A stretch of 48,698 nucleotides of DNA from a virus (taxonomy: Duplodnaviria > Caudoviricetes): IMG/VR virus record IMGVR_UViG_3300020045_006937, positions 1 through 48,698 of that record; one strand, given 5' to 3'. Of the stretch, positions 1 through 48,698 are shown piece after piece (the first letter of the stretch is position 1; each line of letters begins with the position of its first letter). Made by a program: the position numbers and the translations under genes. Below the pieces are notes generated by a model that saw only the letters and a program-made list of their open reading frames with translations, had not been told where the DNA came from and did no database searches.

Positions 1-1715
1 GCTTGCATTTCACCAAGCATTAACGGTTTACTATAATTATTTAAAGAAACTCCCCAAACAGCGGTCTGTTCTGAATTCTCTGATTCGTATTTTTTAGGTC
101 TATACGCTAAATATCTTTCTAATCCCTTTTGTTGAAAATAATTCATTACCCCGCCAGTTCTAACGTCACACAAAACAGTTTCGTTAAGGTTAAAGAAAAT
201 AGCCATTCTAACGCACATTTCGTAAAACTGCTCCTTACGCTCAGGTCGGCAACAAATAGTGGCAACAGGGGCTAATTGTAGCGATTTATGGATAGTATTA
301 CGTCTTATTATTACGCACATACCGCCTTTAGACTTAGATGTGCGGGATAAATCTTGGTCGTATCCATCTATGCCCGCGCAAAACAAATTATTATATTGCG
401 GATTATATCCATTTAAAAAATCTACGTGAACTAAATAACATACCCCATCCTCAGAAACATCGTTATCAATTATCAATTCTATTTGAGCTGGGAATAAAGC
501 TTCTCCTTTAGCATCACGCTTATATTCTAACTGACACCTTACATACTTTTTAGGATTGCTCGAAATAGCATCCATTTGGTTATTCATTGCGTCCGTATCA
601 AAAGCATTTACTATTGTTTTACGGAATACATCTGACTCTGTTAAAGGATAATCTTTAAGGTGTTGTTGATATTTTTCAGTGTTTTTTGTTTTAAGTAACT
701 CATCTCTTTCTTTTAGCAAGTGTTCTTTGGCGGCTTCCAAATCTTCAACCCCAATACTTTCAAAAGTTTTATATTCTTTATTCAAGTTCGGGATAATCGG
801 CGCTTCTAAAGAGCATCCTCCGTAAAAAGGTTTATGGAATCTCTCCGCCGTTGCCATAAATTGTACCCAATTCGGGTCGTTTTTAGTATCATCCCAGAAT
901 TTTTTAAATTCCTTTCCGCCCTTATTCATATTACCCCCAGTACCCCACATCCAAAAGTTACCTATCTGTACCGAACCGTCCATAATACAGGGGCGCGTGT
1001 GACCGTAAAACTTCTCTAACATAGGAAACTCTCCGCACTCCTCCGCCATTACATCGGTTAAGAATAAACCTGAGAATAAGGCTGGATTAGAAAACATTGT
1101 GCGGATAAAGATTGTATTCTTTGTTCCGCCCTCTATTAATTCACCAGATTGGGATTTGTACTTATATCCAGCAACAATTTCGTCTTTATTATCTTTTAAT
1201 TTTTTAACCCTTAACTCTGGGGGTAAAAACCTTTCACTACTTCTTAGTTTATTTGCGAAATCAATAGCAAATTTCTCTTGTCCCGCCGCTATTCCACATT
1301 GATAAGCGCCGTTCTTAAATCTATAATCGTAATCTACTTTAGCTTTCTGAAATAACTCCGAAGCTCCAAGTCGGCGTTTTTTAGCACATATAAAGTTCTT
1401 TTTATTCGCAATACAATACTCTATTAAATAAATCATCTCTAAATGCACATCAACCATATCAGGAGCTACGTTACCCGCCCCCATAGTCATTACATTAAAG
1501 TTTAAATAATAGTAATATCTGCCAGAGATAAATACCCCGCCTGTTTGATAGCCATTTTTGATGTAATATAGTTGCTCGTTCCAATAATCTTCCCACTTAG
1601 CCGTTCCAACACACTTAGGATTAAGAATAGAATCTGCCTCAAAAGGAATTCCGTACTTTACGACAGGATTAGGACAAAATCCCTTCGCTTTTCTGTATGG
1701 TGGGCGCTGTATCAT
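1..1715 (-). CDS. terL: Terminase large subunit, crAss-like, 3' end outside the window
   Basis: Missing from the ORF track because it runs off the edge. Manual translation from ATG at 1715 gives MIQRPPYRKAKG..EDYWNEQLYYIKNG..ISGRYYYYLNF..CAKKRRLGAS (Walker A-like)..DVMAEECGEF (Walker B)..FAGIDGYD (RNase H-like nuclease). ATGA overlap with the upstream gene. Confidence 0.9.
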   Translation of the reverse strand, partial: MIQRPPYRKAKGFCPNPVVKYGIPFEADSILNPKCVGTAKWEDYWNEQLYYIKNGYQTGGVFISGRYYYYLNFNVMTMGAGNVAPDMVDVHLEMIYLIEYCIANKKNFICAKKRRLGASELFQKAKVDYDYRFKNGAYQCGIAAGQEKFAIDFANKLRSSERFLPPELRVKKLKDNKDEIVAGYKYKSQSGELIEGGTKNTIFIRTMFSNPALFSGLFLTDVMAEECGEFPMLEKFYGHTRPCIMDGSVQIGNFWMWGTGGNMNKGGKEFKKFWDDTKNDPNWVQFMATAERFHKPFYGGCSLEAPIIPNLNKEYKTFESIGVEDLEAAKEHLLKERDELLKTKNTEKYQQHLKDYPLTESDVFRKTIVNAFDTDAMNNQMDAISSNPKKYVRCQLEYKRDAKGEALFPAQIELIIDNDVSEDGVCYLVHVDFLNGYNPQYNNLFCAGIDGYDQDLSRTSKSKGGMCVIIRRNTIHKSLQLAPVATICCRPERKEQFYEMCVRMAIFFNLNETVLCDVRTGGVMNYFQQKGLERYLAYRPKKYESENSEQTAVWGVSLNNYSKPLMLGEMQ

Positions 1716-2272
1716 ACTCTTTGTGGTTTTTTGTTTTGAATAAGCTCGTAATTCCTTTTGTTCTTTTGCAAAGTTTCAAGGTAACTATTCTGTTTATCAC
1801 CTTGCAATCTACCTTCAGCTATCATATCCTCTAAAATCTCATTATCAAGGGCTTTTATACGCGCTGATAATGTATCAATAGAATTAAGGGCTATTTCTAA
1901 TGGTTTCCCGTCTAATACAGGTATTTGGTCTTGTAAAAGGCTAATCTTATTCTCATAAGTTATCTTTAGTTCTTCGTTTTTATCATACTGAAGGCTCTTA
2001 TATGCTTCAATAGCCACTACTATTCTATGACTACGGTCATTTTGTTCAATTGCGGCTAATATTTTTGGATTGTTATCACCAAAGGCTTCAATAAGTCCTC
2101 TGCGAATCCTATCCTGTTGATTATATCTGCGCCACGGACTTTTGTAATCATAAGCAATAGCAATAAAGATAAGTTCTTCCTCACTAATCGCTCCAAGTTC
2201 GGGGCACAATTGTACACACGCGGGACGTAAAACAACCTTTCCTTTAATGTCTATATCTATTACGTAGCTCAT
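1712..2272 (-). CDS. Conserved protein upstream of terL, possible terminase small subunit
   Basis: 186 aa, helical/coiled-coil, translationally coupled to terL; function inferred from position only. Confidence 0.5.
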   Translation of the reverse strand: MSYVIDIDIKGKVVLRPACVQLCPELGAISEEELIFIAIAYDYKSPWRRYNQQDRIRRGLIEAFGDNNPKILAAIEQNDRSHRIVVAIEAYKSLQYDKNEELKITYENKISLLQDQIPVLDGKPLEIALNSIDTLSARIKALDNEILEDMIAEGRLQGDKQNSYLETLQKNKRNYELIQNKKPQRV

Positions 2273-3027
2273 ATAACAAATTCATTTTTGTTAGTTAACT
2301 TACTTTTTATTTGGTCTTTAAATGTTTCAAGTAAGATTATTATATCGTGTTTTAAATAAGGTACAGGTATCTTCTTATGCACTACTTTCCCGCTGTTTTT
2401 GCAAGTTGACGGCTGGATTAAATGTATGAACAACTCCTTTACTTTCTTTCCAGTCAATTTCTCCGCGTGATAGGCGTAGTACGAGCACTGCATAGCGGTT
2501 TTTATATACTTACTATTGGGTAAATGCTCGAATGGCGCTTTTAAATATCCCCTTCCTTCATACAAGTCCGTTTCCATTTTCTCATAACACTTCGTGTCTG
2601 AAATAATCAACTTGCTATCCTTTCGGTTAGAAGTTAAGGAAATAGTATCAGAAGTGCCAGCGGTACGATATTCGGTATCGTAAACAGTGGTTTGGGGAAA
2701 TCTGACTGTTGGATACACAATAGATAATTGCAAAATATCCAGCTCAATATCCTTGTGTTCGCCTTTAATCTCGCCGTGTTTAAGATAGTGAGTTAAGGCT
2801 TCGTCTACGCGTACCCCATCCGCTCTTTGTTCTTCCCATTTAGCAAGGTTTTTCTCCATACCTTCCTGACTTTTACCGCCAGTGAAGTAAGCTATTTTTT
2901 GAGCATCAAAACTCCCGCCAATTTCAGCAAATAAAGATGAGAACGATAAATATTCTTCACCATTCTCATCATAATATTTATGACTTTCTTCGTGCAAAGT
3001 AACCTTTGCTGGGAATAGTTCTGCCAT
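2269..3027 (-). CDS. PD-(D/E)XK (Cas4-like) exonuclease
   Basis: Motifs EESHKYYD, AGTSD, ISDTK, QCSYYAY; typical neighbour of crAss-like terminases. Confidence 0.75.
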   Translation of the reverse strand: MAELFPAKVTLHEESHKYYDENGEEYLSFSSLFAEIGGSFDAQKIAYFTGGKSQEGMEKNLAKWEEQRADGVRVDEALTHYLKHGEIKGEHKDIELDILQLSIVYPTVRFPQTTVYDTEYRTAGTSDTISLTSNRKDSKLIISDTKCYEKMETDLYEGRGYLKAPFEHLPNSKYIKTAMQCSYYAYHAEKLTGKKVKELFIHLIQPSTCKNSGKVVHKKIPVPYLKHDIIILLETFKDQIKSKLTNKNEFVI

Positions 3028-3491
3028 TATTTTTGTTGAACATAGTTAATACCTCCATTAATAGCAGATACTGGAACATACGCCACGCCGCCAATACTAA
3101 TAGCATCAACATCTTTTCCTGCATAATTTACAAGACCATCTACAAATAAATGGCTTTTTAAAGAATGTACTGTTTGGCGGAAAATATAATCCTTCGCCTT
3201 TTGTTCGTTTGGTAATTGCTCGTAAGGAACAAAACAAGGGTGTTCTTTGGTTTCAGGATTTTTTACTTCTCCATACTTCCAGCCTTCCTCAGTCTTTTGT
3301 TTTAACCAACTATCGTGCGAAGCTGAAGGACTTGCGTCAGGACTAGCTAAATGGAAATTAACGCCATTAATAGCGGACGATTGTTGCCATTCGGGAGCAT
3401 TGTCCCAAGTTGGTTGTGAATTATCACCTATTGCCTCGCAATAAGCTTTATTTAATTCGTGTGCGATTTTTGCTATGTCTTTTGGATACAT
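3027..3491 (-). CDS. RyR-domain protein
   Basis: HDSWLKQKTEEGWKYG..KEHPCFVPYEQLPNEQKAKD matches the RyR repeat signature. Confidence 0.85.
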   Translation of the reverse strand: MYPKDIAKIAHELNKAYCEAIGDNSQPTWDNAPEWQQSSAINGVNFHLASPDASPSASHDSWLKQKTEEGWKYGEVKNPETKEHPCFVPYEQLPNEQKAKDYIFRQTVHSLKSHLFVDGLVNYAGKDVDAISIGGVAYVPVSAINGGINYVQQK

Positions 3492-3494
3492 ATA

Positions 3495-4154
3495 TTAAGC
3501 AGTTTTTTGGTTTAACTCTAAAATAGGGGTATCGTTATCTATAACCAAATCATCGGACATGATTATATCCACTGCCCCATTAGCCATTAAGAATTTACGG
3601 CAAAATTCCTTTTTCCCTTCTTCGTCCATTCCATTGAATTCCGCCAAGTCCTCGCTTGTTTTTTTGCCCTTAGCAATCATTTTTTCAAATACTCGCGTTC
3701 CTAATTCATCAATTGTAATTTGACGATTACCCGCGCAATATGCTTCAGCTTCTTCTCTGATTCCTTTGAAAATCTCTTGCACTGCCGCAAACCCAGAATA
3801 GTCATCAGCGCCTACCTTATAGGTTTTAAGCACTAGTATCTTGTCGCCCATATTACGCTTACCCTTTAAAATAAAGTGGTCAGAAGCCATTGTAATCTCT
3901 GTAATATCGGTTTCTAGTACGGCATAGTCCTTCGCGAGTTCGTGCATAGGGTCTTGACAAATATCACAAATGTTTAGTAAGTGTACTGACAATTCCTTAA
4001 ATTTCTTGATAAGTCCTAAATGTACGGGGTACGAGGGGTCAGAAATGTTCGGCACTAAATAAGGTACGCCGTCTTTTATTTCTTGTACAAGGTGAAAAAT
4101 TTTCATTCCGCTCAAACCACTTAGGTCTGGCATGGAGAGTTTGGTAATGTTCAT
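3495..4154 (-). CDS. Hypothetical protein
   Basis: 219-aa ORF in the operon. Confidence 0.75.
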   Translation of the reverse strand: MNITKLSMPDLSGLSGMKIFHLVQEIKDGVPYLVPNISDPSYPVHLGLIKKFKELSVHLLNICDICQDPMHELAKDYAVLETDITEITMASDHFILKGKRNMGDKILVLKTYKVGADDYSGFAAVQEIFKGIREEAEAYCAGNRQITIDELGTRVFEKMIAKGKKTSEDLAEFNGMDEEGKKEFCRKFLMANGAVDIIMSDDLVIDNDTPILELNQKTA

Positions 4155-4441
4155 TACTTAATAGATTTAATGATGTGGTTAATTTTCTTTTCGGCTTCTA
4201 ATTTAGTCTTTACTGTTACAAATGATGAATTAATTACATTCATTAATGTTTGAATCATTTCTTGTTGCTCTTTCATATTATTAGGGTTTAGTTTGTTTCA
4301 TTAAATAACTCACATCAATCGGATTTTCGCTCCACTCAATTCGCATAGCCTTTTTAATTGCCTTCTTTTTCTTTCTCGGCAAATCCTGAAGGCTAACAAT
4401 CTTTACTGTTATTGTTGTTTGTTGTGCGGTTAATATATTCA

Positions 4442-5173
4442 TTATTTCAAAATCTCACAAGCTGGTGCTACATAATCAATATACAGTTTCCCTCCAATAT
4501 GCCCCGTTCTTGCCACTTGACAAGTTCTTTGGGTGTTACATGTATCGCGTAAATTAAAGCAATTCTCAGGGACTGCACTACCCTTATCAACACAGTCAGT
4601 GCAACGATAAGGGAACACCCCGCGGATACCTATATTATCCTGAAGTAAGCATTTATTCTCAGCACTTTTAAACACTTCTTGAAACGAAGCAAATCCAGTA
4701 CTCCAATTAATAGTATCGGAAACGGTGGCGCGAATCACTGCATTACACCCATCCTCACAACTAATATCAAAACTCTCAAACTTTGTGTTAACCGAGCATT
4801 CAAAAATATTTATCCCCGATTTATATCCTAAAGGAACTGCAACCTGACAAGGTAAATTATCCCCGCCGAAACTAATCACAACCCCCAAAAGCGGATTTGA
4901 ATTAGTGGACTCATAAGTTGCGCCCCTTTCAGCGTAGAAGTATCCTTTACTTACACTAATAGTGTCAGTGATGCCAAACATTCCCCAAACCTGATTCGGA
5001 GACTGTAAAGTTACATACACCTTAATCTTATCCTCTTTACTCAGATTTCTTATAACGAGTCCTGTGTAAACAACGGGAGCTGAAGGGACATTGTCACACG
5101 CCACCTTAATTATACATCCTATGCCAGTTAAAGTACAGATTATTGCAAATGCTAATAAAATTTTTGTTTTCAT
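4442..5173 (-). CDS. Secreted/membrane-anchored Cys-rich protein, possible thaumatin-like fold
   Basis: N-terminal hydrophobic signal; ESFDISCEDGCNAVI resembles the thaumatin DFYDISLVDGFN motif; many Cys. Confidence 0.5.
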   Translation of the reverse strand: MKTKILLAFAIICTLTGIGCIIKVACDNVPSAPVVYTGLVIRNLSKEDKIKVYVTLQSPNQVWGMFGITDTISVSKGYFYAERGATYESTNSNPLLGVVISFGGDNLPCQVAVPLGYKSGINIFECSVNTKFESFDISCEDGCNAVIRATVSDTINWSTGFASFQEVFKSAENKCLLQDNIGIRGVFPYRCTDCVDKGSAVPENCFNLRDTCNTQRTCQVARTGHIGGKLYIDYVAPACEILK

Positions 5174-5339
5174 ATATTTAGTTTTTGTTTATTTCGTCTT
5201 CGAGTTGTGCACTTAATTTGTAATTAGCCTCTAAAAGATTACTCTTATTCTCACTCAATAAAGGTAATTTAGGGATAGCCCTTTCAATCCACTCCATTTG
5301 AACAATTATTTTTTTAGCTTCTTCAGTCAATTCCATTTG

Positions 5340-5394
5340 TTACAATTTTTTGTAATTAATTTTAATTCGCGGGAAAAATTACAGTTTATTGTAA
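5340..5394. repeat. Paired TTACA-N6-TGTAA element 1
   Basis: Boxes 5340-55 and 5379-94, 23-bp gap. Confidence 0.85.
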
Positions 5395-5757
5395 CTATCC
5401 TTTAATCTCTAATTCTTGTTTGTTTAGCACGTAATATAAGTTCTGAAGTTCGTGCAAGTAATTTACATCAATCCCTTGTATAAAAACAAATCCTTTTTCC
5501 TCCAACGACAATACAAAGTTATTTAAAATATAAAGAGCGCCTTCTACGTGCTTAAACCCACACCATTCAGTTAAAATTTCAGGAGTTAAAGGGATAGGCT
5601 TCAAGTCCGCCACATCAACACTATTAATCACTTTTATCTTTTTGTCAAAGCGCAACTTCCCATACAAATGAACTTTCGCCCCGTCACGCCCATTAATTTT
5701 ACAGACAATCCCCTGCTCAAACATATTCCCTAATCTTAAATCCCTTTTATCCAACAT
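5395..5757 (-). CDS. Bacteroidota-phage conserved hypothetical (LRxGN..PIPLT..HELQNLY family)
   Basis: Paralogous motifs shared with 30085..30501. Confidence 0.75.
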   Translation of the reverse strand: MLDKRDLRLGNMFEQGIVCKINGRDGAKVHLYGKLRFDKKIKVINSVDVADLKPIPLTPEILTEWCGFKHVEGALYILNNFVLSLEEKGFVFIQGIDVNYLHELQNLYYVLNKQELEIKG

Positions 5758-5935
5758 ATTCTTTCTTAGGTTTTAATAAGTCTTCCTTACGCTTTAAATG
5801 AAATTCAAACTCACTTTCTAATATAGTCATCTCAGTGTTAGACCCCTTAAAAGTTAACATCTCCCCATTTTTATGAGGAGCTCTTACAACATCAGTGTAA
5901 GTTCTAAAATACAAATTATTCGCTTTCTCTATCAT
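5747..5935 (-). CDS. Hypothetical protein
   Basis: 62-aa ORF overlapping the next gene start. Confidence 0.6.
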   Translation of the reverse strand: MIEKANNLYFRTYTDVVRAPHKNGEMLTFKGSNTEMTILESEFEFHLKRKEDLLKPKKEYVG

Positions 5936-6016
5936 AATAATAATAATCTACATCTAAATTCTCCGTGCAATCCGACTCCCCCCAAAAGAAAGGAACTGTA
6001 TTAGTGCTATACCAAT

Positions 6017-6193
6017 TCATACCTCCAGCGCCTCCCGTATCTTTTTCTCCCGCTCCAATTTCTCCTCAATAGCCCTTTCTATAAAACTACTTATACTCAC
6101 ACCAGTCCGCAACTTATAATCACGAACCCGCCCAACTATCGCCACATCCAGCTTAACACTCTCCAATTGTTTATTTATCTTACTCTCACTCAT
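6017..6193 (-). CDS. Ribbon-helix-helix DNA-binding protein (58 aa, not in ORF track)
   Basis: Manual translation MSESKINKQLESVKLDVAIVGRVRDYKLRTGVSISSFIERAIEEKLEREKKIREALEV; TATATTTG -7 promoter element just upstream. Confidence 0.7.
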   Translation of the reverse strand: MSESKINKQLESVKLDVAIVGRVRDYKLRTGVSISSFIERAIEEKLEREKKIREALEV

Positions 6194-6438
6194 CTCTTAC
6201 AAATATACCACTTTATACTACTCTATAAAATTTTTATTAGAAATTTTTCTTAACAAGTTTTCCACTATTTACCACTTAATTTAAAAAGGTAGGGGGGATG
6301 TGGGAGGGGAATCATTACCCCCAATTCAAAAAAGTAAACTAAGAACCCGCAACGGGGGGAGTGTAAATATATAGGCAGTTAACTGAAAGCATTCTTTTTA
6401 GGATTTACGGCTTGTTCTGTGTTTGGCGCAGTTGAGCT

Positions 6439-6948
6439 CTATGTTATGAACTCTAAGATGTGCATTGATATTTGTTGATTGTAGAGCTTATATCCCATTC
6501 TATGGTATTCAAGTAGTGTTTGCATCTCCATGCGCCCCAGCTCGTTATAGCTAGCGTTTGGCATGTGCTTATATTTAATAAACTCAAAGGCTTCAATACC
6601 ATGCTTTATATAATGTTCCCTCATTATACCGTATGCGATAGTCTTTACCTTTGTCTTGTTATCTATAATATTCATCTTATGGTTACGCAACCTAACGTCA
6701 ATGTTAGAAGATAAGCCTATATAAGCATGATTTTCAATACCACATATAATAAGATAAACCCCTGCTTGTGATAAGTCTTTGGGTTTTGTTTGTTGTTCTT
6801 TAATTAAAGGGGTTATTATTTCAATTGGTTTTGGTGGTTCTGGGTTTAACTCATTCCCTTCATTATCCACTAAAACTTTATACATTGTGCCTTGTTTTGG
6901 GTTAGCTTTAATCCATTCGGGTGTTCTTGGTTTCCATACTGTTTTCAT
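6439..6948 (-). CDS. GIY-YIG endonuclease
   Basis: GVYLI..YIGLS..RLRNH..E..YN motif set. Confidence 0.85.
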   Translation of the reverse strand: MKTVWKPRTPEWIKANPKQGTMYKVLVDNEGNELNPEPPKPIEIITPLIKEQQTKPKDLSQAGVYLIICGIENHAYIGLSSNIDVRLRNHKMNIIDNKTKVKTIAYGIMREHYIKHGIEAFEFIKYKHMPNASYNELGRMEMQTLLEYHRMGYKLYNQQISMHILEFIT

Positions 6949-7560
6949 ATTCTGTTAATTGATTAACAAATATAGCGTTAATGCGTTAACAGTAATTAAC
7001 AAAAGACTAACAACGCGTGTTATAACGTGTATTGCCTATATTAGATGTTATAACATATTATGTTAGCTCAACTAAATCCTAGCCCTTTTAAGCCATTATG
7101 TTTAATTGTGGGGTATTGGTATCACCTTAGTGTTAAAATGCTCTTAAAATCAATTTCTATGCCTATGTTTTTTAGTTTACGTTTAAATTTTGTTTGGTGT
7201 GGGGGTTTAATTTGTATGATTATCCCCTCCCCTTTGTTTTGGGGTTTTGGCTATTATGTTGGGATTTGTTTAGGTGTGTTTTGTGGTGGGTTAAAAGCTG
7301 TTATTTGTAGCCCCTTGTTAATCTGGTTAGGCGGTTGCTTGTTTTAGATACTAGTGTTAAGTTGGTATTGGTTGTTTGTTCTATATGAATGCTTACATTA
7401 TTTGTCCGACGGGTTGCGGGTATTTTGTCAGGGCAAAGGGCTATTTATGTGGGTTACGGTATGGTGTTAGGTGGCGCGAATTGGGCGCGTTTGACTGTTA
7501 AAAACCTTTTAATATCTTATTGGTTAGTATGTTACATAATTTTGTATATTTATATTGTTG

Positions 7561-7650
7561 TCTGGAAGCAACAAAAACAGTAATTTTACAAACTTACTGC
7601 CCCCTTGTTTAGTAATAGCCTTCCAGATATGAAAAACTTGGGGGCTTTTA
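7561..7650 (+). promoter_or_regulatory. Structured 5' leader (5' strand pairs into the loop of a terminator-like hairpin)
   Basis: TCTGGAAG 7561-68 pairs CTTCCAGA 7620-27; GCCCCC 7599-604 pairs GGGGGC 7640-45, followed by T-run. Confidence 0.5.
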
Positions 7651-7656
7651 TATTTT

Positions 7657-8106
7657 ATGCACGCATTCATTTATTATTTACATAACGGTAACGACGTTCC
7701 GTTTTATGTAGGGCACACCCACAGCACCGAAAATAGACTAAAATCCCATAAAGAAAGATTTGGATTGACTACTCAATTAGAAATTATTGAAACTGTTAAT
7801 TATGATAATAGAATGTTTTGGGAAAAACACTACATGCACCTATTTATAAGTTGGGGATTCGCATTGATAAACAAAGGCGTATTTAAGGTAAAGAGTAAAG
7901 CAGCGCCAAGATATAACATAAATTATTCAAGTAAAAATCAAAAACAAGAAACGTTAAACAAACGAAAAGAGAAGATTTTAATCATAAAAAACAGCCCTGA
8001 ATTTAAACAACTATTAGAGCTTATCCGCTCCCATGATAATAACTATAAAGAAAGCCAAATATTAGAAAGATTAATAATAAATAAGAAAGTATTAAAACTT
8101 TATTAG
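7657..8106 (+). CDS. GIY-YIG-like endonuclease
   Basis: FIYYL..PFYVGHT..RLKSH..FWEKHY..LIN. Confidence 0.75.
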   Translation: MHAFIYYLHNGNDVPFYVGHTHSTENRLKSHKERFGLTTQLEIIETVNYDNRMFWEKHYMHLFISWGFALINKGVFKVKSKAAPRYNINYSSKNQKQETLNKRKEKILIIKNSPEFKQLLELIRSHDNNYKESQILERLIINKKVLKLY

Positions 8107-8143
8107 CCTGATAATCAGTATATATTTATCTATTTTTATAATC

Positions 8144-8176
8144 TTTGTAACCTTTTTACTATAAACTAAGTATAAC
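8144..8176 (+). promoter_or_regulatory. Promoter of the TGTAACCTTTT family
   Basis: TTTGTAACCTTTTTACTATA is shared with sites at 15421-47, 19361 and 30781; precedes the early gene array. Confidence 0.6.
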
Positions 8177-8217
8177 TATATAATTAACCACACTATTAAC
8201 CTTTAATCCTTACACCT

Positions 8218-8724
8218 ATGAAAACCTTAACCGATTACGACAAACAAGCTATTGAGTTCTTACACAAGTGTAACGTTCAATTTAAAGCTGAGTTTTTAAA
8301 GCATGATAAGCATTTTGCGGACGATAAAGAACCCCGCGATATTTACAAACTAACCCTAACTAGAGGTAAAAGAGCTGTAAGTTTTGAGTTTGGGCAATCT
8401 ATTAAACACAGCGGTAAATATATTGTTTACAGAAACGGAAACAAAGCATTCCCCTATAATGTATACGATAAGCCAACTGGATATGTGCGTTTAAATATCG
8501 ACTATCATTTAAACCCTGATTTTGAAGTTCCCAACGAATACAGTCTATTAGCTACCCTTCAAAAATACGAAGTAGGCACATTAGAAAACTTCTGTGATGA
8601 GTTTGGCTATGATGTAGATAGTAAAAAAGCCGAGAAAATTTATGAGGCTGTTTGCGATGAATACGCTAAAGTTTGTATGATTTTTAACGATGAGGAATTA
8701 ACCGAGTTACAAGAAATCAACTAA
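8218..8724 (+). CDS. Early hypothetical protein
   Basis: 168-aa ORF after the promoter. Confidence 0.8.
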   Translation: MKTLTDYDKQAIEFLHKCNVQFKAEFLKHDKHFADDKEPRDIYKLTLTRGKRAVSFEFGQSIKHSGKYIVYRNGNKAFPYNVYDKPTGYVRLNIDYHLNPDFEVPNEYSLLATLQKYEVGTLENFCDEFGYDVDSKKAEKIYEAVCDEYAKVCMIFNDEELTELQEIN

Positions 8725-8799
8725 GCCATGAAAGACTTAACACTACTTAGTATTGATGAGCAAATAATAGTAGCTATACAATACATTGCTAATTAGATA

Positions 8800-8851
8800 G
8801 TTCTCGCAGTTTTCGGGAGGTTGGGCGAGGACAAAGGGCAGTCTATTTAGA
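8800..8851. repeat. GC-rich dispersed ~52-bp repeat, copy A
   Basis: GTTCTCGCAGTTTTCGGGAGGTTGGGCGAGGACAAAGGGCAGTCTATTTAGA closely matches 29465-29516. Confidence 0.75.
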
Positions 8852-8906
8852 TTGTGACCACCATAACCCCACCGCACTTAAATATTAACTTTTAACACTT
8901 AATACC

Positions 8907-9128
8907 ATGATATACAATTTAAATAATAAAAAAGACAGAGAAAAATATGCCAATGTAAATGCGGTTAAAGCCACTAAAAAATATGTTTTTATATTTGAAG
9001 ATAAAAACGGCAACGAGTTAACAAGAAAAGAAAACGAATGTATTTCTTTACAAGATGCGGAAAAACTAGCACAACAATACGAGGCAAACAGTATGCTTAA
9101 TGACCTACACAAAGTAACAGTAAAATAA
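8907..9128 (+). CDS. Early hypothetical protein
   Basis: Co-oriented ORF with an A/C-rich leader typical of Bacteroidota. Confidence 0.7.
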   Translation: MIYNLNNKKDREKYANVNAVKATKKYVFIFEDKNGNELTRKENECISLQDAEKLAQQYEANSMLNDLHKVTVK

Positions 9129-9293
9129 CCCCTTTAAAACCTTACAACCATGAACCAAAGAGAAAACACCCCAGAACAACAGCCAAGAGGCGAAAGAGCG
9201 CCGCAACACGCTGAGCCTTTACCGCTTGTTATTGTAACAGAGAGGTAATTCAATTAGTAACGGATTAATAACAATTTTAAAACCTTTAAACCT

Positions 9294-9518
9294 ATGAAAA
9301 AGATAACAGCTAAATTTAACAGCCAATGCGCTGAAACTGGAAAGAAAATTAAAAGAAGCGAACAAATGTACTACGATTATACGGCTAAAAAATGCTATTC
9401 AATTGATAGCAACAAGGCTAAAAAAAGTGAACAGCCCGCCGATTCTGACCTTGCAAATTATGTACAAGCTCAGGAAGACGCTTATTTCGATAATTTTTGC
9501 CAGCAAAACGGAATATAA
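9294..9518 (+). CDS. Early hypothetical protein (ITAKFNSQCAETGKKIK family)
   Basis: Co-oriented ORF. Confidence 0.75.
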   Translation: MKKITAKFNSQCAETGKKIKRSEQMYYDYTAKKCYSIDSNKAKKSEQPADSDLANYVQAQEDAYFDNFCQQNGI

Positions 9519-9574
9519 AATCCTACAAAAAATTAAAGAGAAATTAAATAAATAAACCTTTAAAACCTATTAAA

Positions 9575-9865
9575 ATGGAAAATATAATAGTAACAGTGGT
9601 GGTTAATTTGTCCTATGGCGGATTAACTTACAACACCCCGCTAAGAATTGAATATAAACACACTGGCGAAATTACGTACAAACAAGGGCGTAAAAAATTA
9701 AAATCGGCTGGATATTATTACCAATACCGCCTAGCAATACCAACCATTAATGCCAATGGTAAAAAAGATTTTTGGTATATTAATAATGAAGGGGACAGCT
9801 ATACAATAAATAAGGTAAGTAAATACGGCAAGAAATTACACGCACAAATAACAAAAGAAAATTAA
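9575..9865 (+). CDS. Early hypothetical protein
   Basis: Co-oriented ORF. Confidence 0.7.
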   Translation: MENIIVTVVVNLSYGGLTYNTPLRIEYKHTGEITYKQGRKKLKSAGYYYQYRLAIPTINANGKKDFWYINNEGDSYTINKVSKYGKKLHAQITKEN

Positions 9866-9901
9866 CAAATTCAACCCGTAACGCATTAAAACTTAAAACC
9901 T

Positions 9902-10126
9902 ATGAAAGCAACCAATTTAAACCCCCTATTTATTGACCAGATACGCAAATTTGCGCACCTCGTTACTAAAGAACCTCAAACTAAAGAACAGTTTTTAGTG
10001 AGTGTAAAGGCTAATTATTCACTTGATAACCCTAAAACACACCTATTTTATATAGCCACTGAAAAAAGCACATTTGATACTATTCAATTAAATTTAACCC
10101 GCGATTCAATTTTATTTAACCAATAA
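9902..10126 (+). CDS. Early hypothetical protein
   Basis: Co-oriented ORF. Confidence 0.7.
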   Translation: MKATNLNPLFIDQIRKFAHLVTKEPQTKEQFLVSVKANYSLDNPKTHLFYIATEKSTFDTIQLNLTRDSILFNQ

Positions 10127-10137
10127 ACTATAATACT

Positions 10138-10383
10138 ATGAGTAATTTAAAACATACACCACCCCACTTCCAAGAAAGAAACCCAATGGAAGCACCATTA
10201 GGATTAAACAATTCCGAGTCTTCGGCTTGGACAAGCGGCTACAATACCGCATTAGAGAACACTAACGCTATTGAACTATTAGAGGCTTTGATGGAATTAA
10301 GTGAATTGGTTAAAAATGCGGGGCATGATTTATGGCTTGAACATTCAGGAAGTAACAACGCAATTAAAAAAGCAACTGAATAA
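10138..10383 (+). CDS. Early hypothetical protein (ELLEAL..AIKKATE type)
   Basis: 10296-10371 is identical to 21933-22008. Confidence 0.75.
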   Translation: MSNLKHTPPHFQERNPMEAPLGLNNSESSAWTSGYNTALENTNAIELLEALMELSELVKNAGHDLWLEHSGSNNAIKKATE

Positions 10384-10642
10384 TATGAAAACAATTCGTA
10401 AAGTACTAACCCTAATGATGCAGAGAGAGCTATCTAATACAATAGCCCCCGAAGCACCTGTAAAACCTTAAATGTTATGAAAACGCAATACTGGAATCCT
10501 GAGAAAAACAAATGGGTGGATAAATTACCTAAAAAGTTTATTGATAGACTTGTAAAAACTAGACAAGTGCCAGACGAAACAAAACCAATTCAACATGTAA
10601 CGGCTAATAACAACAAATAAACCTTTTAATCCCCGCGAAATT

Positions 10643-10879
10643 ATGAAAGCAATAGCCCTTGATAAAGCCCTATTCTTTGAAGGTGACCCTATTATTCACA
10701 AAAATTTAGGATACTCTGCCACTATTAAAAAAGTATGCAGGAGGGGCAATGCAATAATCGAAATACCCGATACCCCCGCGAATGCGTTAATCTGGGGACG
10801 GGAGAGCCTGCCTAAAAGGTTTAAAGCCCTTGATATTGTTAAACATTTTAAACATGATACATTTACCTTAAATTTGTAA
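10643..10879 (+). CDS. Early hypothetical protein
   Basis: Co-oriented ORF. Confidence 0.7.
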   Translation: MKAIALDKALFFEGDPIIHKNLGYSATIKKVCRRGNAIIEIPDTPANALIWGRESLPKRFKALDIVKHFKHDTFTLNL

Positions 10880-10882
10880 GAT

Positions 10883-11233
10883 ATGAAACCAGTAATAGGA
10901 CAAAAGGTTTTTATAAACCCAATTAAATTAAGTAACGCAACTAGACGCGGCGAAAAATTACGCGAAGGAACTATAACTAAAATAGGTAAAATTTACCTTG
11001 AAGTTACCTTAAATAATTACGGAAATACCCTAAAATTCGATATAAAAACAGGAAAACATAATAACGGCAATTATTCAGGAGAATATCAACTTTATTATGA
11101 CAATCAAGAAATCATTGACGAAGTGGCTGCTGAAAATTTATTACTACAAATTCGTGAAAAAATAGGTCAATATGGTAAAACTAATTTAACCCTTGAACAA
11201 TTAAAAGTTATTTATTCAATTCTTAACCCCTAA
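10883..11233 (+). CDS. Small beta-barrel-type hypothetical protein
   Basis: GQKVFI..GTITKIGKIYLEV pattern, SH3-like. Confidence 0.65.
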   Translation: MKPVIGQKVFINPIKLSNATRRGEKLREGTITKIGKIYLEVTLNNYGNTLKFDIKTGKHNNGNYSGEYQLYYDNQEIIDEVAAENLLLQIREKIGQYGKTNLTLEQLKVIYSILNP

Positions 11234-11237
11234 CCCT

Positions 11238-11576
11238 ATGAACCACTTAGATAAACTATTCGGAAATCCAGTACAACGTATTGATGCTATTATTGCACAA
11301 TTGAGCCAAGAGCCAATTATTGTAAAACTTAAATGTGAATTAATTAGTGACCTATTCAGAGTTAAATATCAGCTAGCTGTTATAGATTCAAGGCATTATC
11401 ACGATGTAAAAACTAATGCCCCCGCAACTTTTGATGAATACTATGAGCTTAGTTTAGAAGCCTTAGAAATAAAATTGTCACGGCTATCGGCTCGTTTAAA
11501 TGCCTATACGCGCGAACAGGTGGCTAAAAATAACAGAGCTGAATGGAATAAAGAAGATAATGATATTTGGCGCTAA
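11238..11576 (+). CDS. Early hypothetical protein
   Basis: Co-oriented ORF. Confidence 0.7.
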   Translation: MNHLDKLFGNPVQRIDAIIAQLSQEPIIVKLKCELISDLFRVKYQLAVIDSRHYHDVKTNAPATFDEYYELSLEALEIKLSRLSARLNAYTREQVAKNNRAEWNKEDNDIWR

Positions 11577-11587
11577 TGATTTTATAA

Positions 11588-11730
11588 GTAACAGAAAAAT
11601 AGGCAAGTACGCGGTTCGATTCCGCGGTGTTGATGGTTCAACTCAAGGGTTCGATTCCCTTCAGCAGAAATGCTAATGGTTGTAGAAAAGACGGCAGTCG
11701 CTGGAGGTTCGATTCCTTCCTGTTACACAA
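11588..11730 (+). ncRNA. tRNA-like structured RNA with three T-arms
   Basis: GTAACAG/CTGTTAC 7-bp closing stem; GGTTCGATTCC at 11613, 11648 and 11706, each in a stem. Confidence 0.65.
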
Positions 11731-11758
11731 AATAGATAGATGACGCGAAGTTGGTAAT

Positions 11759-11900
11759 TTACACAGTGGTCTGGCATATTTGATTTGTGGTTAATGATTA
11801 TATGAATAACCCACTAGTGTAACAAGTCCCCGCTCTTAATTCAATTGGTAACCGCTTTGTAAGGATTGCGGAGAAAAGATTGGGTTAGGAAGCGGGGATT
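11759..11900 (+). ncRNA. Two further long stem-closed RNA modules
   Basis: TTACACAGTGG/CCACTAGTGTAA (11759-11822); TCCCCGCTCTTAATTCAAT/ATTGGGTTAGGAAGCGGGGA (11827-11898) with G-U pairs favouring the + strand. Confidence 0.55.
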
Positions 11901-11934
11901 TTCTTTGCTTGCTATTTTTCCCGCCGATTCAGAA

Positions 11935-11989
11935 TTACAGTTTATTGTAACAAATTTAGTGATGCTGATTTTGTTACATTTTTTTGTAA
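11935..11989. repeat. Paired TTACA-N6-TGTAA element 2
   Basis: Boxes 11935-50 and 11974-89. Confidence 0.85.
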
Positions 11990-12055
11990 TTAATCAATAA
12001 AAAAGGAGCATTCAAATCGAATACCCCTCATTTTAACACGCCATGTTAAGCCTTT

Positions 12056-12463
12056 TTATTCAATCCTGAGCACTATCTGTCCCACATCTTTAGCGTCTTT
12101 AAAGGCTACATTAAGACCTAATAGCTTACCATCTTTAACAATAGCTCCCGATTTAATTAAACGGCTAATGTTGGTTTTAATATTGCCATCTGTTATCCCG
12201 CGAAGTTGGGTATAGTTGCTGGGTGTAGGATAGCTTAGTTTGGCTTTTATTTGAGCTTTAACAGCATCGTTTAGCATAAACGAGCTATTACCATATAATT
12301 TATAAAGTGTTGTTAGAATGGTTGTTTCGGTATCAGAAGTTATATTAAAGCCATGTAGGGCTATTAAGTTAATAGTCTGCTCTGTTCTTTCCCCGCGAAT
12401 TTGGATTATAATTGATTTCATTAGTCTTGGGCTAAAAGTATAACAGCTATTATTAAAAACCAA
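12056..12463 (-). CDS. Winged helix-turn-helix protein (true start probably near 12421)
   Basis: ITDGNIKTNISRLIKSGAIVKDGKLLGLN wHTH pattern. Confidence 0.6.
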   Translation of the reverse strand: MVFNNSCYTFSPRLMKSIIIQIRGERTEQTINLIALHGFNITSDTETTILTTLYKLYGNSSFMLNDAVKAQIKAKLSYPTPSNYTQLRGITDGNIKTNISRLIKSGAIVKDGKLLGLNVAFKDAKDVGQIVLRIE

Positions 12464-12698
12464 ATCTTTCCTGTTAATGACCAGTCTAATGGATTAGCTA
12501 TTGTCTCGAATAGTAATATTACGCCATAACTAAATGCTATACGGCAAACTATTTTTAATAATGATATAATTGTTTCTTTCATAGTTTTATTTATTTTCCC
12601 ACGAGTGCGGCAAACTTGGTGAGGTTTCGGTTAATTGGGTATCCCCATCTACATTTTTTACCGTACCCCCGCCAGAACTACCGTAGTCGCGTGAACAT

Positions 12699-13154
12699 TT
12701 ATTTCTCTCCCTTCTCGTTTGATGGATTAAGGAGGGATTTCCAACAGTCTTTCATTGCGTTGTACGATTTTAACTCAGCCCGTAAACCCTCGTTCTCTTT
12801 TTGTTGCTCTCTTATTTTATCCGATAATTGAGCTACATCGAATGCGTTTAGTTTCTCTAATCGCTCATTCTCTTTGTCTTTTTGGGTGAGGAGGGATTCA
12901 AGTCGATTAATTTCATTATTACATCCGACTATGTAATTGTAATGGTCATCCGATGCCGAGTCTATTAGTTCTTGCTTTAACCTTTCAATCTCCCCCTTAG
13001 CTTGGGTGAGTTGGTGTTCGTAGAAGTAGTAACAAAAATTAATAAAATCTTCCCAATTAATATTACAGATACCTTCTAATGAAGTGTATTTTGTTTTAAA
13101 AAATTCGTTATACGATTCAAGTAGTATCTCCTCTTTCGTTTTATCTTGGCTCAT
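12699..13154 (-). CDS. Mosaic coiled-coil protein, left-arm cassette gene
   Basis: Shares MSQDKTKEE, HQLTQAKGEIERL, SLLTQKDKENE and NPSNE with 23119..23628. Confidence 0.8.
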   Translation of the reverse strand: MSQDKTKEEILLESYNEFFKTKYTSLEGICNINWEDFINFCYYFYEHQLTQAKGEIERLKQELIDSASDDHYNYIVGCNNEINRLESLLTQKDKENERLEKLNAFDVAQLSDKIREQQKENEGLRAELKSYNAMKDCWKSLLNPSNEKGEK

Positions 13155-13296
13155 TTTTGTGGGGGTTTATTTCCTTTGTGGGAGTTAATATTTTATTTAT
13201 TTTCTCATAGTAAGCCGTTAAATCACAAGTCTGCATTTTAACTCCTTTATTATAAATTTCAAACAATAAATTTTCTATTTTATTTTTCTTACTCAT
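13141..13296 (-). CDS. Small hypothetical protein (51 aa)
   Basis: Manual translation MSKKNKIENLLFEIY..NEPR; overlaps neighbours. Confidence 0.5.
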   Translation of the reverse strand: MSKKNKIENLLFEIYNKGVKMQTCDLTAYYEKINKILTPTKEINPHKNEPR

Positions 13297-13420
13297 TAGT
13301 TAATATATAATATACCTGATTAAACAATTCATTACGATAGTCTTCTATTGAGTCAAACCCTTCATTTTCTAAGGCTGTTATGTATTTAGCCATCTTAATC
13401 GCTTCTTTTAATTTCTTCAT
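13289..13420 (-). CDS. Small hypothetical protein (43 aa)
   Basis: MKKLKEAIKM..; starts inside anchor 8 like 22744..23103. Confidence 0.55.
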   Translation of the reverse strand: MKKLKEAIKMAKYITALENEGFDSIEDYRNELFNQVYYILTNE

Positions 13421-13425
13421 CTCTC

Positions 13426-13785
13426 TTATGGTTTAGGGGTGGTTAAATAATAGTTAATAACAAATTCAAGTTGTTCGTGGAATGTAGGGTATTTAAATTC
13501 TTTCGATTCGTATAATTCCAAATTGGTTTTAATCATTATTTGGCGATACTCCTCAATAATTGATTCGTAAAAATAATCGTGAGTCACGCCTTCGTCGGCA
13601 TAATCAAACATTTTTAACTTACTTGCTATATCCGAACATTTTAAATGCGACTTCCAAGTATATAAATCATCATATATATGAACCGACCTCTCGTAACTTT
13701 CACCTTTTTCAATAACTCCAAGACAGTAATTACACTGATGTTGTTTGTTTGCTTTGGTTTTAGTTGGCTCTAATATTGTTCTCAT
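13426..13785 (-). CDS. Zn-finger-like hypothetical protein
   Basis: KANKQHQCNYC..HLKC; ends YLTTPKP. Confidence 0.75.
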   Translation of the reverse strand: MRTILEPTKTKANKQHQCNYCLGVIEKGESYERSVHIYDDLYTWKSHLKCSDIASKLKMFDYADEGVTHDYFYESIIEEYRQIMIKTNLELYESKEFKYPTFHEQLEFVINYYLTTPKP

Positions 13786-13791
13786 TTCCCT

Positions 13792-13983
13792 TTAGCCTTT
13801 AGATTGGTTGATTAAAATAAAAAGAACAATTAAGAAAACTACAAACTCAATAATAGCAACTTTAGTTTTTACTTCTTTAGAGTCTAATTCCTCTCCTTTT
13901 AGTATTCTATTTTTATTATTTATGTACTCGTTAATTGTTGTTGCTAATGGAAAGAAAATTAGCCAAATTATAATATTTATCAT
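13792..13983 (-). CDS. Small two-TM membrane protein
   Basis: Two hydrophobic stretches. Confidence 0.65.
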   Translation of the reverse strand: MINIIIWLIFFPLATTINEYINNKNRILKGEELDSKEVKTKVAIIEFVVFLIVLFILINQSKG

Positions 13984-13985
13984 CC

Positions 13986-14426
13986 TTATTTAGTTTTAGA
14001 TTGTTTGAATATTGAGTAGAGTTCTTGGGTTGTTGCATATTCTATATGTAAAGTACCTCTTTGCCATTGTTCATTCAAATTAAATTCCCAATTATTATCA
14101 CTCAACCACTCCGCAAACTCCACCGCCTCACTCTTATCCGTTACGGTGGAGGGGGAAAATAGCTTATCGTAAATTAAAATAGCTTGGTTTATTGCGTTTT
14201 TATATTCAACGTTTCCTGCAATATGTGATTCATATCTTAAATCAATAAGTTTTTGTTTATATGTGCTTATGTTAAGTTTATAATTTTCAATTACCATTAC
14301 ACCCTCAACCATTTCAGCACAATTAGATTCAATTACGATTTTCATGTGAGGGTGGTGGTTTTCAGCAAGCCACTTCATAACGGGTCTTACTACCGCTTCA
14401 AATTCTTTTTGTTTTTCGTCGCTCAT
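13986..14426 (-). CDS. Mosaic hypothetical protein, left-arm cassette gene
   Basis: SPSTxTDKSEAVEF and TTQELYSIxKQSKTK are shared with 21748..22452. Confidence 0.8.
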   Translation of the reverse strand: MSDEKQKEFEAVVRPVMKWLAENHHPHMKIVIESNCAEMVEGVMVIENYKLNISTYKQKLIDLRYESHIAGNVEYKNAINQAILIYDKLFSPSTVTDKSEAVEFAEWLSDNNWEFNLNEQWQRGTLHIEYATTQELYSIFKQSKTK

Positions 14427-14427
14427 T

Positions 14428-14871
14428 TTATTTACGTTTAAATTGTTTAGCTTGTTTTTCTGTTACTTGTATTGAAATCAATTTTTGTTTACAGCCACTA
14501 CAAACCGTTCCCGTTTCTGGCGTGTAAGTAGTGTTGAACTTATGGTTGCAATCCTCTTTAGTCTCCCCCTCTTTTACATTTGAGAGGCGGGATTTAGATT
14601 GTAGTTTTTTAATTAAATGGTCTATTGCATTATCACACGCCTCAACATCACTAAAAGGAATTGGATTTAACCACTCTTTCATTATTAGTAATCTATTAAT
14701 TATCTCCTCATCACTCACCACCTCTTTATCGGGAGGGAGGGAAAGGGATTGGAGTAGTTTTTGTTCAATCCATTTTATATAGTCAGTATGCCAATCCATA
14801 AACGCCATTTGATTATTTGGACATTTTTTGCCACTCTCTTTTTCGTATAATTCTTTTATCTTACTTTCCAT
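14428..14871 (-). CDS. Mosaic hypothetical protein, left-arm cassette gene
   Basis: First ~55 aa and SRLSNVKEGE are shared with 21748..22452. Confidence 0.8.
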   Translation of the reverse strand: MESKIKELYEKESGKKCPNNQMAFMDWHTDYIKWIEQKLLQSLSLPPDKEVVSDEEIINRLLIMKEWLNPIPFSDVEACDNAIDHLIKKLQSKSRLSNVKEGETKEDCNHKFNTTYTPETGTVCSGCKQKLISIQVTEKQAKQFKRK

Positions 14872-14881
14872 TTTTTTTGAT

Positions 14882-15037
14882 TTAATCGTTAATTCTCATT
14901 CCTATTAATATTGGCACTCCTATTGGAGAAAAAACAAACCATATAAAATGCCTTAAAGCTAAATTTGGTTGATTCATTAACACTCCAATTCCAATTAGAT
15001 ATGAAATAATTGTGTATGTTATTATAATATTTTCCAT
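14882..15037 (-). CDS. Small membrane protein (51 aa)
   Basis: MENIIITYTIISY..LIGMRIND; paralog of 21581..21736. Confidence 0.7.
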   Translation of the reverse strand: MENIIITYTIISYLIGIGVLMNQPNLALRHFIWFVFSPIGVPILIGMRIND

Positions 15038-15048
15038 TTGGTTGTTTA

Positions 15049-15396
15049 TTAATTGGTTATTCTGTCTAGTAATTCTTCCACGTATAATTGCAACTTCACT
15101 ACTCTTTCTCCCGCCAGTATTGTAAAGTGGTCAAAGCCATTACTTCCTTTATATTCCCGCGAATCTGTGTCACTATCAACCGTCACCCATTCTCCGTCTT
15201 CTATCCAATGAAAGGTTATTTTGGCGGAATTCGGTGTGCTTGGTAGCATATTAGCACCTGTGTTGTAATTACCAAATTCAAATGAATAAGATAAATTTAA
15301 CTCGGCAGGAATAGAATTACAGTTCTCCGCATAGTTTGAGATAGCCATATCAACTAGTCCAGTTAAATATTGCTCATTTAGGTTATTTAGTTTCAT
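15049..15396 (-). CDS. Hypothetical protein (start revised to ATG 15396)
   Basis: The ORF-track start lies inside the promoter repeat. Confidence 0.7.
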   Translation of the reverse strand: MKLNNLNEQYLTGLVDMAISNYAENCNSIPAELNLSYSFEFGNYNTGANMLPSTPNSAKITFHWIEDGEWVTVDSDTDSREYKGSNGFDHFTILAGERVVKLQLYVEELLDRITN

Positions 15397-15447
15397 AGGT
15401 TTATTTTTCTTAGTTAAACGCAAATATAGTAAAAAGGTTACAAAGTT
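15394..15447 (-). promoter_or_regulatory. Bacteroidota sigma70-type promoter plus leader, duplicate of 30777-30830
   Basis: AACTTTGTAACCTTTTTACTATATTTGCGTTTAACTAAGAAAAAYAAACCTATG, 53/54 identical; TAnnTTTG -7 box. Confidence 0.85.
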
Positions 15448-15992
15448 TATTTTCTTTTCTTATAATTCTTATTAACGTGTTCTAAATAGCTATTAATCAG
15501 TGCGGTTAATTTTTTATCTTGCTCCCCGTAAAAATCCCCGTTAAAGCAAACAAGTTCATATTCTCCAGTCCAAGTCTTATAAAACTCAGCCCTTACATAT
15601 AATTTAGAATAAGTTAGGTTTGGATTGATAAGGAACTGTTTATCGGTAAAGGTTGGAAATAAAAATCCATTCTCTATAAGCCAAATAAATAGTTCTCGCA
15701 AAACTGGGATAGATTTTCTGATATGCCCGTTCTCGCATCCGTAATGCTCTGTTCCTTTAATCACTGCTTGCTGATACGTCTTTAAAAGCGATTCTGAGTA
15801 TTTTAACGTGTTATCTGCTCCTGATTGGTATATAAGGAAGGAAAGGAAAGAAAATTGATTAGGGGGTAAAATAAACGCCATATTAGCGTAGTGCTTAGTA
15901 AACACCCTCCCTTTTTTTCCATCTTCTAGTTCGGGGAAGTCCCAGAGCTTCTTAGTTTTTGTTAGCTGTGTTCTTTTTGTGTTCATTTCCAA
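15447..15992 (-). CDS. Winged-HTH / Rep-maintenance-like protein
   Basis: FTKHY..FSFLSFLIY..LIENGFL..FLINPNL pattern. Confidence 0.55.
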   Translation of the reverse strand: MEMNTKRTQLTKTKKLWDFPELEDGKKGRVFTKHYANMAFILPPNQFSFLSFLIYQSGADNTLKYSESLLKTYQQAVIKGTEHYGCENGHIRKSIPVLRELFIWLIENGFLFPTFTDKQFLINPNLTYSKLYVRAEFYKTWTGEYELVCFNGDFYGEQDKKLTALINSYLEHVNKNYKKRK

Positions 15993-16225
15993 GCCTCCCC
16001 GCTACCATCTGAATAAATGGTGCAATCGCGGTTATTTTGCATATATGCTAAAAATGTTTTTAATTCTTTTTCACTCCATCTACCTCCCCAAAATCCATTA
16101 TGTGCACTATCTGCTCCTTCTTTAATAAATACTGGCTCTCCTAATGCTGTTTTTCTGTATTCATAACCAATAGATTTTAAATCTCGGTTAATTTTCCATT
16201 GTTTTATTCTTCTTATTAAATTCAT
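15983..16225 (-). CDS. Hypothetical protein
   Basis: Operon ORF. Confidence 0.7.
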   Translation of the reverse strand: MNLIRRIKQWKINRDLKSIGYEYRKTALGEPVFIKEGADSAHNGFWGGRWSEKELKTFLAYMQNNRDCTIYSDGSGEAWK

Positions 16226-16376
16226 TTTGTTTTTTACGTTTAAGGTATAGTTTCTTTTTGTAAGCGGATATTTTATCTTTATTTTTAATGTAGTACTCGG
16301 CGGAATATTTATTGTGATTTTCCCGCCGATTTAGGTAATATTTTCTATTAAGTAATGAGGTGTTTTCCTTTGACAT
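16188..16376 (-). CDS. Basic Lys/Tyr-rich small protein (resembles HNH N-terminal tails)
   Basis: YYIKNKDKISAYKKKLY; likely start ATG 16376. Confidence 0.45.
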   Translation of the reverse strand: MSKENTSLLNRKYYLNRRENHNKYSAEYYIKNKDKISAYKKKLYLKRKKQNEFNKKNKTMEN

Positions 16377-16797
16377 AATATAATCCATATTTAGCGTAAT
16401 GTTTATTCCAAATTTTAGCTCTTTCATATTCTGCTTTTTCTTCATCTCTCCAATTCTTTTCTATCATTTCAAAAGCTTCCTGAAAATCTTTAATTGTTGC
16501 GTTTCTATTATACGGCTTCATTTCCCCTTTTTCAATTTCGGCAATTAATCCATCTCCTTTTGGTAGCGGAGGGAATTCTAATAATTCGCATACAGATTGG
16601 TGGTTATATGAAGTGTCCATATCATAAGCTTCATGCACCTCTTTTGGAATTTTACGGTATATAGCTTCGTCTGGGAAATGCTCAGGATATCTTTCTACTA
16701 TTTCCTTGCATTTTTGGTAATTAGAGCTACCGCAAAAGCCCTGCATTTTTATTATATGCACCCACCAAACTTCATTTGGTATGTCGTTTAAATTCAT
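16348..16797 (-). CDS. Hypothetical protein
   Basis: Operon ORF. Confidence 0.75.
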   Translation of the reverse strand: MNLNDIPNEVWWVHIIKMQGFCGSSNYQKCKEIVERYPEHFPDEAIYRKIPKEVHEAYDMDTSYNHQSVCELLEFPPLPKGDGLIAEIEKGEMKPYNRNATIKDFQEAFEMIEKNWRDEEKAEYERAKIWNKHYAKYGLYYVKGKHLIT

Positions 16798-17243
16798 AAG
16801 CGGTTAAAATAATTAATCATATTCTGTAAATTAGTGACTTTACAAGCTATGTTTATTGCCTTTACATTTTCACTCACTGAGCTATCAATATCGTGCTTAA
16901 TTAAAACTTGAGTGATGTGTTTACCCTCTGGTTCTTTTTCCCCGCCGATTCTAATTCCGCCTTGCTGTCTGCCTTTTACAAGCTCTATCATTGTAAATCC
17001 GCTAATAAAGAAATATCCCCGCCGATTTAATTCTATAAAGCCATTAGTCTTTAAAGTTTTCATTATAAATTCATCCGACCAATCGTTAGGATTAACCACT
17101 GTGATGTTAGCCCACTTAGCGCCAATAGTACTAAACAGTAAATTAGTTAAGCGTTCTCTTATTCTTAATTTCGGAATTCGGGGGAGCTTAAATTTCTTTT
17201 TATACGGCAATTGTTTTTCACTATAAACGGTTACATTATTCAT
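16794..17243 (-). CDS. Hypothetical protein
   Basis: Operon ORF, ATGA coupling. Confidence 0.75.
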   Translation of the reverse strand: MNNVTVYSEKQLPYKKKFKLPRIPKLRIRERLTNLLFSTIGAKWANITVVNPNDWSDEFIMKTLKTNGFIELNRRGYFFISGFTMIELVKGRQQGGIRIGGEKEPEGKHITQVLIKHDIDSSVSENVKAINIACKVTNLQNMINYFNRL

Positions 17244-17384
17244 TTTAATTTCTTTTTAGCGGTTTTAGTGTATTTCTTAGCTCTGCGTAATCTTGGCTTT
17301 CCTATGTATTCATGGTTTAAGTCTAAGCCAGTACAACAAAATCTCTTTAAGAGTCTTTCGTGGGTTTGTGCCATTGTTTCCATA

Positions 17385-17678
17385 TCATTTTCTTTTAAAG
17401 CTATTACAAAATAAGTCCTTCAACTCTTGGATGGCGGTTTTTATTCTCGCCGATTTTGAATCATGATTTGGCGGAGATGAATCTTGTACATCTAATTTAC
17501 CAGTATAATATCTTTCTTCCTCGCTAAAAGCATCTACTATGCCACTCCCCTGATACCCCTCTCGCCAAGTACCCAAATCCCGCGGGACACCTGTTATATG
17601 GTCATCAAAATTAGGTTTTAAGGTTTTGTGTACTTGTCCCATAGTTATGGGAGATTGTTTGTCGGCTTGTCTTTTCAT
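17385..17678 (-). CDS. Hypothetical protein
   Basis: Operon ORF. Confidence 0.65.
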   Translation of the reverse strand: MKRQADKQSPITMGQVHKTLKPNFDDHITGVPRDLGTWREGYQGSGIVDAFSEEERYYTGKLDVQDSSPPNHDSKSARIKTAIQELKDLFCNSFKRK

Positions 17679-17694
17679 AGTTATTTTTTAGCGG

Positions 17695-18387
17695 TTAATA
17701 TACCATTCCGTTTTGCGAGGGGTTAAAACTTTCCCGCCGCTCTACCTTCTTTTTAACACCCTCTATTTCTTTAATACAGACCCGTACAGCGTTTTTAAAG
17801 TGATTTATGTCCGTAAACTCAGCGTAAGGGTATCTATCGTTTAAAGCGGCTAGAATTGATTCTTCTGTTGTTGTTTCTTTTTTTATAGCTATTACGGCTT
17901 TGTATATTTCTATATTACTATTAATAGCCGTTATTAAATCAAAAAAACTGGCGGAGCCTATTTTTATTTTATTTAGTACATTAGTATTTTGTGTATTAGT
18001 ATTTAGTAGTCCTTCCTTTTCAACCCGTTGATTTTCTACCCCTACAAAACCAACCCCTACGTTTTGGGGGGGTTGAGCCTTTTCGCCGTTCCACGGAATA
18101 TCATAAACTATATGCTCATATTCATATTTGCCATTTTTATGTCGCTTAACTGACATTATATATCCAGCCTTTTGAAGTTCTTTAAAAACCCTGTCAATCT
18201 TTTTTTCACCGCCGAAATTCACCATTTCTTTTTGTGTATGTAGGGTTACTTTGTAAATAATCCAATCGTGAGGAAGTGTTAAAAAGTAGCAAAGCATCCC
18301 GCAAGCCTCAGCGCTTAATCCGTTTTTAAAAATAGAGTTTGGTATAGAGGTAAAGTTACCAGCGTGTTTAGATTTGTGTATTGGCAT
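17695..18387 (-). CDS. HTH replication-initiator-like protein (start revised to 18387)
   Basis: NFTSIPNSIF..LSAEACGMLCYFLTLPHDW..KELQKAGYI is typical of phage replisome-organizer N-termini. Confidence 0.75.
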   Translation of the reverse strand: MPIHKSKHAGNFTSIPNSIFKNGLSAEACGMLCYFLTLPHDWIIYKVTLHTQKEMVNFGGEKKIDRVFKELQKAGYIMSVKRHKNGKYEYEHIVYDIPWNGEKAQPPQNVGVGFVGVENQRVEKEGLLNTNTQNTNVLNKIKIGSASFFDLITAINSNIEIYKAVIAIKKETTTEESILAALNDRYPYAEFTDINHFKNAVRVCIKEIEGVKKKVERRESFNPSQNGMVY

Positions 18388-18394
18388 AAAAAAG

Positions 18395-18449
18395 TTACAG
18401 TTTTTTGTAATTAATTTCACAAATCGAAATTTGTTACAGTTTTTTGTAA
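18395..18449. repeat. Paired TTACA-N6-TGTAA element 3
   Basis: Boxes 18395-410 and 18434-49. Confidence 0.85.
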
Positions 18450-18450
18450 C

Positions 18451-18562
18451 AAAAAGAAACCTCCGCTTTATAACTTGGACATTACCGTGGCGGAGGTTCT
18501 TTAATTTTGGAGCAATAGCCCCTAAGAAAAGTCGTGAATTTCAATATTCACAGTAATGTCCG
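18451..18562 (-). promoter_or_regulatory. Structured attenuator-like leader
   Basis: 9-bp complement 18477-85/18553-61; hairpin 18458-66/18490-98 with T-tail on the minus strand. Confidence 0.55.
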
Positions 18563-18653
18563 ATACAAAAATATGTAATTTATATAACAGCTCAATAAGC
18601 CAGCAAAGGAAGTTTTCAACAAGATTTCAAAAGAACGTGATAAAGGTCATCTA

Positions 18654-18890
18654 TTAACACTCAGAGCAATCACTTTTAGCTACACTACGGGTACTAGTAA
18701 CCCCGCTATTCCTTAATTGCTGACATTTATCAATAGCGCCCTTTTCAGAACTCTCACAACTAAACTTCTGTTCTTTGCCGTTTTGGTATCCATACACGCA
18801 CCATACTCCAGATTGCGGAGAGTTATTCTTTTTTTGACAGCTTAACATCATTCCGATTGTTAAAGCTATAATCATTAGTTTTTTATTCAT
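18654..18890 (-). CDS. Small lipoprotein
   Basis: MNKK + hydrophobic stretch + LSC lipobox, Lys-rich after Cys; TGTAACCTTTT..GTATAAC promoter at 18934-18964 (minus). Confidence 0.75.
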   Translation of the reverse strand: MNKKLMIIALTIGMMLSCQKKNNSPQSGVWCVYGYQNGKEQKFSCESSEKGAIDKCQQLRNSGVTSTRSVAKSDCSEC

Positions 18891-19360
18891 TTTGTTTGGT
18901 TTTTTATTAATACTTAGATTAGTTTGATGATGGGTTATACTGAGTCTATTGATAAAAGGTTACAAAAATAGGCATTTTCTTTCGTTATTTTTATTTTTTA
19001 ATCCTATATCACCCCTTTATACATCGAGTTCCGTAAAAATCTGGCGTATGCTCTATTATTAACCCGCCAAAAACACCCAAAATCTTTGATAGTTTATTAT
19101 AAAAACATTATTGAGAGCCCTTAATTCACTCTTTTTATTAATAAATTTATTACCTTTGAACCAGCATCTGGTACTTAGTAATATAGAGTCACTCCCCCTT
19201 CCCATTAGAACAGGGCGCTTAGGAGTGACCTTTTTTTTAACCACACAGTAAGCCGAACCCTAACTAAATACCCCTCCACCCTCGCCACATAACCGTAATC
19301 CGCGTGCACTAAAAATAATTAAGCTAATAATCAGTCAGTTATAAACATTTTGTAAAACAT

Positions 19361-19412
19361 TGTAACCTTTTTACTATCTTTACGTTTGAATACATATAAC
19401 AACGTTCATTGA
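19361..19412 (+). promoter_or_regulatory. Promoter plus boxA-like antitermination site
   Basis: TGTAACCTTTTTACTATCTTTACG homologous to the other promoters; GTTCATTGA at 19404-12 resembles rrn boxA GTTCTTTGA. Confidence 0.6.
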
Positions 19413-19422
19413 TAATTTAAAA

Positions 19423-20282
19423 ATTAGCAACAAAAAGGAAGCCCTTTGAGAACCAACGTACAAATGTGTATGAGGAACAAAATAAGGGATACTTTTTCTA
19501 ATCTATGAATAGGCATACATGCCACGAAAGATATGATAGAGTTCAAACCAACATTCGCACATTAGAGGCGAGAGGGTATGTAAATTGAACACTGGAGAAT
19601 TGAGTTTGAATGTACAACAAACAAGACGTTCTTTGGTAGATTAGATAGCTAATAAATAAAGGGTTTAGAGGTGGAAAAATGATTGTAGTGTCCAATGTCC
19701 CCTCTTTACCTTTAAGATATTAAAAGCAACACAACGGACAAGGCTTAGGCACTGACCGCCCGAGCTTGTAAACAAAGGAGGGAAAGTGATGGGTAGCGAA
19801 CAGTTAAGACACTCATTAAACGTAATCAGCGAATAACTGTAATCGTTAAGAGGTGGTTGACCAGTTGCTTTTATAAGATAGTTGCATCTATGTAACGCTA
19901 TTGGTGTTGGTAAAATAATATAACCCGACTTCCTAATAGTCTACGATTGATGATTTATATGGACTGTAATGGTTCTTATATAATTGTAAGAGTAGATAAG
20001 TAGATGCAAAATAACCCCCGCCGATTTAAAATTGTTACAGAATTTGTAATTTTTAAATGTAAAGGTTTTGTGTTACAAAATTTGTATCAAAACAAAGTTG
20101 GCGGGGAAGTCACTAAAAATATGGAGGGGGAATTCTCATAGCGCGGACATGGCATAGATGAGAGTGTGAGAATGGTAGTTTGTGTCTAAAACCGCCCCCC
20201 TTCATATTTTACAAACATTAGCTGTTCTAGCATCGTTACTTACGCTAGTTTCTAAAGGAGGGTGCTCTAATCCCTCCACTAA
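19423..20282 (+). ncRNA. Tandem array of about six structured RNA modules
   Basis: No ORF of 60 aa or more; terminal stems at 19423/19653, 19658/19713, 19721/19873, 19882/20009, 20116/20210 and hairpins in 20218-20282. Confidence 0.7.
20035..20087. repeat. Paired TTACA-N5-TGTA(A) element 4
   Basis: Boxes 20035-49 and 20073-87, bracketed by CCCCGCC/GGCGGGG. Confidence 0.8.
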
Positions 20283-20303
20283 GAGTAAACTAAAACTAAA
20301 CCT

Positions 20304-20630
20304 ATGAACATTATAATCTCACTATTTATTTTATCTGCTATTGTATTTCCAATAGCATTGTATAAAAGGTCGAAATCCCTTAAATTTAGGCTTATAGAGC
20401 ACAATAATTTAGGATTGAAGTCTTATACTCCCCAAGTCAGAATCGACGGGATATGGCTTTATATTGTCATAAACAACGACTTTGTAATGGTTGATACAAA
20501 TATGGGTGACGCGTTTTTAGACGCTCACGATGCAATAGCTTTAATTGAAAATTTTAAATCGGCGGGACATTTTATAATCCTAAGCAACCGTAAACTTAAT
20601 AATAACGAGAAATCAATAATAATTGAATAA
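20304..20630 (+). CDS. Membrane-anchored hypothetical protein
   Basis: N-terminal TM helix. Confidence 0.7.
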   Translation: MNIIISLFILSAIVFPIALYKRSKSLKFRLIEHNNLGLKSYTPQVRIDGIWLYIVINNDFVMVDTNMGDAFLDAHDAIALIENFKSAGHFIILSNRKLNNNEKSIIIE

Positions 20631-21027
20631 TATGGGAAGTTATACAGAATTAATTTTCGGGGCAAGTCTTAAAAAAGAAACGCCGCCAGATGTAATTGAA
20701 ACGTTAAAGCATTATTGCGGATTAGTTGAATTGCCAGAAGAACAACTAGTATTTAAAACAAAGTCGGGGCGCAATCCGTTAAATATGGGCGGTAGTTATT
20801 ATTTTGGAGTTATTAATACTGACCCTCAAATGATTTATGATAAAATTCGCCCATCTTGGTATATTTCATCTAGAACTAATTTAAAGAATTACGAAAATGA
20901 AATTGAAGATTTTCTTAAATGGGTAAAACCATATTTAGATTCAGGTAGTGGTGAAAGAGAGTTTTATGCCATTGTAACTTATGAACAAGGAGAGCCGACA
21001 ATTTATTATTTAGAAGAAGAAGAATAG
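20623..21027 (+). CDS. Conserved phage hypothetical protein (likely start MGSYTEL at 20632)
   Basis: LKNYENEIEDFLKWVKPY motif. Confidence 0.8.
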   Translation: MNNMGSYTELIFGASLKKETPPDVIETLKHYCGLVELPEEQLVFKTKSGRNPLNMGGSYYFGVINTDPQMIYDKIRPSWYISSRTNLKNYENEIEDFLKWVKPYLDSGSGEREFYAIVTYEQGEPTIYYLEEEE

Positions 21028-21104
21028 CTTACGTAACCCAGTGATAATAATTAACCCTCCCCTCGCCCAAACTAACGGCATCTGCGGGAACAAAAATAAA
21101 GATT

Positions 21105-21347
21105 ATGAGTATTTATCAATTACATACTTATTTTAACATGAAACCACTCCACAATGAATGCGTTATTAATAACGCTCGTGTTGATTATGATGCGTGTTCT
21201 ACGGGGTCAAAAAAAGAAGCAGATGAGTTCTATGGAAAAAACTTTGATTATATGGGCTCAGGGTTTACTACCTATCATAACGGCACAAAAAACGATTGGA
21301 CAGAAGAACATCATTTTTACAAACTAAAGCCAATAAATAAAACATGA
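21105..21347 (+). CDS. Hypothetical protein
   Basis: Operon ORF. Confidence 0.7.
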   Translation: MSIYQLHTYFNMKPLHNECVINNARVDYDACSTGSKKEADEFYGKNFDYMGSGFTTYHNGTKNDWTEEHHFYKLKPINKT

Positions 21348-21580
21348 AACAACAAGACAAAAACTTTCTATTTACAATCAGAGATTTTAAATGGAATCAA
21401 GTAAGAAAAGACTCTAAGCGTAGAGTGATGAATATTTTTACTTCGCGGGGACTAACAAAGGAGTACGTTGATATGTGCTATGGAGAGATGGATTTATTCA
21501 CCGCCATTAAATTAATCAAATAAGAGTCCTGAACGAACTTTAGAGATTCAGTTTTAAGAGAAATTTAAATAAACAACCAA

Positions 21581-21736
21581 ATGGAAAACATTATAATAAC
21601 ATACTCGATTGCCTCTTATTTTATAATATTAGGCTCTTTAATTGATTGTAAAATAATAAGAATAGGACACGTTATGAGCTTTATTTTTTCGCCATTTACG
21701 GTTCTACTTTTAATAGGAATGAGACTTAATAATTAA
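21581..21736 (+). CDS. Small membrane protein (51 aa)
   Basis: MENIIITYSIASY..LIGMRLNN; paralog of 14882..15037. Confidence 0.7.
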   Translation: MENIIITYSIASYFIILGSLIDCKIIRIGHVMSFIFSPFTVLLLIGMRLNN

Positions 21737-21747
21737 CACCCAACCAA

Positions 21748-22452
21748 ATGGAAAGTAAGATAAAAGAATTATACGAAAAAGAAAGTGGTCGTAAGTGCCC
21801 AAATAATCAAATAGGATTTATGGATTGGCATACCGACTACATAAAATGGATTGAACAAAAACTACTCCAATCCCTTTCCCTCCCTCCCGATAAAGAGGTG
21901 GTGAGTGATGAGCTGTTAGAGGCTTTAATTACATTAAGTGAATTGGTTAAAAATGCGGGGCATGATTTATGGCTTGAACATTCAGGAAGTAACAACGCAA
22001 TTAAAAAACACAAAGAATCCCGCCTCTCCAATGTAAAAGAGGGGGAGGTAATGAGCCTGTTTAATTCTGATAAATTTATTCAAAATGTATGTCTTAGTTA
22101 TCGCCACGATTTTGGATTAATGTCAGAGAAAGATAAGCAACTAATATTGTTTGAATGCAAAGAGTGGATGAGGGCAATAACTAACAACTCTCCAAAATCC
22201 CCCTCCACCGAAACGGATAAGAGTGAGGCGGTGGAGTTTGGTGATGATTTTGAAGGAGAGCGACCTGAAAAATACTTAATTAACTCAATATTCTCAAATG
22301 TAAAACAGATTGATGCGATTGATTTTACTGAGTGGATTTATAATAATGATATTGAAAAAGCCGCTAATAATAGATGGTATATGGTTAAAAAAAGAGAATT
22401 TAAAACAACCCAAGAACTCTACTCAATCTACAAACAATCTAAAACTAAATAA
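21748..22452 (+). CDS. Mosaic hypothetical protein, right-arm cassette gene
   Basis: Contains four anchors shared with 14428..14871 and 13986..14426, plus an insert identical to part of 10138..10383. Confidence 0.85.
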   Translation: MESKIKELYEKESGRKCPNNQIGFMDWHTDYIKWIEQKLLQSLSLPPDKEVVSDELLEALITLSELVKNAGHDLWLEHSGSNNAIKKHKESRLSNVKEGEVMSLFNSDKFIQNVCLSYRHDFGLMSEKDKQLILFECKEWMRAITNNSPKSPSTETDKSEAVEFGDDFEGERPEKYLINSIFSNVKQIDAIDFTEWIYNNDIEKAANNRWYMVKKREFKTTQELYSIYKQSKTK

Positions 22453-22454
22453 AT

Positions 22455-22535
22455 TCCAATAGTATATGGTGGCGTTCGAAACAAGCTTATTTTGGAAATC
22501 TTATAAGGGTGGATTAAAGCCTAAGTACTATTGGA
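22455..22535 (+). ncRNA. Stem-closed RNA-like module in a cassette slot
   Basis: TCCAATAGTA 22455-64 pairs perfectly with TACTATTGGA 22526-35. Confidence 0.45.
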
Positions 22536-22567
22536 TATTTTATAACCAATCTAAAGGTTAAAGGGAA

Positions 22568-22738
22568 ATGAGAAAGTATTATATAAAAGAAGGGTATAAC
22601 GATGAGATTCAGATTTCTGTTTATAAAGTTTACAAACGTAGACTATTTGGATTACTAAATCCTAAATATATCACTTGGTTTTTTTATAAGGCAAACGCAG
22701 AAAGGCATATTAAATATTTAACCACCCCTAAACCATAA
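22568..22738 (+). CDS. Small hypothetical protein (56 aa)
   Basis: MRKYYIKEG..YLTTPKP; same start and end anchors as 13426..13785. Confidence 0.65.
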   Translation: MRKYYIKEGYNDEIQISVYKVYKRRLFGLLNPKYITWFFYKANAERHIKYLTTPKP

Positions 22739-22743
22739 GAGAG

Positions 22744-23103
22744 ATGAAGAAAGGATGTAAAAAAGCATTACCACAATCAATAGGTATATTATTTATCAGA
22801 TGGAATTTATGTAATAGAGTTGCCGTTGCTGTTGCATATTTTGAAGAAGGTGAGATGGTTTATATGACTATTAGTAAGAGTAAGATGATGAAACTATGTG
22901 ATAATTTTCTGTCAAATAATGTTACTTACGAATTTATTTCAAATTATCCAATAGCGATGAAAAATAAAAAAATAAACGAAGTGGTTTGGAACAATATGGC
23001 TATTCAGCAAAACGGAATTTTAGAATTAAAAACAACATCACAAATTGCATATAAATTAAACAAAGAAGGTTTTAACAAATTTGCTAAAATTTATCTTAAA
23101 TAA
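22744..23103 (+). CDS. Hypothetical protein
   Basis: Operon ORF between anchors 8 and 9. Confidence 0.7.
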   Translation: MKKGCKKALPQSIGILFIRWNLCNRVAVAVAYFEEGEMVYMTISKSKMMKLCDNFLSNNVTYEFISNYPIAMKNKKINEVVWNNMAIQQNGILELKTTSQIAYKLNKEGFNKFAKIYLK

Positions 23104-23118
23104 CCCCCCCCCACAAAA

Positions 23119-23628
23119 ATGAGCCAAGATAAAACGAAAGAGGAAGTAATACAAGAAGCAGAACAATTTAAAAGTAATTATTACAGTTACTTTAACGAAA
23201 AAGGAATACGGGTATATGAAGCAATAACAGTAGTTAAAATGCTTAATGATTACGCCCACCACCAACTCACCCAAGCTAAGGGGGAGATTGAAAGGTTGCG
23301 AATGGAATTATCCGTAATAGAAGAAGAAAAATTACAAACAGAATTACAGTGCTTAATAGAAGAAAGGAAAGCCGATAAGCTCCAATCCCTCCTCACCCAA
23401 AAAGACAAAGAGAATGAGGCTAAGTGGATAAGTGTTGATGAGAGGTTGCCTGAGAATGAACAAGATGATATTAGTAAAGTAAAATTGAGTAAAAAAGTAT
23501 TAGTAGTTTATAGTACGGGAATTATCAATACTGCATTTTATGATTATGAGTTTAATCGGTTTACTTGTGAACTTTACGATATTGTAACCCATTGGATGCC
23601 CTTACCACCTAATCCATCAAACGAATGA
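23119..23628 (+). CDS. Mosaic protein with C-terminal DUF551-like domain
   Basis: WISVDERLP..VTHWMPLP; anchors shared with 12699..13154. Confidence 0.8.
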   Translation: MSQDKTKEEVIQEAEQFKSNYYSYFNEKGIRVYEAITVVKMLNDYAHHQLTQAKGEIERLRMELSVIEEEKLQTELQCLIEERKADKLQSLLTQKDKENEAKWISVDERLPENEQDDISKVKLSKKVLVVYSTGIINTAFYDYEFNRFTCELYDIVTHWMPLPPNPSNE

Positions 23629-23848
23629 GCTAAATAGTGGCGAAGCCCCCGACCAAATAACCCTAACCCGTCAGAACAGAAAAATATGACCTACGAAAAC
23701 CAAATAAAAGCCCTAGAGCTAAAAGCTATAAAATACGCTGAGAAAAATCTTATAGATGAGATGATTGACGCTATTACAGAAATGATGCTAATAACAGATA
23801 AATATCTGGGTATTACAAATGAATATTTAGAGGATAAGAAATAATGCT

Positions 23849-23964
23849 TATATTTGTATCGCTTCTCAGTTATGAAAATATTTAAAAAATCCCTTTGCCT
23901 TTACATTGCCATTGCGCTTTTCGCGCCACTGGGAAGCCTTTGTATTGGTGAGGGGTACTTTTTT
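23849..23964 (+). promoter_or_regulatory. Promoter (-7 TATATTTG) plus structured leader
   Basis: GCTTCTCAGT 23861-70 pairs ACTGGGAAGC 23928-37 inside hairpin 23891-99/23947-55, followed by T-run. Confidence 0.55.
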
Positions 23965-24642
23965 ATGCAGTCAGGAATTTACAAGTTAGAGTGGAAAGAA
24001 CAGGGCTATTATTACATAGGACAATCTCAACAATTAACCGAAAGAGCCTATCAGCATAAAAGAAGGCTTACAAGAAAAGACCATGAAAACAAAGCGTTGC
24101 AATCTGTATATAACAAATACGGCATTTTTGAATTTATTATATTAGAATATTGTGAAATAAATAAATTAAACGAAAGAGAGCAATATTATTTAGACCTTTA
24201 TTTCAAAAATAGAAAATGTTGCAACAACTCCCCCACAGCAACAAGCGTTAGGGGCTTTAAATGGTCAGATGAATCAAAAGAAAGATTAAGGCAAACAAAA
24301 TTAGGAACAACGCAGTCTGATGAGCAAAAAGAAAAGTCACGTCAGATGATGTTAAAAAGATATGCTGAAGGATATAGTCCAAAAAGAATGAATGGCAAGC
24401 TTAATGGATTTTATAAGAAAAAGCACGATTTAATTACTAAAATTATAATGTCTCAAAAAAAACAAGGCGTTTATGATGGTGTGAAAAATCCAAGAGCTAC
24501 ATTAATTATTAATTTAGAAACTGGAATATATTATGATACCATAATAGAAGCTTATCAATCTACATCTCATTTAACAGAGGGAATGCTTAGACATTATTTA
24601 TCAAAAGGAAGAAAAAATTATTCATATTTCATAAGGGCTTGA
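23965..24642 (+). CDS. GIY-YIG homing endonuclease with NUMOD3-like repeats (start revised)
   Basis: MQSGIYKL..YYIGQS..REQYYL..; SDESKERL and SDEQKEK repeats. Confidence 0.9.
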   Translation: MQSGIYKLEWKEQGYYYIGQSQQLTERAYQHKRRLTRKDHENKALQSVYNKYGIFEFIILEYCEINKLNEREQYYLDLYFKNRKCCNNSPTATSVRGFKWSDESKERLRQTKLGTTQSDEQKEKSRQMMLKRYAEGYSPKRMNGKLNGFYKKKHDLITKIIMSQKKQGVYDGVKNPRATLIINLETGIYYDTIIEAYQSTSHLTEGMLRHYLSKGRKNYSYFIRA

Positions 24643-26171
24643 GTATACTAAGAAAATATCAGCAGGAGGCAATCGACACCACTTTATCTAAATTAGAGAA
24701 GGGTATTAATCGTTCCATAATTGTTTTACCAACAGGCGCGGGAAAAACGAAAACAGCCGTTAGCCTTGTAAAACAAGCTGGATTTAAGAGTGTATTATTT
24801 TGCTCAGATAGTGAAGAATTAATTGAACAATCGGCAATGGCTTTTATTAGAGAAGCTTTTGATGAACGGCTATCTAATCACATACAAGAGCAAGGATTTT
24901 TAAATTATGTAAAAGACGGCGGAATATTTGCAGGAAGTCCGTACAAAATAGGAGCAATTAAAGCCTCTTTGTTTCAGCCTTACGGCAATATAGTCGCTTG
25001 CAGTTTACAAACGCTATACCGCCGTTTAGACCTATTAAAACCCGACCAATTCGATTGTGTTATAATTGATGAATGTCATGGTGCAACGGCGAAAACTTGG
25101 GTACAGTCGATAAACTACCTAAAGCCAAAATTATTATTAGGATTGACGGCAACTCCTGTACGCACCGACGGTGTGTCACTTGGAACTGTTTTTGATGAGA
25201 TAGTTTATGAGTATAAGCTAAAGGATGCTATTGAACAGGGTTACCTTTGCGAAATTGATGCCATACGAGTTAAAACTAATATAAGCTTAGATTCAGTAAA
25301 AACAACCGCTGGGGATTTAAACCAAAAAGAACTTTCAGAAGAAATAAATTGTTACGCCAGAAATAAACTTATTGTTGATTCTTATCTTAAATACGCTAAA
25401 GGACGTAAAGGGATTTTCTTTTGTGTAACAATACAACACTGCTTAGACCTATTAGAAGTCTTTTTAGAAGCTGGAATTAAAGCAAAGGCTGTTAGCTCCA
25501 ATGAAGAATTAACAGGCGACAGAAGTCTTACAATTAAGCAATACAAGGATAATGAATTTGACGTACTGATTAATGTTTCGATAGTTTGCAAAGGTTTTGA
25601 TGACCCAGAAACATCTTGTGTAGGAAACGCTTGTCCAACTAAATCTTATACTAAGTGGGCACAAGGAATTGGACGCGGATTGCGTTTAAAGCAGGGCGAA
25701 TTTAAAGACTGTGTGATTTTGGACTTTGTAGATAATACATCTAAGCACTCACTTGTAAATTCTTTTTCTTTAGACAAAGGCTTGCCTCCAGAAGAAAGAG
25801 TTTATATTACCTCCAAAGACAGAGAAAAACTAATTGAAGCAAGGAGAGTAAGAATTGAAGGTAAAACTAACAAAGATGAAAGGGTACAGCTATTACCTAT
25901 TATGACTCCTAAGTTTAAAACTACTATTAAATCTACTGAATTAGCTGATGACCAACAGAAAGCTCACTTAAAGTTTTTAGGATTTGATACAGATGAAACG
26001 GTTTATACAAGGGAGAATTATAGAGAGATAATTGGTTCTTTTCCCGCCGATTCTGAACAAATTTTTGAGCTTAAAAAGTTCGGATTTAAGATGGATTCCC
26101 CTATTACAAGGTCACAAGCAAGTTACTCCCTTTATATGTATAAAAACGATAAAATAAAACAGAAACGATGA
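24639..26171 (+). CDS. Superfamily 2 DExH helicase (ResIII/IRC3-like)
   Basis: LRKYQ, PTGAGKT, DECH, TAT, QGIGRGLR. Confidence 0.95.
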   Translation: MSILRKYQQEAIDTTLSKLEKGINRSIIVLPTGAGKTKTAVSLVKQAGFKSVLFCSDSEELIEQSAMAFIREAFDERLSNHIQEQGFLNYVKDGGIFAGSPYKIGAIKASLFQPYGNIVACSLQTLYRRLDLLKPDQFDCVIIDECHGATAKTWVQSINYLKPKLLLGLTATPVRTDGVSLGTVFDEIVYEYKLKDAIEQGYLCEIDAIRVKTNISLDSVKTTAGDLNQKELSEEINCYARNKLIVDSYLKYAKGRKGIFFCVTIQHCLDLLEVFLEAGIKAKAVSSNEELTGDRSLTIKQYKDNEFDVLINVSIVCKGFDDPETSCVGNACPTKSYTKWAQGIGRGLRLKQGEFKDCVILDFVDNTSKHSLVNSFSLDKGLPPEERVYITSKDREKLIEARRVRIEGKTNKDERVQLLPIMTPKFKTTIKSTELADDQQKAHLKFLGFDTDETVYTRENYREIIGSFPADSEQIFELKKFGFKMDSPITRSQASYSLYMYKNDKIKQKR

Positions 26172-26356
26172 TAGCGTTAAAATTTTTTATTCTTTGTGCA
26201 ACCCTTATGTTATTAGTGCTTCTATCCACAAAAATAGCCACTCATCATTATAAAACATACAAAGGCGATGACCCTCTTTATATTATTTACGGAATGTGTG
26301 CTGTTATTATTTGGGGAACAATAATGATATTTGTTTTTGGTAATAATCTTAGATAA
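26168..26356 (+). CDS. Small two-TM membrane protein
   Basis: Hydrophobic pattern; ATGA coupling. Confidence 0.65.
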   Translation: MIALKFFILCATLMLLVLLSTKIATHHYKTYKGDDPLYIIYGMCAVIIWGTIMIFVFGNNLR

Positions 26357-26357
26357 A

Positions 26358-26412
26358 TTACAAAAAACTGTAACAAAATAATTAACTTCATAAAAATTAC
26401 AAATAACTGAAA
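26358..26412. repeat. Paired element 5 (second box TTACA-N6-TGAAA)
   Basis: Boxes 26358-73 and 26397-412. Confidence 0.7.
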
Positions 26413-26415
26413 CAA

Positions 26416-26853
26416 ATGGAAAACGAAATCGGCGGGACAACCCCCCTAAAAACCCTAAAGGGGACAGTTGAATATGAAATTAACTTCTTAGATGAAAGTA
26501 TAGAATTTCAATACTCCCCCCAATCTGATGAGATTAATCTACTCGCATTATTCATAGCAGAAGAATGTGCTTTAAGAGCTAAAGCGAATATCACTGAGTT
26601 CTTAAAAGCTAACCCTAAACATCCTGACTATAAAAAAATGGAAGACCGTTTAAACTGGGCGGGAAAGACCGCTAAAGGACTACAAATCCAACAACAAGCT
26701 TTCATTGAAATGATGATGGCAGAACCCTCAGATATTGAAAAGTTGAAGGAGAGTCGTAAAACTGAGATTGCTGGTAAAATCAAAGATTTAGAAGCTAAAA
26801 TACAGTCAGGAGAGATTAAATTAACGGAGCAAAATATACCAACAGAAGAATGA
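26416..26853 (+). CDS. Hypothetical protein
   Basis: Operon ORF. Confidence 0.75.
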   Translation: MENEIGGTTPLKTLKGTVEYEINFLDESIEFQYSPQSDEINLLALFIAEECALRAKANITEFLKANPKHPDYKKMEDRLNWAGKTAKGLQIQQQAFIEMMMAEPSDIEKLKESRKTEIAGKIKDLEAKIQSGEIKLTEQNIPTEE

Positions 26854-27197
26854 GAGAAATAAAGTTTAGAGCGTTTCACAAAATTGGAGGAATGAAATAT
26901 TCGTTTGATGGATGGAACTCAGAAGTATGTGTTTTAACTGATGTATGGAAATACATTGAAGATTACGGATATACCGTAATGCAATACACAGGCTTAAAAG
27001 ACAAGAACGGTAAAGAGATTTATGAGGGGGATGTGATTAAAAAAGGAGAGTGCGTTTATAAAGTTGCGTTTGGAAGCGGAGCTTTTATTTTTCAAGGAAT
27101 ATCGCATAGGAACTCAGGATATTTTACACACTCCCCTTCAGATGAATTTGAAATTTTAGGAAACATTTACGAAAACCCTGAATTAATTAAAAAATGA
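26850..27197 (+). CDS. YopX family protein
   Basis: MREIKFRA..MQYTGLKDKNGKEIYEGD..GNIYENPEL. Confidence 0.95.
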   Translation: MREIKFRAFHKIGGMKYSFDGWNSEVCVLTDVWKYIEDYGYTVMQYTGLKDKNGKEIYEGDVIKKGECVYKVAFGSGAFIFQGISHRNSGYFTHSPSDEFEILGNIYENPELIKK

Positions 27198-27544
27198 CCA
27201 AACAAAAAGTTATAGCCATATTAAAAAAATACGCCCTTGTCCCTAACTCAAAGGGAACAAAGATGTTTATATCTGAGGACTCAATTCCTGAAATCGCTGG
27301 AAAGATAATGGAGCTAAATAAAAATAGCTTTATCCCGCCGAGTTTAGACGAAGTAAAGGAATTTGTTAAGAGCAAAGGCTACAGTGAAGAATGCGCTATT
27401 AAGGCTTTTGATTACTACGAAGCTATGTATTGGAAAGATAACAATGGCAAACAAGTTAAAAGCTGGAAGGGTAAGATTATAGCTATATGGCTAAAACCAG
27501 AATATAAATTAACAGAAAAAGAAAACGGAGGAATGGTTTACTAA
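27194..27544 (+). CDS. Replication-initiator C-terminal-like domain protein
   Basis: FIPPSLDEV..AFDYYEAMYW..VKSWK..W pattern. Confidence 0.65.
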   Translation: MTKQKVIAILKKYALVPNSKGTKMFISEDSIPEIAGKIMELNKNSFIPPSLDEVKEFVKSKGYSEECAIKAFDYYEAMYWKDNNGKQVKSWKGKIIAIWLKPEYKLTEKENGGMVY

Positions 27545-29460
27545 TGATTTCAGAATACACAATTAACGAAGTAAAGGAAAGGGCTAAGGTTTCCGAAGTT
27601 GTTGCTGATTATATACAACTAAAAAAAATCGGCGGGAGCTATACTTGTAGCTGCCCCTACCACGAAGACAAAACACCTTCATTCTCTATAAAAGAAAACG
27701 AAAACTTTTATAAGTGTTTTTCCTGTGGGAAAACAGGGGACGCAATACAATTTTTAATTGAGTATAAAAAACTCACCTACCAAGAAGCTGTACAACATTT
27801 ATGCGCTAAATACCAAATACTTTTAGAGCAAACAGACGATAAGCCAAAAACCTACACAAAGCCGATATGGGCTAACAAAACAGACCTAAGTGATAAAGTA
27901 GTTAAGTGGTTTGAAAGTGAGCGTAAAATAAGCCAAAGTACCCTTAAAAAGCTAAAGATAACTGAAAGTATGGAGAATATGCCAGCGGGCAAAACAATCC
28001 CCGCAGGAAATAGATTAGCCATTAACTACAATTACTTTAGAGATGACGAACTCATAAACATAAAGTACAGGGATTCCGCCAAAGGATTCAAAATGTACTC
28101 AGGAGCGGAGTTAATATTCTATAACCTTGATAGCTTAAAAAACGCAACCGAATGCTGGATTACGGAAGGCGAAAACGACGCGCTTGCATTAGTTGAAGCT
28201 GGGATTATGCGCGAAGGAGTGGCTGTTTTATCTGTACCTAATGGCGCTCAGAAAACCACTAACAACTTACAGTATCTTAATAACTGCATAGACCTTTTTG
28301 ATAAGGTAGAAAAAATACACTTAGCCTTAGATAATGACATTAACGGCAGAAAATTAAGAGAGGAATTAGCAGAAAGATTTGGTAAAGAAAGATGTAATTA
28401 CGTTGAATGGCGTGATAAAAAAGATGCTAATGATGTTTTAAAAGCCTACGGCATAGACGGGGTAATAGAATGCTGCGCAAGTAAAAAAGAATTCCCTTTA
28501 GTTGGTATCAGCACTATTAGCACGTACAGCAACGATATTGATGATATGTACCTTAATGGAATGGATAGGGGCGTTCCGTTAAACATGGGTAAAATAGATA
28601 AGCTACTAAGATTTGCACAACCCTATATAACTGTAATTACTGGAGTGCCGAATCACGGTAAATCGGATTGGTTGGATATGATGATTTTAAAGCTAATGAC
28701 TCACCACGGATGGAAGGTTGGTTATTACTCCCCCGAAAACAAACCAACCAAATTACATTTTAGCAAACTTGCCCGTAAACTGATAGGTAAAAACTGGTTC
28801 GGCGGGAATAAAATGTCGGAAGCTGAAAAAAACCTCTGTAAAAGCTATTTAGAAGACAAGGTTTACTTCATTAAGCCCGAAAAGGACTTTACTCTTAATT
28901 CTATCTTGGATACTGTAAAAACGCTTAAAATGCGTAAAGGGATAAATTGCTTCGTGCTCGATGCGTGGAACAGGATTGAACACAAGCACGACGGTAAAAA
29001 CGAAACCAAATACGTTAATGAATCCCTATTGAAATTAGATGCCTTTTGTGAGCTTTATAACATACATTGTTTCCTTGTTGCGCATCCAACTAAAATCGAG
29101 AAGGATAAAAAAACAGGGATGTATTTAGTCCCCACCCTTTATAACATATCAGGAAGCGCTCACTTTTATAATATAGTAGCTAATGGAATTACTGTTTATA
29201 GGGATTTTAAAGACGATGTAACGAGAGTTTTTATACAAAAGGTCAAATTCTCTCACTGGGGCGAAATTGGAGTGGCTGAGTATAAATACGACAAGGAATG
29301 TGGTAGATATAACGAATATAATATTGAAGCTGGGTTTACCTTTAAAGAAGACAAATCAAACTGGATAACCACTAATCAAGTACAGTCAACAATGGAGCTC
29401 CCCGAAGTTAAAGAAGAAGGGGTTATACTAAATAGTCACATAACTGACATGCCGTTCTAA
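27544..29460 (+). CDS. Primase-helicase (CHC2 Zn finger, TOPRIM, SF4 Twinkle/gp4-like helicase)
   Basis: CPYH..CFSCG; ITEGEND; ALDND; GVPNHGKS; VLDAW; VAHP. Confidence 0.95.
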   Translation: MISEYTINEVKERAKVSEVVADYIQLKKIGGSYTCSCPYHEDKTPSFSIKENENFYKCFSCGKTGDAIQFLIEYKKLTYQEAVQHLCAKYQILLEQTDDKPKTYTKPIWANKTDLSDKVVKWFESERKISQSTLKKLKITESMENMPAGKTIPAGNRLAINYNYFRDDELINIKYRDSAKGFKMYSGAELIFYNLDSLKNATECWITEGENDALALVEAGIMREGVAVLSVPNGAQKTTNNLQYLNNCIDLFDKVEKIHLALDNDINGRKLREELAERFGKERCNYVEWRDKKDANDVLKAYGIDGVIECCASKKEFPLVGISTISTYSNDIDDMYLNGMDRGVPLNMGKIDKLLRFAQPYITVITGVPNHGKSDWLDMMILKLMTHHGWKVGYYSPENKPTKLHFSKLARKLIGKNWFGGNKMSEAEKNLCKSYLEDKVYFIKPEKDFTLNSILDTVKTLKMRKGINCFVLDAWNRIEHKHDGKNETKYVNESLLKLDAFCELYNIHCFLVAHPTKIEKDKKTGMYLVPTLYNISGSAHFYNIVANGITVYRDFKDDVTRVFIQKVKFSHWGEIGVAEYKYDKECGRYNEYNIEAGFTFKEDKSNWITTNQVQSTMELPEVKEEGVILNSHITDMPF

Positions 29461-29464
29461 AATG

Positions 29465-29516
29465 GTTCACGCGGGTTTCGGGAGGTCGGGCGAGAGCGAA
29501 GGGCAATTTATTTAGA
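29465..29516. repeat. GC-rich dispersed ~52-bp repeat, copy B
   Basis: Closely matches 8800-8851. Confidence 0.75.
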
Positions 29517-29532
29517 ATCGGCGGGAAAAGAA

Positions 29533-29587
29533 TTACAAAAAACTGTAACAAATAATATTAACTAAAATAAATTACAATAAAATGAAA
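29533..29587. repeat. Paired element 6 (second box TTACA-N6-TGAAA)
   Basis: Boxes 29533-48 and 29572-87. Confidence 0.7.
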
Positions 29588-29788
29588 CTTTTAACAGGAA
29601 TATCAATAGCGTTAATAATCACTTTGTGGTTTACGATAATTATAATGACAAACAAAAAAATTAATTTAGAAGAACAAAACGCCAAACTCCGCCGAGAACG
29701 CAACATGTACGATAGCTTATACAGAGCCGCCAACACTCGATTAATGCACTTTCAAGACTCAATTAATTGCCATTGTATATGCAAGTAG
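29582..29788 (+). CDS. Small TM plus coiled-coil protein
   Basis: N-terminal hydrophobic helix. Confidence 0.65.
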   Translation: MKLLTGISIALIITLWFTIIIMTNKKINLEEQNAKLRRERNMYDSLYRAANTRLMHFQDSINCHCICK

Positions 29789-30024
29789 AATTAAATATAG
29801 GACAAGAGGCTTTTGTAGGATATAAAATATCTGAACATTATTGTAATATCCAATATGGAACTTGGAACGGGAAAGAGTTTGTGTTTGGATTAAATGGTTC
29901 TGAATGGAATAAAGAAATAATTAAAAACGTAATTAGTTTTTGTACTATTGGAAAATTTGGAATTTCTGATGGTAGAAGTTTTGTAGTTGAAAATGATATA
30001 GCTAAATTAATCCCGCCGAGTTGA
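29767..30024 (+). CDS. Hypothetical protein (likely start ATG 29779)
   Basis: Operon ORF. Confidence 0.6.
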   Translation: MPLYMQVELNIGQEAFVGYKISEHYCNIQYGTWNGKEFVFGLNGSEWNKEIIKNVISFCTIGKFGISDGRSFVVENDIAKLIPPS

Positions 30025-30029
30025 AATCG

Positions 30030-30082
30030 TTACAATATTTGTAACAAAATAACATCGCGCGGAAAAATAACAAAAATTGTAA
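30030..30082. repeat. Paired element 7 (N5; second box TAACA)
   Basis: Boxes 30030-44 and 30068-82. Confidence 0.7.
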
Positions 30083-30084
30083 TT

Positions 30085-30501
30085 ATGGAAAGTAAAGAAT
30101 TAAGAATAGGGAATTTTATAGGTAATAAATACTATCCTAATAACCTTTATAAGGTTGAATGCGTATTACACTCATCAATTCATTATGAGGATGTTTACCC
30201 TTGGAAAGGTACAGTTGGTGTTTTTGCATTAGACAACGCATTACCAATCCCCCTAACCGCTGAATGGCTTCAAAGGTTTGGGTTTGAATTTTCTTGGATG
30301 TCAGGTCGGGCTTTAATACAGAAAAAGATTAAATACGATTTAAGATTTGTTAGACCTTATTACAAAGATAATTTAGGTGAATTAGAATTAGATTTACGTA
30401 ATGGTTCAACATCACTTAACACTAAAGTTAGACACGTCCACTCCCTTCAAAACCTTTACTTTGCTTTAACAGGTGAAGAATTACAACTCGGCGGGAAATG
30501 A
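30085..30501 (+). CDS. Bacteroidota-phage conserved hypothetical
   Basis: ELRIGN..PIPLT..HSLQNLYFALTGEEL. Confidence 0.8.
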   Translation: MESKELRIGNFIGNKYYPNNLYKVECVLHSSIHYEDVYPWKGTVGVFALDNALPIPLTAEWLQRFGFEFSWMSGRALIQKKIKYDLRFVRPYYKDNLGELELDLRNGSTSLNTKVRHVHSLQNLYFALTGEELQLGGK

Positions 30502-30773
30502 CAATAAAGCTATCAGATAACTTTCTTTCTAAGAACCCTAAGTTTAACCGTAAAGAGCAACAGTTAATAATAGGAACGCTATTGAATAAAATAAGTCTAA
30601 CAACGAAAAGAAGTTCTGTAGTTAATATAAAGTTAAGGAAGTTCGGCACTATTCACACGCACGGAAATAAGAAAAGAATGTCGAAATTAAAATATTTAAG
30701 GCGCTATAACAAAATGAAATATAATGAAAATCAAGAACTTGAAAAATATTCTCTTAAAAAACTACTATTTTAA
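30498..30773 (+). CDS. Basic protein, possibly HU/IHF-like
   Basis: IKLRKFGTI resembles the HU VxLxGFGxF motif. Confidence 0.45.
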   Translation: MTIKLSDNFLSKNPKFNRKEQQLIIGTLLNKISLTTKRSSVVNIKLRKFGTIHTHGNKKRMSKLKYLRRYNKMKYNENQELEKYSLKKLLF

Positions 30774-30776
30774 CAC

Positions 30777-30830
30777 AACTTTGTAACCTTTTTACTATAT
30801 TTGCGTTTAACTAAGAAAAACAAACCTATG
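30777..30830 (+). promoter_or_regulatory. Promoter plus leader, duplicate of 15394-15447
   Basis: 53/54 identity; TATATTTG -7 box. Confidence 0.85.
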
Positions 30831-31571
30831 CTAAATACGAAAAGTATAAACAAAATCTTGTTCTTGGACATCGAAACTGTCCCCCAAGTGGAAACATTTG
30901 CTAAAATGACTCCAGCCTCACAGAAGCTTTTTAAGGAACGATTTAAAACCGACCTAAAGAACCTTGAAGTGGACGGCAAAGTATCGCCTGAATCCATTGA
31001 GGAGCTTTATAACATCAAAGCTAGTCTTCATGTAGAATGGGCTAAGATTGTGTGCTTATCAGTTGGAGCTATTAACACAAATGAAGAAGTTTACAAAATC
31101 AAAACTAAATCTCTCACGGGCGAAACAGATTTTGATATTCTAACTCAAATGATGGAACTTGCCCCGATTAAGGATTATAAAGGTAAAGCTGAAGACTTCG
31201 CGTTTTGCGCTCATAATGGAAAGATTTTTGACTTTCCCTTCATTACTAAGCGAATGATTTTAAATCGTATGGAAATCCCTAAATTCTTACAGATTTACGA
31301 CAAGAAGCCCTGGGAAATAACGCATTTGATTGATACTAAGGAAATGTGGAAGTTTGGCGTGTTTGATAATAACTCATCACTATCTTTACTTGCTCACGTA
31401 TTTGGCACACCAAACTCTAAAGATGATATGGATGGCTCTATGGTGAAAGATTGTTATTACAAAGAAAAGAACATATCTAAAATTGCCGCGTATTGTGAAA
31501 TGGACGTATTAGCCCTTGCGCACGTATATCTTAAAATGAATGGAATCGAAAATCAATTAACTAAAATATAA
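30828..31571 (+). CDS. DnaQ-superfamily 3'-5' exonuclease (PolB-exo2-like), start revised
   Basis: FLDIET, HNGKIFDFPF, YCEMDV. Confidence 0.9.
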   Translation: MLNTKSINKILFLDIETVPQVETFAKMTPASQKLFKERFKTDLKNLEVDGKVSPESIEELYNIKASLHVEWAKIVCLSVGAINTNEEVYKIKTKSLTGETDFDILTQMMELAPIKDYKGKAEDFAFCAHNGKIFDFPFITKRMILNRMEIPKFLQIYDKKPWEITHLIDTKEMWKFGVFDNNSSLSLLAHVFGTPNSKDDMDGSMVKDCYYKEKNISKIAAYCEMDVLALAHVYLKMNGIENQLTKI

Positions 31572-31591
31572 ACAATCTAAAATTTAAAACT

Positions 31592-32236
31592 ATGGCAGAA
31601 GGCTTACAGGACAAACAAGGAAGTAACAAAAAGTTTATGAAATTAAAAGAAGACAAACGCGACGGCTCTAAAACTAAAGGTCAATACCGCTTCTTTCAAC
31701 AAGAAAAAGTGAACGGAGTTTGGACTTCAACAAACGAAGGAAACTCAATGTCAGGTGTATTAAAATCACTTGAAACCAAAGCATATCAGTATGAAGGCGA
31801 AACTAAAGAAAACTTAGAAGTAACCCTTCAAGGTGAAAGCGGAACTGATTATGTTATTTCGTTTGGATTTAATACAGGTATCACTGAGAACTTGCTTAAC
31901 GCAATGGCTCACGAACCTATCATTGGAACAATTGAAATGAATTGTGGATTACCTAAAAACGATTATCCAACTCTTTACATTAACCATAATGGTCAAAAGA
32001 CTACTTGGAAATATTCTAAGGATGCTGGAAATTGGGACGAAATTCCTAAAATCACTACTATCACGGACGAAGATGGCAACAAGATTAAAAAAGGGGCTAA
32101 GGCTAAAACAGAGTTCTTTAAAAAGCTTTTGGCTGAAGTGCAGGCTAAGTTAGCCCCTCTTTCTCCCGCGAAATCGGCAGTAACTAATGAAAACTCACAA
32201 CCCGTTGATGATGGAAACGATTCGTTGCCCTTCTAA
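31592..32236 (+). CDS. Probable single-stranded DNA-binding protein
   Basis: Acidic C-tail DDGNDSLPF; replication context. Confidence 0.7.
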   Translation: MAEGLQDKQGSNKKFMKLKEDKRDGSKTKGQYRFFQQEKVNGVWTSTNEGNSMSGVLKSLETKAYQYEGETKENLEVTLQGESGTDYVISFGFNTGITENLLNAMAHEPIIGTIEMNCGLPKNDYPTLYINHNGQKTTWKYSKDAGNWDEIPKITTITDEDGNKIKKGAKAKTEFFKKLLAEVQAKLAPLSPAKSAVTNENSQPVDDGNDSLPF

Positions 32237-32300
32237 AACGGTTAATAACTTTTACACATTTTAAACTTTTTAATAAGTAGATTTGTGTAAAAGTTATAAT

Positions 32301-32828
32301 ATGAAAGAATGTTTTAAATGCCACGTAACAAAACCATTAGATGAGTTTTACAAACACAAACAAATGTCAGATGGGCATCTTGGTAAATGTAAGGATTGTA
32401 CAAAAAAAGATGTTGATGTTAGAGAAAAAGAATTAAGGGCTACTAATCCTGATTGGATTGAAAAAGAAAAGAAAAGAGCAAGAGAAAAGTACAATAGATT
32501 AGGATATAAAGACATTCATAAGCCGACGCCTGAAAAAAAGAAAGAACAAATGTTAAGGTATAAAGAAAAATATCCTGAAAAGATAACTGCTAAATCAAGA
32601 ATGGGAAAGATGAAGGCGGAAATAGATGGAAATCATTTACATCATTGGAGCTATAATCTAGAACATGTAAAAGACGTGATTGAAGTTACAGAAATAGAAC
32701 ATAATAAATTGCACCGTTATATTGTATACGACCAAGAAAGAATGATGTATCGTACCTTACAAGGAGTATTACTTGACACACGAGAAGCTCATTTAGCGCA
32801 TTATGAATCAATAAAGCATTTAGATTAA
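32301..32828 (+). CDS. HNH-type endonuclease with N-terminal Zn ribbon
   Basis: CFKC..CKDC; HLHHWSY..HNKLH. Confidence 0.75.
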
Positions 32829-33254
32829 ATGGAATTTCGTTATCGGCACTTAGGCAAAGTAAAAGAAGGAAGGCTTATCTATGATGACCCCTCCCTTTTA
32901 CAACGCCATTTGTTAAGCTTAGAAGGTGAAGAAGTGGAGCATTTAATTCGCAAGAAAAGACTTCCCGCCAGTTCAGGGCAAATGCAATTTTACATTGGAA
33001 TTGTATTAAAAGAAGCTCACAAGCATAACGAATTTGTACATTATGAATCTCCAAAACGAATACACGACCTTGCTATTGCCCCTATATTCCTTTGTGAATA
33101 CGTGGTGGTGGATGGTAAATTAAAAACAAAAATTAAAAAACTATCAGAACTCAATAAAGATGAAATGTGGGAACTAACAGAACGCGTAATAGCGTACTTA
33201 GCAACCGAACATGGAATTGAGATAGCGGAAAAAGAAAAGTATCACATCAAATAA
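32829..33254 (+). CDS. NinB/DUF1367-like recombination protein
   Basis: SSGQMQFY..LSELNKDEMWELTERV..GIEI. Confidence 0.55.
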   Translation: MEFRYRHLGKVKEGRLIYDDPSLLQRHLLSLEGEEVEHLIRKKRLPASSGQMQFYIGIVLKEAHKHNEFVHYESPKRIHDLAIAPIFLCEYVVVDGKLKTKIKKLSELNKDEMWELTERVIAYLATEHGIEIAEKEKYHIK

Positions 33255-33262
33255 AAAATAAA

Positions 33263-33547
33263 ATGAAAGACAACAAAGTACTACAAAGCCACTCAGATAC
33301 AACAGAACTACCTGATGGCACTAAACTAAAGATTACAATCAATAACTACGAAAAGCGGATATTCCCTTTAGGCGATGCTTATATGAGTGAAGCAAGGATT
33401 GATTATGTAAATTTAAGAGGTACAAGATACCTTGAATATTACCTTAATCATTTAAGTGAAGATGATATGAAAAAAGGGACAGAGCACATCATTAATAGCA
33501 TAACGAAAGACCCGAATAGTTACCGTCACCAACACGCCCCGAAATAA
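33263..33547 (+). CDS. Hypothetical protein
   Basis: Operon ORF. Confidence 0.7.
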   Translation: MKDNKVLQSHSDTTELPDGTKLKITINNYEKRIFPLGDAYMSEARIDYVNLRGTRYLEYYLNHLSEDDMKKGTEHIINSITKDPNSYRHQHAPK

Positions 33548-33549
33548 TT

Positions 33550-33936
33550 ATGTCAGCAGATATTGTAAAAGATTCACCAGTGCTTAAAAAAGCCCTTCTT
33601 GATAGATGGGAGGAACTTAACCTCAGCGGGCATCAAGTGGCTTTGTATGCTCAGAAGATGGGAATGAAAGGGGTTACGGATAGAAGTGTGTCAGTGTGGA
33701 AAAATCATTCCCACGCCCGTGGTGCGTTAAATCAGATGCAACTTATACAGTTGGCTTTTTTGTTCGGGATTCGTGTATCATTAAAAATCGGCGAACCTGA
33801 ATTTGATGGTAAAAAACTAAAATACGTAGTTCCCGTTCCATTTAACGAGGAAAAAGCACTTGCTGAGTATTATTCTATATTCCCGCCACCACAAATAGTA
33901 GAACCAGTTAAAAAGAAAAAGAAGAAAAATGGCTAA
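33550..33936 (+). CDS. Possible Cro/CI-like HTH protein
   Basis: LNLSGHQVA..VTDRSVSVW pattern. Confidence 0.45.
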   Translation: MSADIVKDSPVLKKALLDRWEELNLSGHQVALYAQKMGMKGVTDRSVSVWKNHSHARGALNQMQLIQLAFLFGIRVSLKIGEPEFDGKKLKYVVPVPFNEEKALAEYYSIFPPPQIVEPVKKKKKKNG

Positions 33937-34540
33937 ACCAAATCAATATACCGATAAATGGTTTTTGGAGCGCGGATACACGTTTAATTCCGAAAGCGGC
34001 ACTTGGACTCCGCCTGTTATAAAAAAGGGGTTTATAGGGCAACAGAAGGGGTTTAATAAAGATTTAAACGAATTAACAAAACCGCTGAAGGCATTCAAAG
34101 CACTATTTCCTGATATGGGTGGATTAGAAATAAACCAAGTAATTATTGATGAATCAACTCGCATTAATTTACCAAACGATTCTGTTTTAACTATTGATGG
34201 ACTTATTGCGGGGCTTAACGGCAGTAAAGGATTAATGAGAAGCCACTGGTCAAACACTAAAAAGCAAAAAGAAATATTCCAATCCATTATCTCCCAACAT
34301 TTGCGAGACAATAAAATGCGAAAACATTCAGGAGAAGTGAGTATTGAATACATAGGCTATAAAACTAGGTTTATGGATTGGGACAACTTTTGCGCTTCAT
34401 TCAAACATATCGGAGATAGTTTAGTTAAGATGGGAATTATTGTAGACGATAGTCCAAAAATTGTTACTCAGTTTATCCCCTCTCAAATTAAAGTCCCGCA
34501 AATAGGACAAAAAGTTGTTGTAATAATTAAAGATAAATAA
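33929..34540 (+). CDS. RusA-like Holliday junction resolvase
   Basis: DWDNF..KHIGDSL..IIVDD. Confidence 0.75.
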   Translation: MAKPNQYTDKWFLERGYTFNSESGTWTPPVIKKGFIGQQKGFNKDLNELTKPLKAFKALFPDMGGLEINQVIIDESTRINLPNDSVLTIDGLIAGLNGSKGLMRSHWSNTKKQKEIFQSIISQHLRDNKMRKHSGEVSIEYIGYKTRFMDWDNFCASFKHIGDSLVKMGIIVDDSPKIVTQFIPSQIKVPQIGQKVVVIIKDK

Positions 34541-34541
34541 T

Positions 34542-34733
34542 ATGGATGAATTAAAACCATCAGCACAGCTCCTAATTAAATTAGGAAGCCTTATCACACA
34601 CTATCAGGAATGGACTTCTGATAAAGGACATCAAGTAGATAAATCAGCTATTGATTCAATAGAAAGCGACCCCGACTTTAAACAGTGGATGAAGCAAATG
34701 AATGATAATGCTTTTTTGCCATTAAAACGTTAA
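34542..34733 (+). CDS. Hypothetical protein
   Basis: Operon ORF. Confidence 0.7.
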   Translation: MDELKPSAQLLIKLGSLITHYQEWTSDKGHQVDKSAIDSIESDPDFKQWMKQMNDNAFLPLKR

Positions 34734-34740
34734 ACTTAAA

Positions 34741-35145
34741 ATGCCAAAATTTAACCCCCAGCCGAAATCAGGTATGCCCCCAAAGAAAGCTAAAAAGCCT
34801 CTAAAACGCACCGCTATTAGCAAAGTAAAGAAAGCTACTGGTGAGAAATTCATTTTTGAGGAAATCGCTGAGGAACGTGAATGGAAGTGTATAGTGACTG
34901 GAGAAACTTTATATGAATTAAAGCCTACGCAATTCATGCACGTACTACCTAAAGCACTTAATAAATATCCGCTCTTTAAACTTTATAAGCCTAACATACA
35001 ACTCGCATCTGATGAAACTCATTACGCATGGGATTTTACACCACGTAGCGAGCTTCGCAAAGACCCGCGTTTTGATATACTATTTGAACTTGAAGCGAAA
35101 TTAATAGAAGAATATAAACAATTGAAATCCGCCAAATCAACGTGA
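34741..35145 (+). CDS. HNH/NinG-like nuclease-fold protein
   Basis: CIVTG..FMHVLPK..NIQL..H..WD. Confidence 0.6.
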   Translation: MPKFNPQPKSGMPPKKAKKPLKRTAISKVKKATGEKFIFEEIAEEREWKCIVTGETLYELKPTQFMHVLPKALNKYPLFKLYKPNIQLASDETHYAWDFTPRSELRKDPRFDILFELEAKLIEEYKQLKSAKST

Positions 35146-35228
35146 GCACAATCTAACTAAACAGTGGCGGAGCTCCCGACCCAACAAAAACGAAATCGTC
35201 TGAACAATAACTTAAAACATAAATAACA

Positions 35229-35426
35229 ATGGCAAAGAAACAACCAGAAAACACCACAATTACAATTACTCACGAGTACAACTTCTCAAAAGAAGATGCA
35301 GCTAAACTAGCCACAACAGGAAAACTAGTAGTAAAAACTTATGTAGTAGTAAAAGACAAACCTGAAGTAATATCAAACGCAGGAGAAGTATATGTTAAAC
35401 AAGGAAACGCAACTAAAAAGAAATAA
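35229..35426 (+). CDS. Hypothetical protein
   Basis: Operon ORF. Confidence 0.7.
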   Translation: MAKKQPENTTITITHEYNFSKEDAAKLATTGKLVVKTYVVVKDKPEVISNAGEVYVKQGNATKKK

Positions 35427-35428
35427 AC

Positions 35429-35956
35429 ATGGAAAAAACATTTAGAGAATTAAGATTAGAAGAATTAAAAAACTTACCCATTCACCCAGATTATGAAGCA
35501 ATAGAAGGTCTCCCAATTCCTTTAGGATGCTCATACATAGTAAAAGAATGCCCACAGGAAGAATATAAAACTAAAGGGGGTATAGTCCTACCGCACGGCG
35601 AAAGATTAGACCACGCGAAAATTGGAATTGTGTATAATAAATCTGAAAATTGCATATTGCCAGTTAGAGAAGGACAAGTAGTGGCGTTTGACATAATGTG
35701 TAGATTCGGACTTAAACACAAAGGAGAGAACTACATAAGCGTACCAGAACATATGTTGTACATGATTGTGCCGCCAGACACGTTCTTAGAAACTCGCTTC
35801 AAAGACTTCAACGAAAAGCGCAGGGAAAAGAGAATAAAAGGTGCTGAAGCAGTGGCTAAAAGAGATGAGAACGAACTTGACAAACACACTGAAATAAGAA
35901 AAGCAGAAGTAACTGGAAGTAAAATATTCCCCGTAAGTAAGAACACTAAAATATAA
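35429..35956 (+). CDS. GroES/Cpn10-like co-chaperonin
   Basis: PLG..IV..KTKGGIVLP..GIV..VREGQVVAF. Confidence 0.75.
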   Translation: MEKTFRELRLEELKNLPIHPDYEAIEGLPIPLGCSYIVKECPQEEYKTKGGIVLPHGERLDHAKIGIVYNKSENCILPVREGQVVAFDIMCRFGLKHKGENYISVPEHMLYMIVPPDTFLETRFKDFNEKRREKRIKGAEAVAKRDENELDKHTEIRKAEVTGSKIFPVSKNTKI

Positions 35957-35972
35957 ACGTATTCCCCACAAG

Positions 35973-36027
35973 TTACAATAAACTGTAATTATTTTAGTTT
36001 GTGGGGATTTGTTACAAAAAACTGTAA
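35973..36027. repeat. Paired TTACA-N6-TGTAA element 8
   Basis: Boxes 35973-88 and 36012-27. Confidence 0.85.
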
Positions 36028-36350
36028 TCCTGAAGATATAGGAGAGTGGTTTGGGAAGGTTGTTAAATCGTATAATGAAGTAGAGAGATTATGACAGCAC
36101 GAGATGAATTTTATGATACACTTGGTGCATCGATTTTATTTTCTTGTGCATTTTGGTTAATTTTTTACATAATTAAAATAATATACAAATGGATTTCGAG
36201 AAACTAAAAATAGAATTACAAGCCTATATACAATGGTTTGAAGAAAAGTATAATTATACAGACCTTAGAGATATTAATAGTATAGAAGATTGGCAACTTT
36301 ATGTTAGCGCAAAGCAATTTATAAATTGTATTTAACCCCCACCCCCAAAA

Positions 36351-36641
36351 ATGAATAAAACGAAAAAAGAGATAAAGAAACTCTCCGAACAAACTTACAA
36401 ATTAAAACAAGAAATAAAACCAAGTAGACCACACGCTCCAAGTTGGACTTATGGATTCCAAATAGGATATGAAATTTGTCAAGGTGAAGCTAAAGAGGAA
36501 ATTGAGAGACTACGGGAAGGGATTGAATATGTGAAAGACGAATTATTTGCTTGTGCTGATATGGGTGTTATTGCTAAAAGCGCCCACGTTCTACGCTATA
36601 TCGAATCCCTACTTAATGCGTCAAATAAGAAGGGGGTATGA
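36351..36641 (+). CDS. Third, diverged member of the cassette gene family
   Basis: Leader TAACCCCCACCCCCAAAAATG; KTKKE, EIERL, ESLLNASNKKG. Confidence 0.7.
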   Translation: MNKTKKEIKKLSEQTYKLKQEIKPSRPHAPSWTYGFQIGYEICQGEAKEEIERLREGIEYVKDELFACADMGVIAKSAHVLRYIESLLNASNKKGV

Positions 36642-36691
36642 GCGTATCACTAACCCCCATCTATAATAAGGTATTAACAATTAAATAAGAT

Positions 36692-36895
36692 ATGATAACA
36701 ACAATAGTGGTTTTAGCTTACGTAGCTAATGTATTTTTAAACAGGTGGCTGAATAAATTATGGGTAAAAGAAAACCCTAATAACCCAATCATACCCCTTG
36801 CATGGTTTTTTTCTATACCAGCCACAATTGCATTTTTTGTAATGATTAATAGCCTTAAAAACTCAAATTGGTTCACTGGCAAGTATTGGAAATAA
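36692..36895 (+). CDS. Small membrane protein
   Basis: Two hydrophobic segments. Confidence 0.7.
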   Translation: MITTIVVLAYVANVFLNRWLNKLWVKENPNNPIIPLAWFFSIPATIAFFVMINSLKNSNWFTGKYWK

Positions 36896-36934
36896 CCCCA
36901 CAGGGCTTTAACAGTCCGAATAAATAAACATATT

Positions 36935-37177
36935 ATGACACCAACACCAAAAGAAAAAGCAAAGGAACTAGTAGCTAAGTTTGAAAATGAGATGTATATT
37001 TTTGAATCTTTTGATGGCTCAGAAAGAAAAGAAGCAAGTATAAAATGTGCCTTAATTTGTGTTGATGAGATTTTAAACGAATTAAAGGATGAGATTTGGT
37101 TCTCATATTGTGATGATAATAACCTTGATGAAAGGGAGAAATTTTGGCTCGAAGTCAAACAAGAACTAACCAAATAA
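36935..37177 (+). CDS. Conserved phage hypothetical (TPKEKAKELV..CALICVDEIL..WLEVKQEL)
   Basis: Recognisable Bacteroidota phage family pattern. Confidence 0.8.
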   Translation: MTPTPKEKAKELVAKFENEMYIFESFDGSERKEASIKCALICVDEILNELKDEIWFSYCDDNNLDEREKFWLEVKQELTK

Positions 37178-37190
37178 ACACCTACTGAGA

Positions 37191-37412
37191 ATGGAAATAA
37201 ATTTAGTGATACATAAAAATCAATTTTGGGATATTGGAGAAGTTTTTAGAGACGGTATAAAAATAGCCACTATAAACAAATTCTATGAAGTAGATAAACA
37301 AAGTATTTACATCTACGAAACTATTGGAGGTTCAGGTACTGGATATAATAAAGGAAATATTAAAGAAATAATACCAATATTAGGCTGTAAATTTTCAACG
37401 GAATATAGATAA
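37191..37412 (+). CDS. Hypothetical protein
   Basis: Last plus-strand ORF before convergence. Confidence 0.65.
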   Translation: MEINLVIHKNQFWDIGEVFRDGIKIATINKFYEVDKQSIYIYETIGGSGTGYNKGNIKEIIPILGCKFSTEYR

Positions 37413-37467
37413 AACCTTAACGAGCCAATCCGAAACCAACTCCACCCGCTAAAATAGCCCCAAAGAA

Positions 37468-37722
37468 TTAAGTAAGCAATCCATTAAGTAATTGAACTGC
37501 CTTTAAGAAATCATCAAAGTCATAGCAATTAGAATCTTCATCTGTTAAATCATAGCATTCAACGTCAGAAATAAGCCCGTAAGTGAATAGAACTTTCTGT
37601 ACACAACAATCATCCACAGGCTCTCCATTAAGCCCCGCTTCATAGTTCTTAGCTGCTATACAGGCTATCCTGTTTTTAGCTCCTAAAACTGCGTCTCTTT
37701 GTATGTCCTGATACGATGCCAT
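37468..37722 (-). CDS. Late hypothetical protein
   Basis: End of the virion operon. Confidence 0.75.
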   Translation of the reverse strand: MASYQDIQRDAVLGAKNRIACIAAKNYEAGLNGEPVDDCCVQKVLFTYGLISDVECYDLTDEDSNCYDFDDFLKAVQLLNGLLT

Positions 37723-38201
37723 TATGCGAAAATATCTATTTGACAGTTACCACCCTTTAATGCAGGAGCAGCTCCTAAATCAGAAGTTGCTAAATGAATA
37801 GCGTAAATTTGTCCCGCTGTAACGTTAGCGATTTGAAATCTAACATTTATAGTTTCAGAAGTCTCGCAAACTTGCACATAGCTTATTCCCGCCACTGGAG
37901 CGCCGCTACCAGTCTCTATAACAGTTACGGTTACTGTATGAGTGCCCGTTGCTGTTATGGCAAACATGGCGTTAAAAACAGCTATATTAGACGCTGCTAT
38001 TGCAGGAATAGTTATAACGCTCCAGTCGTAATCTAAAGCATTACTAGCAGAACTAGCTCTGTTAGCAGTGTATAATAAATGTACAGCAGCAGTACCGCTA
38101 TATCCAGTAGCCGCAATAACGACAGAACTTCCATCGCTACCTGTTTCGCCCTGAAGAGCTGTTATTGATTCGCAACCACAGTTGCATCCGTTATTTGACA
38201 T
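37722..38201 (-). CDS. Probable tail/structural protein
   Basis: Ala/Thr/Ser-rich beta protein, short GxxG stretch, N-terminal CNCGC. Confidence 0.6.
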   Translation of the reverse strand: MSNNGCNCGCESITALQGETGSDGSSVVIAATGYSGTAAVHLLYTANRASSASNALDYDWSVITIPAIAASNIAVFNAMFAITATGTHTVTVTVIETGSGAPVAGISYVQVCETSETINVRFQIANVTAGQIYAIHLATSDLGAAPALKGGNCQIDIFA

Positions 38202-38206
38202 AATAT

Positions 38207-39154
38207 TTAATTTAAAACGTTATTATATTCTTTATACTTCCAAATATATCCGCCAGAAGTTCCTTTTCTGTTTAAACAAACTACATATATTTGCGATATA
38301 CAAAAAGTTGTTTCTTTTTTAATATCTGATGCTCTTTTCCATTCTCTAATAAAGTTACCATTTAAATCATATTGTAATATAATTTTAGGAAATCGACTTC
38401 CAGTACTCCAACTATCTATTTTCTTATTAACAGGATTAACAAATAATGAAATTTCATCTGTTGTTTTAATTTTCCATATAAAATTACCGCAATACGCATG
38501 TTTACCTTTTGCTGCATACGATAGTGTGTGTTCACTTAATCCCAACGCCTTTGCAGCCTCCCTCGCACAATCCCATACTTTTATAAAATTACCATTTAAA
38601 TCATACTGAATTACTTCTTTTTTATTAGGAAATAAATTAGCTGGTTTTATTTTTAATTTATAATTAGATGTTTTTCTTCTCCACATATAACCATGAGTTG
38701 AACCACGCTTACCTCTTAATACCGCTTTTATAAAGTGAGGGCTTTTACCAAAAAAATTAGAAGCGTCTACACAACTTCTCCATTCTTGAATAAACTCTCC
38801 GTTTAAAGAATACTGAAGTATAGGAACTTTTGCATACTCTCTATTTAATACATCATTATTTGCGCCTCCGTTTGTAGTGTTTTTTAATTCAAACCCCCAC
38901 GACTTATACAAGGAAACATAATACATTTCCCAAAAAAACATTTCTTCCAAATTAACTTTGTCAATTTCTTCTATTACAGGACGAAGACCTTTTGTTTTTA
39001 AAGATTTTATCCAATTACACTTTTTGTTATTATTAGAACCTTTTTCGTATAAATGATTATTATACCTATACTTAATAGTTTTAGATGTACAACCAATATA
39101 TTTAGGCTCATTGGTTGTTGGGTCATTTAATGAATATATAAATCCTGTTTTCAT
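38207..39154 (-). CDS. GIY-YIG homing endonuclease with three NUMOD1-like repeats
   Basis: GFIYSL..YIG; three QYxLNGxFIxxW..GYxW repeats. Confidence 0.9.
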   Translation of the reverse strand: MKTGFIYSLNDPTTNEPKYIGCTSKTIKYRYNNHLYEKGSNNNKKCNWIKSLKTKGLRPVIEEIDKVNLEEMFFWEMYYVSLYKSWGFELKNTTNGGANNDVLNREYAKVPILQYSLNGEFIQEWRSCVDASNFFGKSPHFIKAVLRGKRGSTHGYMWRRKTSNYKLKIKPANLFPNKKEVIQYDLNGNFIKVWDCAREAAKALGLSEHTLSYAAKGKHAYCGNFIWKIKTTDEISLFVNPVNKKIDSWSTGSRFPKIILQYDLNGNFIREWKRASDIKKETTFCISQIYVVCLNRKGTSGGYIWKYKEYNNVLN

Positions 39155-39811
39155 TTAATTACAACCGCAGTTACCTGCACAAACCTCTTGTGCTTTTGTA
39201 AAATAATTTAATGCTGTTTCGTCTGACTTACCAGCATCTACCGCACATAAAGCGCATTTAAGCCAGTAGTCCGCCATATTCACTTGCTTCATCGTAGAAT
39301 CAGAACAAGGGCAGTCGATTTCGGTTTCAAGTCTTAAATTAGAAATACAACAACATAAATCTGAAATTCTAAAATAAGTAGTACTGGTTGTATATGTAAA
39401 AGGAACTGATGCACTAATCACTTTATAAGTTAATTTAAATTGTCCATCCGCTAATTCAGGAAGTACAATCTCATCATCAAAAGTATCCGTTAAGTCTAAG
39501 AAGTTGGGGTCAACTATTGGAAACGCCGTACTTGCTAAATCAGCAAGACAATTATATACCGTACCTTCATTATCAGTTACGGTTGCGACGGTAATCGTAC
39601 CACTTGATACAGTAAAGTTATAAGTAATAATAGCTCCCGCCGAAATCCAGTTACATATCACTTGAAATGTAGTTACAGTGGTTGATGCTGGGTTAGGAGC
39701 GCCATAGCCTCCCGTATTTGACACTGCTGAATATGCTCCAGTGGAATCACTAAAAAACATCTGTAATCCATCAGCACTAAAACTCCCTTCGCATGATATT
39801 GATAAAGCCAT
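39155..39811 (-). CDS. Probable tail hub/structural protein
   Basis: DSTGAYS..NTGGYG; Cys-rich C-terminus CAGNCGCN. Confidence 0.6.
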   Translation of the reverse strand: MALSISCEGSFSADGLQMFFSDSTGAYSAVSNTGGYGAPNPASTTVTTFQVICNWISAGAIITYNFTVSSGTITVATVTDNEGTVYNCLADLASTAFPIVDPNFLDLTDTFDDEIVLPELADGQFKLTYKVISASVPFTYTTSTTYFRISDLCCCISNLRLETEIDCPCSDSTMKQVNMADYWLKCALCAVDAGKSDETALNYFTKAQEVCAGNCGCN

Positions 39812-39839
39812 TGTTTATTATTTTAGTCAAATATAAAAT

Positions 39840-42800
39840 TTATTTCTTATCATTTCCTATGAGTTTTTCAACATCATTAGGCACTTTTCTTATCCTATTG
39901 TAAGGCAAAACATCTTGAAAATCTTTCCACGCCTTATCGCCATCGTGTTTTGTAACTAAATCTTCAGTAATATCAATCATTTTGCCAAGAGTCCCTATTG
40001 CCGCTGGCGGAGAAGTGACTGTATATTTTAATTGATGTGGGTCAAAAATGAAAAGCATCTGACCTAATGTATTCTCTATCATTCCAGCCTTTTTACGCTT
40101 TTCATCATCGTCATCGTCAGAATATTTCCAAGCAAACAAAGCCGCTATTATCATTAATCCCTTAACATTGCTTCTGAAGTTTTTAAAGTCATCACCATTC
40201 CAAACCTTTATAGAAGCGTCACTAACCTTTAGCTTCCTTAAATCATTCTTTACATCCGCCCAAGCTTGCTCATTAAACGTTCTCCATGTGCCAGCGTGTT
40301 CTACTCCATAAGAATCAATATATCTTTCCCCAAATCGCATTTTCCACCAATCTGGGATAAATGTTTTAAATTGACCGAGCACTTTTCCGTGCTCATACAT
40401 CATATACGCTCTTCTTTCTTTCTCTCCGTATTTACCCTGAATATCAGTTACTCTTTTTTGGTACTGAATAAGTTGTTTTTTTAACTCTGATTCATCTCCT
40501 TTATAGGAAAGCTTATCATCTTTGTATTCAAAATTACTCCATTCCTTATCAGATAATTGTCCTAAAAACATTGAGCCCTGAATCTGTTTCTCACCCCATC
40601 TCTGCAAGCCATACGCTAAGAAGTCTAATAATTTACCAGCATACAACTTAGGGTTTGAGTCAAAGTCTAATTGAATTATATTATACTCATCAAGAATAGC
40701 AAGTCCTTTTTTACTTAGTTTGCCATCAGACGCAAATAATCTTTTATTCCCTTTTGCAATACTTTCAGCGGATTCAGCTCTTAGGTTATTTAAATTACCA
40801 ATAACAACGTTACTTATATTTGCAAGTAAATTAAACGCCATTACGCGTTTTGAGGTTAAAGAGCGTAGCATTTTTAACGAATAATCTACTATTGGGTCGG
40901 TTTCTTTTCGTCTTTGATATACAAATAAATCACGCCAATTTTGAATAAATTCTTTTGTATTTTTACTATCTTTTCCCTTGCCTAATTTTAATCCTTCGTA
41001 AAACTGCTCAATAGAATCTGTTAAAGGAACAAATTTAGCCATGTGTTTTACATGAGTTATATCATCAATAAGAGACATCCCTGCTGAATAAAAATCTTTA
41101 GAATATTGTCTGTTTTTAATATCCTTAATTTGTTGTTTTTTATTAGCAATTTTCTTAGCATTTAAGGTAGGATTTTCTTCAAGCTTCTCTATTTCTAATT
41201 TTAACCTATCAATCAACTGTTGTGGTTGGTCAAATTTAGACGTAAGCTTTCCTTTATAATCAGAATAAGCCCCTTTTTCGCCTGCCTTTTTAGCCTTATA
41301 AGATACCGAAAGTAGTTTAGCTAACGCAATTGGGTATTTTAATTTATCGTCTTTGTAATAGTCTATAATAGCTTTTTGAGCCTGACCAACAAGCACTCTT
41401 TCTTTTTTGTTAGTTTTAGGATTTATATAATCTATTTCAGATGAAATATCGCCTCCGCCACCCATATAAGAACTCATTGCTTCTAAAAATCCATTATCCT
41501 GATAATTCTCCCTAAAACCTTTATCGGTTTTAATTATTTCAATCTCATTATCATTAACATCCTTACCAGATAATTTATTTCTTTCCTTTAACAACTCTTT
41601 ATAAGTAGAAAGAAACTCTTTTTGAGCATTTGTTAATCCAGATACATTAGTCCTTAATTTACCATTTTCCTCAATGAAATCAAAATATTTAGCAGAGTTA
41701 GATGTCACAAGACTTAATGCGCTTTTGGCAACACCCATCTTTTTGTTATACTCTTCAATAACAGCCTTACCTAATTTCTCAAACTTAGATTTTTTATTAC
41801 TGCGCTCAATTTGCATATCCATAAAGGCTAAGTCAAACACATTATTAAGTTCTTGAAGAGCTGGAAAATCCTCTGTTATATGACCTAATGTTCGTTGCCA
41901 AACATCTCTCCATCTTAAATCTTTAGAATTAGCATATTCAGTAATCTCTTCTCCAAACTTATTATTAAGTTCTTTTATGCGTTTATTATTAAGGTCAATC
42001 GCTATTTTTTGACGAACCTTGTTAAGCATTTCTTTATCAGCAAATCCATCATAATTTCTAGCATCGTGGTAAGCTTCGATTAATTCATCCAAAGTAAATC
42101 CAGTTAAATCCTCAGCATCCGCCACTTCTTTAACTTTCTTAATTCCTTTTTCAAAATCTTTTTCTTCTTGCTCCAAAGCCTCAATTTTATCCAAAATAGC
42201 ATCTCTTATGGATTCTAATTCTGTGATAGTTTCTTCATCTTCTTCTAAATCTAATTGTTCTTCAATTGAATTTAAATCATTATTTAGTTCGTCGATTTCG
42301 GCTTGTTTATTTTTTTGGAACAAAGATTGTCCATCCCCGCCTTTTAATTTCTTAGTACCAATTCCAGCGATAATTTGTTTTGCTAAATTTTTAGCTATGT
42401 TTTTCTCTAATCCTAAATATCTTTTTAACCAATCAAATATATAATTCAGATATTGTTTGAATTTACTTTCTTCTACCTTACTATCAAATATACCCGCACC
42501 TTCGCGTCCTATCGCCTCAGCTAATACTTCAATGCCTAAATCATCAATTGTATAGTCTTTAGATAATGGGTATCTGTCAGCAGTTTCTTCCCATAACTTA
42601 GTTCCTTCTAATTGCTTAATAGCTGCCTTTATAACGCGGTTATTTGTTCCGCCCATAGCATCTATCAAAATATGTCCAGCTTCGTGTATAGGGGTGTCTG
42701 TGCGTGCGTAATAAGGGTTAACGGATATAGTGTTAGTTTTAGGACTCCATTTACCTGACGCGTCTAAAGCTTCATCATATACGATTTTAACTTTAGGCAT

Positions 42801-45800
42801 AGCGGATTGCATAACATTAACTACTTTATCAATATCAGCTCTATTTCCCGCCGCTTCGCCTTTTTCTTGAAACACATCGTTTACATCCTCAATGTCTGGG
42901 CGTAAAATAATATCATCTCCTGTTAATTCAATATCAGGCATTTTTTCAAACTCCTCAATCACATCTTCGGTTTCAGATAATAAATTTTGCTTTTCAGCTT
43001 CATCCATCACCTCAGCCATCGCTTGTTCTTGTGGATTCAATTTCTCATTATGAGCTTCAATTAAAGCCTCAGCCATAGCAGTTGGATGTATGTATCCATT
43101 AACTACATTTTCAACTTCATCTTTAATTTGAGTGTCATCCCAGCGTTGTACATCTTGGTTGCTCCAAATATAATGTGCTACACCTTCAATAGAAGGGGCG
43201 TTTTTATTAAGGTAATTTAAACGAGCCTGAATTTCTTTTCCCGCCGATTTATATAATTCACGAATAGCAGAAGAATTAATTTTTCCTCCACCAATGAAAT
43301 ATTGTAATACAAGTTCATGCGGCGTGTTAGGCTCTATTTGTAAAGCTTTTTTGTAACGAGGGTCTTTTATTTTCCTGCGGGCTTTTGGAGTGCCTTTTTT
43401 GCCTTTGCGAGTTCTATTGCCTTCATTCCTATTTTCCGTATCTGGTCGGGACTCAGATTCCTCTGTTCCAGTGGTACTTTCTTTGCCGTATTGTTTTTCA
43501 TATTTTTCACTAAACGCGTTTGTGTATAATCCACTCTCATCTAAATATTCGTTGTAATCAGCATCGGGGTCGTTTTTAAGCGCCTCTATGTTCTGAGCGA
43601 TATATTCTTCTTTTGTAGGTTGTACGTTTTTATTAGCCGTAGGTTGCGGTTTAATAGGTGTTTTAGGAGTTACTGTTACTTCACCCTCGGTTGGAGGTAT
43701 AATAGGATTCTCACTAATAGTACCTAAATCTTCTAAATAGTCAATTTGCTTTTGATTATACTCAACCTTTTTGCCAGTGTTGGTTTCTTTCATGTACCCC
43801 ACGAATTTACCCGTGTTAGCATTGAAAGCTTTTATCACTTTTTTAGCTGGCTTACCTTCTTCAAAACTTGGTATTTCTTCCACTTTTAAGCCGATAGGGA
43901 ATCCAACTAAGTCATCCTTATCAACTAAATGCTCAGTACGCATGTGTCCTCTAAAGCCTTCTTCGCGCTCCATAGAACTACTAAACTTCATTACCTTTCC
44001 ATCAGGTAGTTGTACGCCAAAAGTTTTATTTTTCTTTCCTTGCGGAGAAGTAAATTGTTTCTCTACAATATTTCCTAACATTGTTTTGTTAGGTTGTTTC
44101 TCTAAATACGCAACTGTTTTTTTATGTAAATCACGCGCGTTAAGTTTTCCTGAATTAAATTCAGTCATTGAAATGTCTTCGTAACTGCGCTTATCTTCTG
44201 GTATTTCTTTTTTGCTAGTTTCTTTCTTATACTTATCAGCCAGAGCTTGCATAATAGGACTTAGCTTAGGCTTTTTCTCTCCCTCTTTTTTAGGCGGGTT
44301 CTCTAACTTAACAACATCATCAACAGTTTTTTTAGCAACTACTGTTTCGTCATTAATCTGAGCCTTTAATACAATTTCGTTAATCTGTTTTTGTAAATCA
44401 CTCGCAAACTTTTCTTTAACATTATACTGAGCTTGTTCAATAGGATTTAATTTAGAAGGGTCTTTTACCCCGCCGATTTCAGTTTCTAAGGATTGCTTTT
44501 GAAATGATAAATCAAACAACTCTCTTTTATTTTGGTCGTTAAGTTCTAATGAGCCTAACATATCGTTATAATCCTTGAACGCGTTAATTTTAGTGATGGC
44601 ATTATCCGCTTCAGCTTGTGTAAGCTTACCGTTCTTTACACCATTAAATATCTCAGACTTAAATCCTACAACAGCATCATTTCCTTGCTTAACAATATCA
44701 AATATTGCTTTAGATTGCTCATTAGCTTTTTCTATTTTTTGTTTTTGCTTAGTCTCAGTACTTGCCCCAGCCATTAATCCATATCCAGCACCAGCGCCAA
44801 ATCCTACTAAGGCTGCATCTATAACTCCATCCGATAAATTCATATCAGGTTTATACCCTGAATATTTATCAACGGCGTTTTGTGCAAATTGAGTAGCGGC
44901 TTCACTTAAAGCTTCCTCGGCGCTTGTACCTAAGTACTTTGTAACAACAGGACGGTAAGTGTCTTTAAATCCATCTAAAGCTAATTTATAGGCAGCCTCT
45001 TTGCCGTCTTTTAAAAAAGCATCTTTAGTTATACCACCAAGTTTAGTGATACCAAATTGCTCAAAAATACCCTCAAATAAGCCATTAGCAACGGCTATAT
45101 TGATTTTTGATTGTTCGTCCATGTTAGGGGCTTGCTCATCAAGTTCGCCTTTCTTTTGCGCTCCAAACACTGCTCCGCCACCTAATATACCTTGCACTAC
45201 TCCAACACCACCAGCGTTAGCTACCGCTAAACCAATAGTAGTTGGCGCAGATTCAGCTATTGAATTACCTAATAACCCAAACGCTTTACTATACTCACCA
45301 TTCTTTACATAGTCAGTAATGCCCTTATCGTATTTTTGATTAAAGTTTTCTTGATTAATTTTAGCTTGCTCATCATAATATTGAGCTATTTTATTTTCAG
45401 GTAAATCAAATCCTTCTGCTAGTTTCTTAGAACTAAACGCTGGCTCTAACCCTAACTTTCCAGTAGGGTCTAAAGGCACAGCGGTCATGTTAGCAATCTC
45501 ATTCAAAGGGATAGCGGCTAAATCATTTATAAACGCGGGGGTTTTAGCAAGTGCTGAACCAAGTTTCTCAGAACCTCTTAATATAGAATTACCTAAATCC
45601 TGATACCAACTTGTTTCGTTAAAAACTTCAGTAACATCTTTAGGGGGACGCTCATTAATCGCAAGGGGCTTTGGAATAGTAATTCCATCTACGTTATCTA
45701 CATAGTAATTTTTCTTTCCACCCTGATTAGAATGCTGACCTTGTATGGTTAAAATAGCTTCAGTTAAATCTTCATGTTTAGCTTTACCTTCATTCACTTT

Positions 45801-46034
45801 CAATGCTAAGTTTTTTAGCATCAATTTTTCATTATCATTGTCAGTTTTAATTCCTGCAATTATTTCGTCAAATTTTGGTTTGGGTTTTTCTATTTCATTT
45901 AATAGTCCAACTTCTCCATAAACTTCTTGATATGGTTTGTTAGGATTAAACGAAGGTTTTTCCGCTACGTCAGTATTTACGCTTAATTCCTTATAAGGTT
46001 TATTAGGATTAAATTTTGGTTTTTCGTCTGGCAT
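39840..46034 (-). CDS. Giant virion-associated (probably injected) polyvalent protein with zincin-like motif
   Basis: 2064 aa; Gly/Ala hydrophobic segments; TPIHEAGH..EVLAEAIG metallopeptidase-like motif. Confidence 0.75.
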   Translation of the reverse strand: MPDEKPKFNPNKPYKELSVNTDVAEKPSFNPNKPYQEVYGEVGLLNEIEKPKPKFDEIIAGIKTDNDNEKLMLKNLALKVNEGKAKHEDLTEAILTIQGQHSNQGGKKNYYVDNVDGITIPKPLAINERPPKDVTEVFNETSWYQDLGNSILRGSEKLGSALAKTPAFINDLAAIPLNEIANMTAVPLDPTGKLGLEPAFSSKKLAEGFDLPENKIAQYYDEQAKINQENFNQKYDKGITDYVKNGEYSKAFGLLGNSIAESAPTTIGLAVANAGGVGVVQGILGGGAVFGAQKKGELDEQAPNMDEQSKINIAVANGLFEGIFEQFGITKLGGITKDAFLKDGKEAAYKLALDGFKDTYRPVVTKYLGTSAEEALSEAATQFAQNAVDKYSGYKPDMNLSDGVIDAALVGFGAGAGYGLMAGASTETKQKQKIEKANEQSKAIFDIVKQGNDAVVGFKSEIFNGVKNGKLTQAEADNAITKINAFKDYNDMLGSLELNDQNKRELFDLSFQKQSLETEIGGVKDPSKLNPIEQAQYNVKEKFASDLQKQINEIVLKAQINDETVVAKKTVDDVVKLENPPKKEGEKKPKLSPIMQALADKYKKETSKKEIPEDKRSYEDISMTEFNSGKLNARDLHKKTVAYLEKQPNKTMLGNIVEKQFTSPQGKKNKTFGVQLPDGKVMKFSSSMEREEGFRGHMRTEHLVDKDDLVGFPIGLKVEEIPSFEEGKPAKKVIKAFNANTGKFVGYMKETNTGKKVEYNQKQIDYLEDLGTISENPIIPPTEGEVTVTPKTPIKPQPTANKNVQPTKEEYIAQNIEALKNDPDADYNEYLDESGLYTNAFSEKYEKQYGKESTTGTEESESRPDTENRNEGNRTRKGKKGTPKARRKIKDPRYKKALQIEPNTPHELVLQYFIGGGKINSSAIRELYKSAGKEIQARLNYLNKNAPSIEGVAHYIWSNQDVQRWDDTQIKDEVENVVNGYIHPTAMAEALIEAHNEKLNPQEQAMAEVMDEAEKQNLLSETEDVIEEFEKMPDIELTGDDIILRPDIEDVNDVFQEKGEAAGNRADIDKVVNVMQSAMPKVKIVYDEALDASGKWSPKTNTISVNPYYARTDTPIHEAGHILIDAMGGTNNRVIKAAIKQLEGTKLWEETADRYPLSKDYTIDDLGIEVLAEAIGREGAGIFDSKVEESKFKQYLNYIFDWLKRYLGLEKNIAKNLAKQIIAGIGTKKLKGGDGQSLFQKNKQAEIDELNNDLNSIEEQLDLEEDEETITELESIRDAILDKIEALEQEEKDFEKGIKKVKEVADAEDLTGFTLDELIEAYHDARNYDGFADKEMLNKVRQKIAIDLNNKRIKELNNKFGEEITEYANSKDLRWRDVWQRTLGHITEDFPALQELNNVFDLAFMDMQIERSNKKSKFEKLGKAVIEEYNKKMGVAKSALSLVTSNSAKYFDFIEENGKLRTNVSGLTNAQKEFLSTYKELLKERNKLSGKDVNDNEIEIIKTDKGFRENYQDNGFLEAMSSYMGGGGDISSEIDYINPKTNKKERVLVGQAQKAIIDYYKDDKLKYPIALAKLLSVSYKAKKAGEKGAYSDYKGKLTSKFDQPQQLIDRLKLEIEKLEENPTLNAKKIANKKQQIKDIKNRQYSKDFYSAGMSLIDDITHVKHMAKFVPLTDSIEQFYEGLKLGKGKDSKNTKEFIQNWRDLFVYQRRKETDPIVDYSLKMLRSLTSKRVMAFNLLANISNVVIGNLNNLRAESAESIAKGNKRLFASDGKLSKKGLAILDEYNIIQLDFDSNPKLYAGKLLDFLAYGLQRWGEKQIQGSMFLGQLSDKEWSNFEYKDDKLSYKGDESELKKQLIQYQKRVTDIQGKYGEKERRAYMMYEHGKVLGQFKTFIPDWWKMRFGERYIDSYGVEHAGTWRTFNEQAWADVKNDLRKLKVSDASIKVWNGDDFKNFRSNVKGLMIIAALFAWKYSDDDDDEKRKKAGMIENTLGQMLFIFDPHQLKYTVTSPPAAIGTLGKMIDITEDLVTKHDGDKAWKDFQDVLPYNRIRKVPNDVEKLIGNDKK

Positions 46035-47470
46035 TACTCGTAAGTATTAGTTGCTGGATTCCAAGTATAAGTATAACCGTTTTGTACTATTGTTTTAGGG
46101 GCATCAGAGCTTGGCGTAACAGAATTACGTTGGTCGGTAGTTGCAACTAATGAATTATACTTTCCTTGATATGCTGGAGAGTTAGAATCAACATCAGTAA
46201 ATACTTTTATTTTAAGTAGTTTGTTTGTTTTACCATCCTTATCCATTGGAGAGTCTACAATAGAAGCCTTTTGTGACCAACTACCATCAACTTTATAATC
46301 CGTACCAGCCTCTCCTTCTGATTCAAATGGAACATACCAACTGTTTTGATTAATAATACCATTCTGTTTACCCCACTCTAATGGCTTATACACATATCCT
46401 GATAGGCGTTTAATGCCATTACCAACCTCTTGAAAATCCCCATTATAATTAAATACGTCACCTGTATTATCTATTTCAATGCTATTATCATCATTCCTAA
46501 TAATGTGCTTCGGCTTACTTCCAAATGTAGCATCTAAACGCTCAGGAGTATCAGCTCCTACTTTTTTCTTTTGAATAGTTTCTTTGAAATAGTCATACCC
46601 TCCTGCATTATTGCCAGCTTTTGCTCTTGCTTTATCAATATCAGCCTGAGTTTGTAATTTCATTTTATATAAGTCATCAGCAAGATTAGTGTTACCCCAA
46701 TCAAACTTATTATTAATACCGCTTCGTATAAGCTCTTTAGCAACCTTTAATCCATCGTTAGGGTGTTGTTGGTCAAATTGTTCTTTGTGTTCTAAATAGA
46801 AAGCCTGAGCGTCTCTATCTAAGGTGTTTTCATTAGCCACTGTTTGCCAAGCTCCACTACGTCCGTTTTTTAACGTAACAGGTCTAATGTCTTTAAAGTT
46901 ATTTCCCAATTCAGAACCTTTTTTACTAAGGTCAACAAACTCTGCTGGCTTTTGATATACAAATGGTTTAAAACCTTCCTTTTGCGAAGCTTCTAATCCT
47001 AATTGATTTCCGTATTTTAAATAGTTTTCTTTCTGAGCAAGTAAATTTTGATAAGCTAATTGATTGTGCATTTGTGGATTCTTAGCTATCTCCTGTAAAT
47101 CTGCATTTAAAGCTTTGAAATTATCATCACTTGCTTTGCCTCTAAGGACGTGTTCGTTGTCTAATAATTGTTTTTTCATACCATCTAAAATGATACGCTT
47201 ATCACGGTTATACAAAGCATCAGGATTTTCTTTATAAAAAGCTCCAATTTGTTGTACAATAGGCTTATTAAATTCCTCAATTTTATTATGGTCAAATTGA
47301 TTTGCTGCCGTATTGTACTTCAACGAGTCGCTAAAGATTTGAGCCTTACTTTCTGCAAGAGCTTTGTTTTGCTTCATTACCAAATCGTGGCGCTGATAAT
47401 CACCTATCTGGTCACTTAAATTTGTACGGACGGCTAACCCCTGATAATAGCCCATATCTTCTCCAGCCAT
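46034..47470 (-). CDS. Probable internal virion/injection protein
   Basis: 478 aa, coupled to the giant gene. Confidence 0.6.
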   Translation of the reverse strand: MAGEDMGYYQGLAVRTNLSDQIGDYQRHDLVMKQNKALAESKAQIFSDSLKYNTAANQFDHNKIEEFNKPIVQQIGAFYKENPDALYNRDKRIILDGMKKQLLDNEHVLRGKASDDNFKALNADLQEIAKNPQMHNQLAYQNLLAQKENYLKYGNQLGLEASQKEGFKPFVYQKPAEFVDLSKKGSELGNNFKDIRPVTLKNGRSGAWQTVANENTLDRDAQAFYLEHKEQFDQQHPNDGLKVAKELIRSGINNKFDWGNTNLADDLYKMKLQTQADIDKARAKAGNNAGGYDYFKETIQKKKVGADTPERLDATFGSKPKHIIRNDDNSIEIDNTGDVFNYNGDFQEVGNGIKRLSGYVYKPLEWGKQNGIINQNSWYVPFESEGEAGTDYKVDGSWSQKASIVDSPMDKDGKTNKLLKIKVFTDVDSNSPAYQGKYNSLVATTDQRNSVTPSSDAPKTIVQNGYTYTWNPATNTYE

Positions 47471-48696
47471 TATATACCGTATTGATTTGTGAAATCTTGT
47501 TCTTTATTCCTAAGTCTCATATAATTTGCAAAACGATTAGTATCTGCGATATTGCTAATACCAGCCGCCACTGTTTGACCCGCGGCAATATTTTTTTGCT
47601 CAAACGCTCTTAGCGAGTCCTCGAATATATTACGGCTCATATTAGCCTTTTGATAAGCTAAATTAGCAGCGAATCCTTGTTTTTGTTGTTGTAGCTCAGT
47701 ATTAGCGCTTGCGTTCTGTAAAGAGCGCATAAATGCGTTATTAGAAGCGTTACGTTGCATATTAAAAGCATTACCCCCACTACCACCTGAATAATTCTTG
47801 GCGGCAAACGTATCAGCATTTAATAAGTTCTGATTTTGTTGGTCAAGTAAGAATTGTTGCTCGCCTGTAAATCCAAACTTCGCGTTCTTTTGAGCTGTAT
47901 TTACATTCTCTAAAAATGTTGGGTCGATTGTATTTACTGGACGTTTATCCTTTAAGCCTTTTCTTCCCTCGCTAATTTGATAAGCAGCTAATCCATAATT
48001 AGCAATAGCGCTTCCTAATCCATCAGTGTTAACACTACCTACCTTATCCCAAAAACCTGTTTTGGCTTTAGTTGGAGTTGTAGCAACTGGATTAGTATCA
48101 ATAGCATTTGCGTTGGGATTGTTGATTTCCTTTAAAGCATCTTCTGTTTCTACTGCTGATAAATCTGGCTTTATTGGTGAAATATATTCACGCGGAACAA
48201 AAGACTTTGATTTGTATGTTTTTTTAGGAGTAGTTTTTTTAGTTTCAGTGTTAGGTTTTTTATCGCCAATTTTAGTTACACCATCTTTAGGTGTTCCTTT
48301 AGCATAACCCTCCACTTTATCTCCATCATCTTCTTCTGCTTCTGGGGCAAGTTTTTCTAAAACATCATCCCCTAATTTATCTTCAACAGTTTCCTTTTGC
48401 TCAGGTGTTAATAATTCTTCACCATTACTTAGTTTAACTGGCACTCCATTCTTTTGATGTAATTTTGCTTTACCGTTCTTCATTCCTAAAGCGGATTTAA
48501 TTCTCTTAGCCATATCTGCGTTTTTAGCGGGCACAACAAAAGAGCCGTGTTCAACTTCAGCATCTATGCTATCACTTGTTCCCGTCCCTTTACCTTTAAT
48601 CTCGCCTCCTTTAGCGAATTCACTAGGACGGTAAGTATTAGGTGAACTAAAAGAAGTTTCTCCTTGATTACGTTTAAGTTTAGCGAGTGCTACTGC
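47470..48696 (-). CDS. Probable internal virion protein, 5' end outside the window
   Basis: Frame stays open to the edge: FAKGGEIKGKGTGTSDSIDAEVEHGSFVVP; Gln/Asn/Ala-rich C-terminus. Confidence 0.7.
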   Translation of the reverse strand, partial: AVALAKLKRNQGETSFSSPNTYRPSEFAKGGEIKGKGTGTSDSIDAEVEHGSFVVPAKNADMAKRIKSALGMKNGKAKLHQKNGVPVKLSNGEELLTPEQKETVEDKLGDDVLEKLAPEAEEDDGDKVEGYAKGTPKDGVTKIGDKKPNTETKKTTPKKTYKSKSFVPREYISPIKPDLSAVETEDALKEINNPNANAIDTNPVATTPTKAKTGFWDKVGSVNTDGLGSAIANYGLAAYQISEGRKGLKDKRPVNTIDPTFLENVNTAQKNAKFGFTGEQQFLLDQQNQNLLNADTFAAKNYSGGSGGNAFNMQRNASNNAFMRSLQNASANTELQQQKQGFAANLAYQKANMSRNIFEDSLRAFEQKNIAAGQTVAAGISNIADTNRFANYMRLRNKEQDFTNQYGI

Positions 48697-48698
48697 AT

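Follow-up and report, generated by a model that had tools for sequence, protein, structure and literature searches.

An accessory phage operon present in two inverted copies and threaded by anchors of fixed order: a probable case of linker-mediated modular recombination

The window, meaning the whole stretch of DNA analyzed here, is a 48,698-nt contig of an uncultured Caudoviricetes phage (IMG/VR record IMGVR_UViG_3300020045_006937) that is approximately 64% complete. It contains two inverted arms of small ORFs, each carrying the same series of 12 short blocks, here called anchors A1 to A12. The DNA between two successive anchors is referred to as a slot. The features are as follows, with each anchor given by its left copy.

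12699-15050, minus strand: left arm, seven small ORFs (14882-15037, 14428-14871, 13986-14426, 13792-13983, 13426-13785, 13141-13296 and 12699-13154, all minus) threaded by A1-A12
21568-23628, plus strand: right arm, five small ORFs (21581-21736, 21748-22452, 22568-22738, 22744-23103 and 23119-23628, all plus) carrying the same A1-A12 series
15051-21567, no single strand: central 6.5 kb of divergent transcription units, with a replication-initiator-like ORF (17695-18420); the smallest segment that an arm-arm crossover would invert
15394-15447, minus strand: promoter-like and start-codon block heading the left operon, 98% identical to inverted 30777-30830
15014-15050, minus strand: A1 (partner 21568-21604, 36/37), start region of a 51-aa gene
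14894-14908, minus strand: A2 (partner 21710-21724, 15/15), end of the 51-aa gene
14779-14873, minus strand: shared N-terminal module (partner 21746-21840), the leading 105 coding bases differing at 12 positions
14707-14778, minus strand: A3 core (partner 21841-21912), 72-nt exact run within an ORF
14563-14594, minus strand: A4 (partner 22016-22047, 31/32), within an ORF, hairpin fold
14114-14156, minus strand: A5 (partner 22198-22240, 42/43), within an ORF, 8-bp inverted repeat
13986-14034, minus strand: A6 (partner 22404-22452, 47/49), gene end
13779-13809, minus strand: A7 (partner 22544-22574, 30/31), gene junction
13412-13449, minus strand: A8 (partner 22715-22752, 38/38), gene junction
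13129-13165, minus strand: A9 (partner 23108-23144, 37/37), gene start
12979-13016, minus strand: A10 (partner 23260-23297, 38/38), within an ORF, predicted long helix
12864-12898, minus strand: A11 (partner 23384-23418, 35/35), within an ORF, predicted long helix
12715-12729, minus strand: A12 (partner 23610-23624, 15/15)
21909-22008, plus strand: right A3-A4 insert, a 94% copy of 10272-10371
23422-23616, plus strand: content of the right A11-A12 slot, a DUF551 domain (PF04448 in Pfam, E 7e-10, residues 102-166)
36351-36641, plus strand: diverged third member of the family, containing A9-, A10- and A12-like segments, the last matching at 26/31 nt
10138-10383, plus strand: unanchored 81-aa ORF; its 3′ half corresponds to the insert in the right A3-A4 slot

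All 12 of the inverted colinear blocks described in the first-pass annotation are present, with coordinates off by a few bases at most. They measure 15-167 nt and are each 93-100% identical between the arms, for a total of 519/537 bases. The arms share 16 exact runs of at least 15 nt (longest 72; eight of at least 24 nt), against a mean of 0.03 and a longest run of 16 in 300 shuffled arms with dinucleotide content preserved exactly or approximately. Anchor 3, originally drawn as one block, is composite: its first 105 nt belong to the shared module, which recurs in protein P0119 with a different linker, and the true anchor that follows has 0 differences in 60 nt. The 12 anchors resemble one another over no more than 11-14 nt, each occurs once per arm, and at least five lie within reading frames, so that order and frame are fixed; A1, A7, A8 and A9 overlap start codons. 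One right-arm gene (21748-22452) does correspond to two left-arm genes (14428-14871 and 13986-14426). Upstream of the left arm, a full -33/-7 Bacteroidota promoter at 15447-15416 was rejected, the -7 box alone fitting.

The DNA between anchors had been called unalignable, and this largely stands. By local DNA alignment against 200 mononucleotide shuffles, 10 of the 11 slots score no better than shuffles (p 0.095-0.93), and the remaining slot, A3-A4, is borderline (p 0.005, with a score of 25 against 28 for the best shuffle). The inserts keep the frame, with a length difference that is a multiple of 3 in 6/6 slots lying wholly inside ORFs on both arms. The description of the inserts as unrelated fails at the protein level for two slots that hold diverged homologues: A1-A2 consists of diverged alleles of one gene, equal in length on both arms, and A5-A6 holds a variable representative of a single large family of proteins. 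The right A3-A4 insert is shared with the unanchored ORF at 10138-10383, which is likely its donor, a direction that we infer.

Fixed order and varying inserts are also seen in sequences from elsewhere, which supports the earlier proposal that anchors serve as junctions for exchanging small modules. Among 194 proteins scanned, the window order is kept in 18/18 foreign-contig proteins with at least two anchor motifs and in 22/22 when the window's own four are included, although foreign-protein searches favor colinear matches and out-of-order cases would be under-counted. The 18 foreign proteins carry other inserts between the retained anchors, and allele diversity per slot is high: among 11 A9-family proteins, related pairs number 1/45 for A9-A10, 1/21 for A10-A11 and 0/21 for A11-A12, and the two related pairs are different (P0003 with P0027; P0003 with P0026). 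An identical 35-residue A10-A11 cassette occurs in three contexts, the third being P0192, each with different upstream and downstream sequence, and hence cassettes have been reassorted slot by slot between genomes. P0192 and P0193, for their part, are alike up to A6 and divergent beyond it.

Foreign DNA comes from a single locus on a separate contig, L012, with the remaining alleles known as protein only; the other 14 of 15 metagenome loci matching anchors were dismissed as chance, their context and flanks disagreeing. The upstream genes of L012 match the window no better than E 0.2, and its anchors are identical to those of the window at A6 (48/48, right copy), the 3′ part of A5 (26/26) and A12 (24/24, extending the left copy). 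It mixes right-type variants (A5, A6) with left-type ones (A12 and the bases after A6). L012/P0023 also contains a hybrid anchor, joining the left half of A3 to the right half of A5, where its sister P0045 has A3 and A4 intact; a second hybrid, in P0046, joins the left of A4 to the right of A5. No anchor was found in GTDB genomes, no match among GenBank phages behaves as an anchor, and scans of IMG/VR, a set that possibly excludes records very near the window, returned helicase relatives and two chance matches only. The nearest virus records by helicase (G001 and G002, 41-42%) have neither anchors nor such arms.

Synonymous sites within the anchors are conserved. Between the arms, 2/92 degenerate third positions differ in anchors versus 6/28 in the adjoining module (Fisher p 0.002), a comparison that is partly circular given that identity was the criterion defining anchors, and the contrast with the copied insert (3/30) is not significant (p 0.09). 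Between L012 and the window, 98/98 bases are identical across the three blocks, silent sites included.

An NCBIfam search of 23 proteins gave no match over the cut-off, the ESM Atlas held no match above 0.83 for P0004, and the ORF at 31592-32236 matched only unnamed viral clusters there. The AlphaFold model of P0001 (monomer; pTM 0.43; C-terminal part unreliable) shows a helix over residues 32-109 with pLDDT mostly >85. The arms likely encode EaA/Ea22-type early proteins that interact with the host, with variable modules predicted to sit on a helical scaffold.

Several other explanations bear on this arrangement. If the anchors were kept solely for protein motifs or translation signals, the remainder being ordinary paralogue divergence, one would expect the homologous but diverged sequence of slots A1-A2 and A5-A6, the placement of A10 and A11 within one predicted helix, and the start codons covered by A1, A7, A8 and A9. 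However, the anchors are also conserved at silent sites, both between arms and with L012, and neither the identical cassette in three contexts nor the 94% gene copy within a slot could arise by gradual divergence. Because slot sharing is incongruent, this explanation is largely refuted, and we regard it as very improbable. It is hardly credible that the contig is a mis-assembly of two related phages: it is single and unreplicated, and several genes have counterparts on both halves (e.g., phrog_10066 twice), but promoter-like and paired-palindrome repeats are common to both halves, and contig L002 carries a left-half gene (8218-8724) together with the right-half helicase. A mis-assembly would in any case leave the anchor system untouched, since the anchors occur in other contigs. 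Structured recombination sites resembling integron attC, made of a C-rich left half and a G-rich right half that are interchangeable and served by a dedicated recombinase encoded elsewhere, would suit the hybrid anchors, which join halves of unlike anchors, and the hairpin folding of A4 and A5 (z down to -4.9 and -3.0, respectively). They would also suit base composition: of the contig's 13 strongest windows running from C-rich to G-rich, 9 fall on anchors (five distinct), with six peaks of opposite polarity. Against these points, the 12 anchors show no shared core motif and no Rfam match, most fold no better than shuffles, and searches of the approximately 64% complete contig found no recombinase of the tyrosine or serine type. 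If all junctions used one site, anchor order would be scrambled, yet it is intact in all 18 foreign proteins. Specific hairpin pairing of cognate halves was rejected by a permutation test, where own halves paired no better than those of other anchors (p 0.84 for RNA, 0.61 for DNA, with hand-picked centers). Such sites are very improbable here. The polarity as a copy of start-codon surroundings is partly supported, with G low upstream of 70 starts (8.6%) and C not raised (16.1% vs 15.5%). Hybrid anchors and C-rich to G-rich polarity are unaccounted for by plain homology.

A further possibility, along the lines of the first-pass annotation, is that the main engine works within one genome, with the arms recombining, inverting 6.5-10.9 kb and converting each other to give switchable chimeric proteins. 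The geometry permits this, with 12 inverted homologies, eight of the exact runs reaching 24 nt or more, and additional inverted identity between 15394-15447 and 30777-30830. Yet L012 anchors match the window as closely as the arms match each other, so arm-arm identity needs no exchange within a genome, and the blend of right-type and left-type variants in L012 means that exchange between genomes suffices. From these comparisons, exchange between phages would explain anchor identity equally well as arm-arm exchange. With no such arms in G001 and G002 and neither an invertase nor an integrase family found on the approximately 64% complete contig, we consider inversion unlikely as the main engine. 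We consider doubtful a broader proposal, in which selection has made the anchors a bipartite joining code (C-rich left, A-rich center, G-rich right) and the two inverted arrays allow partner-free reshuffling by inversion.

Our preferred reading is that the arms are probably two copies of one accessory operon, in which anchors of 15-72 bases keep a fixed order and cassettes are reassorted between genomes, likely by short-homology recombination. The pathway is likely ordinary, using a phage annealase or host RecA instead of a dedicated site-specific enzyme. A crossover in each of two anchors would swap the enclosed cassette, with a co-infecting phage or a prophage as the partner, and exchange of this kind, when repeated, would maintain anchor identity at silent sites. 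New cassettes may enter rarely, via a few bases of microhomology, and unlike anchors may cross over at their A-rich centers, resulting in slot deletion or gene fusion. In the part of the source consulted, Red-beta is given a minimal pairing length of 23-27 bp and RecA one of 31-34 bp (PMC3945230); the eight exact arm-arm runs of at least 24 nt fit such minima, and A2 and A12 (15 nt) are shorter. Consistent with the first-pass annotation, no site-specific recombinase was found, the recombinase families PF00589 and PF00239 being absent from the approximately 64% complete contig, where searches for RecT, ERF and Rad52/Rad22 annealases were likewise empty. Given the inverted arrangement, crossing over between the copies is predicted to invert the middle without deletion, leaving both arrays in place and possibly able to trade cassettes.

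The locus is best classed as a probable case of linker-mediated modular recombination, spanning a whole operon, twice and inverted, in one genome. Linker-mediated modular evolution reportedly goes back to Susskind and Botstein, and to Botstein. Here, as in that scheme, conserved linkers common to phages flank exchangeable modules at fixed positions. Integron attC arrays and shufflons combine cassette logic, folded sites and inverted arrangement. The arms share the cassette logic, some folding anchors and the inversion, but they have no common site, a fixed order, and no integrase or invertase on the approximately 64% complete contig.

The anchor-and-insert design has a precedent in the eaA genes (eaA/Eaa1/ea22) of P22-like and lambdoid phages. 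In five phages (L025-L029), these genes contain ordered 19-59-nt blocks of 82-100% identity with unrelated inserts between them, and slots are shared in varying combinations, as in the arms. One 48-nt eaA block has matches in many phages that do not extend into the flanking sequence. Both systems use DUF551 as a C-terminal module, a portable end domain, and the part of the literature consulted describes Ea22 as mosaic: it has a coiled coil, and its C-terminal domains, among them DUF551, are dissimilar (PMC10834534). Outside DUF551 there is no sequence likeness, and no arm protein has a Pfam or PHROG match to the N-terminal, coiled-coil Ead/Ea22 family signature. Unlike in eaA, the anchor series spans 5-7 genes together with the junctions between them, a gene boundary can lie within a cassette, and one genome carries two inverted copies. 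The PeSL cassettes of T4-type phages are small unknown genes whose exchange by homology is guided by short conserved sequences; in the portion of the account available, the stems are generally poly-G and poly-C and no dedicated recombinase is identified (PMC2839356). PeSL is one repeated promoter-terminator motif between genes, a direct repeat that yields mini-circles, in contrast to 12 different anchors, once per arm, several ORF-internal, in inverted copies. The gp38 adhesins of T2/T6-type phages, as described in the excerpt consulted, have hypervariable segments between conserved motifs within one protein (PMC3157838); gp38 is a single virion protein with structural glycine-rich motifs, whereas the arms encode small non-structural ORFs with anchors also at gene junctions. 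No account of the A1-A12 set or of an inverted two-array version was found in the literature searched (main texts, few subscription journals).

The linker hypothesis is old, and PeSL is its clear experimental case, but at the level of whole genes. The arms show the principle below the level of the gene and along an entire operon: the joints are named, each slot has many natural alleles, and the uptake of new material can be seen, which together make crossover points predictable. Active inversion would allow one phage to diversify its arm proteins by itself, and if the joining code with inverted arrays were true, the locus would be a self-contained combinatorial diversifier of host-interaction proteins drawing on a shared cassette pool. 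New proteins are likely assembled in frame through recombination at the anchors, and the eaA genes of P22-like phages appear to work in a similar way. That shared design suggests a general rule, and the locus itself offers an account of the in-frame origin of the many unannotated small phage proteins.

The locus consists of two arms, each a run of small ORFs threaded by twelve short blocks (anchors A1-A12) that are common to both, with the stretches between neighboring anchors forming slots:

12699-15050, minus strand, left arm
21568-23628, plus strand, right arm

Self-comparison of the window recovered all twelve inverted blocks claimed in the first-pass annotation, in the order given there, with 519/537 anchor bases identical between arms. 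The arms share 16 exact runs of at least 15 nt, the longest being 72 nt (mean of 0.03 in 300 shuffles), and the proposal that inserts keep the reading frame holds for the six slots lying inside ORFs on both arms. In 10 of 11 slots, alignment of the intervening DNA, described as unalignable from anchor 3 onward, scores no higher than that of shuffles; two slots, however, are homologous at the protein level, where A1-A2 carries diverged homologues (alleles of equal length), as does A5-A6, whose family makes up most of 150 listed profile matches. Alignment as diverged paralogues, which that annotation had set against shuffling, is thus found at the protein level for these two slots and for none of the remainder. 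Anchor 3, presented as one block, is divided: arm against arm, the first 105 coding bases contain 12 differences while the next 60 contain none, and the former are a module common to both arms by happenstance. The same N-terminal module is found in protein P0119, but ahead of another linker.

Protein searches found the anchor peptides in proteins of other metagenome contigs. At least two anchor motifs occur in 22 of the 194 proteins scanned, 4 from the window itself and 18 foreign, and the claim of a fixed anchor order is borne out in 22/22, an upper bound given that such searches prefer colinear matches. Among 11 A9-family proteins, related pairs number 1/45 in slot A9-A10, 1/21 in A10-A11 and 0/21 in A11-A12, where the related pairs of the first two slots are incongruent. 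A 35-residue A10-A11 cassette is identical in proteins P0003, P0026 and P0192, with three different neighbors upstream and downstream, while P0192 and P0193 agree over ~197 residues, through A5 and A6, beyond which one ends and the other continues through A10, A11 and A12. In this cassette and this divergence, the proposed exchange of modules at anchors is seen as reassortment at the protein level. The source contigs within each of three protein pairs (P0003/P0046, P0030/P0109, P0026/P0193) are listed at equal size, a hint that both halves of the anchor series co-occur in other genomes. The same modules also lie behind other recurring linker peptides, such as those ending VSSRF, VISRF or QERMYSE (P0006, P0009, P0011, P0015, P0018; P0012, P0013; P0060, P0066, P0073), which suggests that several separate anchor sets draw on one module pool. 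In a foreign contig with a helicase relative (L002), the small genes at 2729-5627 are interspersed with a separate family of repeats of 35-68 nt, unrelated to the window's anchors.

Between arms, degenerate third positions differ at 2/92 in anchors and 6/28 in the shared module (p 0.002), a contrast qualified by the anchors having been chosen by identity; that between anchors and a copied insert (3/30) is not significant. Foreign contig L012, one of 15 loci of a metagenome scan, provides an independent DNA case, matching A6 at 48/48 to the right arm, the 3′ part of A5 at 26/26, and A12 at 24/24 to the left arm, while none of its upstream genes matches the window below E 0.2. It follows that anchors are no less alike between genomes than between arms, and so arm identity is no proof of exchange inside one genome. 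Outside the twelve anchors, the intergenic stretch 36035-36063 matches L012 3378-3406 at 28/29 nt and is possibly a further anchor.

The copied insert, in right slot A3-A4, reproduces at 94% identity the 3′ half of an ORF without anchors (10138-10383), extending to a few codons short of its stop and joining the anchors at 3-4 common bases. A new cassette would be captured through microhomology, with the putative direction being from ORF to slot. The right A4-A5 module is present in 14 other proteins with differing flanks, and has weak matches in phages of Tetrasphaera and Rhodobacter. DUF551 fills right slot A11-A12. A third family member, diverged and with A9-, A10- and A12-like segments, is ORF 36351-36641.

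Short-homology recombination is the best reading of the mechanism. Eight exact runs of at least 24 nt between arms fit the pairing minima of Red-beta (23-27 bp) and RecA (31-34 bp) given in PMC3945230. Twelve distinct anchors, each present once per arm, would direct like-with-like exchange, keeping order and frame fixed. The first-pass annotation recognized no site-specific recombinase; integrase (PF00589), resolvase (PF00239), RecT, ERF and Rad52 families were not found on the contig, which lacks a third of the genome. Geometry predicts that the middle segment of 6.5 kb or more could invert between the arms; the locus as an inversion switch is unproven.

Ranked by C-rich to G-rich polarity, nine of the contig's 13 strongest stretches fall on five anchors. 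Hairpin folds are seen for A4 and A5, most other anchors fold no better than shuffles, and the two halves of an anchor pair with each other no better than with halves of other anchors, so anchor folding looks compositional. Hybrid anchors join A3-left to A5-right (P0023 of L012) and A4-left to A5-right (P0046), while P0045 has the N-terminus of P0023 with A3 and A4 intact; we read the hybrids as rare crossovers between unlike anchors. AlphaFold places A10, the intervening slot and A11 of P0001 on one long helix, the model being poor beyond, and arm-protein function we infer solely through analogy.

The window takes in an entire linear virus record (48,698 bases, ~64% complete). Among its products are a helicase, a primase-helicase and two exonucleases, together with a RusA-like resolvase, a replication-initiator-like protein and homing endonucleases; many further ORFs are small and unknown. 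Leaders without G-richness (8.6% G upstream of 70 starts, with G-rich leaders absent) and a TATATTTG box ahead of the left operon fit the Bacteroidota consensus, and suggest such a host. ORF 31592-32236 (214 aa), adjoining an exonuclease gene, could be a single-strand binding protein, its acidic-aromatic tail being presumably a trait of these proteins; its ESM Atlas matches are unnamed viral clusters only. Other genes and repeats include:

3027-3491 and 35429-35956, RyR-domain protein and GroES-like protein
5395-5757 and 30085-30501, distant phrog_10066 paralogues in opposite halves and on opposite strands
5340-5394, 11935-11989, 18395-18449, 26356-26413, 29531-29588 and 35973-36027, six copies of a 55-58-nt intergenic element in both halves, with two palindromic TTACA-N6-TGTAA-like boxes ~23 nt apart, which looks like an operator family
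8133-8165, 15394-15447, 18934-18969, 19348-19402 and 30769-30830, promoter-like element; 15394-15447 and 30777-30830 (98% identity over 54 nt, start codon included) resemble a promoter cassette
8797-8851 and 29462-29516, GC-rich 55-nt direct repeat, 82% identical, directly past a gene end at both

The sole GenBank phage match of P0001 is an Eaa1-like gene, a 48-nt block of which matches many lambdoid phages to the exclusion of its flanks (21 of the 45 matches listed, from 880 records, fall on the block). Compared directly, five eaA-type genes have ordered short blocks and unrelated inserts, with slots shared in varying combinations. Ea22 has been described as a mosaic whose DUF551 is portable (PMC10834534); an intergenic precedent exists in PeSLs and in the linker idea of Botstein (PMC2839356), and an intragenic structural one in gp38 (PMC3157838). 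The literature searched describes neither the twelve anchors as a set nor a double array in inverted orientation. Lacking the defining features of the Ea22 and PeSL families, the locus is a member of neither; its likeness to eaA and linker-mediated shuffling lies in its way of working, and cassette reassortment between phages is well supported.

Follow-up and report, generated by a model that had tools for sequence, protein, structure and literature searches.

The window analysed here is a 48.7-kb stretch of DNA (48,698 nucleotides) that makes up the entire virus record, and its genes include a helicase, a primase-helicase, an exonuclease and a homing endonuclease. The best named matches of the primase are to Flavobacterium, Cellulophaga and related phages (32-37%), and the closer relatives of the phage are contigs of 70-80 kb, two of which are filed in Bacteroidota metagenome bins; because of the primase matches and these bins a Bacteroidota host is likely, as a candidate assignment. 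Three large open reading frames on the minus strand (39840-48534; 2064, 478 and 354 aa) have no PHROG or confident Pfam match. A feature search weakly linked the 354-aa product (47470-48534) to crAss cargo proteins, and the DFDxD motif of the crAss-type virion polymerase is absent from the 2064-aa protein.

At a strand switch, where leftward genes end and a rightward block begins, 1059 nt (19245-20303) contain no open reading frame of at least 60 aa. No other gap of this kind in the contig is as long, only two more reaching at least 450 nt (503 and 479 nt), and the stretch bears out the description in an earlier note of about 0.9 kb lacking such frames. That note had proposed an rrn-style array comprising a promoter, a boxA-like site and about six stem-closed RNA modules, and each stem arm that it listed, as well as the boxA-like word, was found at the position it gave. 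The first downstream ORF (20304-20630, plus strand, 108 aa, from the ORF list) matched no family in family searches. Because no terminator was found upstream of 20304, where nothing marks the 3' end of the tract, this ORF is likely to share its predicted primary transcript. In loci L256 and L257 a homologue of ORF 20304 stands behind other genes and the array is absent, and homologues of the neighbouring genes in L001, L256 and L257 all occur without it. L256 (1-100) and L257 (1-170) also carry 24-bp tandem repeats within the ORF upstream of the ORF-20304 homologue. On the other side of the tract, a GTCACTCC/GGAGTGAC hairpin (19184-19235) lies in the gap 5' of the promoter and is perhaps part of a leftward leader.

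The predicted promoter (19356-19388, plus strand) consists of the motif TTGTAACCTTTTTAC and, behind it, two -7 candidates that overlap, TATCTTTA at 19375 and TACGTTTG at 19381, the latter being a perfect TAnnTTTG box. In Flavobacterium the sigma-A box TAnnTTTG is placed at -12 to -5 (PMC9723704), and transcription of the tract would start near 19387-19393. The ~30-base motif at 19356-19387 recurs at ~90% identity before the genes at 15448 (minus) and 30777 (plus), with a looser copy near 8146 (plus). Together with the perfect box, its presence at other gene starts supports, as a prediction, the promoter that had been placed ahead of the tract. A relative's contig covers the promoter region from 19360 onwards. 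Scanning for sigma-70 sites gave no information, with 5 found where 7.9 were expected. A phage-wide promoter motif, TTGTAACCTTTT, stands just 5' of a -7-like box at 8146 (plus), 15448 (minus), 18964 (minus), 19356 (plus) and 30777 (plus).

Immediately behind this promoter, and upstream of the predicted untranslated RNA, lies the boxA word ACGTTCATTGA (19402-19412, plus strand), which is present in one copy in the contig, begins 13 nt past the TAnnTTTG box and is unpaired in the predicted centroid fold. Its core GTTCATTGA, 15 bases past the box, likewise occurs once, both strands counted, and no change is listed for the word in a related contig from public run X1 (below). NusB-NusE recognises 8 bases of boxA (PMC3177189), and the consensus GYTCTTTAANA is gamma-proteobacterial and other groups may differ (PMC5725501). 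Among the rrn spacers of 16 genomes from one Bacteroidota order, GTTCATTGA was found exactly in five, GATCATTGA in three, GTTCTTTGA in seven and none of these in one. With a wide pattern, a GTTC(T/A)TTGA-like word, mostly GTTCTTTGA, stood upstream of 23S in all 18 Bacteroidota loci, and a boxA-type word preceded 16S in 12 of 17; in four of the other five the upstream sequence was short. Since it is identical to an rrn spacer word of Bacteroidota genomes, the phage word is, by sequence comparison with one Bacteroidota order rather than with the phage's own host, a true boxA variant of the host group. By analogy it would act in antitermination in the phage.

Downstream of the word, units A to H occupy 819 of the 865 nt from 19423 to 20287. 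The spacers measure 4-9 nt, and two have TAAGATA in common; the tight tiling with short spacers described earlier is thus confirmed. The per-module z-scores (-2.7 to -6.3) rest on borders picked after the fact. Unit A (19423-19653, plus strand, 231 nt; z -3.2) is predicted to be multi-branched, with an inner stem (19497-19505/19637-19645) and an uncertain 6-bp outer stem that competes with long-range pairing to G. Unit B (19658-19713, plus, 56 nt; z -4.2) is predicted to fold as a rod interrupted by internal loops, and p exceeds 0.9 for most of its pairs. Unit C (19721-19873, plus, 153 nt) has a 10-bp closing stem around a poorly determined interior (pair p ~0.55-0.67), with z -2.7 on the plus strand and -3.9 on the minus strand. 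Unit D (19882-20009, plus, 128 nt; z -2.9) is a predicted three-way junction with a 10-bp closing stem (p 0.93). Unit F (20116-20210, plus, 95 nt; z -3.9) has the 15-bp closing stem reported earlier, but the three-way junction reported with it (-32.5 kcal/mol) lies 2.6 kcal/mol above a nested stem (-35.1 kcal/mol), which is favoured; a complementarity scan also suggests a possible pseudoknot in F between 20133-20139 and 20166-20172. Unit G (20217-20250, plus) is a weak hairpin, z 0.0 alone, whose arms are able to pair with both ends of A (p 0.57-0.65). Unit H (20257-20287, plus) is a 6-bp G-C-rich hairpin (z -2.4, stem p 0.92), which may form an H-type pseudoknot (20263-20268 with 20282-20287). 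Of the hairpins proposed for 20218-20282, G (20218-20250) folds at chance level. By our count the tract has six to seven predicted folded RNAs in close succession, among which A, B, C, D and F are candidates for new RNA families.

Taken as a whole, the tract folds better than shuffled sequence, the comparison by which the earlier note had proposed to judge it: 19401-20300 has z -5.7 on the plus strand and -2.5 on the minus strand (20 shuffles per strand). It ranks first among the 44 non-overlapping 900-nt windows spanning 501-40100 (z -5.1 and -6.0 in two runs; runner-up -3.0). Fixed 120-nt windows, which cut through closing stems, do not single out the tract, and it holds three perfect Watson-Crick stems of at least 9 bp, a number that two other windows exceed. 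The folding signal is therefore one of long-range domain closure rather than dense local hairpins, and the fold predictions support a structured non-coding tract on the plus strand.

Hairpin E (20016-20106), which the earlier note had not listed, appears to be of another kind. It combines CCCGCCGA with two TTACA-N5-TGTA(A/T) palindromes 38 bp apart (20035, 20073), and on either strand no other hairpin is as stable (z -6.3 on plus, -5.2 on minus). E has a twin at 30012-30082, whose N5 palindromes (30030/30068) have the same spacing. Six TTACA-N6-TGTAA pairs, 39 bp apart, sit at gene borders of the window (5340/5379, 11935/11974, 18395/18434, 26358/26397, 29533/29572 and 35973/36012), and the N6 form has 10 exact copies against 0-2 at other spacings. 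In the relative L256 the arms and their spacing are kept, the filler is changed and the element lies just upstream of an ATG. This dispersed family makes it likely that E is a DNA site, an operator or promoter, and that the paired palindromes serve as putative operators or promoters for a phage protein; E may start or control a second unit consisting of F, G, H and the ORFs. A separate word, TCGGCGGG, has 19 copies in the window (~76 times expectation), in and between genes and mostly on the coding strand; it is present also in L256 and L257 and could be a Chi-like or protein-binding word.

Searches for known RNA families gave no match. The earlier note had proposed an Rfam search, and with Rfam 15 no family matched at gathering score and none reached E<=10 in 18800-20700; covariance models of GOLLD, ROOL, OLE, manA and the other Rfam 15 families thus found nothing here. 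That none of the units looks like a tRNA was borne out, as neither ARAGORN nor Rfam called a tRNA or tmRNA; one weak T-loop-like word is present on the plus strand. Self-cleaving ribozymes (hammerhead, HDV/theta, twister, pistol) had no Rfam match, and rough patterns of the catalytic cores gave no hit on the plus strand and one loose twister-like string on the minus strand. The tract had no match to an Rfam CRISPR repeat, and a single pattern from the start of D found no array among 301 Bacteroidota genomes. The modules are not related to each other and tandem repeats are absent. Exact antisense matches of at least 13 nt to the rest of the contig were absent for A, B, F and G/H, and C and D had one each, which is the chance level.

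Searches for homologues were similarly negative. blastn against 50,697 phage records returned two short chance matches only, and exact 17-mers of B and A in IMG/VR gave 12 loci, all by chance; a 22-base promoter pattern and a 21-mer of B in JGI metagenomes had no hits. Neither blastn over 117 loci nor nhmmer over 1.78 Mb of collected sequence found a homologue, and the tract had no match in 401 Bacteroidota genomes. Covariance models, which had also been suggested earlier, were built from the single sequences of B, D and F and run over 67 sources and, without filtering, over 14 sources, where the best non-self matches had E-values of 0.17-0.8; the model of B had no match in 151 genomes. Thus, C, D and F have no homologue in these searches, and no full-length homologue of the tract was found in the databases searched.

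Natural variation was available from contigs of three public runs: X1 covers 19360-19539 and 19592-19720, X3 (a metatranscriptome) 19575-19720, and X2 20213-20392. The runs were located through exact words of the tract, so the conservation of B (no change listed in X1 or X3) and of G and H (none in X2) is inflated; the ORF after H has 11 listed substitutions in X2. Of the differences, 9 of 18 are listed for X1 contig 1 and 5 of 10 for the X3 contig, and we examined the 12 listed changes in 19418-19643, leaving out two before boxA. Four are unpaired, six lie in pairs and all six keep pairing; the other two fall in the spacer that precedes A, where they disrupt nothing but a predicted long-range pair. 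The pair-keeping changes in A include two double changes, G-C to A-U at 19608/19618 in one contig and A-U to G-C at 19501/19641, the latter spread over two X1 contigs of different depth. Five changes are common to X1 and X3 and count as one event. The variation speaks against short conserved peptides, which the earlier note had named as a possible explanation: of four changes in ORF 19446-19508 one falls at a third codon position and three at first or second positions, and an insertion in X2 at 20297 shifts the frame of ORF 20182-20307.

The same contigs bear on whether the units are separable. In X1 and X3 similarity stops at 19720, within the B/C spacer, leaving 8 and 43 loose bases respectively; in X2 it starts at 20213, in the F/G spacer. 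These borders fit exchangeable cassettes. The proposal of an array of separable units gains indirectly from divergence of the relatives at two spacers and from a distant relative (L127, below) in which the boxA word and a non-tRNA tract are flanked by two tRNA genes, but similarity also breaks inside A (19539, 19592). The X3 piece, from a metatranscriptomic library and at depth 3, runs from the end of A through the whole of B, and may hold DNA rather than RNA of this phage.

The boxA word also occurs in other phages. One of them is G006:C73, a contig of 75.5 kb from the phage group to which the window belongs, with a primase 52% identical and several genes in common. By tRNA calls and the word, its locus L127 (14813-15481) has two tRNA-Met genes, and between them lie ACGTTCATTGA and then ~490 nt of non-tRNA sequence closed by stems (z -2.3). 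The second tRNA-Met(CAT) is unusually long, at 95 nt. Another relative, G007:C120, lacks the word. A scan for a T-arm plus the word gave 10 loci, eight in tRNA arrays of five lineages and two by chance, tRNA proximity being built into a pattern that itself requires a tRNA arm; the word follows the first tRNA in three of these lineages and the second in two. A scan for the promoter box plus the word gave 83 loci, with the word outside any 70-aa ORF in 16 and inside one in 67; tRNAs are present in four of the 83, and one of these four has a GOLLD gene as well. Outside ORFs, tRNA arrays stand behind a promoter-like box and the word in L238/L188 and L244, and tRNA-free gaps of 320-720 nt follow the word in four groups (those of L223, L241, L220 and L245). 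The folding z-scores of these gaps are -6.1 (L241), -3.3 (L245, equal on both strands), -2.4 (L223), -2.8 (L173) and -1.0 (L220). None of these boxA-word phage loci shares sequence with the modules of the window. As judged from sequence, the boxA-led layout recurs among phages but its cargo does not.

Some of these loci have features of their own. GOLLD RNA lies 3' of the boxA word among tRNA genes in L219 (2894-3303). L220 and L173 each have a promoter, the boxA word and a 370-nt folded leader, with several type I hammerhead matches downstream in both. L223 has a weak manA RNA match (1362-1576, minus; 27.6 bits against a cut-off of 55.2), which lies inside a 716-nt boxA-led tract ending in a terminator-like hairpin.

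These observations place the tract close to two known kinds of operon. rrn operons have boxB-boxA-boxC, a Nus antitermination complex and leader-trailer helices (PMC10250234, PMC3177189, PMC5725501). The tract resembles an rrn leader or spacer in its promoter, its host boxA word and its long untranslated folded transcript, here predicted. It differs in the position of boxA, ~10-15 nt from where transcription would start, in a cargo other than rRNA and in lacking both a boxB hairpin and a long RNase III leader-trailer helix around rRNA. Of the rrn-style label, the boxA holds, but no hairpin stands ahead of it, the closing stems mostly measure 6-15 bp and the search for a terminator was negative. 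Phage tRNA operons can embed GOLLD RNA or theta ribozymes (PMC10879173; 10.1101/2024.12.08.627333); like them, the tract is packed tightly head to tail with short spacers, and ACGTTCATTGA heads such operons in other phages and in L127, but the tract has no tRNA, tmRNA, GOLLD or HDV-like pattern. It thus resembles both kinds of operon yet belongs to neither, having no rRNA, tRNA or boxB.

Further parallels are more distant. In Cellulophaga phage phi14:2, long intergenic tracts at the g004-g005 and g005-g006 junctions are transcribed above most genes (10.1101/2020.03.07.982082). Long non-coding intergenic tracts are thus present in this Bacteroidota phage and in ours, a likely Bacteroidota phage, where their transcription is predicted; unlike our tract, phi14:2 has no boxA-like word on the plus strand of its first 9 kb in a pattern scan, and the two share no sequence match. 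ARAGORN calls a tmRNA inside the reported long non-coding RNA region of phi14:2 (L275, NC_021806.1, 4031-4500), which is absent from the features of that record. Lambda nut sites and the put RNAs of HK022 are phage RNA signals that lie close to early promoters and modify the RNA polymerase of the host; the tract resembles them in this, its effect on the polymerase being predicted. Unlike nut and put, the tract has no boxB hairpin, no N-like gene was identified and it is ~10 times longer. Pseudo-ToxI and RNA anti-CRISPRs are small, structured phage RNA decoys. The predicted RNAs here are also small and structured, with F and H perhaps containing pseudoknots, but the tract has neither tandem repeats nor a repeat-like match. 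We found no description of boxA-led non-tRNA RNA arrays in Bacteroidota phages in a literature search largely limited to papers outside subscription. One lead, PMC9025141, was dropped because the match was the name of a PCR primer.

Based on these results we consider it highly probable that the tract specifies a real structured, boxA-led transcript. We propose, with a confidence slightly above even, that it adopts the layout of a phage tRNA operon loaded with swappable non-tRNA RNAs, which are cut apart at the spacers. Host polymerase would start near 19390, and the NusB-NusE antitermination complex of the host would be loaded at the boxA word. The ~900 untranslated bases would then be crossed in one run without Rho termination, by analogy with rrn operons, where antitermination by the Nus complex is the model for an untranslated run (PMC10250234). 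Each module would close on itself during synthesis, and single-strand nucleases would cut the short AU-rich spacers to leave separate stable small RNAs. RNase III requires a stem of about two helical turns, and its cleavage of the closing stems is disfavoured because these (6-15 bp) look too short. Given a real transcript, separate processed RNAs are reasonably probable. The transcript would continue into the rightward genes, probably by read-through since no terminator precedes 20304, and relatives would exchange cassettes. As to the targets of the RNAs, our first choice, which is a guess, is an accessory role during infection, in which they bind proteins of the host or serve as decoys for them; a role in anti-defence is doubtful.

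The main rival is an uncut regulatory leader, which we judge possible but clearly less probable; the other readings are weaker. Here boxA and the domains would stay on the mRNA as one long cis-acting element, tuning elongation, stability or translation of the rightward early or replication genes, like nut or put. Such a leader would explain why the tract opens the rightward gene block with no terminator found before 20304, why H ends 16 nt upstream of the ATG at 20304, and why G pairing with both ends of A could enclose B to F. It sits less well with relatives that carry other sequence after B and before G, with the downstream ORF occurring without the tract in L256 and L257, and with the L127 boxA tract, which lies between tRNA genes.

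Improbable, in our estimate, is that the modules are domains of one large ornate RNA of the GOLLD or ROOL type. The modules close locally, the DNA element E interrupts the tract, neighbouring sequence changes at module borders and Rfam gives no match, although the size is similar, RNAs of this type occur in phage tRNA operons, L219 has the same boxA word upstream of tRNAs and a GOLLD gene, and A-G pairing could close one big loop. A DNA control region or replication origin at the transcription divergence, with the hairpins as by-products of palindromic protein sites, appears about equally improbable. The tract lies at the strand switch, close to a minimum of cumulative GC skew and ~0.9 kb from a gene resembling a replication initiator, and E is demonstrably a DNA-type element. 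Yet the plus strand folds more strongly, A to D reach z -5.8 on their own, without E, variants turn pairs into G-U wobbles, as suits RNA, and boxA works as RNA. A decayed tRNA cluster, short peptides or chance, despite the unremarkable 120-nt windows and the presence of ORFs of 20-50 aa, is largely refuted and scarcely credible given the lack of tRNA calls (beyond the single weak T-loop-like word), the codon positions and frame shift described above and the whole-tract z of -5.7.

Looking beyond this phage, our proposal of a boxA-led operon of swappable RNAs could be extended, as a speculation that we hold to be unlikely, to a general class in Bacteroidota phages, which would parallel hotspots of accessory genes on the non-coding side. 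Such uncatalogued RNAs would be produced early and in large amounts by the rRNA machinery of the host, and each would act as a decoy for a defence protein or an RNA-binding regulator of the host. What has been mapped so far of host takeover and counter-defence by phages consists almost entirely of proteins. If the proposal holds, phages would use the host rRNA elongation complex without an N-like protein, and operons of so far hidden phage small RNAs could be searched for by their promoter-plus-boxA signature. The tract would thereby offer an entry point to the role of the abundant non-coding transcripts in Bacteroidota phages.
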